Part shown: positions 1-64,000 of the stretch, one piece after another
How the letters are laid out: every line of letters starts with the position of its first letter
Numbering within the stretch: position 1 is the first letter of the stretch
Source of the DNA: Amphiscolops sp. MND2022
Lineage: Eukaryota
DNA length: 64,000 nt
Direction of reading: 5' to 3'
Assembly: GCA_964187785.1 (NCBI GenBank)
Contig: OZ076410.1
Location: forward strand, 64,170,001-64,234,000
Notes under the pieces: generated by a model
What the model was told of the DNA's origin: nothing
The model's database searches: none
The model's input: only the letters and a program-made list of their open reading frames with translations
Position numbers and translations under genes: made by a program

Positions 1-1129
1 ACCCATCACAAAAAAAGCCAATATGGCTGTCGATTGTAACATGCTGAGATAGGCTACGGCTCCGGGCCCCAATTGCGATGAGTCGGTAAATACTTGAAGC
101 TCAGTTCGCGAATTGGTAGGAAGGACTTGCATGCAACGCGGAAGAGAAACTCGATCAGATTTTGAGCTCTCGTGGAGCCATTTTTGAATTCGTTTCTGGA
201 ATGTGATGGGCAAATTTTCGTCCCAGGAAACTCCAGTTCGCCAAACTTCCTGCAGAATGATTTTCAATGTGACGACAGCTGGTGCTACTAAGCCTAACGG
301 GTCGAAAATGGAAGCAATCAAGGACAAAAGTTGCCGCAAGGTGAAACTGGTTTTCTCAGTAAAGTTATTCATATTGAACTTCAGGAAAAGTTTGTTTTCT
401 TGTATATCCCAAAGAACGCCTAAGACACGCAGTGGGTGTAATGACTGAACAGTGTGATCCTTGAGCGCACCTTGTAGGCAGTTCAGGTCGTTACTACCGA
501 ACTTAGTAAGGTTGAATCCGCCTTTTTGAAGAGCCTCTTTAACTGACAAAAGGTTTCGAAACGCTTCATTGGTGTTGAGGAAAGAATGAACTAAATCGTC
601 CATGTAGAATGCGTCGTGAATCAACTGTTTTGTGGCCACATCGTCTGCAGCAAAATCGTCTGCTGATTGTTTCCGAGCGAATATAGCAGTGGTGGGAGAA
701 CAAGCAGCACCGAATATCAAACGTGTGTACTGGTATTGGCGGATCGATCGAATTTCCAGTCAACCACAGGAAGCGAAGTGCGGCTTGGTCTTTCTCTGTA
801 ATGCTAATTTGCATAAACAGGGCCTCTATATCAGCTATAACTGCGACTGGTCGTTCGCGGAAACGGAGCAGAAGAATAAACAAGTTTTGAAGTAAGTCAG
901 GACCTGATAAAAGGTTGTCATTTGGCGATTGTCCTCGAAAGGAAGACGCTGCATTTGCCACACGTCGAACTTTCCCAGGCTTTTTTGCGTTACACACTGG
1001 GTGATGAGACAAATACCAAACTGCTTCAGGCTGAGGTTCCGTGAAGACCACTGGTTTCACGTACCGTTTTTCCCAATCTGTTTGCAAAGTTCCTTGGTAT
1101 TTGATTCGCAAGGTTTCATCTTTGGACAA
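1..1129 (-). pseudogene. pol: BEL/Pao pol: reverse transcriptase and start of RNase H, frameshifted
   Basis: ORF 566..1129 carries the BEL RT N-terminus. After a frameshift near 730 another frame reads YTRLIFGAACSP...AFYMDDLVHS...RVLGVLWD...SIFDPLGLVAP. Confidence 0.88.
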
Positions 1130-1140
1130 CGCGAATGTAA

Positions 1141-2472
1141 CTACTTCAATTGAGCTTTGGCTACTGGATAGTTGTTTTGCAACTCAACCTTTTCTTTCCA
1201 TGTCAATCCAACTTCGTACCGCTCCCCTGTATGCCTCATGTTCTCTTCAAGGAACTTCAATGCTTGCTGGTCTGTGATGGTGTTTTTGCTAGGAGTAGTT
1301 GATTCGGTACCACCAGAGTCAGCTAACCAAAGTCTCTGTGCCATTTGAGTAAGAACGTCGTTTTCATGGATGTGATGAGCTGTAAAATTAGTTGGGGAGG
1401 AGGAACAGGAAGTTCGCACACTCAAAGGTCCAGTGACGGTCCAGCCTAGCAGTTTTCGGACAGCGAAGGGGCTCGGTTTCGGGCCTTGTAGTATTTCACG
1501 TGTTGCGATATACTGGAATGCGTCGATGCCCAGAAGAAGGTGGACTGATTTGTCAGGTAAACACGGAGAGGAGACATGGTTGAGGTGTGTGAATGTCTGA
1601 CAAATCGCGTTTAGACGTTTCACATCCGGTGGTCTGAGTTTCATCGAGTCAACTGCTTGAACGTTGATCAGAGTGAACAAAGGTCGTTTGGAATTGGATG
1701 TTCCGATTTTCAGGGACGCGATGCCTGCTTGCAGGAGTGACTGCTCATATATACTTGTTAGTTGAAGCTCAATTGTCCTTTTCGGTTGAATACTAAGTGT
1801 GTTCACGGTGCGATTCAGTATATAAGATGCGGTACTACATGTATCGATTAAGGCGTAGCAGTCCACAAAACCTTGGTCACCATGAACGCGTATGGGGACT
1901 GTTTGAAGTCGACTAGCTGCTTGATGCTTGAACTTGGTACTGGTATCGAACGCAGTTGTTGGTTCGAACTCCGAGGCCTTGTTTTCGGCAAATTTAGTGT
2001 CGCTTGAGGCAATTTTTTGGATCGGTGTGTTTTTGTGGTTAGAATGACCAGGTTTGGTGGAAGTGGACGCTGGTCCCTGATTTTCACGACGAAGGCTAGT
2101 GTGATGTCGTTTTCCACAGTTGGTGACTTGACATCGAAGAGTTGATTTGCAGTCTTCAACCTTGTGACGGGGTGAGAGACAATTAAAACAGAGGTTTGAG
2201 CTTCTGACAAAATTGATCCTTTCTTGGACAAGTTTTTTCAGAAAATCAGGACATTTTCCCAAATGATGTTTCTCGTTATCAATAGGGCAAGCTATGGAAG
2301 CATTTTTTTCTTCCTTTTCAACTGGCAAGGTTGTCGGTTTGGTACGAACATTTTCGCGGTTGCTTTGTTTTGTAGTCTCAGGCATATCTTCACAAGCTCT
2401 AGCGTACACCGTCAACCATTGAGAAGACGCGGAAGGAAGCGCTGTTCGGGAAGCTTGTAATATTGTACTCAT
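1141..2472 (-). pseudogene. BEL gag C-terminus (zinc knuckles) + DUF1758 aspartic protease, copy 1
   Basis: CPIDNEKHHLGKC, CFNCLSPRHKVEDC and LIDTCS motifs; ends at a premature stop (AKAQLK*) shared by all three copies. Confidence 0.85.
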
Positions 2473-3054
2473 TCCACTTCATGTGAACAGCAGCTGATAG
2501 CTTGGCGACGACGGTTTCCAAAAGAAAACTCGAGCGAAGATCAGAATCAAACTGAAGATTTTCGAACGTTTGAACAAGTTTGCGGAGGAAAGCGCTGAAG
2601 CTTATGAATGATGAAGGACTTGATAATGCGGTGCAGGAATTTTTTGCAGTTCGGAGATGAACGATTTTGCAACATGTTTGGGATGACCAAAACGACGGCA
2701 CAATTAGTCAACAGCGGTTTTTAATATTTCTGCTTTAGCAGGAATATTATTGAAATCTGGAAACGTGTACTTTTTTTCAGAACAATTTTTCGGACGATCT
2801 GAATAATTCAGATATTTTGTTCGGCAGTGAGTGTAAGCGAGAGAGCTGCCGAAGACAATTCAATTCTAGTGCGATGGAACGAGCGAGTGGTAATTATCCA
2901 TTCGTATGCTGACGTCATAGAGACAAATACCAAACTGTTTCAGGCTGAGGTTCCGTGAAGACCACTGGTTTCACGTACCGTTTTTCCAAATCTGTTTGCA
3001 AAGTTCCTTGGTATTTGATTCGCAAGGTTTCATCTTTGGACAACGCGAATGTAA

Positions 3055-4386
3055 CTACTTCAATTGAGCTTTGGCTACTGGATAGTTGTTTTGCAACTCA
3101 ACCTTTTCTTTCCATGTCAATCCAACTTCGTACCGCTCCCCTGTATGCCTCATGTTCTCTTCAAGGAACTTCAATGCTTGCTGGTCTGTGATGGTGTTTT
3201 TGCTAGGAGTAGTTGATTCGGTACCACCAGAGTCAGCTAACCAAAGTCTCTGTGCCATTTGAGTAAGAACGTCGTTTTCATGGATGTGATGAGCTGTAAA
3301 ATTAGTTGGGGAGGAGGAACAGGAAGTTCGCACACTCAAAGGTCCAGTGACGGTCCAGCCTAGCAGTGTTCGGACAGCGAAGGGGCTCGGTTTCGGGCCT
3401 TGTAGTATTTCACGTGTTGCGATATACTGGAATGCGTCGATGCCCAGAAGAAGGTGGACTGATTTGTCAGGTAAACACGGAGAGGAGACATGGTTGATGT
3501 GTGTGAATGTCTGACAAATCTCGTTTAGACGTTTCACATCCGGTGGTCTGAGTTTCTTCGAGTCAACTGCTTGAACGTTGATCAGAGTGAACAAAGGTCG
3601 TTTGGAATTGTATGTTCCGATTTTCAGGGACGCGATGCCTGCTTGCAGGAGTGACTGCTCATATATACTTGTTAGTTGAAGCTCAATTGTCCTTTTTGGT
3701 TGAATACTAAGTGTGTTCACGGTGCGATTCAGTATATAAGATGCGGTACTACATGTATCGATTAAGGCGTAGCAGTCCACAAAACCTTGCTCACCATGAA
3801 CGCGTATGGGGACTGTTTGAAGTCGACTAGCTGCTTGATGCTTGAACTTGGTACTGGTATCGAACGCAGTTGTTGGTTCGAACTCGGAGGCTTTGTTTTC
3901 GGCAAATTTAGTGTCGCTTGAGGCAATTTTTTGGATCGGTGTGTTTTTGTGGTTAGAATGACCAGGTTTGGTGGAAGTGGACGCTGGTCCCTGATTTTCA
4001 CGATGAAGGCTAGTGTGATGTCGTTTTCCACAGTTGGTGACTTGACATCGAAGAGTTGATTTGCAGTCTTCAACCTTGTGACGGGGTGAGAGACAATTAA
4101 AACAGAGGTTTGAGCTTCTGACAAAATTGATCCTTTCTTGGACAAGTTTTTTCAGAAAATCAGGATATTTTCCCAAATGATGTTTCTCGTTATCAATAGG
4201 GCAAGCTATGGAAGCATTTTTTTCTTGCTTTTCAACTGGCAAGGTTGTCGTTTTGGTACGAACATTTTCGCGGTTGCTTTGTTTTGTAGTCTCAGGCATA
4301 TCTTCACAAGCTCTAGCGTACACCGTCAACCATTGAGAAGACGCGGAAGGAAGCGCTGTTCGGGAAGCTTGTAATATTGTACTCAT
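3055..4386 (-). pseudogene. BEL gag C-terminus + protease, copy 2
   Basis: Near-identical to copy 1 (443 aa) with the same stop. Confidence 0.85.
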
Positions 4387-4969
4387 TCCACTTCATGTGA
4401 ACAGCAGCTGATAGCTTGGCGACGACGGTTTCCAAAAGAAAACTCGAGCGAAGATCAGAATCAAACTGAAGGTTTTCGAACGTTTGAACAAGTTTGCGGA
4501 GGAAAGCGCTGAAGCTTATGAATGATGAAGGACTTGATAAATGCGGTGCGGGAAATTTTTGCAGTTCGGAGATGAACGATTTTGCAACATGTTTGGGATG
4601 ACCAAAACGACGGCACAATTACTCAAAAGCGGTTTTTAATATTTCTGCTTTAGCAGGAATATTATTGAAATCTGGAAACGTGTACTTTTTTTCAGAACAA
4701 TTTTTCGGACGATCTGAGTAATTCAGATATTTTGTTCGGCAGTGAGTGTAAGCGAGAGAGCTGCCGAAGACAATTCAATTCTAGTGCGATGGAACGAGCG
4801 AGTGGTAATTATCCATTCGTATGCTGACGTCGTAGAGACAAACACCAAACTGTTTCAGGCTGAGGTTCCGTGAAGACCACTGGTTTCACGTACCGTTTTT
4901 CCAAATCTGTTTGCAAAGTTCCTTGGTATTTGATTCGCAAGGTTTCATCTTTGGACAACGCGAATGTAA

Positions 4970-6300
4970 CTACTTCAATTGAGCTTTGGCTACTGGATAG
5001 TTGTTTTGCAACTCAATCTTTTCTTTCCATGTCAATCCAACTTCGTACCGCTCCCCTGTATGCCTCATGTTCTCTTCAAGGAACTTCAATGCTTGCTGGT
5101 CTGTGATGGTGTTTTTGCTAGGAGTAGTTGATTCGGTACCACCAGAGTCAGCTAACCAAAGTCTCTGTGCCATTTGAGTAAGAACGTCGTTTTCATGGAT
5201 GTGATGAGCTGTAAAATTAGTTGGGGAGGAGGAACAGGAAGTTCGCACACTCAAAGGTCCAGTGACGGTCCAGCCTAGCAGTGTTCGGACAGCGAAGGGG
5301 CTCGGTTTCGGGCCTTGTAGTATTTCACGTGTTGCGATATACTGGAATGCGTCGATGCCCAGAAGAAGGTGGACTGATTTGTCAGGTAAACACGGAGAGG
5401 AGACATGGTTGAGGTGTGTGAATGTCTGACAAATCTCGTTTAGACGTTTCACATCCGGTGGTCTGAGTTTCATCGAGTCAACTGCTTGAACGTTGATCAG
5501 AGTGAACAAAGGTCGTTTGGAATTGTATGTTCCGATTTTCAGGGACGCGATGCCTGCTTGCAGGAGTGACTGCTCATATATACTTGTTAGTTGAAGCTCA
5601 ATTGTCCTTTTTGGTTGAATACTAAGTGTGTTCACGGTGCGATTCAGTATATAAGATGCGGTACTACATGTATCGATTAAGGCGTAGCAGTCCACAAAAC
5701 CTTGGTCACCATGAACGCGTATGGGGACTGTTTGAAGTCGACTAGCTGCTTGATGCTTGAACTTGGTACTGGTATCGAACGCAGTTGTTGGTTCGAATCG
5801 GAGGCCTTGTTTTCGGCAAATTTAGTGTCGCTTGAGGCAATTTTTTGGATCGGTGTGTTTTTGTGGTTAGAATGACCAGGTTTGGTGGAAGTGGACGCTG
5901 GTCCCTGATTTTCACGATGAAGGCTAGTGTGATGTCGTTTTCCACAGTTGGTGACTTGACATCGGAGAGTTGATTTGCAGTCTTCAACCTTGTGACGGGA
6001 TGAGAGACAATTAAAACAGAGGTTTGAGCTTCTGACAAAATTGATCCTTTCTTGGACAAGTTTTTTCAGAAAATCAGGACATTTTACCAAATGATGTTTC
6101 TCGTTATCAATAGGGCAAGCTATGGAAGCATTTTTTTCTTGCTTTTCAACTGGCAAGGTTGTCGGTTTGGTACGAACATTTTCGCGGTTGCTTTGTTTTG
6201 TAGTCTCAGGCATATCTTCACAAGCTCTAGCGTACACCGTCAACCATTGAGAAGACGCGGAAGGAAGCGCTGTTCGGGAAGCTTGTAATATTGTACTCAT
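4970..6300 (-). pseudogene. BEL gag C-terminus + protease, copy 3 (extra 1-bp deletion near 5797)
   Basis: Split into ORFs 5677..6300 and 4970..5695; TTCGAATCGGAGG versus TTCGAACTC(C/G)GAGG in the other copies. Confidence 0.85.
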
Positions 6301-6546
6301 TCCACTTCATGTGAACAGCAGCTGATAGCTTGGCGACGACGGTTTCCAAAAGAAAACTCGAGCGAAGATCAGAATCAAACTGAAGGTTTTCGAACGTTTG
6401 AACAAGTTTGCGGAGGAAAGCGCTGAAGCTTATGAATGATGAAGGACTTGATAAATGCGGTGCGGGAAATTTTTGCAGTTCGGAGATGAACGATTTTGCA
6501 ACATGTTTGGGATGACCAAAACGACGGCACAATTAGTCAACAGCGG

Positions 6547-7081
6547 TTTTTAATATTTCTGCTTTAGCAGGAATATTATTGAAATCTGGAAACGTGTACT
6601 TTTTTTCAGAACACTTTTTCGGACGATCTGAATAATTCAGATATTTTGTTCGGCAGTGAGTGTAAGCGAGCGAGCTGCCGAAGACAATTCAATTCTAGTG
6701 CGATGGAACGAGCGAGTGGTAATTATCCATTCGTATGCTGACGTCATTGAGATGAAGCGAGCGAATGTTCGTATTTGTGCTTTCGTTGTCCCGAGTTATT
6801 GAGATGAAGCGAATGAGTGTTAATTATTCGTTCGTTGAGAGCTTCGCCTGCATTCAAATGCGAATGCGAAACTTCGTCTACGCTCAGTAGTTATATTTTC
6901 TTTAGTCCGAGAAGAATTAAAGGCGGTGTAAACTTGTACAGTGATTAATTGTGCTCTAAGTAATGATTAAACAGGAAAGTATTGGTATTCCAGATGTGAT
7001 TCTTTTATTATTTGATTTTTTTGTTTCAAAAAAATAAAGATTAAAGCAGAAATAGTACTGAGCCCCGGAGGGGCCTATTTT
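6547..7081 (+). mobile_element. Helentron-associated non-autonomous element (HINE/DINE-1-like) inserted in BEL gag
   Basis: 13-bp subterminal inverted repeats TATTTCTGCTTTA (6554-6566) / TAAAGCAGAAATA (7042-7054); 5' stem-loop TATTTCTGCT-TT-AGCAGGAATA (6554-6575); 3' hairpin GCCCC-GGA-GGGGC (7062-7074); T-runs at both ends. Removing it restores the gag frame CNPLFYK-TAVD*LCRRFGHP. Confidence 0.75.
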
Positions 7082-8182
7082 GTAGAACAGAGGATTGCAT
7101 CCGTAAAAGCCTATAGCTTCTTTGGCTGAACTAGAAACTAGTGTTTGGAGATAAGTAAGTTTTTCCGACTCGCTGAGTTGCTTGATATTGTCGATGGCAG
7201 ACTGGAACATAGCGAACCAGTCGGGCCAAAGTATGGGATTACCATCAAAGCGGTCAAGTTTGATGTCTGGTAGTTTGAAAGGAGAACGTTCACAGAGCTG
7301 ATGACTTGTTTGAGCGCTTGGAGCAGGTATAGTCCTGAACGCAGCTGTTGTTGTTGGAATCGGAGAATGATGGGTAGGTACAACACTACCGACACTAAAC
7401 CGTACTGCTGACGGCCCATGTGAGTCACAGGGTTCGTGACTGGGGTGTTGAGAGAAAGTGTTTTGGGGATTAGAACCGAACAACGGATTAAGTGGGATCT
7501 GAGGTGACAGACGTTGAATGGAGTTGTGTTGGGAATTGGAGAAGGTGTTTCCAGTAAAAGTCTCAGTAAACCGAATAGTGGTTGGACGCAAAAAGTCTTC
7601 GTCAAGCATGTCCATTTGATGGAGACTTCTCGGATTCGATGTGACGTTTTGACTTGGATGGAACGTTGCTGCTATGGAAACTGGCTCAAGGTTAAAAGGG
7701 GCACTAAAATCCATCGGACTGGCTACATTAGTGGGAATGGTGTATGTTGGTTCTGATTCCGATGGGGGACGAGTGTTAGAAATAGAAGCTCGGCTACTCT
7801 GACTCCAGCGTGAGCTTGAACGCGTTGGTGCGGATTTGAATTCTGTTTCATGCTTTTTAACAGCTAGAAGCAAGGTGGGTTTCTTTGACTGAAGTTCTGC
7901 AGCTGTAGCTCTCAGATCGACCATCACTTGATGATCTATGGAATCCATTTGACGAAGAACGACTTCCAAATCATCCAGTTTTCGGGTAAATTCTTCATAG
8001 AGTAGGTTACAGAGAGTCGGGTCGTCCTTGCTGGTGAGAGCGTTTGTCAGCCGGGAGTCGATATCCTCAAGGACGCCTGAATGACGCTCGAACCGTTTGA
8101 CCAGCTCGAAAGCTTTCTTCGGCAGAGCAGGTGATTCGTTTGTCATGTTCGTTAGGGGCGATTGCAGGAGCCAACAACTCAC
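7082..8182 (-). pseudogene. gag: BEL/Pao gag N-terminal part (DUF1759), truncated by the HINE insertion
   Basis: ORF 6956..8182 with a coiled-coil N-terminus and LPDIKLDRFDGNPILWPDWFAMFQSAID...KLTYLQTLV...AKEAI; the last ~40 codons read into the insertion. Confidence 0.88.
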
Positions 8183-9335
8183 GAGAGATTAGGAGAATGG
8201 GGGAATGCCTATTGACAGCAAACCCAAGTAAGTCGATGGCCCACGCCAACAACTCAAAAGGCAGGAACGGAATTGCAATCAGATGTTGCGCTAAGCAAAT
8301 TCAAAAAAAATTAAAAGGGGGGGAGAAGCGGAGAATGTTGCTTTTCTCCACTTCCAGATGACGAGCTTAATGGGTTACTACTGAGATGGGTTACTACTCA
8401 GAGGGGCATCCACTGAGGCGGCTGGCCACCGAGAAAGGGTTACGAATACCATTTTTGTAAGAAAGAATACACGGAGGAGTTATACAAAACAGGATGTCAA
8501 AAACTGGGGACAAATATTGATGTGTTAGGACACATGCTGTTTTTTTTTAAAGTTCGGGGAGAAATGTTTGTAGGGAAAGCTTTTTTTAATTTTTCAGGTT
8601 GGTAAAGATAGCATCGTTTTAAAACCAGGAGCGCCATATGAATAAAACGGCTCATAAAGTTCTATTCGTCAATTAACTGTTCAGTATTAAAGTCGAAACC
8701 CATGTGAACAAAGTCAACACAAGAAATCAAAATGTTTGGGAAACAGTAGTTTGTGAGTTCGAGTTAATGGGTCATTAACATTCCTTCCGAAATTAAATGA
8801 TCAATTTGCGTATGTTCGTTGCGAATCGCTTCAGCTACACGATGCAGTCCATGTGCTGAAGTCCATCCGTAGTTTCGTTCATGGGTACCCACAATTTGGC
8901 GTTCTTCAAATTGCCTCCAACTGTAGAAAGTTTTTCTTGGTATGCCCCATATAATGTACAATGCGAAGGGTTTTGACAGCAGCTATGTTGACAGAAATTT
9001 TCCTAAATCAAGCTGGAGCTTGTTGAATGGGATATTTAATGCCAATAATGCGGTACATAAACTTCTGTGAAATACCATTTGCGTTTTGCCTCAGATTTAT
9101 TATGCTTTTTGCTATTCAAAAGCTGAATAATTTTCTCATTCCGTGAGTAAAGACATGAACGAATAGAACACAACCATGATGCCATTTTCACCTGTGAGGC
9201 AGTTGAATTTACCAGAAAGTTGAATTTTTCACGTTTAGTTAATTTAGGTGCGGGCATAATTGCTTAGTACATTCAGAAGCGTGACAGATGGCTTCAATTT
9301 ATACTTGTTCCTTCAGGGTCTTAGTGGTTCCTTAA

Positions 9336-9460
9336 GGGCAGCATGGTGCAATGGTTAGTGCCTTTTGTCTGTACTGGGGCGGAATCAGGTTCGAATATCT
9401 CAACTCGCCATTGTTGGGCCTTAAGCAAATCCTTCATCCCTGGCTTAGAGGTATGGTCAT
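9336..9460 (+). mobile_element. tRNA-derived SINE-like fragment
   Basis: Pol III A-box-like TGGTGCAATGGTTA and B-box-like GGTTCGAAT, followed by GGGCCTTAAGCAAATCCTTCATCCC resembling a SINE core; no proper cloverleaf. Confidence 0.5.
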
Positions 9461-9463
9461 GAC

Positions 9464-10270
9464 TAGGGCAGACCAAAAATCTATTAGGTCAATTTTTAGC
9501 GACCGTGCTATTAGGTCAATTTTTGTTTACTCTATGCAAACAAGCTATAGCTTGCACACATTCTCCTCTGTTTATCCTATTATAAGGACTGAACTGTCTA
9601 AGCAAGCAGCGTCTAAAGCTGGCAAATCTGTAACGGCCGCAGCCCAAATTTAGAGCAGGAGGAATTTTAGCATGTAAATTTTGCGATAAATCCGTAAATT
9701 GTGAAAAAGATTTCAACATTCAAGCCCATAGCATTTCAGCCACTCATCAAGCAAAATTACTACGAGCAACTGCACCGTCTGTTCCGTTGACACAATCGGT
9801 TATCGGTTCAAATTTTAAGGAAGAATTTGTAATTCCTGGAAAAATACCTTAGCGGGGGACTCAAAATTCCAAATATTACCGCTTGTCGTCGAGTTGCTGA
9901 AGATTTATCAACTGCTGAAATTACCGGCTTTAAAGAGCAGATTTGGGACAAAAGAGTTTATTGTACCATGGACGAAACTTCTATCAACAAAAAGAATAAT
10001 GTGCACGTTTTATTGGGTTACTTGAAACTCCTTCAACGTTCAAGCTGGTGGACTTAAAAATAGTGGAAAATGCAACAGCAGAGACCATAACATTTGTCGT
10101 AGACGACTTGGTTAGATGCCGCAATTTGGTAGATGCAATAATTGAACGATCAATGTCAATGTTACGCAAAGTCTTGAGACAAGATCGCCCATTTGCAGAT
10201 GGAAATGTTTCGGAACACTTTCGAACAAGGCGGGAACGTCTCAAGTCGGCGCTATATCTGAGGCTCGAAT
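9464..10270 (+). pseudogene. hAT-superfamily (CGGBP1-like) transposase remnant with possible left end
   Basis: TAGGGCAGACC start with a repeated CTATTAGGTCAATTTTT subterminal motif. Frameshifted frames read GILACKFCDKSVNCEKDFNIQAHSISATH (BED-like C2H2), then VYCTMDETS (first catalytic Asp) and FKLVDLKIVENATAETI. No right end found. Confidence 0.6.
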
Positions 10271-10943
10271 AAAATCCAAGGGGGGACCCTTTGGAGAGAA
10301 AAAAAATCGAGAAAAAGTCGCACAGTGCCGAAAAAGAATCGACAGGTGGGACCCTCTGGAGTAACTTAGATGCGTTTCCCAGGTATTCGTTTAGTTTCAT
10401 GAACAAAACGTTAACGTTCGAAAAACGAGTGACTGTAATAATCGGGCTCTTTTATTAATAAAAGCCCCGACTAAAAACCCAAACGACCGAACTGGGGCGC
10501 TAAAAGCGGGACCCTTTCGGCTTTTTCAACATCCATTTTGTCGCAAAACATCAAAAAAATTGAAGGGGGACCCTTTGGCGAAATTTTTTTCCGAAAAATG
10601 TCTCACAATGCCAAAAAAACTGAAAGGGAGGAACCTTTCGTCTCGCCCGGTATTGCATCTCACTCTGAAAAAAAAACGAACAGCTTTCATATTTCAGTTC
10701 GTTTTTCTAAATTATCCACTTTGGCACCTTAAATTTTCGTAGAACTCTGTGGAACTATTTTGGTCAGTTCGTGTGAATTGAAAAAAGAGTCACTATTATA
10801 GTTGTAATTCACATTCTGTCGCAAAACATCAAATAAAATTGAAGGGGACCCTTTACCGAAATTGTTTCCGACAAATGTCATGTCTGACAATGGCAAAAAA
10901 ACTGAAAGGGGGGAACCTTTCGTCTCGCCCGGTATTGCATCTC
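10270..10943. repeat. Dispersed GGGGACCC/CGCACAGTGCCGAAAA-type repeat family, including a ~280-bp tandem unit (Polinton target)
   Basis: TGTCGCAAAACATCAA at ~10539 and ~10817; CGTCTCGCCCGGTATTGCATCTC at ~10639 and 10921. The second unit resumes at 25020 after the Polinton. Confidence 0.75.
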
Positions 10944-11082
10944 AGTAGTAAGGGAAGGGGGGTTTAGACTCAATGAAGGATCCCAAAATTCTAAGATAGA
11001 ATTCTTAGACTCAATCATGGGTCCCAAAATTCTAAGATAGAATTCTTAGACTCAATCATGGATCCCTAATCTTAAAACATGC
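10944..11082 (+). repeat. Polinton left terminal inverted repeat (contains 41-bp tandem units)
   Basis: Reverse complement of 24881-25019 with about 6 mismatches; unit TTAGACTCAATCATGGATCCCAAAATTCTAAGATAGAATTC present ~2.6 times. Confidence 0.95.
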
Positions 11083-11556
11083 TATAAGGCCAAAGTTCGA
11101 GATCGACATGAACTTTGCTTAAATAACAAACATTGACAGCTAAATAAATATGCACTGATACAGAAATTAAACCTTTTATTTGACAAAAATTTTAGAAAAT
11201 GAATTTTAACTAACCTTCTTTTCTTCATGCTCAACCTCCAAATAACTGTAAACGGTAAGATATCCCTCAAAACGGCAAAGAAATTAGAAACTCATCCTTG
11301 TTTTAGAAATTTTAACCAAAACTTCTAACACAAGTAACCAATTTGAGATACCATTTATGGCATAACCGCACAGTCCGAACAACCAATGCATACTCAAAAT
11401 TTCATGCACATTCCAAAACGGAATGCACGCCCGGACTGTGCGGATGGAAAATCGACTTGAGAAAAACCATAACTATGGAAAAATGGAATTGCATAACCTG
11501 AAAAGTTGATAAGATTACTTTTCGTCACAGAAATCATTCTCTAGTTAGACTTCGCC

Positions 11557-12300
11557 ATGACCAGTATATTTAGAGAAGTTCCTTCACATTTTTATTATTT
11601 GGTGTATTTCTCTAAAGAAGAGACTTCAGGTCGGGAACTTCATGATCCACCGCCCTGCAAAATAATCAAATATGCAAATGAAATACTTCAACCAAAACTA
11701 CCGGAGAGCCTCTGTCGCTTGGTGAAGAGCCTACTCAACAACACTTTTTGTGAATGCAGTATCAGATGTCACAACACGACCAACAAGAGTGAAGCGGAAG
11801 ATGAGTGTTCAAACGTTCTTGGAGAACACTATCACGTTCTGTTCTACATCAAATCATTCGTGGGCGCTGAGAAATTCATCAAAGACACCATAAGTAACAA
11901 CTTCCTGAATTCACAAAAAGGAACAAAAATCAAAGACAGTCTCGTCAAATTATTCAAAGTTTCATACCCGGAAAATTGTCTTCAAACTGAAGCACAACTT
12001 GGTGGAAACCGTTTGTTCATTCATGGGGAAAAGATGAAATCAATTTTGAAAATGAAACCAACAACTGATTTGGGATGCAGTTATGAAACGTCATGGGAGC
12101 TTCAGCGCAGCTGTTACACAGAATTCGATGAAAGTGAAGACATTGAAAAACTTTCCTTTCTTAGCAAGCGATTAGCCGAGCTCGAGAAGTCTCCAGCAGT
12201 TTTTAAAGACAGTGTTCTCGATTTTATTGAGCTTCTCATGAGAGGATTCGGGACTATCAAGGCGTCTCATCACAATAATGTTTTGTCAGTAGACTTGTAA
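11557..12300 (+). CDS. Polinton ORF of unknown function with HUH-like motif (EHYHVLF); probably extends through a stop to ~12435
   Basis: 247-aa ORF inside the TIR-bounded element; the same frame continues FFDAQCQCFECQD after TAA. Confidence 0.6.
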   Translation: MTSIFREVPSHFYYLVYFSKEETSGRELHDPPPCKIIKYANEILQPKLPESLCRLVKSLLNNTFCECSIRCHNTTNKSEAEDECSNVLGEHYHVLFYIKSFVGAEKFIKDTISNNFLNSQKGTKIKDSLVKLFKVSYPENCLQTEAQLGGNRLFIHGEKMKSILKMKPTTDLGCSYETSWELQRSCYTEFDESEDIEKLSFLSKRLAELEKSPAVFKDSVLDFIELLMRGFGTIKASHHNNVLSVDL

Positions 12301-12512
12301 TTTTTTGACGCACAATGTCAATGTTTTGAATGCCAGGACAATTCAACTAGCTTTTGTGGAGCCAGTTTGACCGCTAACGAACACAATGAATGTAATCTTT
12401 TCTCTTTCGTTGATGAGAATGCACAATTTCTTTGATTGTCTAATTCATTTATTGTGAATTTAATCTAAAAAGCAGTTGGTTTTCAAAAAAACATAAGCAA
12501 GTTGACTATCGT

Positions 12513-12929
12513 ATGATGAAATTCGTTGATATTGAACAATTGGAAAATAACTTCCAGCTTACAAACTACTTGTTCCCTGAAAACTCTCAACGTAAAAATG
12601 CATTTCTAGCTGTCTGTTGGTGTTTAAACAAAGAAGTCAACCTTCATGATATAAACGATTTGGCACCTTTCGGGGGTCTCATAGGACCCGGAGATAGTCT
12701 GATGGATAAGTGGCTGAAACACTTTAAAATATTTCGGCTACATGCAATATTTCACGATGCTTTTGGCTTCATGAGGAGTAACTTCGGCGTAGGACCAGGC
12801 TACGTATATACTCTGAGTGAAAAACTAATCTTTGCCAACAACATGTTTTTTGGTCACATTACGGGATTGGCGTTTTGGTTTTATCAAAAACTGTTACACA
12901 GGAAAAATTATAACCGTTTGAAGTTTTAA
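12513..12929 (+). CDS. Parvovirus-type phospholipase A2-like protein (adintovirus PLA2X-like)
   Basis: GLIGPGD (Ca-loop-like GPG), HAIFHDAFGF (HD dyad) and a second GPGYVY motif. Confidence 0.65.
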   Translation: MMKFVDIEQLENNFQLTNYLFPENSQRKNAFLAVCWCLNKEVNLHDINDLAPFGGLIGPGDSLMDKWLKHFKIFRLHAIFHDAFGFMRSNFGVGPGYVYTLSEKLIFANNMFFGHITGLAFWFYQKLLHRKNYNRLKF

Positions 12930-12954
12930 TCACTTTCTCTCGCAACCTCCACCA

Positions 12955-13191
12955 ATGTCAGTCGCACAAAAATCAGTCCACATTTCAGTTAACGTTCCTC
13001 TATCACCCAACACTAATATACGCGCTGTAATTTCGTCAAGAGGTCCTCAAGTTGTCATTGAACAGGTTCTGGCACTCAATAGCCCAAAAACTTCGAGCAT
13101 TCACCTAAATTTCAATGATCTTTTACAGTTGCACAAATTGATTCAAATTTTGTACAACCTACATGTGTTAAAGAACCACCCAGCGATATGA
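12955..13191 (+). CDS. Small Polinton hypothetical protein
   Basis: 78-aa ATG ORF tightly packed between co-oriented viral genes, overlapping the next ORF by 4 nt (ATGA). Confidence 0.45.
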   Translation: MSVAQKSVHISVNVPLSPNTNIRAVISSRGPQVVIEQVLALNSPKTSSIHLNFNDLLQLHKLIQILYNLHVLKNHPAI

Positions 13192-13526
13192 ACGACAATG
13201 CTAGCAAAACATCGGAAATATCCGACGAATCAACTATAGTGGCCTGTGTTGGGGACTGTGTTGATCATGTCAACATCAACAACTTGATATTAGATCACAA
13301 TAATGAAGAAAGGCCGCCTTTCAAACTAAATTGTGGATGTTGCACTGATGAAATTAACTGCAGCAGATTTTCTCTTGTGATTTCAACTACATATTTTCTA
13401 TTATTCATGGTGATCATTTGCTCATTTCTTTATCTAGTATTGGCCGAGAACAGTTTGCATAAAACTGGAATAATAGCTGTTCTATCTACCTGCATTGGGT
13501 ATTTGATTCCGAAGTCTGACAAATGA
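13188..13526 (+). CDS. Small membrane protein with two C-terminal hydrophobic helices
   Basis: FSLVISTTYFLLFMVIICSFLYLVLA and TGIIAVLSTCIGYLIP; ATGA overlaps on both sides. Confidence 0.6.
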   Translation: MNDNASKTSEISDESTIVACVGDCVDHVNINNLILDHNNEERPPFKLNCGCCTDEINCSRFSLVISTTYFLLFMVIICSFLYLVLAENSLHKTGIIAVLSTCIGYLIPKSDK

Positions 13527-14224
13527 ACAAGCGTATTCGAACGGCTCCTCACTGCTTTCTGTCAGTTGTCGGACCATGTGGAAGTGGGAAAACTCAGTTA
13601 GTCTCAAGTATGCTAGTGAACCAATATAAAGTTTTCAGACCTTCTTGTGACAAAATTCTCTACCTGTACAATCATTTCCAACCGAACTTCGAAGAACTGC
13701 AATTGAAATGTGTTCAATCTAAAGTACAAATCGAATTCCATCAGGGCCTCGACTGGAATGCAGTCGAAAAGTGTGAAGCGCAGAGCTTGCGAACTCTTTT
13801 GGTGATTGATGACCTCTACCAACAAGCATGCAAAAACGAATATTTTTTGAATTTGGTAATTGCAGGGAGACATCGAAATATCCATTTGATTACTCTGAAG
13901 CACAATCTCTTTCAATAATCGAAGCACTCGAAAACAATAGAGCTAAACGTCACCCAAATTATTCTTTTCAAGAGCCCGCGAGATTTGGAGCAAATAGCTG
14001 TTCTGGGACGTCAAATGGGGGACAGACATTTGTTACTGGGCGCCTATAAAAGAGCAACTCGTGAAGCGTTTGGTCATTTGTTGATTGACTTCGATCCTCA
14101 TACAGACCCTAAACTTAAATACGCTTCCAAATGCTCGAGCAAAGAGCCTTCGATCTTTTATATAACTTCGAATCACACTTCGCAACAGTTGAACAATGAG
14201 TCAACAAGAGCTTTATATGTATGA
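13523..14224 (+). pseudogene. A32/FtsK-like genome packaging ATPase with one in-frame nonsense codon (13916-13918)
   Basis: Walker A VVGPCGSGKT, Walker B LLVIDD, GRHRNI motif. After TAA the same frame continues SKHSKTIELNVTQIILFKSPRD into ORF 13985..14224. Confidence 0.92.
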
Positions 14225-14528
14225 TTTTTTCAGCGAAATGAAGCCAATTGTAAAACGACTGTATATTTCACATTGTTCTATTGACAAAATTAATTTTTTT
14301 TGCGATTGCATTTTCAATATTCTCAGTGGTAATATCCAGATGATTGCACCAGCTTCGAGGAAACAGTTATATCCGCATAGGAAACTAATTGATCTTCTCA
14401 ACAACAAAAAAGTTGGAATACGGCGAAAACGGCATTCTCTCTCAACTACCAATGGTCTCCGGCTGTTGAGAATAATACAACCATCCGTTTCTAATCATTT
14501 GAAAAAGCGACATGGTATTAAACAGTAG
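14196..14528 (+). CDS. Conserved small Polinton/adintovirus protein
   Basis: Pattern CDCIFNILSGNI...L..HRK...L...K...KR..L resembles a basic ORF commonly found after the ATPase in Polintons (recalled pattern, not searched). Confidence 0.55.
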   Translation: MSQQELYMYDFFSEMKPIVKRLYISHCSIDKINFFCDCIFNILSGNIQMIAPASRKQLYPHRKLIDLLNNKKVGIRRKRHSLSTTNGLRLLRIIQPSVSNHLKKRHGIKQ

Positions 14529-15180
14529 GGCAAAAGACTTCGTTCTAATCACAGCTGAAGAGTATTCAGCGTTATCGTCACTTCGCAAATCAGAAAGCGC
14601 GGAGCGGGCAGCAACTGACTTGAAGGAAAACGAAAATACATCAATATCAGAGCTCGCAAACAAGGGAAAAGTTAGCTTGCAGTTTCCCTCAGCATCAGAA
14701 TGTGCACAATGGAATTTGCATTCCCGATACAAAAAAAGACCGCAACCCGCAACAACCCTATCTGATTTCAAAAAGACAGAGGCAGCATCACAGTCGTCCA
14801 AATCTGAGACGTCATTATTGAATTTTCATCTGTAGGACTCAGTGGTGGAAAAGTTGAACGCTCTCGACAAATACTTCGCAAGATTAACGATACTGAGAAC
14901 GTTTCAATTGATAAAAGTTCGGGAAGAATTGTGTTACACGACCGCGACACAGGGGTGTCTGTTTTTGATTTCCTTTACTATCTGCAGACAACAACGAAAA
15001 ATTTAAACGAGCCTACGCTTGACTTAGTTCGCCGCTTGCAATTGCCAGAGTACTTTTAGCGAACACGAATGCTAAAAAAGCAGCTGCTGAAATCAAAAGA
15101 ACAATTTTAAACGAAGACGATTCGCAAGACCAATCTGAATTGTTCAGCAATCAAGACAAGTGGCTGCGTCTTTACTAAAG
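14512..15180 (+). pseudogene. Polinton hypothetical protein, broken
   Basis: ORF 14512..14835 followed by coding-like fragments (GLSGGKVERSRQILRKI...VSVFDFLYYLQ) with frameshifts. Confidence 0.45.
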
Positions 15181-15191
15181 CGTCCATCCTT

Positions 15192-16423
15192 ATGGAACAA
15201 TGCAAGAGAAGAACACAAACAAGGAGAACCAAAAAACAAGAATATTTTTGCGGCAGCTGTGCGCATTCGTTGGGGAAAGGAACACGTCAAAAGCCATCAA
15301 TCTGGTGCAACGTTTGTGGCTGGGTTCACTTCAAATGCAGCGGTCTGAGCAGTGCAGCCGACTATCCGAAATCTTCAGGGATTTTTATGTGTTCGAAATG
15401 TTCAAAAACTAGACGACTGGTACCAGCGAATGCGGATTCAATTGCTTACAGCAAGTTACACACTCTAGACACTTCATGTCAGAGTCCGGCATCGTTTGGA
15501 AGCCGTGCGTCTCTCAAAAAGTACTCAAACTGCAGTTATGAACAAGTAGACAATTACCTTCATAAGAATGAGACTTACTCAAAGTTCAAACAAAGTAAGA
15601 AAAAATTTCTTCGTCTCAAGGTTCAAACGTTCAGACTCAATGAGATTTGGTCGGTCGACTTGGCTGATATGCAGCAGCTTGCTCGACCAAACAATGGCGT
15701 CAATTTTCTTTTCGTCGCGGTGGATACACTCAGTCGATTTCTTTGGGTCCGACCGATAAAACGAAAAACTGCCGATTCATGTAGGAATGCATTGAAGGAG
15801 ATAATTTCTGACATCAGAAACGAATCACACAATATGCAGCCACTTTTTTGTCGTGCTACCAGAGGTACCACTGCAGTGCCCGGGAAGCCGGAAAAATTTG
15901 GGTGGACAAGGGCCGAGAATTTGCTGGAGAATTTGCATCATTCTGCCAGAACGCAGCCATTGATTTGTACTCAACAAATAGTCAAACAAAGTCAGCATTT
16001 GCTGAGCGAAATATTCGCTCGCTAAAATCTATCATTTTCAAGTATCTCCATGAAAACAGCACTGACGTCTACATAGACAAGTTGCAGAGTTTTGTTAACG
16101 TGATAAATTCTCGAGTTAACCGAATTACTAAAATGGCCCCCAAGCAAGTGCAAAAGTCAGACGAAGCATTTCTTGTTTCCCTGCAAAATTCCAATGCCGT
16201 GCAAAAACCAAGATTTAAAATTGGACAGCACGTTCGAATCAGGAGAAAACTTGACCTGTTTCATCGTGGCTACCGCATCCAATTCACCGAAGAAATCTTT
16301 GAAATTGTGGCGGTCAAAACATTGAATCCTCCCACGTACTTGCTCAAAGACGCTAATGAGCAGTTGATTGAAGGCAAATTTTATGAGAGCGAGCTTGTTC
16401 GTTTTGAAGCCGAAAACGTTTGA
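15192..16423 (+). pseudogene. Retroviral-type (RVE) integrase with N-terminal PHD finger; 1-bp frameshift near 15893
   Basis: PHD C4HC3: CGSC...WCNVCGWVHFKC...FMCSKC. Catalytic D-D-E: WSVDLADM, IWVDKGREF, AFAERNIRSLK. C-terminal KPRFKIGQHVRI...FTEEIFEI. Confidence 0.93.
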
Positions 16424-17393
16424 CCGGACAAAATCAAATTCAAAACAGCACCGGCAGAATGCAGTCGTCGTCTCGGAATACCTTTACCATTAATTTAGTT
16501 TCCAACGCATCGATGACAACTTTCCCAGAAAATTCTCTGGCACACTTCACTAAATTACTCCCTGAAGAAATGCAACTACAAGGGACATGGGAGGTTGCCG
16601 TTGTGGAGATTTCGTGGTCCAATTTGATCAAAAACGTGACGGAGGGCAAATTTACCGTTCAAAAAGTCGAGACACTTACCACTGAAGCGACCTCGAGAAA
16701 ACGACATCCACATAGAGGTTACACACCAGGACTTGTGACGATGTCTGATCCTCGCAAACGTACGCACTCGATTCTGCAAGAAAACAAGTTCGAAAAGGAA
16801 AAACCACATTCTATACCATGTGGGTGCTATCCAACGATTGATTGCTTGCTGGACACGATCTTTCGCAAATTTTTTAGCAAAGCTGACCACGCAACTTTAC
16901 CCGTGGAATGGAACATTTGTCCAATTTCTCAAATTTTGAATGTGAATTTCACAGGTTCCTCGGAGGATGCATTCAAAGTAAGACTTGTGTCAAAAGATTT
17001 GCAAAACATTTTGGGGTCGCAAAGTCTCATTGATTGTGGAGGGCAGGAGAAAGCCAACAATCATCATGATGTTGACGAAAATGGGAAAATTGGTGAGAAG
17101 AAGTCCAGAATGGATTTTAGTAAAGAGCAAAGTCACGACGCCCGAATGGAAAAGTATCCGGTTGACTTGACGGCTGGATGCCATACAATGTTTCTCTACT
17201 GTGATTTGGTCCACAATGAAATCATATGGCCATACCTCTTTCAACTACAACCACAAGCAACAATCGGCGAACATTTTCCAAGCTTCAATGGCGACGCCTC
17301 ATCATTTGTTCCATTCAATCAATCACCATATTGATTCCATTCCTCAGTCGCGGACGCACAAATGTGACTTTACAATTCAAACGATGCAGCTAA
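16420..17393 (+). pseudogene. Minor capsid protein (penton) with an internal deletion/frameshift near 17225
   Basis: FTINLVSNASMTTFPENSLAHF..LP....L.GTWEVAVVEI and MFLYCDLV. The C-terminus AIPL...FSKLQWRRL..SIQSITI..PFLSRGRTNVTLQFKR is in a shifted frame ending at TAA 17391-17393. Confidence 0.85.
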
Positions 17394-17465
17394 AGTTTGC
17401 TTCCTCTTTGTGTTGCTCCATTCTCATTCAGAAATCATTTGTAGACTACAGATACACGGGAACGG

Positions 17466-18014
17466 TTGCTTCAAATTCAACAAAAGTTACAAAACCCAAT
17501 GGATCAGCATTATGATAGCCAGATTCTTTCAAAAGTGTCTTCAAGCGCAACTACATTCCGAGGACCCGCACGCCAATACGGCTCGGGGGGACTAGGAGCC
17601 TTTGCAATGAGGATGGGCCGCGTCGCTGTGCCATTAGTGAAAAAGTATTTTGTGCCTGTGGCAAAAGAATTTGGCCGAAATCTAGTATCGGCATTCGTAC
17701 CCGAAATTCCCAAAATGGTTGCAGGAAAAAAGCCGCCCCGGAAAGCGTTGAAAGAATCATTGAAAAAGTCAGTCGAAAAAACTGTCAAAACATCTGCTGT
17801 TCGATCCACCCCACCCACTTCACGCGCGGACGACGGCGGCGGCGGCGGATCGAGGCGCGCGACCGGGAGGGCAGGCGGCCGCGGGGGCAGCACAAATCCG
17901 GTGCAGTCGAGTAGAAAAAGAAAGAAAAGCAACAATATTGCCATTTTGAACAAAAACGTTGCCAAGAGAAGTCGCTCCGACATTTTGTCTAGTGTTGCAT
18001 TCACTGAAGCCTAG
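17466..18014 (+). CDS. Basic core/membrane-lytic-type virion protein (Polinton conserved, likely start at MDQHY)
   Basis: FRGPARQYGSGGLGAFAMRMGRVAVPLVKK motif and a K/R/G-rich C-terminus, located between penton and hexon. Confidence 0.65.
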   Translation: MLQIQQKLQNPMDQHYDSQILSKVSSSATTFRGPARQYGSGGLGAFAMRMGRVAVPLVKKYFVPVAKEFGRNLVSAFVPEIPKMVAGKKPPRKALKESLKKSVEKTVKTSAVRSTPPTSRADDGGGGGSRRATGRAGGRGGSTNPVQSSRKRKKSNNIAILNKNVAKRSRSDILSSVAFTEA

Positions 18015-18022
18015 AAATTATC

Positions 18023-19390
18023 ATGTCATCCACATCATCACAAGCGTCCGCGCCAATAACGCTTAGTGGAGCATGTTCTGAAATTGCCAATCCTGTAACG
18101 TACAGTGCATTGGACTTTTTTGAGAAACCGTCAGTGCTCATCAATTACGAAGGTTCGTTTGATCAAGAAGTATTCCCACACGTTGGCTGTCGCGGGCCCC
18201 AGTTGGATTTTTTCGTGACTGCCGATAGCAAAAATTGCATCGACTTGAACAGAATATGTCTCTCACTTGAAGTGACCCTTTACAAACCAAACGGAGCAGA
18301 TCGCCTCAATGGTTCAGAAAACATCATCTTTGCCAACAATACTCTTCACTCCTTATTTTCTCACGTTGAGTTGTTTCTAAATGAAAAATTGATTTCGAGC
18401 AGCAACAACAACTATCATCACTCGGCTTTTGTGGAAACTGAATTATCAACCGACACTACTAGCAAAGCCACATGGGCGCGATGTCAGGGCTACCAATACC
18501 GCGGAGACAAGAACATGAATGATGAAATTAAAGCTAAGATTGTAGCCAAAAACACCAGCGAGGGAAAATGTTCCGTACAATTGTATGGAGCGCCTCATAT
18601 TGACTTTCTTGAATGTGAGCGTCTACTTTTGCCCGTCGTAACGCTTCATTTGCGCTTCTACCGATCATCTAACCTTTGCGCAATGGAAACCCTCACAGCT
18701 CTGAATGCAGCGGATGTGAAAGATTTGGAACAAAATGCCTCAACTGTGACCATAGAGAAAGCTTCATTGTTTGTCAATAAAATTGTCTTGTCTGATGCCG
18801 TGAAGGTCAGCATTGAGCGAGCATTATCCAAAAGCCGAGCGGTCTATCCGTATATTGAAAATTTGACAAAAAGTTTCATTGTTCAAGCTGGTCAAAACTG
18901 CTTTGTCAAGGAAAACATTTTCGGCACAGAACCTATTCGTAGACTGACTCTGTGTATGGTTCGGAATCGCTTCTTTAGAAGAACTACTTTAGCTTCCACG
19001 CCATTCCGTTACGAAAAGTTCAGCTTGCAAAAAGTAGAACTGCAGCGTGGGAATGGCTTGCCCATAGCGGTCACGCCGCTAGACACTACCAACAATTCAA
19101 GACTGTATTACAATGTGATAACAGCTCTAGGGTTTGAGCGGAGCGGTAACGGAATCACGTTGGATGAATACGAAGACAATCACTTCTTTCTCGTGTTCGA
19201 CCTAACTTCCACAAGAGAGGCAAGTAAAAGCTTGACCTTGTTTCCGGAGCTGACTGGGGCTGGATTGACAATGAAACTGACCTTTGCAACAGCCCTCCCA
19301 GAAGCAGTAGAATTATTTCTCATTGGCGAACGCTACAGTCAGGTTACTATCGACGCGAGCAGAAACATTTTGAAAAACTCTGGGTATTGA
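18023..19390 (+). CDS. Major capsid protein (hexon, double jelly-roll), intact
   Basis: 455 aa; GPQLDFFV...IDLNRICL, FANNTLHSLFSHVELFLNEKLIS...Y, FFLVFDLT motifs typical of Polinton MCP. Confidence 0.93.
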   Translation: MSSTSSQASAPITLSGACSEIANPVTYSALDFFEKPSVLINYEGSFDQEVFPHVGCRGPQLDFFVTADSKNCIDLNRICLSLEVTLYKPNGADRLNGSENIIFANNTLHSLFSHVELFLNEKLISSSNNNYHHSAFVETELSTDTTSKATWARCQGYQYRGDKNMNDEIKAKIVAKNTSEGKCSVQLYGAPHIDFLECERLLLPVVTLHLRFYRSSNLCAMETLTALNAADVKDLEQNASTVTIEKASLFVNKIVLSDAVKVSIERALSKSRAVYPYIENLTKSFIVQAGQNCFVKENIFGTEPIRRLTLCMVRNRFFRRTTLASTPFRYEKFSLQKVELQRGNGLPIAVTPLDTTNNSRLYYNVITALGFERSGNGITLDEYEDNHFFLVFDLTSTREASKSLTLFPELTGAGLTMKLTFATALPEAVELFLIGERYSQVTIDASRNILKNSGY

Positions 19391-19393
19391 CCA

Positions 19394-20029
19394 ATGGACA
19401 ATGAAACGTTGATTCAACTCACACAAGGTTGCTGCCCTTTGCTATTCAACAAAAACTTGGGCGTCGCTTCCGCCGACAACTTTCTCGTTGAGAAAGATCT
19501 CGAAAAAAGCTTTCAACAATCAGGAGCTATTAATTTTTTCTATCAAATTGTGAATACTTCGAAGTCGGACCAAATTGGCCAACATTGGTTACTAGTTTGC
19601 CTCGTTGCTGTTGGAAAGGAATTTGGCCATCGCAAAACAAGAAAAGCTCCGGCGCGAAGGCTTTGTTTGAAAACATGGATGAAATACTTTGTCAATATTT
19701 GGGTTTGGGACCCATTGGGAATAGAGCTGTCGCGCCACATTTGGATTCACAAACGCTTGAGCCAGCTCTCAAAAAAAGTTGCCAATGTCGACGTTATCTT
19801 TTTTCCTCTGCAGAATCCTAGTTCAAACCTGTGTGGATTATATTGCGTTCTAATGGCCCACAATTTTTGTCAAATCCTCGATAGCACTTCACTTTGGAGC
19901 TTGTCACATGAAACGTTGATGAAGCAAATTCTCCCCAAAATTAGTACTATGAAAATGTTTTCGGAAATTGATTTAGTTAGATACTTCAATTCACATTGTA
20001 AAAGAAATTTCAAATACACTTTATACTAG
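19394..20029 (+). CDS. Adenain-like cysteine maturation protease, intact
   Basis: NTSKSDQIGQHWL (His), WDPLG (Asp), QNPSSNLCGLYC (Gln, Cys). Confidence 0.9.
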   Translation: MDNETLIQLTQGCCPLLFNKNLGVASADNFLVEKDLEKSFQQSGAINFFYQIVNTSKSDQIGQHWLLVCLVAVGKEFGHRKTRKAPARRLCLKTWMKYFVNIWVWDPLGIELSRHIWIHKRLSQLSKKVANVDVIFFPLQNPSSNLCGLYCVLMAHNFCQILDSTSLWSLSHETLMKQILPKISTMKMFSEIDLVRYFNSHCKRNFKYTLY

Positions 20030-20106
20030 AAAATTGTAGCCATATTGTTATTATTACTCTGATAATATACGAAATAACCCCAACACCAAGTTTTTTGTAC
20101 AATTCT

Positions 20107-20639
20107 TTAAACATCATTCGTGTTGTCGCTGTCACTATAAGACACTAAGCGTTTCGATCGAGCGCGTTTGCTCTTGACAGTTACAATATTCTCATTGTCT
20201 TCACTATCACTACCACTGGCTTCGATGGCCTCGTAGTCAATAAAGGGACAAGCTGATGGTTTGGCATCACATTTCTTTTGTGCTGCCAACATTTCGTCAT
20301 AGTCATCCCAGTCCAAAGACGATAATTGCTCCCTTTGCGGCGACTGATGAAAACCAGGATCCGGTGGACCTAAAGAACAAAATTTTCCTTGTTGCCACAT
20401 TTTTTCGTTTGAAAATAAAATCGACAAGTGAAAATTTTACTGAAAGAATCAGCTGATTCCAAGAGAGAGTGTAGAACAGGATATACAGCAGCGACAGGTT
20501 CATTGTCATCGTCAGATTCGGTAGACAAGTTGGAGGAAGATTCATTTGAAGACAACCGAGACGAGACACTTTGCTCACTATCAGATTCATAAACCGACCA
20601 TCGAGATGGCCCTGTAACAAATATGAACAGCTTAAACAA
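20107..20639 (-). CDS. Acidic low-complexity ORF(s) with NLS-like KSKRARSKR, probably one frameshifted gene
   Basis: Overlapping ORFs 20370..20639 and 20107..20427, both D/E/S-rich, directly downstream of pPolB. Confidence 0.4.
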
Positions 20640-20675
20640 GAAACATTTTAAAAGTAGGAGGCGATCTGAAAAGAA

Positions 20676-23600
20676 CTAGCCATTTTCATCAAACTTCCTC
20701 AGTGAATAATGCCCATAAGCTAGAGACCGTACTCCATCTTCAAGTAGGTAGCGTTTGTCATCATAGGAACTGACGGCTATTTTATTGACCCGGTTGACAA
20801 CAATTTGATAATTTTCGGACTTCAATTGTGTCATTGACTTACGAACAGGCTGTTTATCGAACAAGCAGGACTTGAACAAATCGTGGTGGAGAGTCTTTTT
20901 CACACTCTTTTGAACGCCCTTGGCGCTCTGCTTGACGCCGCCTTGGAATTGAATACTGTACAGTTTTGATCGTAAGCAAACAATTTCAGTCAACACTTTG
21001 CCTTGCAGCTCGTCGGTCATTGTCAGTGGGACTTTTTTGTTTGATTTATCATGGAGGAAGTGTGTCTCTGGATATTCGGATAAATCGAGCAAGTGTTTGA
21101 ATGAGACCATCTCAGTATATAAATCTTTCGTTTCTATACGGTAAAAAACAGAGTCTGTATCTTTGTAACAAACCTTCAAGTTTTTGTGATAACGAGGTTT
21201 CATTTCTTCGTAATGAAATTTGTACAGACAAAGTTTTGAGAGATCAAGAATAGACGCACCCACAGGAGTTGGTTTGTTCCAGAGTATTTTGGATGGAGTC
21301 AAAGTTACAGACATCAAACTGTCGTGAATGAATTGAAACCCCTTGAAGGTTGGCTTTTGAAACGCTTTCTCAGCCTGTTCTTTGCTCGAAACGAAGCTAA
21401 TCTTTCTGCGGTTACGTAAATTCTCCATTGTTTTGCCGAAGCAAGCATTGCTCATTAGTTTGTAAAAGTTTTTCTCAAAGTCGTTGACTGCTTGCTTTCT
21501 CATCACAGTGTTTTTTGATATATAGTCTCCCAGCCTTTTGCTCTGTCTGAACTGGATCACGCGATGCAGCTGTTTAACTTTCAGACCATGTTTGATGTAA
21601 ACTTTCAAATTACGATAGTGGCATACATAATTGTTCTTGTCAAAGAGTGTTTCAATCAGCTTGTTAGGACCATCTGAAGAAACTCTAATAACAGAACTTT
21701 GCGCAAATGATGAAAGCCAAGACTGTTTGATCGTGAGCTTTTCAGGTGCCAAAGGAAGATCATTGTGTTCATCATGCAATGAGGATGGATATTCCAAATC
21801 AACCTCCACAAAGTATCCCACTGGAGAATCATCGTCAGTCTGAAGAATTTGTGAGAGTGTTATCGCGTCATTCCATGCATATTGATCGAGTGGGAGCATT
21901 TGCTGCATTGTTCCAGCATACAAAGACGTCACATCAAAGAAGGCGCCAAAGACCGAAGGCTTTGTGTCGTCAAACGACTCCATATAAGAGTTGTTGGCTT
22001 CAAAATGACGCAATTCGCCAATTCCATTTATCCCTCCACGAATGCCTCTCTCGAAAAAAAGTAGCATGTCAACATCTGTCAAAAGTCCCAGTGTTGCTCG
22101 CGTTGTTATGAGCATTGCCTCCTAGCTCAGACTAGGTGCCGAAAAAAAATGCGCTGGATCCAGGGAATACACTTTCATACAAACTTTCCTAAACAGTTGA
22201 AACACATCGGCTAGGATGAAAACGTCTTATTTCAGATAGATGTCATGATAGTCGCCAAGACATTGGCATTGAAAAAGGTTATAAATATGGAGTGCCCGTG
22301 CGTATTGAGCTTCAGGTATATCGATCTTTCCAGTCAATGAATTTTTCCAACAGTTTCCAAAGGGTGGCAAGGGTTCATTAAACTTTCCAAAAGAATCTAA
22401 ATAGCTGTAAGGAAAAAATCCTTTTTCAGTAAGCAGCGTCCAGTCTACCTCGGGATTGGTTTGAGTGAAGTGATCTTTCAAAAGCAGAAAGTCTTCCTTC
22501 TTTAATGTTTTCGCTAACGCATCGAGACCTTGAGCCATGAACTGAAAGCTATCGATAAATCTCAGAGCGTTGGAAACTTCAACAACTTTACCTTTCTTTG
22601 TTGTGTAGGAGCCCACAGGAACTGTAATCGAAAACGAAATAAAAACTTCGTCGGTTCTTGAAATGGCAGACAATTTTTCATGCTCCTTCAGCAACAAATT
22701 TTTGATGATATGATGTGAATCATAGCGAGAGAGGTTATGAAAAAAGACAGGCAAAAAGTTGAAAGATCGCGCTTTCAAATTACATTCAGAATGAGCCACC
22801 CCGAAAACGAAACCCGTGAGGTGGCATTGATGCACGACTCTGAGACCATGATCCACATTGGCGCCACAGATACAACACTCGATTTCAGGCGCAGACATCA
22901 ACTGCTTTCGCTCCGATTGTGACAATTTCAATTAGCGATGTTTTTGCTTCTGAAGGTAGGTCCAAGACAACCAACTTCTCAACGTATCCATCAAGTGCTC
23001 AATACAATCCTTTCCTTTATAAAAGGAGCTCTTTGCTATGCTAGAACTTCGTTGATCGAAAAGCACAGCACCGAAACTTGCCAGATATTGTTTTTCAATT
23101 TCAGTTGTGTGTGAAGTCATTCGCGTTTGCTGAGAACCGTTGACACTCGGGACATCGATAGCTTCCAAGTCTGCATAGACAACAAAAGGACACCATTGTG
23201 TTTTTTGCCAATTGTTGAACGACAATGTCGTATCGCATTGAGGCATTGTAATTTCCAGTGGTTTGTGATCCTCGCAAAACTCAAAATGTTTTCTGTAATT
23301 CGATCGGATGATGGGTTGAAAGCAATTGCCACAAAATTTACTCTTCGCTTTTTTGAAGATCGATGCAGTTGGTGCATTAAGTTCGAAAAGTTTTTGATTA
23401 GGCAGTAGTGACTTTTCTGGCCCTCCAACAACAATAACAATTTAATTTTCCGACGACTGGTTCGGTTTTTTGAGTGATAAACATTTTGCAAAGTCTCGTT
23501 TTCAAATCGATACACGGTAATCGACAGATCATTGCGTTTTTCGAAGAAGCGTATTTTGCTCAAACACATTGGAAAGTCACTTTTCTGGAAATGTAGTTCA

Positions 23601-24169
23601 TCGAATTTATCTACATAAGATGATGGTCGGTCAACATTCTTCTTTTGAGGATACAAGGCCGCCAATTCAGAATACAGAAAGCAAAACTCGTCCCGTTTGT
23701 TCTTCACATTCAATATGCTTCTTCGTAGGCCACTGAGAGAGGCGGGAGTCTCAATATAGGAAGATCCCGTCTCCCTAATGGGGACAGCGACTTTGATTTC
23801 CACAGCTAAAAGTGATTCAACAACACATCCAGAACCCGCAGTACAGTAAATGTTCAATTGAGAAATCAATTGGTCCACGAAATGATTGTAATCGTCTTCA
23901 ATAACTTCATGCCCGAATCGTTCCATTCTGGTGTGAAAATAAACGACTAATCTTTCACCCTCCAGAGGCTTACAGAGTTGCACATGGATAGTTAGGCCGA
24001 TGCGAGAGCTTCCATCATCCGGTAACTTTGCGTTTATGAAAGTAATAATATGTTTTGTGTTGGATATCAAATAGTGGAAAGGTTCGACGTCGTTCTTTTC
24101 AAGATCCAAACGATACACCGTAAAGGAAGACTTTATTGCAGTTTTGATGGCAGAAGCTGAAACTTTCAC
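20676..24169 (-). pseudogene. polB: Protein-primed family B DNA polymerase (with endonuclease-VII-like Zn motif), disabled
   Basis: FFHNLSRYDSH and RFIDSFQFM (exonuclease), RGGING, FDVTSLYA, KLMSNACFGK, YKDTDS. In-frame stops at 22932-34, 22227-29 and 22122-24; frameshift near 23350. Confidence 0.95.
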
Positions 24170-24536
24170 TAAAGTTCAATCGCTTCGTAACTTGACTATT
24201 TGATTGAATGGAATGGAAAGTGCGCAAATGTTCATTGAAGGGCACTTGAGCTCCAAAAATGGTTGAACAACAATTGCATTTAAAATTGCCAGCAAGGTTA
24301 TGTTGATTTCTCAAATGGCGAAGTAAATTCCTGGTTGAAACAAATTCGGTCTCACAGTGAACACATCGAAATTTTGATTGGGACAATGTTGGTTCTTTTC
24401 CATGCTTTTTTCGAGAATGCTGATAGAGTGTCTTTTTAGAAGCAAAAACTTTTTGGCAGTCGTCACAGCGATGCATCTTTTTGAGAATCATCAAATCTTC
24501 ACGCTTTGATTTTTTCACTTGCAGAAAAACGACCAA
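24099..24536 (-). CDS. Three tandem C2H2 zinc fingers, probably the frameshifted N-terminus of pPolB
   Basis: CDDCQKVF..KKTLYQHSRKKH, CVHCETEF..TRNLLRHLRNQH, CNCCSTIF....FNEHLRTFH; overlaps the pPolB frame start near 24170. Confidence 0.75.
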   Translation of the reverse strand: MVVFLQVKKSKREDLMILKKMHRCDDCQKVFASKKTLYQHSRKKHGKEPTLSQSKFRCVHCETEFVSTRNLLRHLRNQHNLAGNFKCNCCSTIFGAQVPFNEHLRTFHSIQSNSQVTKRLNFSESFSFCHQNCNKVFLYGVSFGS

Positions 24537-24880
24537 AAAAGAAAACCATTTTTCAACTTATTGGTTATTGGAAAAAGCGCGGAGGAATTTGATGATTCTC
24601 GAAATTACCTTCAGATTGTTTTTAAAATCTTTAAAATTTGTCAGAAAACATTCAGCAGTTGGCCTTTCAAATTGGTTTTGTTTCTATCAACGATGGTTCA
24701 ATTCAATAATTGAATAACAGAGTTAAAATTCTCGTTAATACAGCTTGATGACTTTGTACGGAAAGATGGTTTCATTATCTAGTTTGAACAATTGTCAAAG
24801 ATGGTCAAAACTGTCAAGATATCAAACATAACCTTGCTAGTTTGAAATTCAAATTGTCTTACCACTCTCAGAATTTGAAT

Positions 24881-25019
24881 GCATGTATTAAGATTAGGGA
24901 TCCATGATTGAGTCTAAGATTTCTATCTTAGAATTTTGGGATCCATGATTGAGTCTAAGAATTCTATCTTAGAATTTTGGGATCCTTTTTTGAGTCTAAC
25001 CCCCCCTTCCCTTACTACT
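24881..25019 (-). repeat. Polinton right terminal inverted repeat
   Basis: GCATGTATTAAGATTAGGGATCC...CCCTTACTACT, reverse complement of 10944-11082. Confidence 0.95.
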
Positions 25020-26599
25020 CATCTCACTCTGAAAAAAAAACGAACAGCTTTCATACTCCAGTTCGTTTTGCTTAGTTATCCAATTTGGCACCTTAAAGTT
25101 TCGTAGAACTCTGTAGAACTATTTTGGTAAGTTCGTGTGAATTGAAAAAAGAGTCACTATTATAGTTTCGTTTCACTTCATGAAGCGCCGACTAAAAATA
25201 TGTTCTGACGTTAAAATTCAAAAGTCAATGCTTCCATGAGAATTAACTCAATAAACACATTGTTTTTATGAGAATTTCGAGGCAGGTATTGAACTACATT
25301 AGGTACAATGTTTGTGTAGTTATAGGTCAGTTCGTTAGTGCTAAAAGCATTTTTTGAGTCAATTTTTGGTTTGCCATAGTCATGACAAAAAGTAACGCAT
25401 TTGGCGAAGAAAAGCAAAAACAAAAAGAGCAACGGTGAGCACTCAGACTTTTGTGACCTTGAGCAAGTAAAGTTTGAAACCACAGCTTCAAGTAGACCCT
25501 CGCTTGACTATTTGGCTGCAAATAGTGTACCGTAGCTTGCTATGGGGAGATAATATCCGCCTATAAAAGGGCGCCCACTCAGAAAAGCCGAACTGTTTAT
25601 TCGGCGTTCACCCCGCGGAGTTGTCGAAATGAACTTTCTTCTTTCTACTTCTTCTTAGTCATTGAGAGCTGAGAGAAGTCCCAAGTGTGTCACGTGTTGC
25701 TTAAAATGATTTTGGATTAGTGCAAGCAATGTTCATTTGTGTGAACCAGTAAAATGGGCGTTCTTTCAAGTGACTTTGTTGAGCATCCGAAATCATTTAT
25801 TAATAGTATTATGTAAATACATATTCATCTCGGCCCTTGAAATACGTAGTATGTTGTATTTGGAGTGTGTGAGAAACGGTCCGAAAATTAAATCATTAGT
25901 GACTCAACTAAAAAACAGTTTTTCAGCCGATCAATTCCGAGAATCAATGCCTGATCTTCAGAGTAACTTGGAAGAAAATGCCTGATCTTGGAGGTAATTT
26001 GGAAGAAGTTTCCTGAATCTTGAAAGTGAATTGAAAAAACAGTTTGAAAATTCCCAATTGAACGATTTTCACAGCAACAGCAAAACAAATATAGATGAAG
26101 ATAAAATATTGACACGTATACAAAGATTACAGCTTGAGAGTTCGTTCGACATATTTGATTCAAGTTTGTTGCTGTCAAGTGGACCGAATGTCCAAACTAT
26201 GACGAAATACTCGGGAGATAGTCTGCTGCTTCCGTCTTCATGAGAATAAGACTACCTTCTCGGCTGCACCTATTATATAGCAGTAGCAGAAATTGTTTAC
26301 ACCTGTATATTTCCTGGATGCACTGACGTAGGTCTCATCTCACTGTACATGTACACTTGAGTAGTTCCTTCATCAAGATCCTCGCAAGTTAGGACACGGC
26401 TGAAGCGGCTGTCCTAGGTCACCATCGTGGCAAATGTGCAGCTCCCAATACCGGTAGTTCTGAAATAAACAAATCATATTTCAACAACTTCGGTCACATT
26501 AAGTCCGTGCTACTCAATATACGAGACATTTACATTCATTTTGAACATCTTCTTGGTTCAAAATTGAAAAAAAAACAATCTTGGCGTTTTCTGTACATT

Positions 26600-26810
26600 C
26601 CAGACATTTTCTTGCAGACAATCTTTCAATTTTCAGACATTCTCTTGCAAGATCCGTCCAAGAATCTTGCAAGAACTGTCTTGACCTGCCAGAATCTTAG
26701 ATGTTTGTCTGAAATCTAAGATTCTTGCAAGATTCTTGCAGATAATGTCTGATATGTACCACTTCTGCAAGATTCTTTCAAGAAATGTACAGGAGTTCGA
26801 CTGGGGTTTT
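26600..26810. repeat. Cluster of palindromic TCTTGCAAGA motifs (probable MITE interior)
   Basis: Exact or near-exact TCTTGCAAGA at ~26611, 26643, 26665, 26723, 26733, 26764 and 26773. Confidence 0.5.
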
Positions 26811-27802
26811 GCAATGAGATTGAATCAAGAAAATAAACTCTACCGGAAATGAACTACAATAGAAATTTAAACTAAAATAAGAATAATCTTGGCTTGAATT
26901 TTCTGTCAAAACCCTGATTTTTTAAAAAAAGATTTAGGGTAAATGTTTTAGATGTTTCTCTAGTTTACAGAAACATTGACTTCGAAGTTTTAATGTTGAA
27001 GTAGCGGAAGTTGTTTGTACGACCGATGTTTTTTCCGATGGAGTATTCGACATCGCTAATTGTTTTTCGTATTTTCTTCATGAATTATTTTTTTTCTTAT
27101 TTCAAAATACCGAATTTTTCTTCCTGTTGAAAAGTCGTTTTCGCGTTCCTTAGATCAGTTTTATGGCTTGAAGCAGGATTTTAAACAATATTATGCTGAA
27201 ATTCATTTGAACGCAGCCGATTTTCGTGTTCTGCATTTTGGTCGAGGAAAGGGTATGTACGAATCTTTGACTTTTTTGCAAAGCAGTTTTCTTAATATTT
27301 CGGCAGTGGTCCCAATCGAATAATAGATAACCCTTAATTTGACCTAGGTTGTTGATCTAAGTGGTTGATCTAAGACTATTTTTAAGATTTTGAAAATTCG
27401 CTACCGTTAGTTTGATCTAATTGCAGTCATGATGTCGAAATTGTTGGAGCTGAAACTTGGGGCTGATAGAATTCTTGATGTCGTTATCTTATCGTTTTGT
27501 TTCGCTCAACAGTTAAAAAAAGTTTTAAAGCTTTCAAAGTTTTAAAATTAAATGTTTTTTCTCACGATTTTCCAATGTCTTCTCAAACCGATACCTGAAC
27601 TCAAAAGCTTCTTAACTTCTAATGGGTAAAGGAAGAAAATGGAACTAAATTCGCGTCTACTAGCTTAATTTATATACTACAATAAAAGTCGAAACAGCCA
27701 ATTATCTGGTTACTAATGCAAGTCGAATACTGTAGTGGTTGATTTCTCAGCTGCGGCGCCGAAGCTAAAGACTAAAGCTACAATTTTACACAAGCTAACA
27801 CC

Positions 27803-28000
27803 ATGGGTCAAACTTTTGATGGCATCGACTTCTTGTGTGTGGAAGATCCTATCCAATTCTCCAAAAGTGCGGTGCAGAATTTGTTGCGCAACAGACGAGT
27901 CGCCATCATGGGTTGTAGTGTGCTGAGAGACCTCTACAAAGATATCATCTTGTTGCTGCAAGAGGAACGCTACCTAACGAAAACCGAGAATCGAAAAAAG
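27803..28000 (+). CDS. PCED1: PC-esterase domain protein (PCED1/FAM113-like), exon 1
   Basis: accATGg context; FSKSAVQNLLRNRRVAIMGCSVLRDLYKDIILLLQ matches the PCED1 N-terminal pattern ([28 protein letters not shown]); phase-0 donor AAG|GTATTA at 28000/28001. Confidence 0.85.
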
Positions 28001-30469
28001 GTATTATATTTCCATTCTTGAATTATTCAAGTTCGGTTATCTGGAAGTTTCACATTTTTGTCGCTTTAATAGAGGTAATGATATCGCGGCGTCCCATAGT
28101 CACGATCAAAAATCCCTGTCAACGTCCTTTTGTAAAATCATGTAAGATGCCTTTTGGCACTAAAATTTTTAGTCGGCGCTTTCTGTAAGAAAATCCAATT
28201 CGGGGTCGGAGAGAGTTTTACCTCGGATTGGAAGCTTAACAGACAAAAAGGTTGTTTTAGTGAGTTAGCCAATTCTCTTGAAGTTACTGTCAATTTCTCT
28301 CTCCGAATAATGCTCTTTCGGCTCACGGTTTCCAAAAGCTTCGAGTAATGGAATAAAATTACTTCTTTAACGAAAACAATAACACTAAGTAATTCCAATC
28401 AGTCAAACTAACTAATATTCATCAAGTACTATCTACAATTCTCAGTAAAAGGGTACAACAACAATCGAATCCACGATTCAGCCAGGTGCGTTTGGCGCAA
28501 TTCAATCTTGTTGAAGCTCCAACTTCAACCAAAATCACAAGTCCCGGACTTGTCCGTTAATCTCTTCTGCTGGCGACAACGTAATCTAGAAGTGTCTTTT
28601 GTCTCCGCAAGACTCAACCTTCTTCTAGTTCTCTTACTCGCTTGTCGAGAAACGCGAGTGTTAATTCGAACAAGTATCTTGCCTCCGCGAGACTCAACTT
28701 GATTCCAGCTTTCTAACTCGGTTCTGTCTATTCAAGTATATTCCAATTCCGCCTCAATTATATTTGTTCATCGCCCGCATTCTGGGTGGTTTCATCTTAA
28801 CTTTCTATCATACTTGACCTTTTTGTTACATACAGGGCGTCGGCGTCTTAAATTTGCATGAGTTTACCTTCATGTTTACTATTCCTTTTATGGCATGGCG
28901 GTCGCTTCTAATTATACTTCAGCTAAACATTCTTTGCCGCCAACGACAAATAGTTCAACAATAGTTGTACAAAGTTCACATATCTATAACAATTCAAGTC
29001 ACCCGAGATATTACTAATATCGAGACGATTGCTCAATGACCTTCAATTGCATGGTTTACATGTTCTCTACGGGTAAGGGGTACTTTTCTATCATTCTGAG
29101 CGCGGTGCATCGCGAATTGTTCCGCCTGATTGAAATGCATAAATTATCGCACAATGATGCTGTTACATGTTTAAGGTAAGTTCTGCCATACGTTCTGGGG
29201 TTACATCTAAAATGACCTTGAGGTCCATCGGTCACCTTGAAGTTGTTTGTAATCATCCAAAGTTGCTACATGCCGAATTATATCGTCCTAGGGTCAATGG
29301 TCTTCGAGCTACAAGTTATGCGTATGGTTTGTTTAGTTAAGGCGGATACCCCCTGCATGGGTTACAAATACGGTTTCCTTCACGTTATAAATCGACTACA
29401 TTGATCATTCCGGTTCGTTTGAGGTATTACAAGCCAAGGGCAAGTTTCATCTATCGGTCGGGCCCGCGCGTCCGGTCCCGCGTGCCTCAAACAAACATTA
29501 CTCCGCGCGTGGTGGACCGATTAATGTATCTTTCATGTATATAACTTAGGGTGACTAGGTGAACATCTTAGACAAGTTTCATGATCTTCGGGTCATCCGT
29601 TTGCTGTTTACATAACATTCGGTGTTTATTTACACAGGGTTCGTGCTCCCCCTACGCGCGTCGTAGGGTTCCGAAAATATGCGGGAACGGCTTAATATCC
29701 TATGGGCTATCAATTCCATATATTATTTGACATATTCCGTGCCTCGCCGACGAGTTCATAGGGGGTCGACCTAGGTCACTTCCGGTGTTAATAGCCCGGG
29801 GCTGGGGGGTTTCGTCTCGGTTCTTTTTTTTATTAAATCAGTAGCACCACAGCTCAAGTATACGTGTGCCAAATTTCAGGTCTCTACGATTTGTAGTCCT
29901 TGAGAAAAACCGTTTGGGGGGGGTTAAAGATTTGTGACGATTAGTTTTTCCTAGTGTATCTTAGAATATTTCCGACCAAAAGCGGGACTCAGTAAAATTC
30001 GCTCTCAGAGTTTCAACTCTAACTTAGCCGATTCGAACAATTTCATTGTCGACGTCACTCTTTAGCTTATAGTTTCGGCTAAGAAGTTTCGTTTGCCAAG
30101 TAAACATCAGGTTTGCCAAATGAGCTTTAATGAAATACGCTTTGGTCAGCCATTTCAGCTGCTATTACTATTTCGACGGTCTAAAAACATGATTATTATA
30201 TTTCTGTCGATCGTATGTACTCGCGCAAACGCTATGGGTTTTCGTGGACGCCAAAACTTAAATTTCCACACTTTCAATAGTAGTGGCTTTTTAAAGACCA
30301 GCGAACTGGCGATTTCCTATAAGCGTTTCTATCAGTTGTAACTTAGTAATATAACTGGCTCCCGTTACTTGACCTAGTGGTTACCACAAGTGGGACAGTC
30401 GCAGGGAGTCAGTTTACGTGGGTTCCAACCCTGTGCTTGACGAAATTTTTTAAGCTTCTAAAAATAGAG

Positions 30470-30610
30470 AGGAGACCAAAGATTAACCCCTTTGGGTTTC
30501 TTCGGCACTATGCGACTTTTTTCAGAGGTTTTTCGAGCGGAGTGACTCCTTCAATTTTTAGCAGAAACAAAGCGTTTTGCGAGCATAGAGGGCCTCCTTA
30601 GAATTTTTCG
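30470..30610. repeat. Fragment of the CGGCACTATGCGACT/GGGCCTCC dispersed repeat family
   Basis: TTCGGCACTATGCGACTTTTTTC...AAGCGTTTTGCGAGCATAGAGGGCCTCC, related to 10270-10943 and 55700-56500. Confidence 0.55.
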
Positions 30611-32893
30611 ACATTCCAAAGTTGATGAATATTTTCACAATAATGCCTCTTTACATAATTAAAACCCTTTACTCTGCTCAAAGTTCGAAAAAAGCAAAAT
30701 GCTTGAAATATTCCTGGGACAAGTATCAAGAAACTTTTCCATTATCATACAGTGTCAAAAATACCTGAAGTTGTACCTTTGAGACTCAATATAGTTTTTT
30801 CTCAACTGAAAATATCTGGAAAAATCTCAAGTCTTTAGGCTCGCAACTTTTTCTTCCGAAGCGAAATTTAAACAATAAAGGTGGGAACATTTGATGAAAT
30901 TAGAAATTGTTCGAAAAAAAAGTCGCTCAGCGCGGGAAAAACCCAAAGGTGTCAGCAGTGTATTGATGAAATTTAATGAAATTTACCATGTAACATGTAG
31001 CCATGTATTTCTGAATCGATTGGACGTGCGTGTATTTCATGTACTTTTATAAGCCTCATGTACTTCTATCATGTATGTATAAAAAAGACTCTTCGGCAAA
31101 CTTACAATTTCTGAAATCAATGTTTAACAGAAAAAGATTTTAATTTAACATTTTTGTCGAGAGTTTCTGCATTCGTCCTGTTTCTCCGGTCCGATGTCCG
31201 AAGGCCAGTCTCTACAGAAACCGAAGAGCGAGGGCACGATAGCATTTCTAGGACGACATTCCGAAACTCTGGGCTGTCGTCGAAGTTTGTGTTATTGAAT
31301 CAGACGGATATGGGGTCGGATTCCATTGCTAGTCGAGGAGAAAGCAAGAAATAGTCGAGCTGTTCATATCACGCTATCATTACCTGTATTGGCACCAAGT
31401 AGCCTTGTCCGCCTGTCTTGTATCCGTATGCTATATACACGTGTATGCCTTACATGTATATGTACTTGTAACAATACACTGGGTGTCAGTCAATTAAGGT
31501 TTGTCGTTTTGGTCTGTAGTCAACTTCTGCGAAAATTAGAAAAAAAGTCAAGTCAAGGATTCGAACCGAGATTTTCGGACTTTTTTGGTTCACCCAAAAA
31601 CCGCAGAATGACGCAAAATGACCGCAATACGGACAAAAATTCCAAAAAATGAAAATGACGAGAATTCCAAAATTTTCCAATTTTCAACGTTTTTATGCAA
31701 TAATTGTCAATTTTTCGATAGGTTTTGTGAATAAGAACGTTGAAAACGATCAACCAAGAAAAATTTTGCTGTCCAGTATGCGTTCTAGAAGAAATAAATG
31801 CTGTGGAAAATTGCCTAAAATGTAAAATTGCATAAAATTGACCTCGAAAATAACAAACTTTATAATTTTCATCTTTTTAATGCAACTTTTGTGAACTTTT
31901 CGACAGATTTTGTGGCTTAGAAAACGTTCAACAATGAAAACATTCGTTGTCCGATAGGCTTTTCGGGAAGATAAATGCAGTTTCTTTATTACAAAAGTGC
32001 CAAAAAACCCAAAATAGTCAAAAAGTTCCAAAATGTTCACAACTTTCGGCTTTTGAACGGGAGTTTCGTAAAATATTGAAAGATTTCGCGGAATATGACT
32101 TCGAAACCGTTAAAGGACAATTGATTGCGCTGCCCAGTAAGCTTTTTGAAAAGATGGAAGCAAGTTTTCATTAGAAGTAAGCCTCAATGTGACCCCAAAA
32201 TGTCGAAAAATCCATCAGAGTTTGTCATTTTTGTGCAATTTGTGTACAAGTTTTGGTGGCTAAGAATTTTCAAAACATTCGAAGATGATAACACTATCTA
32301 TGCAGTAAGCCTTTGTGGAGAGAATGTTTCAGTGGTTTGCTTCAAATGGTCGTGATGAGTCAGAAAATGGAAAAAGATCCAATTGTCAACGTTTTTATAT
32401 AGATCCTGTGATATTTTTGAATCGTTTCGAGGGTAACAGTTCTGAAAACGATTGCAGTTTATGCCCACTTGTTTTTATGAAAAGATACTTGCAGATCTGT
32501 ATTTGAAAAAGCCTCAAAATTTCCAAATTCTTCAGTTTTTGAAATTTTTGGTGATTGTTTTGTAAGTTTCCTGAATTAGATGGTTCTAAAAGCTGCAGTA
32601 CGCTTTTTAAATGAAAACTTGGTAGTTTTTTTAGGTAGAACAATCTTAAGTTTAGATCTCACAAAATTCGAATGTCCAAAGTTTTTTTTGGAAAACCCAA
32701 GTTTTTTTTAGAAATATTGAAATAATCGTAAAGTTTTGTTTGTTAGAAGAATGAAAACTCTCAACAGAATTCAAGAAAAGGAACACGTATGTGCCAGTGG
32801 AATGCGCTTTTCCCAACAGTTTTTGAGGGTCCAAGTTGTCCTAATACTTGAATCTTGGCCATTTCTGGGTTCGCCTGCAACTCCCAGACCAAA

Positions 32894-33069
32894 TACAGTC
32901 AACTCCGGTTAATTCGTATCCGGATAATTCGGATCTTCGTTTAGTTCGTATGTGTCTGAGAACCCCATTTCGCGACGACCAAAGTAATATCATCCTGTTA
33001 ATTCGTATTTTTCGTTTTTCGTAGTATTTTTCGGTCCCTATCGATACGAATTAGGCGGATTCCAGTGTA
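32894..33069. mobile_element. Tc1/mariner-pogo-type MITE with TA TSD
   Basis: TA|CAGTCAACTCCGGTTAATTCGTATC ... GATACGAATTAGGCGGATTCCAGTG|TA, imperfect ~25-bp TIRs. Confidence 0.7.
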
Positions 33070-33964
33070 TGTTTAAATACTTTTGATAAATGATTTGGGT
33101 GTTCTCGTAACTGAAATCTGTTCAATCTAAATTTTTCTTAGTTTCTGCTTGTTTTCGGCTTGAAGCGTGAGATGAAATTTAACCTCGACAGTACACCGAG
33201 AAGTCGAAAAATTGACAAAATTTTGGCAAAATTTTTTCAAAGCTTCATTTCTCCACAAATAATAGCCGCAGCTCCAATCGGTTTTCTGTTCCTGAAACCC
33301 CTTTACCTAAGCTTTCAAATGCACACTAGTTAGGTCGCGAGTTGGCGCCACTTGTTGGGGTGAGAGCGCCACCAAAATATCGGTTGAACTCATAACTGAA
33401 GTTTCATTGAAAAAACTTCTATATGCGTTTTCAATGGTGGCAAACTGTGTTACTAGAGTGGGACAGTAATTTAGTTAGCAAACAGTTGCTCAGTTATTGA
33501 GAAAAAACGAATTTTCTGGAATGTCTTTTTTTGCAATTTTTCACTTTTTTTCAGTTTCTTTTTTGCCAGTGGCTGGGAAAAAAATTTATATTATTTATAT
33601 AACAATTCACACCAGATAGTCCAATCGATTGTCGATAAGAAAGGCAATTTTTCGTTTTCCTCTATGCTTTTTGCGTGTCGTAATTTATTATTGATTGCTA
33701 AAAAATCGCTGTCCTCATTTGAGGACGAAATCACTGTCGAGGTTAATAAGATGAGTTCATTCCATTTCCATGCCATGCAGTTCTATGATTACTAGTGGTT
33801 GAAAAGCATGAATGTGTCTCAATAAATGGAATCGCATGGAGGTCCCATATGGTTTCCGGATTTCTTTCAGATTTTATTCAAAACTATAATGCTACCTCCA
33901 ATTAGCCTTAGAATTGATTGTCAGAAAAAAATAACGACAAACAGCAAACAAAACTTATTTATGC

Positions 33965-34405
33965 TGAACTGTTAAAGACTTGTTTGATGTTTGACTTTAA
34001 TTCTTTTATTGACCACATAAGAAGTTCTTACTAAGTCTTAACAGAATACCGTCTAGCTAGCTATTCTTCTTTTACTGAACTGAGTAGGATGATATCAAGC
34101 TGAGATCTCAGAATTCTTTCTCTTCTAAGATGAGAGTACTGTTTGATTACAACATTCAAGTTACTCTGAGTATATAGATTTAGCTAGTACACCAAACAAT
34201 AATGAGATTAAGTAGAATCCAAATCATTATAAGATGAAGTTAAAGGGATTACATTTTATAATGGAATCATTAGAAATGTTAGCGTCTCAATAATTGAAGT
34301 ATTAACTTCTAGATAGAATGGCATCTGTCATGCTATTATGTCACGAAGTTTAATTATACTTTTACAAATATTAGGATTCTCGATGTCATGCATCATGACG
34401 TCACA
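33965..34405 (-). repeat. 3' LTR of the Gypsy element
   Basis: TGAACTGTTAAAGACTTG...CATGACGTCACA; about 5 substitutions versus 51321-51761. Confidence 0.92.
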
Positions 34406-35178
34406 ATCGACCGGGTTTTTGAAAAAGTAAAATATATCAATATGTTTAGAATATGTTTTAAACTTGGGTTTTGTACTAAAGGTGTTTAATGTTTCATGTT
34501 ATATTAGAGTACCATACTTAAGGAGTGAGAACAACCTAAGACGGTTTGAACTTCTTAGTGATTTGGCGGTTTACATTGGTGCAATGTTTTTCAGTCAAAA
34601 AAAATTGATTGACAGTGTTTTTCAAGTTCTTGTTTGACAACCTTGTGGTAAGCTCCATCGGCTTTGTTTAAAAAGTATATGAGTTCTCCAAATGAGTATT
34701 CGTATGAAAACTTTTCGAGTTGAAGAACATTTCTAAAAGTTGTCAATGAGTTGTGAACAAACATTGGCAAGTAGTGAACAAAATGTGAAGAAGTCAAGAA
34801 TTGCAAAGGTTCATTTCATTTCCAAGAAAGTGAAGAATAGTCTTTTCGGAAAGTATTTCAAACTTCAAATTGTAGTTCAAAGTTCTAGAGAAAATAGTTG
34901 TTAAATAGGAAGAGATCTTGTTAAAAAGGAAAGAAAGATGAGAATATATTGAGTAATATAGGATGTGGTATAGGTAAATTTTTTTGTACTATGCATAAAG
35001 AGATGATAAGTTGCTAAATACCATCATATAAGGGGTATGATTACAAATCAATAAGAGTATAGCAAGCATCATATGATTAGGATGATTACAAATTAATAAG
35101 ATCAGAGCATCAACTAATTGATAAGAATACAATAATAGATTGAGGATTATACGATGCAAGCACTAAATAAATTTAAGG

Positions 35179-36406
35179 TTATACGGGAGGGATTAGACTA
35201 AGAACTAAACTAAAGGTTATACGAGTTATTAGAAGTTTATGAGTTATTGATAGAAAGTTTGAAGTTTGAAAAGACGTGTAGTGAGCCATGTCGATGATGA
35301 AATTTGTGATGATGGACGATGGCGGCAGGTGAAGAAGGGAAGAAAAAGACAATGTGACCACAGTTGGAGTTGAAGAAGTGAGGAAGAAGTGACGATAATG
35401 GGTGGTGGTTGACAATGTCAGAGAAGTGACGAGTGACGGTGTCCAAATGGACAGCGAAGACGAGAAGCAGCGACGGAAGTAAAGAAGTGGCGATGTGAAT
35501 AAGAGGTCGAGAAGCATGTAGTGAAAGATGGATGTTGAAATTGATGAAATCACTGTTTCCATTAGAGAATTTCAACAGCATCAAAGTATGAAGAAGTTGC
35601 AGAGAAGTGAAATAAGTGAGGTTGGTTTTATGTTAATTTTGGTTTATTTTGTTGGCCAAAAAGGATGTTTTGAAGGAGGGTGTACTTGATGGGTTTCTGG
35701 GTCATAACGTTGTAGTTGTTGAGTATACCCGAAATCGAGAAGGGTAGCGTTGAATGCGTCTATGGCGTCATCTAGTGCGGTTTGGAATTAGGTGTCCTTA
35801 GTTGTAGATGCCGAATTTAGGACAAAAACTGTTTCTGAAGTGGTCTCGCACACAGCGATTTTTGTGCCTGCAACATGAATGCGAAAATATTGTCCGAAAT
35901 TTGTCTGTTTTTTCTTGACTTGACATACATTGTAAAGAACTTTGAGGAAGGAACGTCGGGTATGAAGAGTTACATTGCCTTTGTTAACTTCCAGTGACAC
36001 TTTGTAAGCCATAGTGTGGAATATGACAGCTTTCAAACTGTGTACTTTGGAGGTTGTGGAATCAACAAGTTTTTTAATTTCAGAACTTTGTGGAGCCAAT
36101 AGAAGAAAAACGAGCGCTGAAATCTTGGTAGAAGTTTTTGGAGTTTGCAGAGGCTGAACGAAGTTCAGAAGGAGGAAGAAGAATAGAAGTTTCTAAAACA
36201 GAGGGAGTCTTAGGTTTGAAGACGAAAAGCAAGGAGTTTTTGTTAAATAATCTGGTGCTATAATATGTTTTTCGTGTTTGTATTGTTATATAATCTGGTG
36301 CTATAATATGTTTTTCATTTTTGTACTGTAGACGAAAAGAAATTTTGAGAAAGAGAGTGCTAGAAGATAGGTTAGGAAGTGAAATAGGTGAAACTTTTGG
36401 TGCCAT
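35179..36406 (-). pseudogene. Accessory ORF fragments 3' of env, unknown function
   Basis: ATG-initiated overlapping ORFs 36080..36406, 35788..36099 and 35237..35584/35179..35562 on the element strand with the same codon/composition bias. Confidence 0.4.
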
Positions 36407-36568
36407 GGAGAAAAGTGTTGTACCATTCAGAAGGTCAGAAAAAATTTTGGAAAGTAAAATAGGAATGTTACCTGTAGTTTGGGGTGAAAATGTTCAATAG
36501 AGAAAAGTGAACAAAAGTGTCCAAGATCGTAGGAAAATTAAAGAAATTTGTATTACCTGAGAGATGAT

Positions 36569-37824
36569 TTAATGAAGATTAAGAGTATTGAAAAGAGTGT
36601 TCATAGATTCAAGTGCAGATTGAATTGCTTGTGAGGATTGTGTTATACGTTGGGAATCTAGATCTAAAGTTTGAAAAAGTTGAGATGTCCTGTCGTAGCA
36701 ATGTATGAGATGATTGAGTGTGGTAAGTGGAAAATCTGACGGGTTTCGTTTATAAGGATCTAACATTTGAGTGAGATCTTTAAGAGTACGATTGTTCAAC
36801 ATGTTGGAAAGTTTTTCGCTAGTTTTGGAGGAGATTTCTGATTGGTATAACAGTGTTTTTGTTCAGTTTGAACTGTGTGATTTTGTTCAGTTTGAACCAT
36901 ATAAGTAATGGTTTTTGCGGCTATGAACAAAAGTTCATTATATGAATGAGATTGTTTTGAGAGAGCTGTATAATATGAGATGTCTTTATCATCTAAGGGC
37001 GATGAGACAAGGTGTTTGATGACTGTTGAAGGTTTGACAATCTGAGTAGGAATGTTGCAAGGTAACAAAAAGTCATCAAAATGGATGAGACATTCTTGAG
37101 GTACAATGAGAGGACGAGCTGTACCATTATGCGGGAGCAAACAAAAATCTTGTTTGATAGGGTCATAATTGCGAAGATATCCAGTTATCTTTGAGTGATC
37201 GATGGTATACAAATTTGTCATAGTGAGAGGTGAGGTGTATTTACAGTTCGCAAAATTGTAAATTTGAGGTTTATTGTGTTGAAGAAAGCGAGTATAGGTT
37301 AAAAGATGAGTGGTTTTTTTGTGCGGTAGAAAGGAAGGACGGATCTTTTTCATCAGTTTTGAGATCATATATGGATGGGCGGAGAAAATTAAATTGAAGA
37401 GAAAATATTTTGATGCCGTTGTCAAGCCAGTAGTGATATGGTGCCATAATTTTAGAAGCGATAGAAGTGAAGAAGTCTTGGTTTTTATCATAGAATTTGA
37501 AAGTGTAATCAGTTGGGTGCATATAGAGAGAAGGAGTTGTGATTTGAAAGAGAAGCGATTTGAAGGTGTTTTATTTTTTGAAGGAATATTTTGATGTTCC
37601 ATTTGATCGTGTTTATTTTTTGAAGGAATATTTTGATGTTCCATTTGGTCAGTAAGAGGATTGTCAGGCGTTTCTTTATGGTCGAGGAAGAGAACGGCAG
37701 AATCATTTGAAAGAGGTTTAGTAATAAAATCAGTAGTGTGCATTTCAAGTTTATTTTGAAGATCGATTTGTTCTTGAGTTATTTGTGAAGTCATGTTATG
37801 GAAATCTAATGGTGCTTGTGTCAT
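36569..37824 (-). pseudogene. Accessory ORF 3' of env (342 aa plus frameshifted 77-aa tail), unknown function
   Basis: Long ATG ORF 36796..37824 with an in-frame 42-bp duplication (HDQMEHQNIPSKNK); overlapping continuation 36569..36802. Confidence 0.6.
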
Positions 37825-38058
37825 ATTGTTATATTGGAGAGAGATTATAGGAGATGCAATATAGAAAACAAAACACTAACGAGTAGCTTTTTCAGCTGTT
37901 GTTGGAGTAGGAACTTTAATACGAAGAGTTATCGGGTGGTTATGATCTATTTCAATGGTCGGTTCAATTTTGGTTTGGTTTAGTTTTGACTTGGAAAGAC
38001 TAAGATTTTTAAGAGTAGAAATTTTGAACGAGAGTGACGAGTGTATAAGAGTGATCAG

Positions 38059-40807
38059 CTAGGTTAGAGGAGTGAAAAAGTCAGAATGATCAGATGTAAA
38101 AGATGGCGGAGGAAAGGAGTAATCGGTTTTAGAATATATGCGGACAGGAGTGTTCATCTCACAATCGACAAGTGATGTATTTAAAGGATAATCATTAGGA
38201 CTTGTGGTGACAGAAGAGTAACGTGGTAAGGATGATTGAGTATTAGATTTTGGTTGAACATTATGAGGTGTTTGATTAGAATATTGTTTTCGTTTTGGAA
38301 GGAATTTAAAACGTGTCATTTTGGAAATCCGATTTGATCGTTTTGTATAGAAAGGTGGTGGCGAAGTAATTCCAGTTGGATTTGAGGAAATACCTGTTGT
38401 ATCATTAGGATTGAAGGAGGATTCGTATAATGGGTTCTCAGTAATGGTTGACAGTTGATTTGAACTTTGTGAAGATGTTTTAGAACGAACACTTTTTAGG
38501 TCTTTTACCATGTCAGCCGTAAGAATATTCAAAAAACCATGTGCAAAAGAGTTAAGAACTGTAATATTTTGTTTAAGATTGTACTTGATCGAAACAGTTT
38601 TATAAAGTTTAACGATGAGTGTTAACATTGTCTGCAGAAAAAGATATGTAGAAAAGTAAATTCCACATTGTGTCAAAATGTAAAATGGGTATCCAAATAA
38701 AGCAATAAAAGCATCAGAGAACCAAGTAGGAGTGAAGAGTGGGGTAAGATTGATTAAACGATCATGAAGTCCAACTCGAAGTGTATTGTATGGATTATCA
38801 TGTGGGGAATTTGTATCATAATCAGGAATTTGTGTTTTAGATGAAATAAAAGAAAAACTAAGAGCTTTTCCCAAAAGTTGGAGAGTAGTATCAGAGTGTT
38901 TGGAAAATAAGATTCTGTTCCAAAATTGATTTAAATCAGCATTTGAGTATATACCAGCATTTTGAGCTGTAAATGTATTAGGTCGTATTTTAGTTTTAAT
39001 TTGAGGAGTAAACATAAGTGGTGGTTTTCGTTTAATAGGTTCAGGGCTAAGTATGTAAAAATCTTGATCATCAGAATCTGGGTCAAGTTCAATAATGTTT
39101 TTGGAATATTGTCGCATGTGATAGGAGTAGCATAATCATATGTTTGTCGTGTAATATGATCAACGTACATAATAGTGTCTTTAAAGTGAAGAGGAATTCG
39201 ATCGAAACAACGATCAGCAATGTATAATGGAGAGAGAAAGTGTGGGCAATCATATAGACAAGCAGTAGATCCTTCAACATAGAGGAAGTGACTACGATTT
39301 CCTGTTAAAAGGAACCCATCAACTTGAGGGTTTTGTACTGACATTGCAAGTATTGTAAGAAGTTGATTTCGTTCTAATTCGCATACTGTATGAAGAGTAT
39401 TCTGTTCTTGAACAGTCATAGAACGAAAGACATGATTAATAGTGTAATCAATTTTGGTATTTATATGAGCATCATAGTCTATGGTAGCAAAGTTATTAGA
39501 AACGTTCAATGCGGGGAATACATATTTGTTATTAGAGTGGTTTAATACAAGTTTGCCAGGAATATATTTATTGATTATAGAAGTAGGATTTGGTTGTCCT
39601 GTATGCTTATTAAATCCTTCGGTATAAGTGACAAAAAGGTCAGAGTATTGGGTAGAATATAAAGGTTCAGGTTTTCCACAAAAGGTATGTGCGTTAGGAA
39701 ACACTTCAAAACGTGAAAACTTGGATTATGTGGAGTTTCAGTATGTGGAGCACGGATGTAAGGATAGGAAGTACCTTTAATACCATTATGAGGAGTAGAT
39801 TTTTTGGGAATTGAAGAATGTACAAAAGAGTCTGTTTCAATCCAATAGCGATCTTCGATTTTAGTCATGCGTCCAATTAAATCTTGTAATGTAAAAATAA
39901 GACAGAAATCATCACTAAACCATAAAAGTGTGAAAGGAGTTTTTGTAGTGGGTTTACAGAAACCATCTGCAAAGTAACATGGTCGAGTGTGACCATCAAT
40001 TATCATAACGTTTTGTGTATCATCATAAGTTAGTTCTATTTCAGATATAGCAAGACGCCAACTAACTAAGTTGACTTCAAATTGGTGATGAGCAGGACAA
40101 TTATGGTAGGGGTTGCGAAGTGGGTCATATATCCAAGTTTTGTCAGCAGGCATATAAGTAAACGTACCTGTATACATTTTGTTAAGTTGGTAGACAGTAA
40201 AAAGGGTTTGAAATCGTTCTTGTTGTTCTTGAAAATAGTGGTCTTCTAAAAGTGTAAAAGTTTTGTTTTAATTTAAGTTGTTTAATATTTTATTATCAGT
40301 TCCAATAAGGTGTCTAATAAGATTTTTACATTCAAGAGGATCAAGTGTAATAGGAAGTGGCATCGTATTATGATTCCAATCAGTTCTATCAACACGTCGA
40401 TATTTAACATTGCCTTGGAAGCAAACATTTCGTTCTTTCTTTGCATAGGCGTCACATTTGAAAGCGCGAATACGTTTGGCTTTTGCTCCTACAAAAACTC
40501 GGGCTTGAATATTTGCATGTTGTATGTTAGAAGGAGCTTCAGTACATTGTTCAACATTAAGAAGGTTAAATTGGCGAAGGTTATGTTGTTTTTCACAGTC
40601 ATAATGAGAGACCATAAGATTTGTTATATTTGGATCATCTGATGGGAGATAACGGTCTTCATCAGTTGGTGTAATAGGAATAGAGAATGTGAAATATGGA
40701 TTTAGGTAAAAGAAGATTATATGAGTTATGAAAAGTGAAAGATTTGTGTTAAAAGGATGTGGTATAATTGATACCAGAAAAAGGGTTGTAGAAAACATAT
40801 TTGCCAT
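38059..40807 (-). pseudogene. env: Envelope-like class III fusion glycoprotein (chuvirus G / herpes gB-like), in four fragments
   Basis: Hydrophobic N-terminal leader; SHYDCEKQHNLRQFNLLNVEQC, AFKC, LDPLECKNL, CYFADGFC, VCELERNQLLTILAMSVQNP, CFDRIPL..KD.IMYVD.ITRQTY.YATPITC; C-terminal TM FIALFGYPFYILTQCGIYFSTYLFLQTMLTLIV plus cytoplasmic tail. Confidence 0.78.
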
Positions 40808-41912
40808 AGGCTAAAGTATGTAGTTCTGGATCACGATTAAAATCAACTAAAATTACTTCAAATGGAGCAGGAGTTGTTTTGTGTTTTATCTTTGCAACGT
40901 GAAATATACGATGAGGGTTGAGACCTTGAAATTTGACTCTAACTTCAAACTTTAATTCTAAATTAGGAGTGTGGAGACGTTTAAGTTCGGTTTCTTTTCT
41001 TTTATTGGAAAGAGAATTGTTTGTAGTAATAAATCGTTCTGCAAGGATAGGAAATCGAGGATCGTTTTGAGGATTGTATATAGTGATTCCGTCTACACGT
41101 ATAGGATAATCTGCAAAGTTGGAAGTGGGTGGTCTTGATTGATACTATGTAAAATGTTCAGGGATTCTTACGTGAGGAGCAACAGGTGTAGGTACTAAAA
41201 CTTCAGAGAAGAGATTGCCAGATAAATATGCAGTTTGAACGTCAGAAGAAAGTAATGAGGCTGTGTCTAGTCCGGAGGTAAAGTAAGATTGTGGGGCAAA
41301 GTCTGAAGAATATACAGTATCAGAGGATATAGGTTGAGCGTGTTGTCTAAGAAGACGTAGTGCAGAGTTGCTTGATAATGCTGAAAAATTGAGTGTCGAT
41401 GAATCAGTAGCACTGAGACGTCGATTTGGAAGAGGTCTAAGATTGTATCTATGTTGAGGTATAATATCAGAACTAGAAGTGTCTGTTTGTGGTTGATACT
41501 CTGAGGCAGATTCTAACAAGTTAGTAAGAGAAGTAGAAGGACGTCGTAGTGGTTTTAAAGGAGGATAGAGTTGAGACTGACTAGAAGATTCAGATGGTAA
41601 GTGTAATGTAGGTAAGGGAGTATATTCAATATCAGGTATTTGTACTTTATCTAATTTAGATGGAAGATTGGGTGAAACACGAGCAGTTTTGATGGCGGTT
41701 GGTTGTTTATAATTTTTAAGAAGTGCTACAGTATTAGGATGTGGTATGCGAAATATAGGTGTATGAATTATTGGTTGAGATCTAGAACTAGGGGTATATG
41801 GTATTTCAGGAATAGGTGGTCTACTAATATGAGTAGATGTTATGTGAGGAGATGGTGTAGGTGAAGTAGTTATGATGTGAGATCTTGGTCGTTTAGAAGG
41901 AGTTACAGGAGT
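40749..41912 (-). pseudogene. Extra ORF between pol and env (P/S/T-rich N-half, globular C-terminal domain), one internal stop
   Basis: One frame is open from 41912 to the stop at 41145-47 and continues YQSRPPTSNFADYPIRVDGITIYNP...FEVRVKFQG...FEVILVDF to TAA at 40749-51. Confidence 0.55.
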
Positions 41913-42088
41913 TCATTACTAGTTGTAGTAGTATTTGAAACTGAGGATTAAGATGGAGAAGATATACTAGGAGCAGAAGGAGATGTTCCAGATGAAGAAT
42001 CCAGGTTGGTAGTCCGGTTCGGTTAAACAAGATTTCGATTAATTTATGTGACTAGTTGAAGCAATGGCTGAAAAAGCGAATGAATGGT

Positions 42089-45000
42089 TCAAAGTTTGGA
42101 TGGCGGTGTGAAAATACGATAATCCATTTTTGGTTGTTGTCTTAAATTGTAATGAGTTTTGGTATCTCTATTATTTGTAATAGATGATGGTGATTGGTTT
42201 TGAGATGGGTGACGGGTTCTGTCAAAGGAGTTATTAGTACCAGGAGCTTGGAGAATTGGTTGAGAAGGTATATTAGTAGTTGAAGGAAGATTAGTATTTG
42301 ATGGAGTTCGTGTAGAACGGTCATTTGGTGACAAGGTTTGGTCATCATCTGGTAAAGATGTATCATCAGAAAGGGATTCATCGGAATTAAAAGGTGAGGA
42401 GTCGCTATTAGTATATTGAATGGGTTTTGGAATGTTATAGGTAATTGAATCAGAATATCGCATGAAATTACGGAGGTGCGGACATAAGAGTGATTCTTTT
42501 GGATAATAAGGTATTAAATGATTTCTATGTACGTGGGATGTAGAACCACCTTGTGCAAGAAGTTCATATGTAACATCGGCAATTCTGTCAAGAACTTTGT
42601 ATGGACCAATCTGAAGAGGTTTAAGTTTGTCAGAGAAGTGAACATGTGGAAAATGACGTTTGAGTACAAAAGTGCCAAAAGGAAGTGGTTTTCCTTCATG
42701 ATAAGTTTTAGTTATATAAGCGTGAGAATTTATTTTTTTAAGAGTATAAAAGTATACTGTAGAATAAATTTGTAACATTGCAGTTTCTACAGCGATAAAC
42801 GATTGTGGAATCGGTTTTGAAAGAGTTTTATAAAAGAATGGATTTAAATCCGTTTTGTCATAGTGTGAATGTTCTGGAAGTTGTGAACAATATTGTGAGA
42901 TACAAGTTGAACTGTTACGATTAAAGTTTAGATCAAATGTAAGTGGGATTCTGGGTCTTGTGTGAAACACTATTTCAAATGGAGAAACATTGAGTTCTGA
43001 AAGAGGTTGTGAATTGTGTGCATAAGCATACATGTGGACTTAAAAAGCCCAGTCTTGAGGGGTGTTATGAAGGAACATACGAAGGTGTGTACCAAGATTT
43101 CTATTTTGTACTTCAACAAGGCCATTTGTCCAAGGAGAATAGGCTGTTCTGGGAGAGTGCCTACTTTCCATGGGTGTAGATAGGTGGGCCATGTCTTTAT
43201 TGATATATTCGGAGCCACGATCAGTGACAAGGTAAATAGGTGGGCCATATTTGGTAATCCAGTGGTGTAATAAAGTTTTAACTGCAGTTTTGGCATTGTT
43301 CGATTTGATTGGGACAGTAACAACAAAGTGGCTGAAAGCGTCAACTATGACGTGAATGGATGATTTGTGTTGTGAAGGAGGATTTATGGGTCCTTTTGTA
43401 TCCATTGAAATTCTGTAATTGAAGGAAGGAGCATGTTCCGAAAACGGTTGTGTAGGAGCAGTCTGTATTTTCATATTGAAATGTTTGTTTCTTTGACATT
43501 CTAGACAATCATGTATGAAAATAGAGAGCCATTTTTCGAGATAAGGAATGTGATAATATTGAGAAAAAGTATTATAAGTTCTTTTGATACCTGTATGAGA
43601 ATGGTCATGAAGTTTGGTAAATACAGTTTGAAACATTCTAAAAGGGAGACAAATTCTAATAGCACTATGTAGTAATTTTGGAATTGAAATAGGGTGTGTT
43701 TCAGGAGGAAGTGGATTTGTTATATAAAGGCTTATAAGGTTGGTAGTGGTGTCAATGAAAAGTTGTGCAAACCTTTTGTAATATTCATGTAAGAAAAGAT
43801 TACCAGTAATTAGAGGGGTAAGAAATACAGGTTTTTCATTTCGAGATATCCATGAATATACAGTCCGAAGAACTGGGTCTTGAGATTGTTGAACTTGGAG
43901 TGTTTTAAAGTCTAATGAGTAGTCGTCAGGAAGGAAGAAACCTTGAAAATACGTGCTGTTTTTAAAGAAGGAAGGATCGTAAATGGTACTACTTGGGGAG
44001 AGTGTGTCATAGGAGTTGAATTTGTTTGTACATCTATAGCAGAAGTAGATTCTGATATTGACGATGGTGTTGTGTTGAGTTTTGATTTAGTTATTGTGGA
44101 AAAGGATTCTTCTCGTTCGTGTAACGTGTCATTGGGGGAAAAAGAAGAAGTATTTTTTGGAATTCTAGTGTAAATGTGTTCATCATCATCACTTGTAACA
44201 TCGGTATCGTTGAGTAGGAGAGATTGTTGATGAAGGGACTTATTATCTTTTTTTGATAGGTGCTTTGAATTTGGCTTGAAAAGGAGTAACAGCTTTAAAG
44301 GAAAGTGAGTTTAAAGGTTTAACTATAATATCGTTTCCTTTGTCATTAATACGTAATGAAAATTGGTCTGTTCCATAATTCCGAGAATTGGTTGAGAATC
44401 GTGTTTTTGATGAGGTAAAACTTCTTCATGTGTTATTAAGTAATGTACGGGTTTAAGTGTGTTAGTTTGTAATATTGTAAAGTCAATATGAGGTGGAAGG
44501 TGTTTATGTTTGAGTTGATTTATTCGAAGTTCTTCTGTGAATGACCTACTAAGTAAATCAGCAACGGAAAAGTTTTTTTCCAGGAGTATGTATAATTGTA
44601 AGTTTTGAAAAGTTTGTGAGTTGCATTTGTGCTCTATAAAAACGTGGACTGAGGGATCCCTTTTTTGTAAAACAATGTAAAAGAGGTTTATGGTCAGTGA
44701 ATATATGGATAGGATGGGGTGATCCGATTATAATAAATTCGTAAATTTGAAGAGCGTGTACTATGCCAAGAAGTTCACGTTCAAGAGTAGGGAGTTTTTG
44801 TTCTTGTGGGTTCAATATACGTGAATTGTAAGAGACAACTTTCATTTGATTTTGTTCATTCAATTGAAAAAGGACAGCACCTAATCCAATGAGTGAAGCG
44901 TCAACAGTAATGAAAAACGGATGTTTTGTATAAGAATTGTAAGTGCTGTGGCAGAGGTAAGAGATGTTTTTAATGTTTGAAATAAGCCTTCATGTTCTTC

Positions 45001-47081
45001 AGTCCATTTCCAGGGAGTATTCTCATGTAATAAATCATAAAATGCTTTGAGATTAATGTGAAGTTTTTCAATGAACTTTGTGCAAAAGTTGAGTGCGCCT
45101 ATGAAACTCATTAGGGCAACTTTTCCAGTGGGAGAAGGAATTTTGTGTATTGCTGCAATTTTGGAATGTATGGGTTTGGTAGTGTTGTAACCTATTTCAT
45201 GTCCTAGAAACTTGATTTTAAGAAGCATGAAAAAGGATTTTTCAGGAGCTAGTTTAAGATTATGTTTTGTGCTAATAAGATGTAATTGTTCAATAAGTTG
45301 AAACATATGTTCTTTAGAGTTCGATAAAAGTAAAATATCATCGATATAAACAAGAGCAAAACCTTGTTCAATAAGTGTTCTTAAGAGTGTTGACATTTGT
45401 TTAGTAAAGAATTTCGGGAGTCCTTTGAGACCGTAAAATCCTCGTATGAAAGCAAAGAGTTTGTCGCCAGAAGAGAAACTTGTAAGTTGAATAGTTTCTT
45501 CGTCTAGAGGGGTATGTGCATAGGCGTAGATGAGGTCTATTGCACATTTGTATTTCTTATTTGCGCGTGCTAGTTGTGGAGCAAGAGGTTCAATACGCCA
45601 GGATTCGTCTGATTGTTCTGTATTGGATTTAAAGTGTCGTGCATCTAATACACATTTGATGAAACCGCCTTTGGGTATGATAATGAGAGAATTTAAATAA
45701 GTGGTACCATAAACTGGTTTATCCTGAGGAGAAGAACCAATTTGTTTTATAATATTATGTTTTTCTAATTCTTTAAGGAGAGTATTGAGTTTATCACGAT
45801 AGTGAATTAATACTTCAGAAGGACGTTGTGTAATTAATTGAGCATTTGGTTTGAGTCGGATACGGAGAGGAGTTGCAATCTTGCCAACGTCATTTTTATG
45901 GGTAGCATAGCAGGTCTTATATTTGAGTAACAAATTACAAAGTGTAACATATTCAGTATCTGTAAGGTCAGAGAATTGGAAGTTGAATTTGTTGATAACT
46001 TTGAGATTTTTTGGTGAACATGGTAGGGAAGGGAATACTCTAGGTTGTGAGGAATGAGAAGTAGGTTGTACATTATAAAGAGACGGTGTACGTGGTAATG
46101 GATTAAGATTAGTCATATAGACTTGATGTAGTGAAAAGGGTATTGAAGAAGTTGGTTGTTGTTCTGGAGGTAATGACTAGTTTGTTGGTGGTATAGGTTC
46201 TGTAAGTTCCGGATGGTACGTATAGGTGACATTGTGTATAAGCGTGTTTATGTCATTTACTCGGTAATAATTAAGTTTTTCATTGGTTATTGGGATTTCA
46301 ATATATCCAATATGTCCTATAAGTAATGTTGCAATGTGATTTGTAGAATTTTGAATAATTGTAGCACAAGTGTCTGGTTTGTCGTCTGTAAGATCTTCAA
46401 TGAAGTTGAAAGTTGAACGAAATTTTGAGGAATAGTAGGTATGTGGAATGGTGGGGAAAACTGTTTGTGGGGTGTTGTCGAGAAATGAAGGTTGTAGTAA
46501 TTGTTTATAGGAAAATGTGCAATTTTTGAAGAATTTGGTTTTAGACGAATTTGTGTTTTGGAAATAATTCTGTAGAGATAAGAAAAATATGTATAATCTT
46601 TGGATAATAGTGAAGTAAATGTAGCATAATTAGGATGTACTCTTGAGTGGTGTTTAAATTGTAATGTAAAATCTTGAATGTTTAAATTTTGTATATTTTC
46701 TTCAAAGAAGGGTCTTCCAAGGATATTGTATTTTATATCAGCTACTGCAAACGGTACTGTAAATTGACGGGAGTCATCTTCTATGGTAGTATTTAAAGTA
46801 ATGGTGACGTAGTGTAAAATAGGAACTTCTGTTTGATTTGCGACTGTCAGTGTTTTTGACGAATTAGGTGGGTTATTTTGTTTACTTTCAAGAAGTTTTG
46901 CAATAGTAATATAGGTAGGATGGTTTAATACAGAAATTGAAGTGCCACTATCCAAAAGGAAAGAAATTTCGAGTCTTGAAGGATAGTCACGTTGGTTTTG
47001 ATTGGGAGAAGCATGTGTATATAAAGAGTAGAACCAGCTTGTAGGAGTTAATGCATTTGCCATTTCTGTTGGGTGATACAT
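42089..47081 (-). pseudogene. pol: Gypsy pol: protease, RT, RNase H, integrase (multiple frameshifts/stops)
   Basis: FLLDSGTSIS (protease); YIDDILL, KFLGHEI (RT); ERELLGIV...IFTDHKPL (RNase H); H..GI...C.ECQ, ISMDTKGP, TDRGSEY, NGLVEVQNR (integrase); LQIGPYKV (GPY/F). Confidence 0.95.
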
Positions 47082-47216
47082 GTGTATTTCAAAGTTAATT
47101 GGATCTGTAGAAGTTTGTGGTTGAATATTGTTAATTTTGTTTCGTGTACGAGAATTTGAACGAGAACGAGAATATCGAGAATCTCTAGGTCTGGACGGCG
47201 GTCTGTAAGAAGAAGT

Positions 47217-50157
47217 TTATCTTTGAAAGGTATTATCTCTAGAGTAAGATCGAGACTTATATAGGGGACGTGAATCACGTCTGTAAGGTGATCTGTAAGA
47301 AGATCTGTATGGTGAACGATATGAACAAGAATCTCTTTGACAGTCGTCATACCGAGACCGGGTATAATGTGGAGGAGTAGTAGTTCGATCATAATTGTAG
47401 CGAGTTCTAGAAGTAGATCGTTGTCGATATTGAGGATTATTGGATTTTTGATAATCATGTCGAGATGTACTTCGACTATGATATCGAGTGGGATAGTCAT
47501 TTGGTCTTGTATCATATCTTGGTGTTTTATCATTGGAGGAAGAACGAAAATATTGTACAAAAGATTTTTGAGGAGACTTTGATTGTGCATAAGTATCACG
47601 TTTATCTTCATCACCTCGTTGTTTTTTGAAACAGGTTGAGATAGAGTGATTTGTTCTATGGCAAAAGGAGCGATACTTTTTGTAAGCGGGTTTTGTTTTA
47701 TTATTTGGATCTCGTGGTTGTGTAAACATTATTTGATCAGATTGTTGTGAGTCTAATGTCTGAGTTTGTAGTTGTTTTGTAATATTATTTGACTTCGAGG
47801 GTTAGATCATGTGTGCGTATTTTGTCATTTGCTATGTCTTCAGCATCTACAAGTTTTACAAGTGTATGGAAAGGAATTGAAGGTTCTAAAACAGTAGAAG
47901 TATGTTTAACTTGTCTTTCGTTCGCAAAATCCTTAAGGTTTTTGGGAAGTCCTTTGGCAAAGATTTCATTGCATTTAAGGTTGATGGTTGATGCATTTTC
48001 ATTACACCAGCCCTTTTCAACGAGTTGTTGGACTTTAAGTGCAAAATAACGAACAGTTTCATTATCCTTTTTTGTTGAACTAAGAGCTTCAACTTGTGCA
48101 TAATAAGCGTTTTTCTGTGATTAAAATTGTTTTTTAAAAGCTTGTGCAAAAGCGTTCCAATCTTGTTGATGAGTATCGTTTAAGCGAATGTAGCAACTAA
48201 GAGCAGTTCCAGTGAGTGAACAATGTACAAAAGCCATTCGGCGAGCATGCCAAAATTTATATTCATTAACAGTGGTAGGTTGTAATCCTAACGAAAATGT
48301 AACACGGGCTTCAATGTGTTGTAAGTATTCTTCTGGTGTGTAATTATGGTCTAAACCATCAAAAGGTTTAATAGGTTCTGAAATAGATGTAGCAGAATTA
48401 ATGTATGTTGGAGTACTTGGAGTAGATAGATGTAGAGTGGTTGGAGGTATGGTATGAGTAGTAGAAGGATTAAAAGAAGTGGGAGGTATATTGAGAGCGT
48501 TGGTTTGAGGTTGGGTATGAATTGGTTGAATAGGCGGAATTGTTTGTGTCGTAGTAGAAGGAATATGAGGATGAAAATTTGTAGCAGACGATTGTATATT
48601 TGTATTAGTGGACTGAATCTTATTTGAAAAGGATTGTGAATGGAGATTGGTACTAGTAAGATTGTATGAAAGTGGGTTGTTTTGAATAAGTGGTAAAGGA
48701 GGTCTTGATAAATTGCGAGAAGTAGTAACATTAATTACAGGATTAGTATGTGAAGTATTAATAGTTAATATAGGAGAAGTATTGGATGATACGGATGGTT
48801 GAGCAGGAAGGTATTGTAGTGTTTGATGAGATTGTATGGGTGTAGTATTTGTGTGAAACTGAGTTTCATGTAAGGGGTGTTGTCTGATGGGAAAGGTATT
48901 GGAAGAACCCTGTTGAGGTGAATTATGAGAAGTACTATGGGTAGAATCATCAGATGGAGGAGGCGGTGGATCATAATTTCGTTGTGGTGTGTTTGAGGTG
49001 GTTGTGTGTCAATAGTATTTGTTACGGATAATGTAGAAGGATTTTCTTGGTTGAAAATATGATCACCATGTTCTGTAATGTTTCGGGTAGGTATCTGAAT
49101 AGCATTAGAATCTGTGGTAATAGAAGTATTGGGTGGAAATGTGAGAATGTCTTGTACGGTTTCAGCTGTATCATGTGTTAATTGTGATGGTTGTTGTGGA
49201 GTAGTTGGTTGACGTTGAATTACAAGCTCATCATCAGTAGTGTTGTCTTGAAATGAATTTATATTAGGTCTATTGGCAGAAATTTCAGATAGTACATTTT
49301 CATGATCATTAGTGGTATTTTGAAGTAAATTCATAATAGGTCTATTATCGGAAGTTTCGGATTGTTCGATAAGGAAATCAGAATTGAGTATTATAGAGTC
49401 AATATTAGATATGGGAAATGTTGTGAAATTTTTATAAAAAGGGTGTTTGAAATCATTTCGGATAATAAATGGTAGGAGTTCAGTATCAGTAAGTACCTGG
49501 GGAAAATTAACGTATGCATTTTGATCTCTTTGTTCCCATAATAGTTGATAAATATATCTGAAGATTTTTAAGAGAAAAAGAGAGAAGATTTTGATTTGTG
49601 GTATGGTATCATCATCTAGTATAATCTTTTGGAAAAATCTGTGCTGACAGTTTGTGACTTGTAAAAGATCTTGTTGAAAAATGAGAACTATTATGGCGTA
49701 TAATTTTTGAGTCTATATCTAGTACATCGAAATAGATTGCTTTTTCTTTTAAACTTTTGAGAAGAGAAGGTCGATAATGTGGTGTATCTAAGTTTTCATT
49801 ATGTTCAATAAGTTTGTCTATATGGGTAGTGAAAACATCTTGGATCGATAGTTTTAAATTTTGAGGATGAATAGTTCTGTAAAATGTTCCAGATTTAACA
49901 CCTTGTACTGAATTGAAAATGACTTGAAAAGGTTGTTGCGAAGGTGCAGTGTCGAAGGTTTTATACCTGATGTAATAAAGGTATGCGTCTAATTGTTCTC
50001 GAAGTAATAGTATTGTATGTATTGAGTGTGGTTCAGTTTCAAATGAAAGTGGGTTTGTGTATTGAAAAATTAGATTGTTTAAGAAAGGTATTACATCTTG
50101 AGTTATTGAACGGGCAGATCTTTGTTGTGGAGATAATGTAAATTGAATGGGAAGCAT
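47217..50157 (-). pseudogene. gag: Gypsy gag with long N-terminal extension, capsid domain and CCHC-like knuckle
   Basis: IKPFDGLDHNYTPEEYLQHIEARV...LTGTALS (capsid-like, ~48200-48370); degenerate knuckle SFCHRTNHSISTC and an R/S/Y-rich tail; upstream fragments 48351-50157. Confidence 0.8.
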
Positions 50158-51033
50158 TATGTAATGGTAGGGAGTTTTATATCAGTCACAGTAGAAATTG
50201 TTTAATAAATTAAACAAATACTGGGTGAGAATATATTGTGTAGTGAAATGGATAGGATATGGACGTATTAGGTCTACAAATGTGATTTGTAAAAAAACAG
50301 TAATTATAGTTAAAAAGGTGAGTAAGAATTAATTAGATGTTAGTGAAAGTAGAGTACAAATTGTATTATAAATTACAAGAAGGCCAAAAAGAGGAAGTAC
50401 TATAGTATGTATCATACGAAAGTGAGAGATTGATAGTAGTTGGAAAGAATGAGGAATGTGGACTTAAAGTATTAGAATCTTGGTATGAAAGGGACCAAAA
50501 ATTTGTCAAAGAAAAGTGCAATACCAGCAAGTATACCAAAGGAGAACCAAAGTAAAAATAAAAAGCGTACTAAAGTGTCGACTGAAATCATTAACAAAAG
50601 AGAATTTATGTATTTTATTGTGTTAAAAGTTGAGTTTGTATTAGATAGTAATAGTATTAAAGGTAGGGTAGGTTTTGTAGTATAGCTTTTGTATTATAGT
50701 CTTGATATTATTTGTATTATAGTTTTGATATTATCAGAAGTGAAGTTCGTATTATTGATCCGCGGCAGTGTTTAAGAAAGTTAAAATGTATATATTAAGA
50801 TATTATTGAAGGAAATGGTATGAAAGAGGTGAAAGGAGAGAAAATATGTTATGTTTGTGTGCCAACTTTATTTAAGTTCATCCAAGCGGCTAGGACCAAA
50901 GTATTTGACTAGCAGGAATCGCCGGATAGCACGATTTGAAAACCAACACGAATCGCACGTCTGCGGTTGGAACAAAAAGAAAAGAAAAAGCAACACGAAT
51001 TCACCTTGTGGTGGTTGAAACGAAGAAATTTCA

Positions 51034-51166
51034 ACTGATAGGAATTACGTTATTACGTAGTCAGAACCATAAAATATCTACTGACAGGAATTACGTACAA
51101 TGACGTAGTCAGAACCAAAGAGTTTTTACTGACAAGAATTACGTTGGAGGACGCAGTCAGAACCAT
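51034..51166. repeat. Three tandem 46-48-bp hairpin-forming units in the Gypsy 5' leader
   Basis: ACTGA(T/C)A(G/A)GAATTACGT-variable-ACG(T/C)AGTCAGAACCA at 51034, 51080 and 51128. Confidence 0.8.
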
Positions 51167-51320
51167 ATGTGAATTAACATTGATATACAAGAGAAAGAGG
51201 AGGCGACACGGTGTGTCCAACAAAGAAATATCGTATGAAAAAGTTGAGAAAATGTGTACAAGAGGAGTGAATTTGAGGTACTAGGGGAAGAGAAAAGAGA
51301 ATTTTCGTGGTCGCACTAAT

Positions 51321-51761
51321 TGAGCTGTTAAAGACTTGTTTGATGTTTGACTTTATTTCTTTTATTGACCACATAAGAAGTTCTTACTAAGTCTTAACAG
51401 AATACCGTCTAGCTAGCTATTCTTCTTTTACTGAACTGAGTAGGATGATATCAAGCTGAGATCTCAGAATTCTTTCTCTTCTAAGATGAGAGTACTGTTT
51501 GATTACAACATTCAAGTTACTCTGAGTATATAGATTTAGCTAGTACACCAATCAATAATGAGATTAAGTAGAATCCAAATCATTATAAGATGAAGTTAAA
51601 GGGATTACATTTTATAATGGAATCATTCGAAATGTTAGCGTCTCAATAATTGAAGTATTAACTTCTAGATAGAATGGCATCTGTCATGCTATTATGTCAC
51701 GAAGTTTAATTATACTTTTACAAATATTAGGATTCTTGATGTCATGCATCATGACGTCACA
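51321..51761 (-). repeat. 5' LTR of the Gypsy element
   Basis: TGAGCTGTTAAAGACTTG...CATGACGTCACA, direct repeat of 33965-34405. Confidence 0.92.
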
Positions 51762-51861
51762 ATACCTGTCAATGCTTTTCAACAAGCTAAATATTTATTT
51801 TTGTTAGCTTTCATGATATTTTTTTCAAAAGTCATTCATACAACTGGCACATTCAATTCAG

Positions 51862-52375
51862 GCACCTTCAGTTTGCAACGACAAGGTTGTAAGAAAAAGC
51901 ACCATCTGTAAAGGAACGAATGACCCACATTACCACGAAGTGAGAGAATTCTGCCAACTTGATTTTTTTATCCGATTCTATTATGTTACCCGTGCTTACA
52001 ATGATACTGTGAATACGTGTATTCGCGACATGCAGCAAGAGTTCAAACCAGATATTGTGATGTTCAATTCTACAGTATGGGATGTCGCGCGATATGAAGT
52101 ACCCTTTCAGCTACCGATTTTTGAACAAAACGTGAACAGGGCGTGTTCTGAATTGAGAAATTCTGTGGTAAATTGTACGTTCATATGGCTCCATCAGCCC
52201 CCGGTTAATGCCAATTGTAGTCGAGGTGCAGATGGTGCTACTAGAGAGCTCGTAAGAGACAACGTGGTAGACTGGATACTGAAAGCTGTCAATCGAAGTG
52301 AGGAACTCTGCAAGGCGAATGACTTTTATTCAATAGATCTGTACAATCTAATGAAAGATAGAACAAGCTGGCTAG
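51862..52375 (+). CDS. PCED1: PCED1-like gene, exon 2
   Basis: Acceptor ATTCAATTCAG|GCA in phase 0 with exon 1; HYHEVREF...FIRFYYVTRAY...PDIVMFNSTVWDVARY matches the PCED1 core; donor CTAG|GTGAGT (phase 1). Confidence 0.88.
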
Positions 52376-52922
52376 GTGAGTTGTTCTTGAGATGTTATTT
52401 TGGGCGATGTCCATGTGAACTATGGTACTGAAAAACATTTACTAAATAAAGTTTCATTTTTCAATGGATGGGATTAATTGTACTTCTGTTTTAATTATTT
52501 CTGCATAAGCTGTAGAAACCGTAAATGTGATCTTATTTGTGGACCCGCTTTGTTCGCCAATTTTGATTGGCTACTCGAAATCTTAGGCTAATTGGTTTAA
52601 TTCTCGTAGCAGCGGGAAGCGTTTTATTGAGATGAAACGAACGAGTGTTATTTATTCGTACGGTGAGATATTCGCTTGCATTCAAAAGGCTTAGTTATAT
52701 TCTTTTGTTCAAGGAACAAAGCTTATCGCCCGAGGAGAATCGAAGGCTGTATAAAATGGTAGTGATTAATTGTGCACTATATATTGAATCCACAGGTGTA
52801 TGGTTATTGATACATTGTATGTCTTTATTATTGAACTTCGAAGTCAATGATTTTTGTAGCCTGCAGCAGAAATATTTCTGTGCCCCACAAGAGCTTATTT
52901 TATTTGAATGAAAATTCAAAAG

Positions 52923-53336
52923 TACAGTACTGTGGAAATTTTTAAAACATCAGAAATAAAAATTTCGAATTTTATCTAGTTTGCATAAGTATTTTTGTAT
53001 TATTTCTCAGACAAAATTGAGAAAGTTACAAATGGCTGATTTCGAGCAAAATTAGGACTTTTTGCCGTTTTTTAATATTTTGACCGTTTTATCCGCCGTT
53101 TCTTGATAAGTTTTATGCTCAATTTACTCCCACAAATCTACTGAATTGATGGGTATACATTTTGATTACAAAAATATTTCAACCGTTTCCGAAATATCGG
53201 GCTCAAAAGGTAAAATTTCTTCGATTTAAACGAATTTCACTCGATGCGTCAATCAAAATTGAAGGTGAGAGCAAATAAACAGTTTTAATTAGCGGAAAAC
53301 CTCATAGGGGGACGGCTTCTTAATCACAGTACTGTA
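52923..53336. mobile_element. Probable Tc1/mariner-type MITE
   Basis: TACAGTACTGTG at 52923 and its reverse complement CACAGTACTGTA ending at 53336 (TA TSD plus short TIR). Confidence 0.55.
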
Positions 53337-53996
53337 ATGTTATTTTGCATTTTTGTGTTTTTTGGTTCTTTCAAAATCTTTGGTACTATATCTCGGGAGC
53401 CAGTAGACACCAAAACAAGCAGGAACGGTCTACGTCGGCGCTCAGCTCATGTATCAAAAAAATCAAGTTACACAAATATGCAAAGACACTTTTGTTGAAA
53501 ATATCAATTTTGCAGTACCGAAAAGTACCCGAAGGGATACGCATAAAACTCGAGAACCACATTTCCCAACTTGAAAAAAATATGAAACACATTTTTCCCG
53601 AAATTTTTCTCCGAAAAAGTCAATGTTTTTATGAATATTTTTTTTGTAAATTTATGATTCGCAGGGTTATAATTTGAAAAAAGACTTTTTCGAGATTGTT
53701 CGTGTGATCGAAGTTTGATTGAAGAAAATGTCTCAACGCCAGTGGTTCTCCACAATTTCGTTGTGAATTTGCTGTCTTGTACTGAGAACCCACGTTTGTT
53801 TTCGATTTTGCATGTCTTTGTCTTTTCTTGATTTTTTATGACCTGAAGGAGGCCATGTTCTCCTCGTGGGTCTTGTTAAGTGTGATACTATGTATCCCAC
53901 GAGCTGAGTGCCTCCCTAAAACTACAGTACCAAGACAACAGCAACCAATTTCTACATACTTTTTACAGGTGATTGTCATGTCCCACAGGATTATCC

Positions 53997-54170
53997 ATGA
54001 ATCCAGACTGTCCATACTATAGGCCATTTATGATTCCAGGCTGTCCATACTCTGGACAATTTATGAATCCAGACTAGACCATGTATGATTTCAGATTGGA
54101 CCATAGAAGTTTACCGTGTTGACCGACCATACGTTTATCATATACATACGATTCCAGGTTGATCATAGGA
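53997..54170. repeat. Degenerate 33-bp minisatellite
   Basis: ATGA(A/T)TCCAG(A/G)CT..CCAT at 53997, 54030 and 54063, with weaker copies to ~54170. Confidence 0.65.
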
Positions 54171-54577
54171 AGATCATTAGAAAAAGTTCTGTATGATTTG
54201 TATGGTGCCATATATGATCAGAGTATAAACAACCTGGTCGGGAATCCAGGGTAGACAAAAATCCGAGTAACTTTGGTTTCTGTCACAATTTGAAAAAGTG
54301 AAAGTTTTTGAGAAATTAGCAAAATCATAATGCATTCCAAACTTGTTTCTACCGAACAGGGTTTTCCATTCTTTTGTTACTGAACTGTGGGTAGTAGTTG
54401 GAAAACATTTGTACTCGTCGCATCCGATTTCGGCTACGTTTTAGCACCGAGGTGAAATGACTAAGAGAGTTTGAGTCGTAGTTCAATCTCACGCCATTCA
54501 AATTTCTCCACATTAAGCATTCATATGCACATTTTGAAAACTAAAACTTTAGTTCTCAGACTTTTTTCTTATTTCAG

Positions 54578-54702
54578 CGAAAGATGGCGTCCATTGGGCA
54601 TCGAAGGGTCTAAGATGCATGACCCTGTTGATCTTCCACAAGCTTAGCAAGATATTGAACGTTCCTTTGCCCTCTGAAAGTGTCGAATACGAGACTAGCT
54701 AG
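54578..54702 (+). CDS. PCED1: PCED1-like gene, terminal exon 3
   Basis: Acceptor TTTTTTCTTATTTCAG|CG completes phase 1; KDGVHW (catalytic DxxH) ...LNVPLP...TAG; joined CDS is 837 nt = 278 aa with no stop. Confidence 0.88.
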
Positions 54703-55699
54703 ACTGGATTGAAAATTTGAAATAGGAGTTTGCTACCGAATTTAAATGATCTGAAAATATTTATTCCTGATATGAATTGTTTAATTTATTTATAAATTAT
54801 TCAATTTATTTATGAAATATTTAATTTATTTATGAAATATTTAATTTAATTTCATTTAGGGAGACTTTAGTTTTTTTGCATTGCTATGAAATTTCTGGCA
54901 TAATTTTCATGTTTTCTGGTCTTTTCATGTTGAGGCCTTAAAATGAACACTACGTAAGACTTTTCTTCATTTTAAAAAAACTTGAACTACACAAACCGTG
55001 TCTACACAAACTCCCCCTCTCAAAAATATACCTTTTGGTAATATTCTGAGTTTCTTAGAATTTTCAGGAACGTTAAACGCAACTTGAAAACGTCATTTCC
55101 CAGCACTTGAACGCTGCGTCTGCACAAGATGAATGCCATGCGTTCCAGAATTGTGGTTCGAACCTAATCATTCAATGGAGTAAAAAGATTGGTTTTACTC
55201 AAAATCCTTTTTTTTTCACGAAACAAGTATTGCTAAAATATAAATCCGTAGACAAAATCACAGGGTCAAGTTCAGCTTCGATTCACGATATTTCAATTGC
55301 AGTAGTCTTGGTAGTCATACTAGGGTACCAAACAGCTAAAGATACTCGATTTCGCTGACAAAAATTTTGAACTGCAATAATATATCAAGTATTCACTCAA
55401 TTGACACAAAAGCTCTAGGAGCAAAAGTCAAATTTTGATCAGAATTACAGGTGTATGTTTCATTTCGAAATCAAAGAAAAAATACAAAAGTTTTAAAACT
55501 TGACTTATTTTCGACTTTTGGCCTTTTTACACTTGCGATAAGCAAGTGTTATGGGAAAGTGCGAGTTTTTTTTCCGCGCGACAACTCTCGTTTCAGACCG
55601 CAAGTCGCATGATTCAGACTTTTTTGGTCTAGCGGTAAGATGCTTGCTTTTCAACCCAGAGGGTCCGAGTGCCTATGCGCTAATTTTTTTTACAATATT

Positions 55700-56500
55700 T
55701 TAGAAGCAGAAGATTTTCACTTTTTTCGACAATATGAGACTCCCCCTCCCCCCTTTTCGGCTTTTTGAGACTTATTTTCGAAAATTTTTTTAATGTCCCC
55801 AAAGGGTCCTCTCTTCATTTTTTTGGTATTTTGCAACAGAACGAACGTTAAAAAATTCAAAAGGGTCTCTTCCAGATTTTTCGGCACTATGAGACTGTTA
55901 AAAATTCGCATTTTTTTCTAAAATTTTTCGAAGTCTCCAAATGGTCCCCCTTCAATTTTTTTGAATTATCGCAAAAGAATGGATGTTAAAAAATCTCAAA
56001 GAACCCCCGTTTCACAGTTTTCGGCCTTGTGAGATTTTTCAAAAGTAATAATTTTTGTCTTAAAGTTAGGTTTTCTCAGGCCCAGCACGCTATATCTGAT
56101 TTTTTTTCAAAGACCGGTGTTTTTCATATGCGACTTTTTCATTTTTTTTCATCGAAGTCCCCCCTCAATTTTTACCAAAAATGAAACGTTTTATGACTCT
56201 AAAGGACTCGTCAAGGTTTTCGGCACTATGCGACTTCAAAAAAATTGCCGGTGTCCTTCAAAAAAATTTTTCGAAAATACTTTAGAAAAATTTCGGAAAA
56301 TTTTTGAAAAAAATTTTTCCTTAAATTTTCTGTTTTTTTTTCAAGGTTTTCCGTTGAGGAAGATGGGTTTTTTGCTGTTTTCAGTTGGGGAAGAATGGTT
56401 TTCGAGACTTATGCTCATCCCTTCGGGTATTTTTTGGCGCTGTAAAATTGATGAAATTTTAACATACTCCTTTTACCCTTGGTTCTACGTATGATATTGC
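55700..56500. repeat. Dispersed CGGCACTATGAGACT/GGTCCCC repeat family copy
   Basis: Multiple CGGCACTATG(A/C)GACT and GGTCCCCC(C)TTCAATTTT motifs, the same family as 10270-10943 in opposite orientation; another piece at 57690-57900. Confidence 0.65.
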
Positions 56501-57179
56501 TTATTTGGTTTTCAAAACTTCGCAAGTGTTTGCGAAGCACGGCTTCGCCTCTGTGTGTGAAATTTATCATGCAAAGCGAAAAGCATTACAGCGAAAGTCT
56601 GTAATATCACAGCAATATCCGCTGTTCGTAACAAAAAGTGCTTGCAACAAATTTTGATTTTGAAATTGACACCATAAAAAATTACAAAATGACCACCAAA
56701 CGCAAATTGTTCAATTTTCACAAGGTGAAAAAATTGTTTCGACGGAATCACAAATGTTTTCGGCCTGTTCATTTCTCAAGAAATCATTTTCGGAGGAAGT
56801 GTTAAATGAAATAGTTAACGATGCCTAAGTTACAAAATAATTAAGAGAGGTTTTCTGAACAATACCATGTGCGATCTTTTTTGAATCGTTGTTCGACTTC
56901 GAAACAAAACAACCGTTGCATTTCTGAATAAAATTTGAGGTACTTACTTTCGAGACTTTTTTTGAAAGAAGAACATCTTGAAAGGTTTTGCGCTTTGAGA
57001 ATTTTTGTTAGCCAAATCGAGTGTCTTTAGCTTTTTGCTACCTTAGATATTGATGTAACATAGTGAGATATTGAAAAATCCAGACCTATACGTTGGATTC
57101 TTTTCGAAATTTGTTTTTTTGGTGGCACAAAATGTTTCAGTTGCATTGATCCAGACAGGTCAGTATGAAATCCATTGGA

Positions 57180-57462
57180 TCAAGGTGCCTTACCAGAGCC
57201 ACCGAAAGCTGCAATTGGATGACAAAGTTGGTACCGATTGAAATCAGGCTGGGTTATATACTCTTTCACAGCTGGGATATCTTCAGTGTCCCTTATATTT
57301 CTGTAGAAAAGGGTATTCTTCGAGTATATTGGGCTCTAGAATTGAGTATGCATCCAACATTGACCATGAATGGAAGTCCGGGTACTTCAATGAATCACCA
57401 AAGAGAAACTTGCAGCCGCTTTTTGATAGGAAAGTTTCTAAATAGCTGAAGACATCTTTAAC
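57180..57462 (-). pseudogene. Glutathione S-transferase, last exon, with one frameshift near 57285
   Basis: Acceptor TTCTGTCCCAG|GTT; VKDVFSYLETFLSKSGCKFLFGDSLKYPDFHSWSMLDAYSILEPNILEEYPFLQKY, then shifted EDIPAVKEYITQPDFNRYQLCHPIAAFGG* (GST C-terminal domain pattern). Confidence 0.75.
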
Positions 57463-58466
57463 CTGGGACAGAATATCGGCTTTTGTTCGTTTGCACTAAA
57501 ATACCATTTTCTTTTCGCAATTACAACTTATTCTTTTTAGTCGGCGCTTTTTTTTTCGTCCGACCACCCAGCTCACTCTGTATGTACCACTTTTTAGTAC
57601 AGACTTTAATCAGTTTAGAGGGAACTCAGCGGCCGCGGGTTCGAGTCCCTGCTGCAGTGAGAAACTTTTGTGCATTTGCGAAACCGGACGCGACTAAAGG
57701 GTCCCCTTTCACTTTTTTTCCGGCTCTGTGGGAGGTTTTTTTTGGAAATTAATGTCTCAAAAGGGTCCCCACTTCAACATTTTTGATACTTTTTTTTTCA
57801 TACATTTTTGATACATTTTTTTCATACACTTTGCAACAAACCTGGAGTTTCCATGAGCCCGTTTCACATTTTTCGGTACCATGAGACTGTTTAAAAATTC
57901 ATTTTTCGTGACATTTATTTATCTGAATGCATTAAAAACCAATTTACCAGACATCCAAAAAGCTACAAAAGAACTGTTCACCGTTAAATTTCGACCTTCA
58001 GAACCAATAAGAGAGGGATGCGGAAATTAGTGACTGGTTTAGAAAGCGCTCATAGGAAAATCAATTAAGAAAATGCATTCAAATGGATCTTTATTGTCAA
58101 CGATGTAAATTTGACTGACACGTTTAGGAAGAACTTCAAGTTTAATTTTCGAGAGTTTTTCATTTTCAGTGGGTATTCAATTCAGTGTTTTGAGGAAGTT
58201 GTAGATCACAGTAATAGTGCGTTTTTTCAACGATTTTTGTTTCCTCATTGTTGTTTTACATGAAGATGGATGTTTCGTTTTCGTTCTGCGGGTTTCATAA
58301 TATTGGGATCCTCATTGAGTTCTAGCATGCTTACCCTTTCTACAAACCATCTGCCTGAATACTTTGTTATAAGGTTCCGATATGTATGTTCCATATGCTG
58401 TTCAAATCTGGAGTTCACCATGGGTAGAAATCAGTGATGATATCATTTTTTGGAAAAAAAATGCTT

Positions 58467-58748
58467 TCAATCTTTTGTGCCATAATTTTTTTTGCTAAAT
58501 TTGTTTTGTAAGTTGCACTGTAGCTGGAAAATGGTGCATTTTGGCTTAGCATTGTAGAACTTGAGTAACAACTTGCGACGATACATGTCGTACTTTGTAA
58601 AAAAATCCACAAAACTTTCTTTGTTTGAATGTGGTTTTCGAAATTCAGAATTTTTGTCTATGTAAACTCCGAAATATTTGAAGGAAGTTCTGCTCATATT
58701 CTCGATTTGAAACGTAATATATGAAATAATTTGGTATTTCCTATGCAC
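58467..58748 (-). mobile_element. LINE (CR1/L2-like) RT C-terminal remnant inside the GST intron
   Basis: FKYFGVYIDKN.EF..H...LLKFYN resembles the KYLGV.ID..L.F..H...LL..Y LINE motif. Confidence 0.5.
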
Positions 58749-60185
58749 ATATATTCAACCTTCTCAATATTTATAAAAAGTTTTTTCTCACAGTCATTTC
58801 TCGACGTTTTTTGCGTTGGGTTTTCTTCCATCTGATAAAAGGATGTATCATTAGCGAAACGTGTCGTCCTTGTACTCTCGCAAGCGTTTGTATATCATGA
58901 TCATTGTATGTCATAAATTAAAATGGGCTTAGTCCAGAACCTTATGGGACACCTGTGGTTGTTTGTCGCATCGATGAAGTTTTCCCGTGAAAGATCTTTT
59001 GTGAATTTTCTGGACCAGACCTGAACCCAAACTAGGAACATTTTGGCAAAGAGCTGACCGTAAACGAAAAAATAGCTCCTCAAAACCTGACGCCAGACGA
59101 AGAAATCTCTGGCCGGGACCCGAGCCTTGATTAAGAAATGCCTGGTGACTAAGTTTTTCAGGAAAAAGTTTGAAATTTGCCGGTAAATCTGTATACAGCG
59201 TAGTCTTTTCCGTTAATTTTGCATGTGAAATGATTTTGCTGGAAATCGCTTTATCTCATCCTTACAATGCGTTCTGCAGTTGATCGGAGGGGTGTGCGTT
59301 GATTTGGACGGCGAAATTCTACTTTGGATACAAAATACAAACGAATACAAAGAAAGATCGGTGTCAAAGTTGTTCAAAGAGTAGTTCGAAATGCCAGAGA
59401 TTTTTTAGACTTCGTCGTTTGGGGCCGTCTGTGCCCAAATCAAAAAAATATCTGGAGCCCCTGAGCTAGAATACGAAACCTTTTGTTATCTCTGGTTCCC
59501 AGCTCTGACAGGCCAAGAAATCTGTGATATGCCACTGGGATGTGGACCCGGGATTTTCTAGGAGTAGGAAAATTTTTTTTGCAATCATACCGTTTTTCTC
59601 CCGACCTCTCAATGAAAATTCCAAATTTCTCAAAGACTGTTCATACGATTTCCAAAAAAATTGCAGAGTCGTATTACACCCAAAGGTGCTCCTGCGTGCG
59701 CAGTGGCATCAAAATTGTATGGCTAGGATGTGAGAAACAGCCAAAATTAGCTCAAAAGTGACCAAAAAACAGCCAGTTTTGAACTGAATTCAATTTTCGC
59801 AAAAACTATCCATACGATTCAAACGAATTTTCCTACAGTCATTCTATTTCTTATAAGAACTTAATATGTGCAATTTTACCAATATCGTATGACTGGTATT
59901 CGAGCGAGTCAGAAGGAAAAAGACCTAATTCGACTCCTTTTCCGCGCATGCGGCTCTGGTTCTATTACCACGATTTTAAATAGCTCAATACCAAGTAATT
60001 CCATATGTCATCTTCGGCTCCATTTTAAGCAGAACTTCTCTTCTCTTGAACGTGTAGTTTCTTTTTTCCAATTTTTATGTTAAAGCAATGCGTAATTTTT
60101 TGCGAACGATTTAAAAACAACTGTATATGTACATTTTTGAAAAAGGTTTTCAATTTTAGATTTTTCAAAATCCGATATTTCATGC

Positions 60186-60348
60186 CTGGGCGACAGTAAA
60201 CTTCTTCATGTCATTAAAACGAGGCCCACTGTAGCACGTAAAGAAGAATGTGTGATGCAACTCCAACTTCATGACGTCACAGACTGAGTCTATCGTCGCA
60301 TCTTCTTCCGCGTTATTTCTTACTAAATTGTATTTCTTTCCTAAATAC
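60186..60348 (-). CDS. Glutathione S-transferase internal exon
   Basis: Acceptor TTTTAG|G; (R)YLGKKYNLVRNNAEEDATIDSVCDVMKLELHHTFFFTCYSGPRFNDMKKFTVAQ; donor CAG|GCATGA in phase 0 with the exon at 57462. Confidence 0.75.
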
Positions 60349-60439
60349 CTAAAACATTTGATCATTCAAGCGCTTTTCTATTGGAAATTCTCAAAACGTC
60401 GATGCACTTTCCATTGTAATTCCATGTTTTTTTTCAAAT

Positions 60440-60626
60440 CAAATTCTGATGAAGTGTTTTCGATGAAGGAAGTGCTAAAAATATTGTGCTAAAAAGAATT
60501 TCAAATTAAATTTCAAAACAAGGCAATAATAGCTATTATTGCCTTGTTTTGAAATTTAATTTGAAATTCGTTTTAGCACAAAATTTTTTGGCACTTCCTT
60601 CATTGAAAACACTTCATCAGAATTTG
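60440..60626. repeat. Near-perfect 187-bp spacerless palindrome centred on AGCT (60531-60534)
   Basis: CAAATTCTGATGAAGTGTTTTC...AAGGCAATAAT-AGCT-ATTATTGCCTT...GAAAACACTTCATCAGAATTTG. Confidence 0.92.
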
Positions 60627-60793
60627 CAAAAAATGTCAAATTCGGTTCATTCCGGCTTCACCTTTACCGAGTTTCGGTTCATAAAACTGTATATCTAGCC
60701 TACACGTTTATTGATAAAAAAGACGCCCGCTAAGCACCGGGATATTTTCCTCCCTTTTCGCCTTCATCACTTGAGCCATAACTATGTTGGGAG

Positions 60794-60892
60794 GGGAATA
60801 GGATCTAAATAATAAGATCTAAAATTTAATGATTTTAGATCTTATTCCCGTCCTGAAGTTTTAGATCTTATTCCCTTTAGATCTTAATCCCG
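60794..60892. repeat. Inverted/direct array of the GGGAATAAGATCTAAAA motif
   Basis: Two forward copies (~60794, ~60811) face three reverse copies (~60833, ~60859, ~60876). Confidence 0.6.
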
Positions 60893-63007
60893 TTTTTACT
60901 CTAGATTTTACTTCCATCTCAGTATGAAGGATGAAGGCTGAGGAGGGAGACTGAGTAAGTGGAGTGGAGTTGTACAAAGTGGGGTTTTGGCAGAATTTGG
61001 AAAAAAAACGCAACACAGATGATGATTTTCCTCCCCAATTGAAAATGTGGGTCGGAAAATAACAAAACTTTTGCAACTGTCGCGACCCGCTCCCAGTCGC
61101 TGTTTTGCATGTTGCTGTTGTATCCCAGGAGTACCCAAGGCATATGGACATGGACATAGCAAGTACTGTTGAATCAAACTAATTAAAATTACCTTATCCT
61201 ACTTACAGTACAGCTAGACGTTTAGCGGACGGTTTTTTCCGAATAATAAGCTCAAACGTATGCGTTACCGAATATTTTTGAGAAATAATTCCTACCTAAA
61301 TAGAACTTCCGATTTAACTTTTTACATGTGATCACTCTGTTTCCGGTTTGTCTTCTGAAATTCACATGTCGATCTAAATAGCCAAACAGAGACAAATTAT
61401 GTAACAGAAAATTAACTTTTTTCACTCTGAAAAAAAACATTAAAAAACAAAATTCAACTCCGTAATTGTAACGGAATTCATGCAATCTAAAATGAAAAGA
61501 ACACACAAAATAGTATAGTGGAATTGTTTAACAGTACTGAAGTAGTTGTCAAAACTCACTTAAATTACAGTCGAGTAAATTAGGCAAATGTTCGCAACGT
61601 TATGACGGCGTCACTCAACTAAGCTTGTAGCTGATATTTCTATTTTTACGGACCAAAAGTGTCGTCCCTTATCCGAGATATTTGAGCTCAATCCAGTAAA
61701 AATTGAGTTTAGTCTATTAAGAGTGTTGCTGTAGCAACGCCGACAAGCCAAGAGAAAGAGAATGAACGCCTACGCTCTCCGCTATCCTTCATCTGCCGCT
61801 GCTCAACTATACCTAATCTTGATACGTACGGAGCAACTACGGAGTGAATTGTAAAATTGTATTCCGCTGCTGAGCTATACTTAACCCTAATACGTACGGA
61901 GCGACTACGGAGCAAATTGTAAGACGGCTACTACGAAACAGAAATCCAAACTGATTTTGTATAAAATCTTTCTTGAAACGACGCATTCAAAAGGTTTGAG
62001 ATTTAGGATTTTACATGAAAAGGTTGTACTGTAAGTCAGGATAGGAAGGATGTGTTTCCAAATTGTGAAATCTTTTACAGTGTATTTTTATTTTATGATG
62101 ATAGTAAGAATTACGTTCGCCTTACGTTGCGAATAACTTGTGCATAGAAAGATCATAAAAAGACGTTCTTTACAAGCATGACATATAACTTAATACTAAG
62201 ACCGAAAATGCAACGTGAGATCATTATCAAGTGAGTTAAAAGCAATATTAAACATCTCAACGGTTACCTCTATATCCTGAGTATATCCGAAGATGTTTTT
62301 CCTGAGCCCTTACTCTCATCAAGCAGTTTGTCTATAATCATGTATCATCACTAATCTTATGCTAATATTTAGTTATGGAGAGTTTGTGACGGATTGTTTC
62401 CGTTGATGTTCATTTGTGTCTTTGTTAAACTATTGTCTCGTGAGATACAAAGCGGTTTGTGTTTTTGCTAGTAATTAGAATGTGCCTTTCCAGTATCAAT
62501 TGTTCCTCCTAAGTATTTAGATATTTTCCTCTTTTGAAATTCTTTGTTCCCTTCTAGTTACGTTGTCATTTTTGCGTGTCAAACTTTTGCTTCGAAGCTC
62601 AACTTCCAAGCTGGCGTGCCTTCGTCGATAAAAATGTTAATTAGACTTTTATTTTGCCGCAATTTTGAGGCTTAAACAGGAAATGGAATTGCCTGAACAA
62701 AAATGATTTCAGCAAGTGTTACGGAATAGCGACGAAACCAGGAATTTCGATACCTGATTTTATGATGCGGGAAGGAAATAATTTAAGTCATTAGGGATTT
62801 TTAGTGAACAAACACGATTTTTAGGATACCTTGGATTTTGTATGTGAGGAACAAATGATGCTAAGAAAGTTATACATGTTGAGTTTACACGTAAATTCAG
62901 TTAATTTTGCTGATCACTTTGTACTCAATTTTTCCGTTAATATTACGAAAAACTTTTCTTCGAAGAATTCACTATTTGCCGAAGATTTCAATTTTAACTA
63001 GTATAAA

Positions 63008-64000
63008 ATGACAACTAGAAGCCAGAACAGAAACGCAGAAGCTGAGCTAGTTTCCGGAGAGTTTGAAACTTCAACCGTAGAAAATAATCAACCTGATAAA
63101 CTAATTGCAGGTCCTTGTAAATCTCCTAGAGTACAGCCTGAAAACTTGGAGGAGATAAAAACATTTTTGAGAAAGGAAATAATGTCTGATCTTGCAAAAC
63201 TATTAGATGAAAACCAAAAGGAAGAGATGAAACTCGTATCACCGATAACTAAAAAAACCATCTGCCCATCAAAATGCTCAGGACTCAGTTCCTCTGCAAA
63301 AGCCAGATGTGAATGGGATGCACTACATTTCGATCCAACCAAACATAAACTTCATGAATTCTTAGATGTGCTACAAAAACAGCAAAAGAAGCGCTCGGAC
63401 CAGAGGCGCAAAAAATCATTGATAAGAGCAATCTACACAAAAATTCCGGATCATGTCAAAAAGATACTCAATAGGGCATATCTTGAAGATAAGCCCTACA
63501 ATGACATCGTTCTGCATCTAGAAGAGCCCGCTGAAACAACGTTAATCCCTCTGAACGCAGTCGATGCAGCTCCACCGGATGAGACAAAGGACCAACAACA
63601 ACGCGGCCGTTGTTTCCACTGCGGCAGATATGGACACTATAAGGTATAATGCAGGAAACTCAAGAAGGACCGTTATTACGAAAACAAAGTAAAAAGCAAC
63701 GAAATAAATACAAATGATCCACACAACCGAAATGTGACACATGCGGGAAAATGCACAAAACTGAAAACGGTTGAAACGGAGCTATTGCGGCCAATGATCC
63801 CAGAAGAAAGAGACGAGAATTTACAATCCCATTTGCTAAAATGAACGAACACCCGTTGCCTGCCCCACCAGCCCATCCAAAAAACTGAAATTGCGCGCTT
63901 ACGATTCGGGGAAAAAGTAGACGCGAGGGCATGTACAATTGAAGATCCCCAAAATCAATTTCAAAAACATTTTTATGACTGAGTGCAACAAAGAAGGAAT
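63008..64000 (+). pseudogene. gag: Degenerate gag of another LTR retrotransposon (probably Gypsy), running out of the window
   Basis: EWDALHFDPTKHKLHEFLDVL...IYTKIPDHVKKILNRAYLE...IVLHLE; CCHC knuckle CFHCGRYGHYKV*C broken by a stop; further CDTCGK.H motif. Confidence 0.7.

Follow-up and report, generated by a model that had tools for sequence, protein, structure and literature searches.

The window analysed here, a stretch of 64,000 nt from Amphiscolops sp. MND2022 (contig OZ076410.1), harbours a 17.8 kb element on the minus strand that is bounded by a pair of long terminal repeats (LTRs) of 443 nt each, which differ at 5 positions (98.9% identity). The original prediction had described an LTR pair, a length of 17.8 kb and a G-poor element strand, all of which are confirmed by alignment and base composition; the coding strand is poor in G over approximately 34–51 kb of the window. 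TG...CA termini together with a 4-bp target duplication are found in four of five young copies, the fifth being out of register, and in the window copy the flanking bases agree at three of the four positions of the duplication. Troyka elements, which are described as having CG...CG ends and a 3-bp duplication (PMC12440569), are ruled out by these termini. The positions of the features are listed in Table 1.

Table 1. Features of the element in the window, in coding order
Feature	Position	Strand	Basis and remarks
5' LTR, TG...CA	51321..51763	-	98.9% to 3' LTR; ends read directly
Primer-binding-site-like motif	51309..51318	-	2 nt past LTR; recurs in distant lineage
gag-pol	42090..50157	-	Order gag-PR-RT-RH-IN; broken in window copy
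Gene X	40749..42004	-	Methionine-free ORF between pol and env; broken in window copy
env, Monjiviricetes-type fusion glycoprotein (PF24664)	38059..40807	-	Pfam; broken; PPxY in tail
Acceptor-like conserved AG motif	37874..37881	-	Upstream of A; AG in 20/21 copies
In-frame duplication, 42-bp period	37570..37650	-	In variable N-terminus of A
Gene A	36569..37824	-	Sister ORFs, dN/dS; broken in window copy
Splice-donor-like motif	36552..36561	-	Just past A stop; GT in 21/21 family-1 copies
Splice-acceptor-like motif	36189..36200	-	Upstream of B; AG in 21/21 family-1 copies
Gene B	35644..36099	-	Sister ORFs, dN/dS; broken in window copy; lineage-specific last gene
C-rich region, two overlapping open frames	35179..35581	-	Candidate fast-evolving ORF
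3' LTR	33965..34407	-	Alignment to 5' LTR

The gag-pol gene is present as six pieces with 12 in-frame stops in the window copy and as a single frame in young sister copies. Pfam profiles for reverse transcriptase (RT), RNase H (RH) and integrase (IN) match in gypsy order, and the protease, for which there is no Pfam match, was placed by eye from its active-site motif. One gypsy-type RNase H is present, a second RNase H was not detected at E 0.1 in profile and PDB sequence searches, and a stretch of about 320 aa that separates RH from IN is without assignment. The RT-RH region of a young sister has its best PDB match in Ty3 (136 bits, E 8e-39; a pairwise match, not a tree), with caulimovirus-like (97 bits) and foamy (71 bits) sequences scoring lower in the same search, and a foamy-type pol was rejected. 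The env gene is split into three pieces in the window copy, where it matches the Pfam Monjiviricetes fusion protein, and this profile exceeds its cut-off in both sister env proteins examined (81 and 96 bits); a search of PDB sequences with env gave no match that would separate the F from the gB class. By its sequence, the element appears to be of the env-bearing Ty3/gypsy type. The copy in the window is decayed.

Sister copies were sought in the 1.07 Gb genome. From a DNA search with positions 34406–38058, 40 of 4651 candidates were scored, giving 119 matches, and 30 loci were taken. Two ORFs recur after env among these loci, namely A (about 470 aa) and B (151–161 aa), and the core of A is stop-free at 99–100% identity in all of the 150 candidates, out of 7137, that were scored. 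The element family is large and partly young. Six copies of one family (family 1) were read as two separate halves each; five of them have LTRs that are 99–100% identical and one long gag-pol frame, and A and B are open in all six. Further lineages were sampled with A homologs as bait. An additional gene, X, lies in the interval that separates pol from env. A second family has kept X, env, A and B in six of six copies, and all four genes are also carried by two old copies from a third family. Two distant lineages have kept X, env and A in six of six copies each, and their last ORFs, of 298–305 aa (5/6 copies) in one and 158 aa (4/6) in the other, are unrelated. The gene order pol-X-env-A-last ORF is found in six of six copies in each of four lineages, and two copies of one distant lineage measure 18.8 kb. 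Between lineages, identity amounts to 56–87% for IN, 54–84% for env, 32–66% for X and 35–69% for A, and the nearly identical rank order of the four proteins across lineages fits joint inheritance. Of the last ORFs, only those of the two near families resemble each other (62%).

dN/dS values were calculated by the Nei-Gojobori method with Jukes-Cantor correction using our own script, from pairs that are non-independent; five close, decayed pairs gave 0.27–0.99 and spacers 0.38–1.3. Between subfamilies, dN/dS is 0.08–0.18 (about 0.1) for A in nine of nine pairs and 0.06–0.25 for B in the seven of nine pairs that could be computed, the other two being saturated; the purifying selection that the original prediction named as a check is thus found among sister copies. 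Sister copies encode A proteins of 430–495 aa, and A is present in every lineage sampled, with identities down to 35%. The window A is disrupted by a deletion of approximately 160 nt and by frameshifts. Compared with 14 distant sisters, a 77-aa window piece of A has a dN/dS of 0.09, and the 342-aa window ORF gives 0.12 in its main in-frame part, 0.31 in its N-terminal part and 2.23 in an off-frame middle. The unit given as 36569–37824 in the original prediction is thus one broken gene. The duplication expected at about 37569–37650 was found at 37570–37650; the translated sisters L004 and L005 have it as well and L007 and L027 do not, which points to a subfamily-specific change in the variable N-terminus of A. 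The 74-aa window piece that lies within B has a dN/dS of 0.22. The unit previously placed at 35788–36406 includes this piece, but its 108-aa ORF, considered as a gene, was rejected as spacer (dN/dS 0.88, no third-position excess). The exchange of B extends to young copies, in which synonymous sites are saturated in B and dS is about 0.1 in A, and in the two distant lineages unrelated ORFs take the place of B. A match of 27 residues between B and the last ORF of one distant lineage (E 0.004) was not accepted as homology.

ATG-initiated ORFs after env in the window copy lie at 36796–37824, 36569–36802, 36080–36406, 35788–36012, 35237–35581 and 35179–35562, in agreement with three of the ATG-initiated units proposed earlier (36569–37824, 35788–36406 and 35179–35584). 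A fourth suggested unit, the 71-codon frame at 34591–34806, was rejected as a gene, as it lacks a starting ATG in the window and in all 22 copies and has no codon-position bias (dN/dS 0.65). For the C-rich region, proposed as a unit at 35179–35584, the picture is mixed. Its two ORFs of at least 100 aa were reached by none of 1000 shuffles, 21 of 22 copies retain the upstream ATG and in 13 of 21 the frame spans at least 74 codons, but the 114-aa and 127-aa frames have dN/dS values of 0.74 and 1.19 and show no third-position excess; a fast-evolving gene at this position appears unlikely. It could be argued that the whole region was captured from the host or from another element, or consists of chance ORFs on a G-poor strand. 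This is true of the 108-aa and 71-codon frames and may be true of 35179–35581. In the case of A, B and X, strong codon-level selection and a gene order shared by four lineages refute it, and the explanation has hardly any probability. That A, B and X are real genes is practically certain. The proposal of accessory genes in a complex-retrovirus-like layout survives in that A and B are open and under selection in sister copies, although only two of the listed units are shown to be genes and their bounds differ. By its accessory ORFs under purifying selection, the element resembles a complex retrovirus.

Gene X lies before env and outside the range considered in the original prediction. It comprises 405–446 codons (419–430 in the six family-1 copies), and methionine is absent from it in six of six family-1 copies and six of six copies of one distant lineage. 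For X, a dN/dS of 0.11 was obtained relative to the window sequence, and values of 0.03–0.05, equal to those of env, among young copies. In four lineages, amino-acid conservation begins at a Leu-Asp pair of which the leucine is encoded by CTG. A CTG flanked by a purine at -3 and by G at +4 occupies this site in 30 of the 31 rows that were aligned from 43 loci, and in six of six copies in each of two distant lineages; a second pattern recovers CTG in 35 of 43 loci and CTA in one, with seven loci not located, and one old copy has CTT. Elsewhere, CTG accounts for 0–5% of leucine codons. Three ATGs in any frame were counted in 1185 nt of one X sequence and none in 1277 nt of another, compared with 13–26 per kb in env and A. 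The methionine-free frame, the CTG in a Kozak context and the rarity of ATGs are as expected for an ORF that starts at CUG and allows ribosomes to continue scanning, and we consider it likely, from this pattern, that X starts at CUG. Ribosomes passing this codon would then reach the AUG of env, a gene that overlaps the end of X. We are less confident of leaky scanning to env than of the CUG start itself, as short upstream ORFs, which would be an obstacle to such scanning, occur before or inside X in several lineages and the depletion of out-of-frame ATGs is modest against shuffles (P 0.03–0.13).

The X protein is composed of 36% Ser, Thr and Pro, with an S/T/P-rich N-terminal part and a conserved C-terminal domain of about 130 aa. 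It contains the motifs [LI]YPxL in four of four lineages, PSAP in three of four and YNLR in four of four, and PPxY is present in all three env tails inspected. YPxL, PSAP and PPxY are short motifs that we take to be late domains recruiting the ESCRT machinery. PSAP is missing in one lineage and could have arisen by chance in P/S-rich sequence; PSAP and YPxL are absent from the Gag proteins inspected (one of family 1 and one of a distant lineage). YNLR, which may resemble the chromatin-binding motif of foamy Gag, is also located close to the integrase end in two of three lineages checked. The recurrence of this motif in X and near integrase would suit a different scheme, in which X is made as a fusion, either spliced to an upstream exon or entered from pol by frameshifting, and uses YNLR to act on chromatin or integration, with A and B serving structural or packaging roles and not regulatory ones. 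An AG about 35 nt past the pol stop, kept in all 31 aligned rows, would likewise suit such a fusion, but the gap that separates pol from X is variable in both length and frame and contains in-frame stops, and conservation begins at the CTG codon in four lineages. We judge the fusion scheme to be improbable. According to the preferred explanation, X would be a separately started protein that ties particles to the host budding machinery, and for a role in budding or as a matrix-like adaptor, suggested by the late-domain motifs and by the place of X just before a glycoprotein of the negative-strand-virus type, we see about even chances. A mononegavirus-type matrix protein shares with X the place before the glycoprotein gene, motifs that we take to be late domains within a disordered N-terminal part and a compact C-terminal domain; this likeness is one of position and motifs, and our sequence searches with X gave no match.

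The spacer between A and the last gene carries splice-like signals. A donor-like motif is located within 15 nt of the A stop in 22 of 24 copies from four lineages, against a background of 5–8%, the two exceptions belonging to one lineage (2/6 copies), and TTTTAG is present upstream of the last ORF in 19 of 24. The mean match across the family-1 spacer is 0.72, whereas the GT and the AG are conserved in all 21 copies. These signals make it likely that the spacer contains an intron. With a donor past the A stop, splicing would either trim the spacer or provide a message for B rather than fuse A to B, and B would then probably be a swappable host-interaction gene expressed from spliced RNA. In the 5' leader, no donor-like motif was found in four of four copies checked, which speaks against classic leader splicing and makes internal promoters possible. 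Internal env promoters have been reported for the Tor elements of Oikopleura (PMC4402516), and in a further scenario A and/or B would be made from similar promoters and act, as the original prediction had suggested, as silencing suppressors or other antagonists of host defence. As expected for genes in conflict, the last gene is swapped between lineages and B is exchanged among young copies. B is, however, strongly conserved at the amino-acid level inside its lineage group, our searches revealed no likeness of A or B to known suppressors, and the conservation of A over all lineages fits a core step better. None of the observations points specifically to a silencing suppressor, and the suppressor scenario seems to us unlikely. 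A suppressor function of B on its own is compatible with the explanation we favour, in which the last slot holds an exchangeable gene, and an exchangeable last gene would fit a host conflict.

The absence of a recognizable homolog, stated in the original prediction, holds for A and B after Pfam, PDB and structure-model searches. Pfam gave nothing meaningful for A, B or X, and no PDB sequence matched any of them below E 0.1. Protein searches returned 283 matches for A, 531 for B and 598 for the X domain, and the 120 matches listed for each are unnamed ENA proteins without Pfam domains. The best 150 of 577 matches from a deep search were examined, and remote relatives may lie beyond these. Searched back against the genome that contains the window, the protein hits P0023, P0089 and P0254 match it at 99–100% and P0377 at 99%, whereas P0259 does so at 44–50% only. 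No membrane segment was detected in X, A or B. A has a conserved core and a basic cluster K-K/R-K/R-Y in four of four lineage proteins; its structural model is weak (mean pLDDT 43.8), with only a C-terminal helical hairpin and a 50-residue helix reaching pLDDT 60–79, and found no PDB match in a fold search, a blank that does not amount to a new fold. A Tudor/SH3-like core, suspected by eye, received no support from the model. The B model (pLDDT 58.7) gave no viral match at E 0.001 and a best Z of 5.2 on a helix, which again is not to be equated with a new fold. Against the ESM Atlas, A had no usable match and X a single lead at 0.75 that lies within chance. X, A and the three last-slot proteins thus appear, at the sequence level, as families for which no relative was recognized outside this group of elements.

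Taken together, we hypothesize that A, B and X enable the element to function in the manner of a complex retrovirus. The genes, their order, the selection acting on them, the CTG and the motifs are observed, the expression route and the functions are what we infer from them, and on balance we think this explanation probable. A would control the RNA of the element in the nucleus. An element that splices must still export its unspliced RNA, and Cer1 of C. elegans uses the CERV protein, made from a spliced RNA, for nuclear export of its genomic RNA (PMC10309623); by analogy, A may be a Rev/CERV- or Tas-like nuclear regulator, a tentative assignment. CERV serves as a model for A by analogy, although its gene lies at a different position and three extra genes are present here. 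A more far-reaching proposal is that an old, expanding Ty3/gypsy clade has independently evolved a complex-retrovirus genome consisting of a CUG-started matrix-like budding protein next to a glycoprotein of the negative-strand-virus type, a nuclear RNA regulator and a spliced slot for interchangeable host-conflict genes, which we consider rather doubtful as a whole. In such a reading, a matrix-like X was possibly captured together with the glycoprotein, and A would be a new protein family.

Env-bearing gypsy elements are usually handled as three-gene elements, and for most of them budding and cell-to-cell spread are unknown (PMC13524379). A high-copy family with three more genes offers named candidates for both processes. 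ATG-based annotation misses X or cuts it short, and hence similar genes have possibly been overlooked in other pol-env gaps. In the mostly open-access literature covered, no description of this gene set was found. The survey in which env-bearing gypsy elements are shown to be widespread sought three-ORF elements, mostly shorter than 10 kb, and lists pol-env gaps of up to 500–1000 nt; its main text is without mention of accessory genes, splicing, CUG or ORF4 (PMC13524379). With errantiviruses in the wide sense, the element shares LTRs, the order gag-pol-env, a Ty3-type RT-RH, a viral fusion protein and many near-identical copies, but it differs from those of the survey in its length of 17.8–18.8 kb and in three more conserved genes.

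Additional ORFs are known from several other LTR elements. In bdelloid elements, the third ORF is for instance an env, an esterase or an exonuclease (PMC5408684), and plant elements with additional ORFs have also been described (PMC7264820, PMC11963269); in these, the extra ORFs are located between pol and the 3' LTR, whereas three unrecognized genes besides env are found here. Lokiretroviruses and Odin have a dual RNase H, consisting of a tether and a new RH (PMC9040795), of which the element shows no sign at E 0.1; this leans against such an arrangement here, with the stretch of about 320 aa still unassigned. The glyco-Gag of MLV begins at a CUG codon (PMC3042739) and has this start in common with the predicted X protein, but it extends Gag in-frame, whereas X is a separate gene before env. 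The nearest layout is that of the teleost foamy-like endogenous retroviruses AcERV and DrFV-2, with genomes of more than 17 kb, a gag of about 3.3 kb and selected ORFs both between pol and env and after env, the last of which are lineage-dependent (PMC5210030); this likeness is based on the description of the layout and not on ORF sequence. AcERV and DrFV-2 group with foamy retroviruses, whereas the pol of the element is closer to Ty3 and has one gypsy-type RNase H. Should an RT tree confirm the gypsy placement, the element would represent convergence on a complex genome outside the Retroviridae, in parallel to the fish foamy-like endogenous retroviruses.

The gene complement of the minus-strand env-bearing Ty3/gypsy-type element (33965-51763) is interrupted by many breaks, differs by ~7% from that of close sister copies and shows weak selection. 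Yet the element's two LTRs are only 1.1% apart. The likely history is a recent transposition of a copy whose genes were defective beforehand and which relied on trans-acting help. Gene exchange is indicated among the young copies, that is, otherwise near-identical recent sisters from the same genome. Between the copies at L070 and L072 and that at L062, the last gene, B, is far more diverged than gene A, env or gene X, the gene between pol and env, suggesting that the last cassette has recently been swapped.

The portion of Gag upstream of the capsid-like match carries no annotation (see table, with the corresponding stretch of the sister copy at L061). Its N-terminal ~250 aa are non-repetitive, and it also includes a long segment rich in Ser, Thr and Pro. 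No clear polypurine tract precedes the 3' LTR, either at 34406-34430 or in the young copies, and a fixed A-run with a short GC motif is found in this position.

Two likely exons with donor- and acceptor-like sites flank the element and probably belong to a single host gene, which would place the element antisense within an intron of ~24 kb. These exons may bear a likeness to PC-esterases; a Pfam search with them gave no match. In the distant lineages, which carry X, env and A followed by last ORFs unrelated to B, one copy (L130/L131) has inserted into satellite DNA whose tandem units are ~220 bp long. Several other repeats lie in the window, and the inverted pair could form the termini of a large DNA transposon.

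Features of the element and its surroundings
Feature	Position	Strand	Details
Tandem array	1006-6753		period 1914 bp; at least 3 copies, 98-99% identical
Inverted repeats, 139 nt	10944-11082 and 24881-25019		96% complementary; 13.8 kb apart; 41-nt internal repeats
Likely host-gene exon	27803-28021	+	donor-like site near 28000
Gag part upstream of capsid-like match	48700-50157; L061, 2112-4050		~640 aa
Tandem repeats in element leader	51006-51147		3 units of 46-48 nt
Likely exon, same host gene	about 51863-52431	+	acceptor-like site near 51862
Near-perfect palindrome, MITE-like	60440-60626		arms of 56 nt

A protein search matched gene A to a full-length homologue, P0259. Since its best matches in the Amphiscolops genome are just 44-50% identical, P0259 may stem from a different host, in which case the range would be wider.

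Follow-up and report, generated by a model that had tools for sequence, protein, structure and literature searches.

Env-carrying Ty3/gypsy elements are well documented in animals. Chary & Hayashi (PMC13524379) described 1,512 of them and, in the accessible part of their survey, found the gB-type env on Ty3/gypsy elements to be widespread across many animal phyla and about as common as the F-type. The combination of a Ty3/Gypsy element with a gB-type env is therefore already known, and the rarity of class III env on Gypsy elements that was implied in a preliminary description of the present locus is contradicted by that survey, which had no acoel entry in the portions available. The same paper cites Dezordi et al. 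2020 for mosquito BEL/Pao elements with a chuvirus-like glycoprotein. Viral messages that use non-AUG starts and leaky scanning are also known, and the consulted excerpt of PMC3542737 lists the CUG-extended Gag of MLV, the FAST protein of aquareovirus segment 7 and rice tungro bacilliform virus. The biological interest lies in whether envelope-bearing Ty3/Gypsy elements outside flies pass between cells. The window, by which we mean the whole stretch of 64,000 nucleotides that was analysed, holds one such element. In the reading that we favour, with a probability of roughly 0.72, it is a dead Ty3/Gypsy copy with a broken env, whose unbroken relatives encode a predicted class III fusogen and five conserved accessory ORFs, one of which, ORF-X, probably starts at a CUG codon, with env probably being reached by leaky scanning.

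The element that carries the env in the window is almost certainly a Ty3/Gypsy LTR retrotransposon; it is 17.8 kb long and its LTRs are 98.9% identical (Table 1). The best PDB match of gag-pol was the Ty3 Gag-Pol (E 2e-51), with foamy Pol at 1e-18, and Pfam recognised the RT, RNase H and integrase, the protease being assigned by weak matches (E 0.15-0.2) and its position. The domain order in Pfam and the Ty3 match agree with the host element that was named in the preliminary description. Its pol, which was described as complete, does have all of the domains but is not intact because gag-pol carries 13 breaks, and env does not lie straight after pol, as had been stated, since a conserved ORF (42004-40749) intervenes. 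To judge from its reading frames, the window copy is dead: in addition to those in gag-pol, there are three breaks each in ORF-X, env and ORF4, at least one in ORF5 and one in sORF2, a load that neutral decay could explain, since an estimate from five LTR differences has a wide error. Exact 4-bp target duplications flank several relatives of this element. The primer site of families A and C (defined below) is TGGTGCGACCACG, the 13-nt complement of the 3' end of the CCA-added tRNA-Val(TAC) of the same genome, and the site of families B and D shares a 9-nt core with this tRNA. Priming by tRNA-Arg, which was suggested by the available supplement of PMC13524379, was rejected, as tRNA-Arg(TCG) fits worse here than tRNA-Val(TAC). 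The tRNA-Arg(TCG)-like genes form a long tandem array with a spacing of ~172 bp (G000:C9:57537652-57570596 and beyond), and the corresponding pattern had 314 forward-strand matches genome-wide, most of which, among the matches listed, fall in the tandem array. Before the 3' LTR (34406-34425 in the window), all of the families have an A-run and a conserved CCCGGTCG-like motif in place of an evident purine-rich tract; the motif in the purine-tract position is conserved but atypical (AAAACCCGGTCG-like). The sense strand is C-rich and G-poor between window positions 34000 and 51000 (mostly 5-15% G in a relative). In one family A copy, gag has an unassigned N-terminal domain of ~250 aa and then a long Ser/Thr/Pro spacer before the capsid, and pol has extra regions between the protease and RT and between the RNase H and integrase. 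Similar gag sequences presumably occur in acoel flatworms.

Table 1. Positions of the features of the Ty3/Gypsy element in the window
Feature	Position	Strand	Description
5' LTR	51321..51761	(-)	441 bp, TG...CA; differs from the 3' LTR at 5 sites, without indels
3' LTR	33965..34405	(-)	441 bp; paired with the 5' LTR
Target-site duplication	33961..33964	(.)	left ATGC, right ATAC at 51762-51765; 3/4 match
Primer-binding site, tRNA-Val(UAC)	51306..51318	(-)	one mismatch in the window copy
sORF1	50472..50591	(-)	39 aa; lies before gag and is predicted to span the membrane once; open in the window
sORF2	50185..50415	(-)	about 78 aa, hydrophobic; one stop in the window copy
gag-pol	42089..50157	(-)	PR-RT-RNase H-IN; unbroken relatives have one frame of 2,691 aa; 13 breaks in the window copy
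ORF-X	40749..42004	(-)	putative CUG start at 42004; 3 breaks in the window copy
env	38059..40807	(-)	predicted class III (gB/chuvirus-G-type) fusogen with leader, ectodomain of 14 Cys, TM and long tail; broken at 3 sites in the window copy
ORF4	36569..37824	(-)	about 470 aa, soluble; kept in all four families; 3 frameshifts
ORF5	35632..36114	(-)	about 150-160 aa; families A, C and window lineage; stop near 35788

Several other elements share the window. The stretch at 10944-25019, which we take to be a Maverick/Polinton-like element from an inspection of its translations, is bounded by inverted repeats (10944-11082 and 24881-25019) and contains what are presumably integrase-like ORFs (15111-16420) and DNA polymerase B-like fragments (20679-24175), with further ORFs at 16408-20026. 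By inspection, the minus strand of positions 1-8188 holds a BEL/Pao-like element with an internal 1,914-bp unit in about three copies of 99% identity, and a gag-like frame with a zinc-knuckle motif at 63002-63646 is probably part of another LTR element. A plus-strand frame of 204 codons at 51817-52431 adjoins the 5' LTR and has a weak GDSL-lipase match (E 0.099); it is possibly a host esterase exon beside the insertion.

The env reading frame is divided on the minus strand into four fragments (40268-40810, 39575-40267, 38931-39725 and 38059-39135), in which the four-fragment ORF and the motifs quoted in the preliminary description were recovered. Three of the four fragments matched the Pfam family PF24664 (Monjiviricetes_fusion) at collinear profile positions (E 0.0019, 2e-12 and 0.0013), and in the window copy only the middle one reached the curated cut-off. 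When aligned to an unbroken natural relative of 908 aa, the window env spans 40807-38062 with 86% identity and three breaks: a stop interrupts the frame near 40268, and the frame shifts near 39717 and again near 39100. A hydrophobicity scan placed the leader of this relative at residues 17-35 and the TM at about 716-734, and its ectodomain has 14 cysteines, so that the hydrophobic leader, Cys-spaced ectodomain, TM and tail that were described earlier can all be seen in it. All 14 cysteines were near-invariant across 26 aligned distant env homologues. No R-x-K/R-R furin site was found in the unbroken relative, and an F-type env, as in the insect errantiviruses and baculovirus F, was rejected on this ground and because the predicted fold agrees with class III. 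An env homologue of 1,323 aa, which was considered as an ORF-X-env fusion, proved to be an internal duplication of env. Tandem elements that share an LTR or an internal segment occur among the relatives.

The fold was modelled as a monomer for residues 42-745 of an unbroken natural copy using a 51-sequence alignment (pLDDT 75.7, pTM 0.54). In Foldseek, the model matched xinmovirus, chuvirus and related glycoproteins (E 3e-25 to 2e-23) as well as HSV/herpesvirus gB (E 4e-12); PH-fold matches were also obtained, and a 46-residue helix is present. Ranks 1-8 of VIA-align were gB or rhabdovirus G chains, all of which are class III, the best being gB domain IV with a Z of only 8.3 (rmsd 3.6, 156 residues). 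The global TM-scores against gB were low (0.2-0.4), and therefore the match to gB holds for the individual env domains rather than for their overall arrangement. The unbroken relative matched PF24664 with an E of 9e-23, which is above the cut-off, while a search of the PDB by sequence with the env profile returned no match and no env-related loci turned up when viral and metagenome contigs were scanned. On the model, the env of the window element very probably belongs to class III (gB/chuvirus-G-like), an assignment that is secure because of the profile, Foldseek, VIA-align and conserved-cysteine results taken together. The agreement between PF24664, the Foldseek matches to chuvirus/xinmovirus G and gB, and VIA-align bears out the class III, non-F-type env of the preliminary description, and the comparison of a model with class III fusogens in Foldseek, which it had proposed, gave class III matches with the unbroken relative. 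Proteins of this family fuse membranes, and the same activity is expected of env; because its predicted fold is like that of gB and chuvirus G, it would be expected to work as a trimer that is anchored in the membrane and not cleaved.

When the 1.07-Gb genome was searched with a degenerate 35-nt env motif, 2,809 exact matches were obtained, against none in the reversed control. This number is a lower bound on the env-bearing loci and does not count full elements; if each were 18 kb long, these loci would make up to about 50 Mb. The env loci fall into four families (A, B, C and D) and the lineage of the window, with an env identity to family A of about 54% for B, 60% for D and 81% for C. Of the 145 matches that were scored for a window fragment, 87 lie in open frames of at least 900 codons, and the env match was stop-free in 31/50, 38/53 and 46/50 of the top-scored copies of families B, D and C, respectively, although such counts are biased upward, as the ranking favours intact copies. 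The search for intact copies that was suggested in the preliminary description thus yielded many relatives with an unbroken env; moreover, an open 2,695-codon gag-pol and an open env were found together in four of the six family A stretches. Several copies have LTR pairs that are 99-100% identical, and therefore the expansion is recent. The dN/dS of env was 0.06-0.11 in three closer comparisons, and sequence comparisons showed that the RT, ORF-X, env and ORF4 are under purifying selection.

Whether the element truly infects from cell to cell is, in our estimation, evenly balanced. If it does, the env in particles or at cell contacts would carry it from cell to cell and into the germ line. Alternatively, env could be kept for a non-infectious job, either in direct cell-cell transfer, in which the small membrane ORFs would take part, or in handling membranes during intracellular assembly. 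The Drosophila MDG1-group elements, according to the consulted part of PMC11952523, have no env and carry a small membrane ORF upstream, and they pass from the soma to the oocyte; the present elements have upstream hydrophobic ORFs that are similar in size. However, purifying selection is strong on the ectodomain as a whole and on its cysteines, as would be expected for a working fusogen, and we regard a non-infectious role as unlikely, albeit a serious contender.

In addition to gag-pol and env, the unbroken relatives encode, as far as conserved frames indicate, five conserved accessory ORFs, which makes this a seven-gene element. The sORF1 of the window is 76% identical to that of family A and has a hydrophobic 19-mer score of 2.56; its homologues in families A, B and C have 39-48 aa. 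ORFs of 70-79 aa occupy the sORF2 position in the same three families, whereas family D has one hydrophobic ORF of 37 aa before gag. ORF4 had a dN/dS of 0.06-0.13 in three closer comparisons; its structural model was poor (pLDDT 43.5) and the Foldseek search with it gave no match at E <= 0.001. In family B, a different-looking ORF of ~310 aa is found at the position of ORF5. No credible match was obtained for ORF-X and ORF4 in Pfam, for ORF-X, ORF4 and ORF5 among the PDB profiles and PHROGs or for ORF4 and the ORF-X domain in the ESM Atlas. The homologues that were retrieved (the best 120 of 283 for ORF4 and the best 120 of 204 for ORF-X) were all at least 41% identical over the matched stretch and none of them was named.

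ORF-X, which is located between pol and env and has ~410-445 codons when counted from a CTG, consists of a Ser/Pro/Thr-rich N-terminal part and a conserved C-terminal domain of ~120 aa. Methionine is absent from every open copy that was examined, and internal Met made up only 49 of the 43,593 residues in the best 120 of 204 ORF-X homologues compared to 738 of 44,048 in the ORF4 homologues. At the conserved start, A-x-x-CTG-GAT was present in 11 of the 12 loci scored and in all five lineages, the exception being a CTT in one family D copy; the count leaves out one further stretch, which gave no site that could be scored. In each lineage, position -3 is an A and position +4 a G, and CTG accounts for 1.0-2.7% of the Leu codons in the family elements. 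The spacers upstream of the CTG (79-342 nt) are not alignable, and in five of six pairs the nucleotide identity was higher 3' of the CTG, with C vs D as the exception. In three closer comparisons, the dN/dS of ORF-X was 0.03-0.15, similar to the RT and env, and the values for ORF-X and ORF4 were higher (0.35-0.46) in deep comparisons, which are saturated. On these ratios, ORF-X is evidently under purifying selection, and its conserved context suggests that it probably starts at the CUG codon.

The stretch that follows this codon points to how env may be translated. Between the CTG of ORF-X and the ATG of env, 0-3 ATGs in any frame were seen against the 6.6-11.3 expected (P 0.0004-0.03 per locus, values that are not independent because the loci are related), and this stretch was the ATG minimum, or tied for it, in all four sliding scans of the elements, in which the 5' leader was likewise ATG-low. 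We consider it reasonably likely, from these signs in the sequences, that env is reached by leaky scanning from the ORF-X message. Several observations speak against it: two or three out-of-frame ATGs are left in this stretch in families A, C and D, short upstream ATG frames are present in family C, the ATG of env has a weak context (C at -3) in families A and C and the window lineage, and no conserved splice acceptor was found. In this model, ribosomes would scan a subgenomic RNA that starts just 3' of the pol stop and that arises by splicing or an internal start; a fraction of them would initiate ORF-X at the CUG and the remainder would traverse about 1.2-1.35 kb of AUG-poor RNA to the AUG of env. 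B and B2 differ in the frame offset between ORF-X and env, which led us to reject a programmed frameshift joining the two. ORF-X could also start at the CUG with env being translated by stop-restart coupling or from a spliced RNA of its own. The env ATG is always close to the ORF-X stop: it precedes the stop by about 56-60 nt in family A and the window and follows it by 1 nt in B and by about 10 nt in B2. The extra ORFs of LTR elements are typically expressed from spliced messages (PMC5408684, in the part at hand). Neither route, however, requires the depletion of ATGs that is seen in all three frames over 1.2-1.35 kb, and we regard both of them as unlikely.

Less probable still is that the CTGGAT is an RNA or DNA signal and that ORF-X receives an AUG from a spliced upstream exon that is joined further downstream. 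An AG is found 26-99 nt 3' of the CTG in each copy that was checked, but in families A, C and D and the window lineage the protein is conserved (LD[S/P]..S..PSAP) from the CTG onwards and thus already ahead of the first AG, and all five lineages have kept the A at -3 and the G at +4. In five of the six copies checked, from four of the five lineages, an in-frame stop lies upstream and no AG separates this stop from the CTG, and an in-frame spliced AUG upstream is therefore excluded in these copies; AGs are present between the stop and the CTG in family D. We favour a start of ORF-X at the CUG.

In the FastTree phylogeny, the env sequences form one clade, (B,(D,(C,(A,window)))), with a support of 100 and a long stem, its outer joins carrying long-branch warnings. 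The integrase identities between the families follow the same order, and env has therefore been inherited together with pol. A recent capture of env from a chuvirus-like virus, as the capture proposed in the preliminary description may be read, is very improbable: the best structural matches are indeed chuvirus and xinmovirus glycoproteins, but the identity to these, the closest named viral proteins, is just 12-15% (22-32% for unnamed database proteins), and the single long-stemmed clade with its branching (B,(D,(C,A))) agrees with the integrase. Taking the favoured reading to its furthest extent, the elements might represent a recently expanding, infectious invertebrate retrovirus with seven genes, a gB-type env and small membrane proteins, an accessory protein that the env message yields from a CUG start, and no fewer than about 2,800 loci with an env, a proposal that we put forward tentatively and at less than even odds. 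Thousands of env loci, many of them unbroken and recently inserted, and the purifying selection on env make this genome a strong natural setting for studying such spread.

Compared with the gB-type errantiviruses of Chary & Hayashi, as far as these are presented in the accessible sections of PMC13524379, the present elements share the Ty3/gypsy pol, the gag-pol-env order, the multicopy state and tRNA-primed LTRs, and the env likewise has a leader, a TM and conserved cysteines, with the furin site being dispensable. The uninterrupted gag, pol and env of those elements are found in the relatives but not in the window copy. Unlike those elements, the present ones are 17.8-18.8 kb long, have a pol-env gap of 1.27-1.7 kb that holds a Met-free ORF, and carry up to five accessory ORFs. 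The first-pass filters reported there (gaps of up to 1,000 nt and regions of up to 10,000 nt, with LTR spacing of more than 14,000 nt excluded) are too small for such elements in gap, region size and LTR spacing alike, and such genes can be overlooked by surveys that accept only AUG starts or short pol-env gaps. In the main text of PMC13524379, as accessed, the terms 'accessory', 'CUG', 'splice' and 'non-AUG' do not appear; the present primer-site sequence is absent from the supplements that were available, whose table rows give coordinates, so that a relative may be listed. Among the top literature matches, no CUG-initiated ORF between the pol and env of a Ty3/Gypsy element was found.

With the mosquito BEL/Pao elements of Dezordi et al. 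2020, as they are summarised in PMC13524379, the present elements have the fusogen class in common, and differ in their Ty3/Gypsy-type pol, whose best PDB match is Ty3. The two small conserved ORFs before gag, at least one of which is a predicted membrane protein, are similar to the sORF1 and sORF2 of the Drosophila MDG1 group in the available text of PMC11952523; the likeness is one of position and size, and the MDG1-group elements lack an env, whereas here the small ORFs and a full env occur together. As in the viruses covered by the excerpt of PMC3542737, a near-cognate start in a strong context would lie upstream of further cistrons; unlike in those viruses, it would here open a separate ORF of ~420 aa between the pol and env of a Ty3/Gypsy element. 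The giant gypsy elements of planarians known as Burro (PMC6431247, in part) are also very long, have thousands of copies and combine an env with accessory ORFs, but they exceed 30 kb and their gypsy-Env-like env lies in frame between gag and pol. Beyond the known combination, the elements are of interest for their complex and conserved set of genes, for the ORF that probably starts at a CUG and for how far they have expanded. The conserved accessory genes and a message read through a CUG start and leaky scanning would extend the expression style of the complex retroviruses to Ty3/Gypsy.
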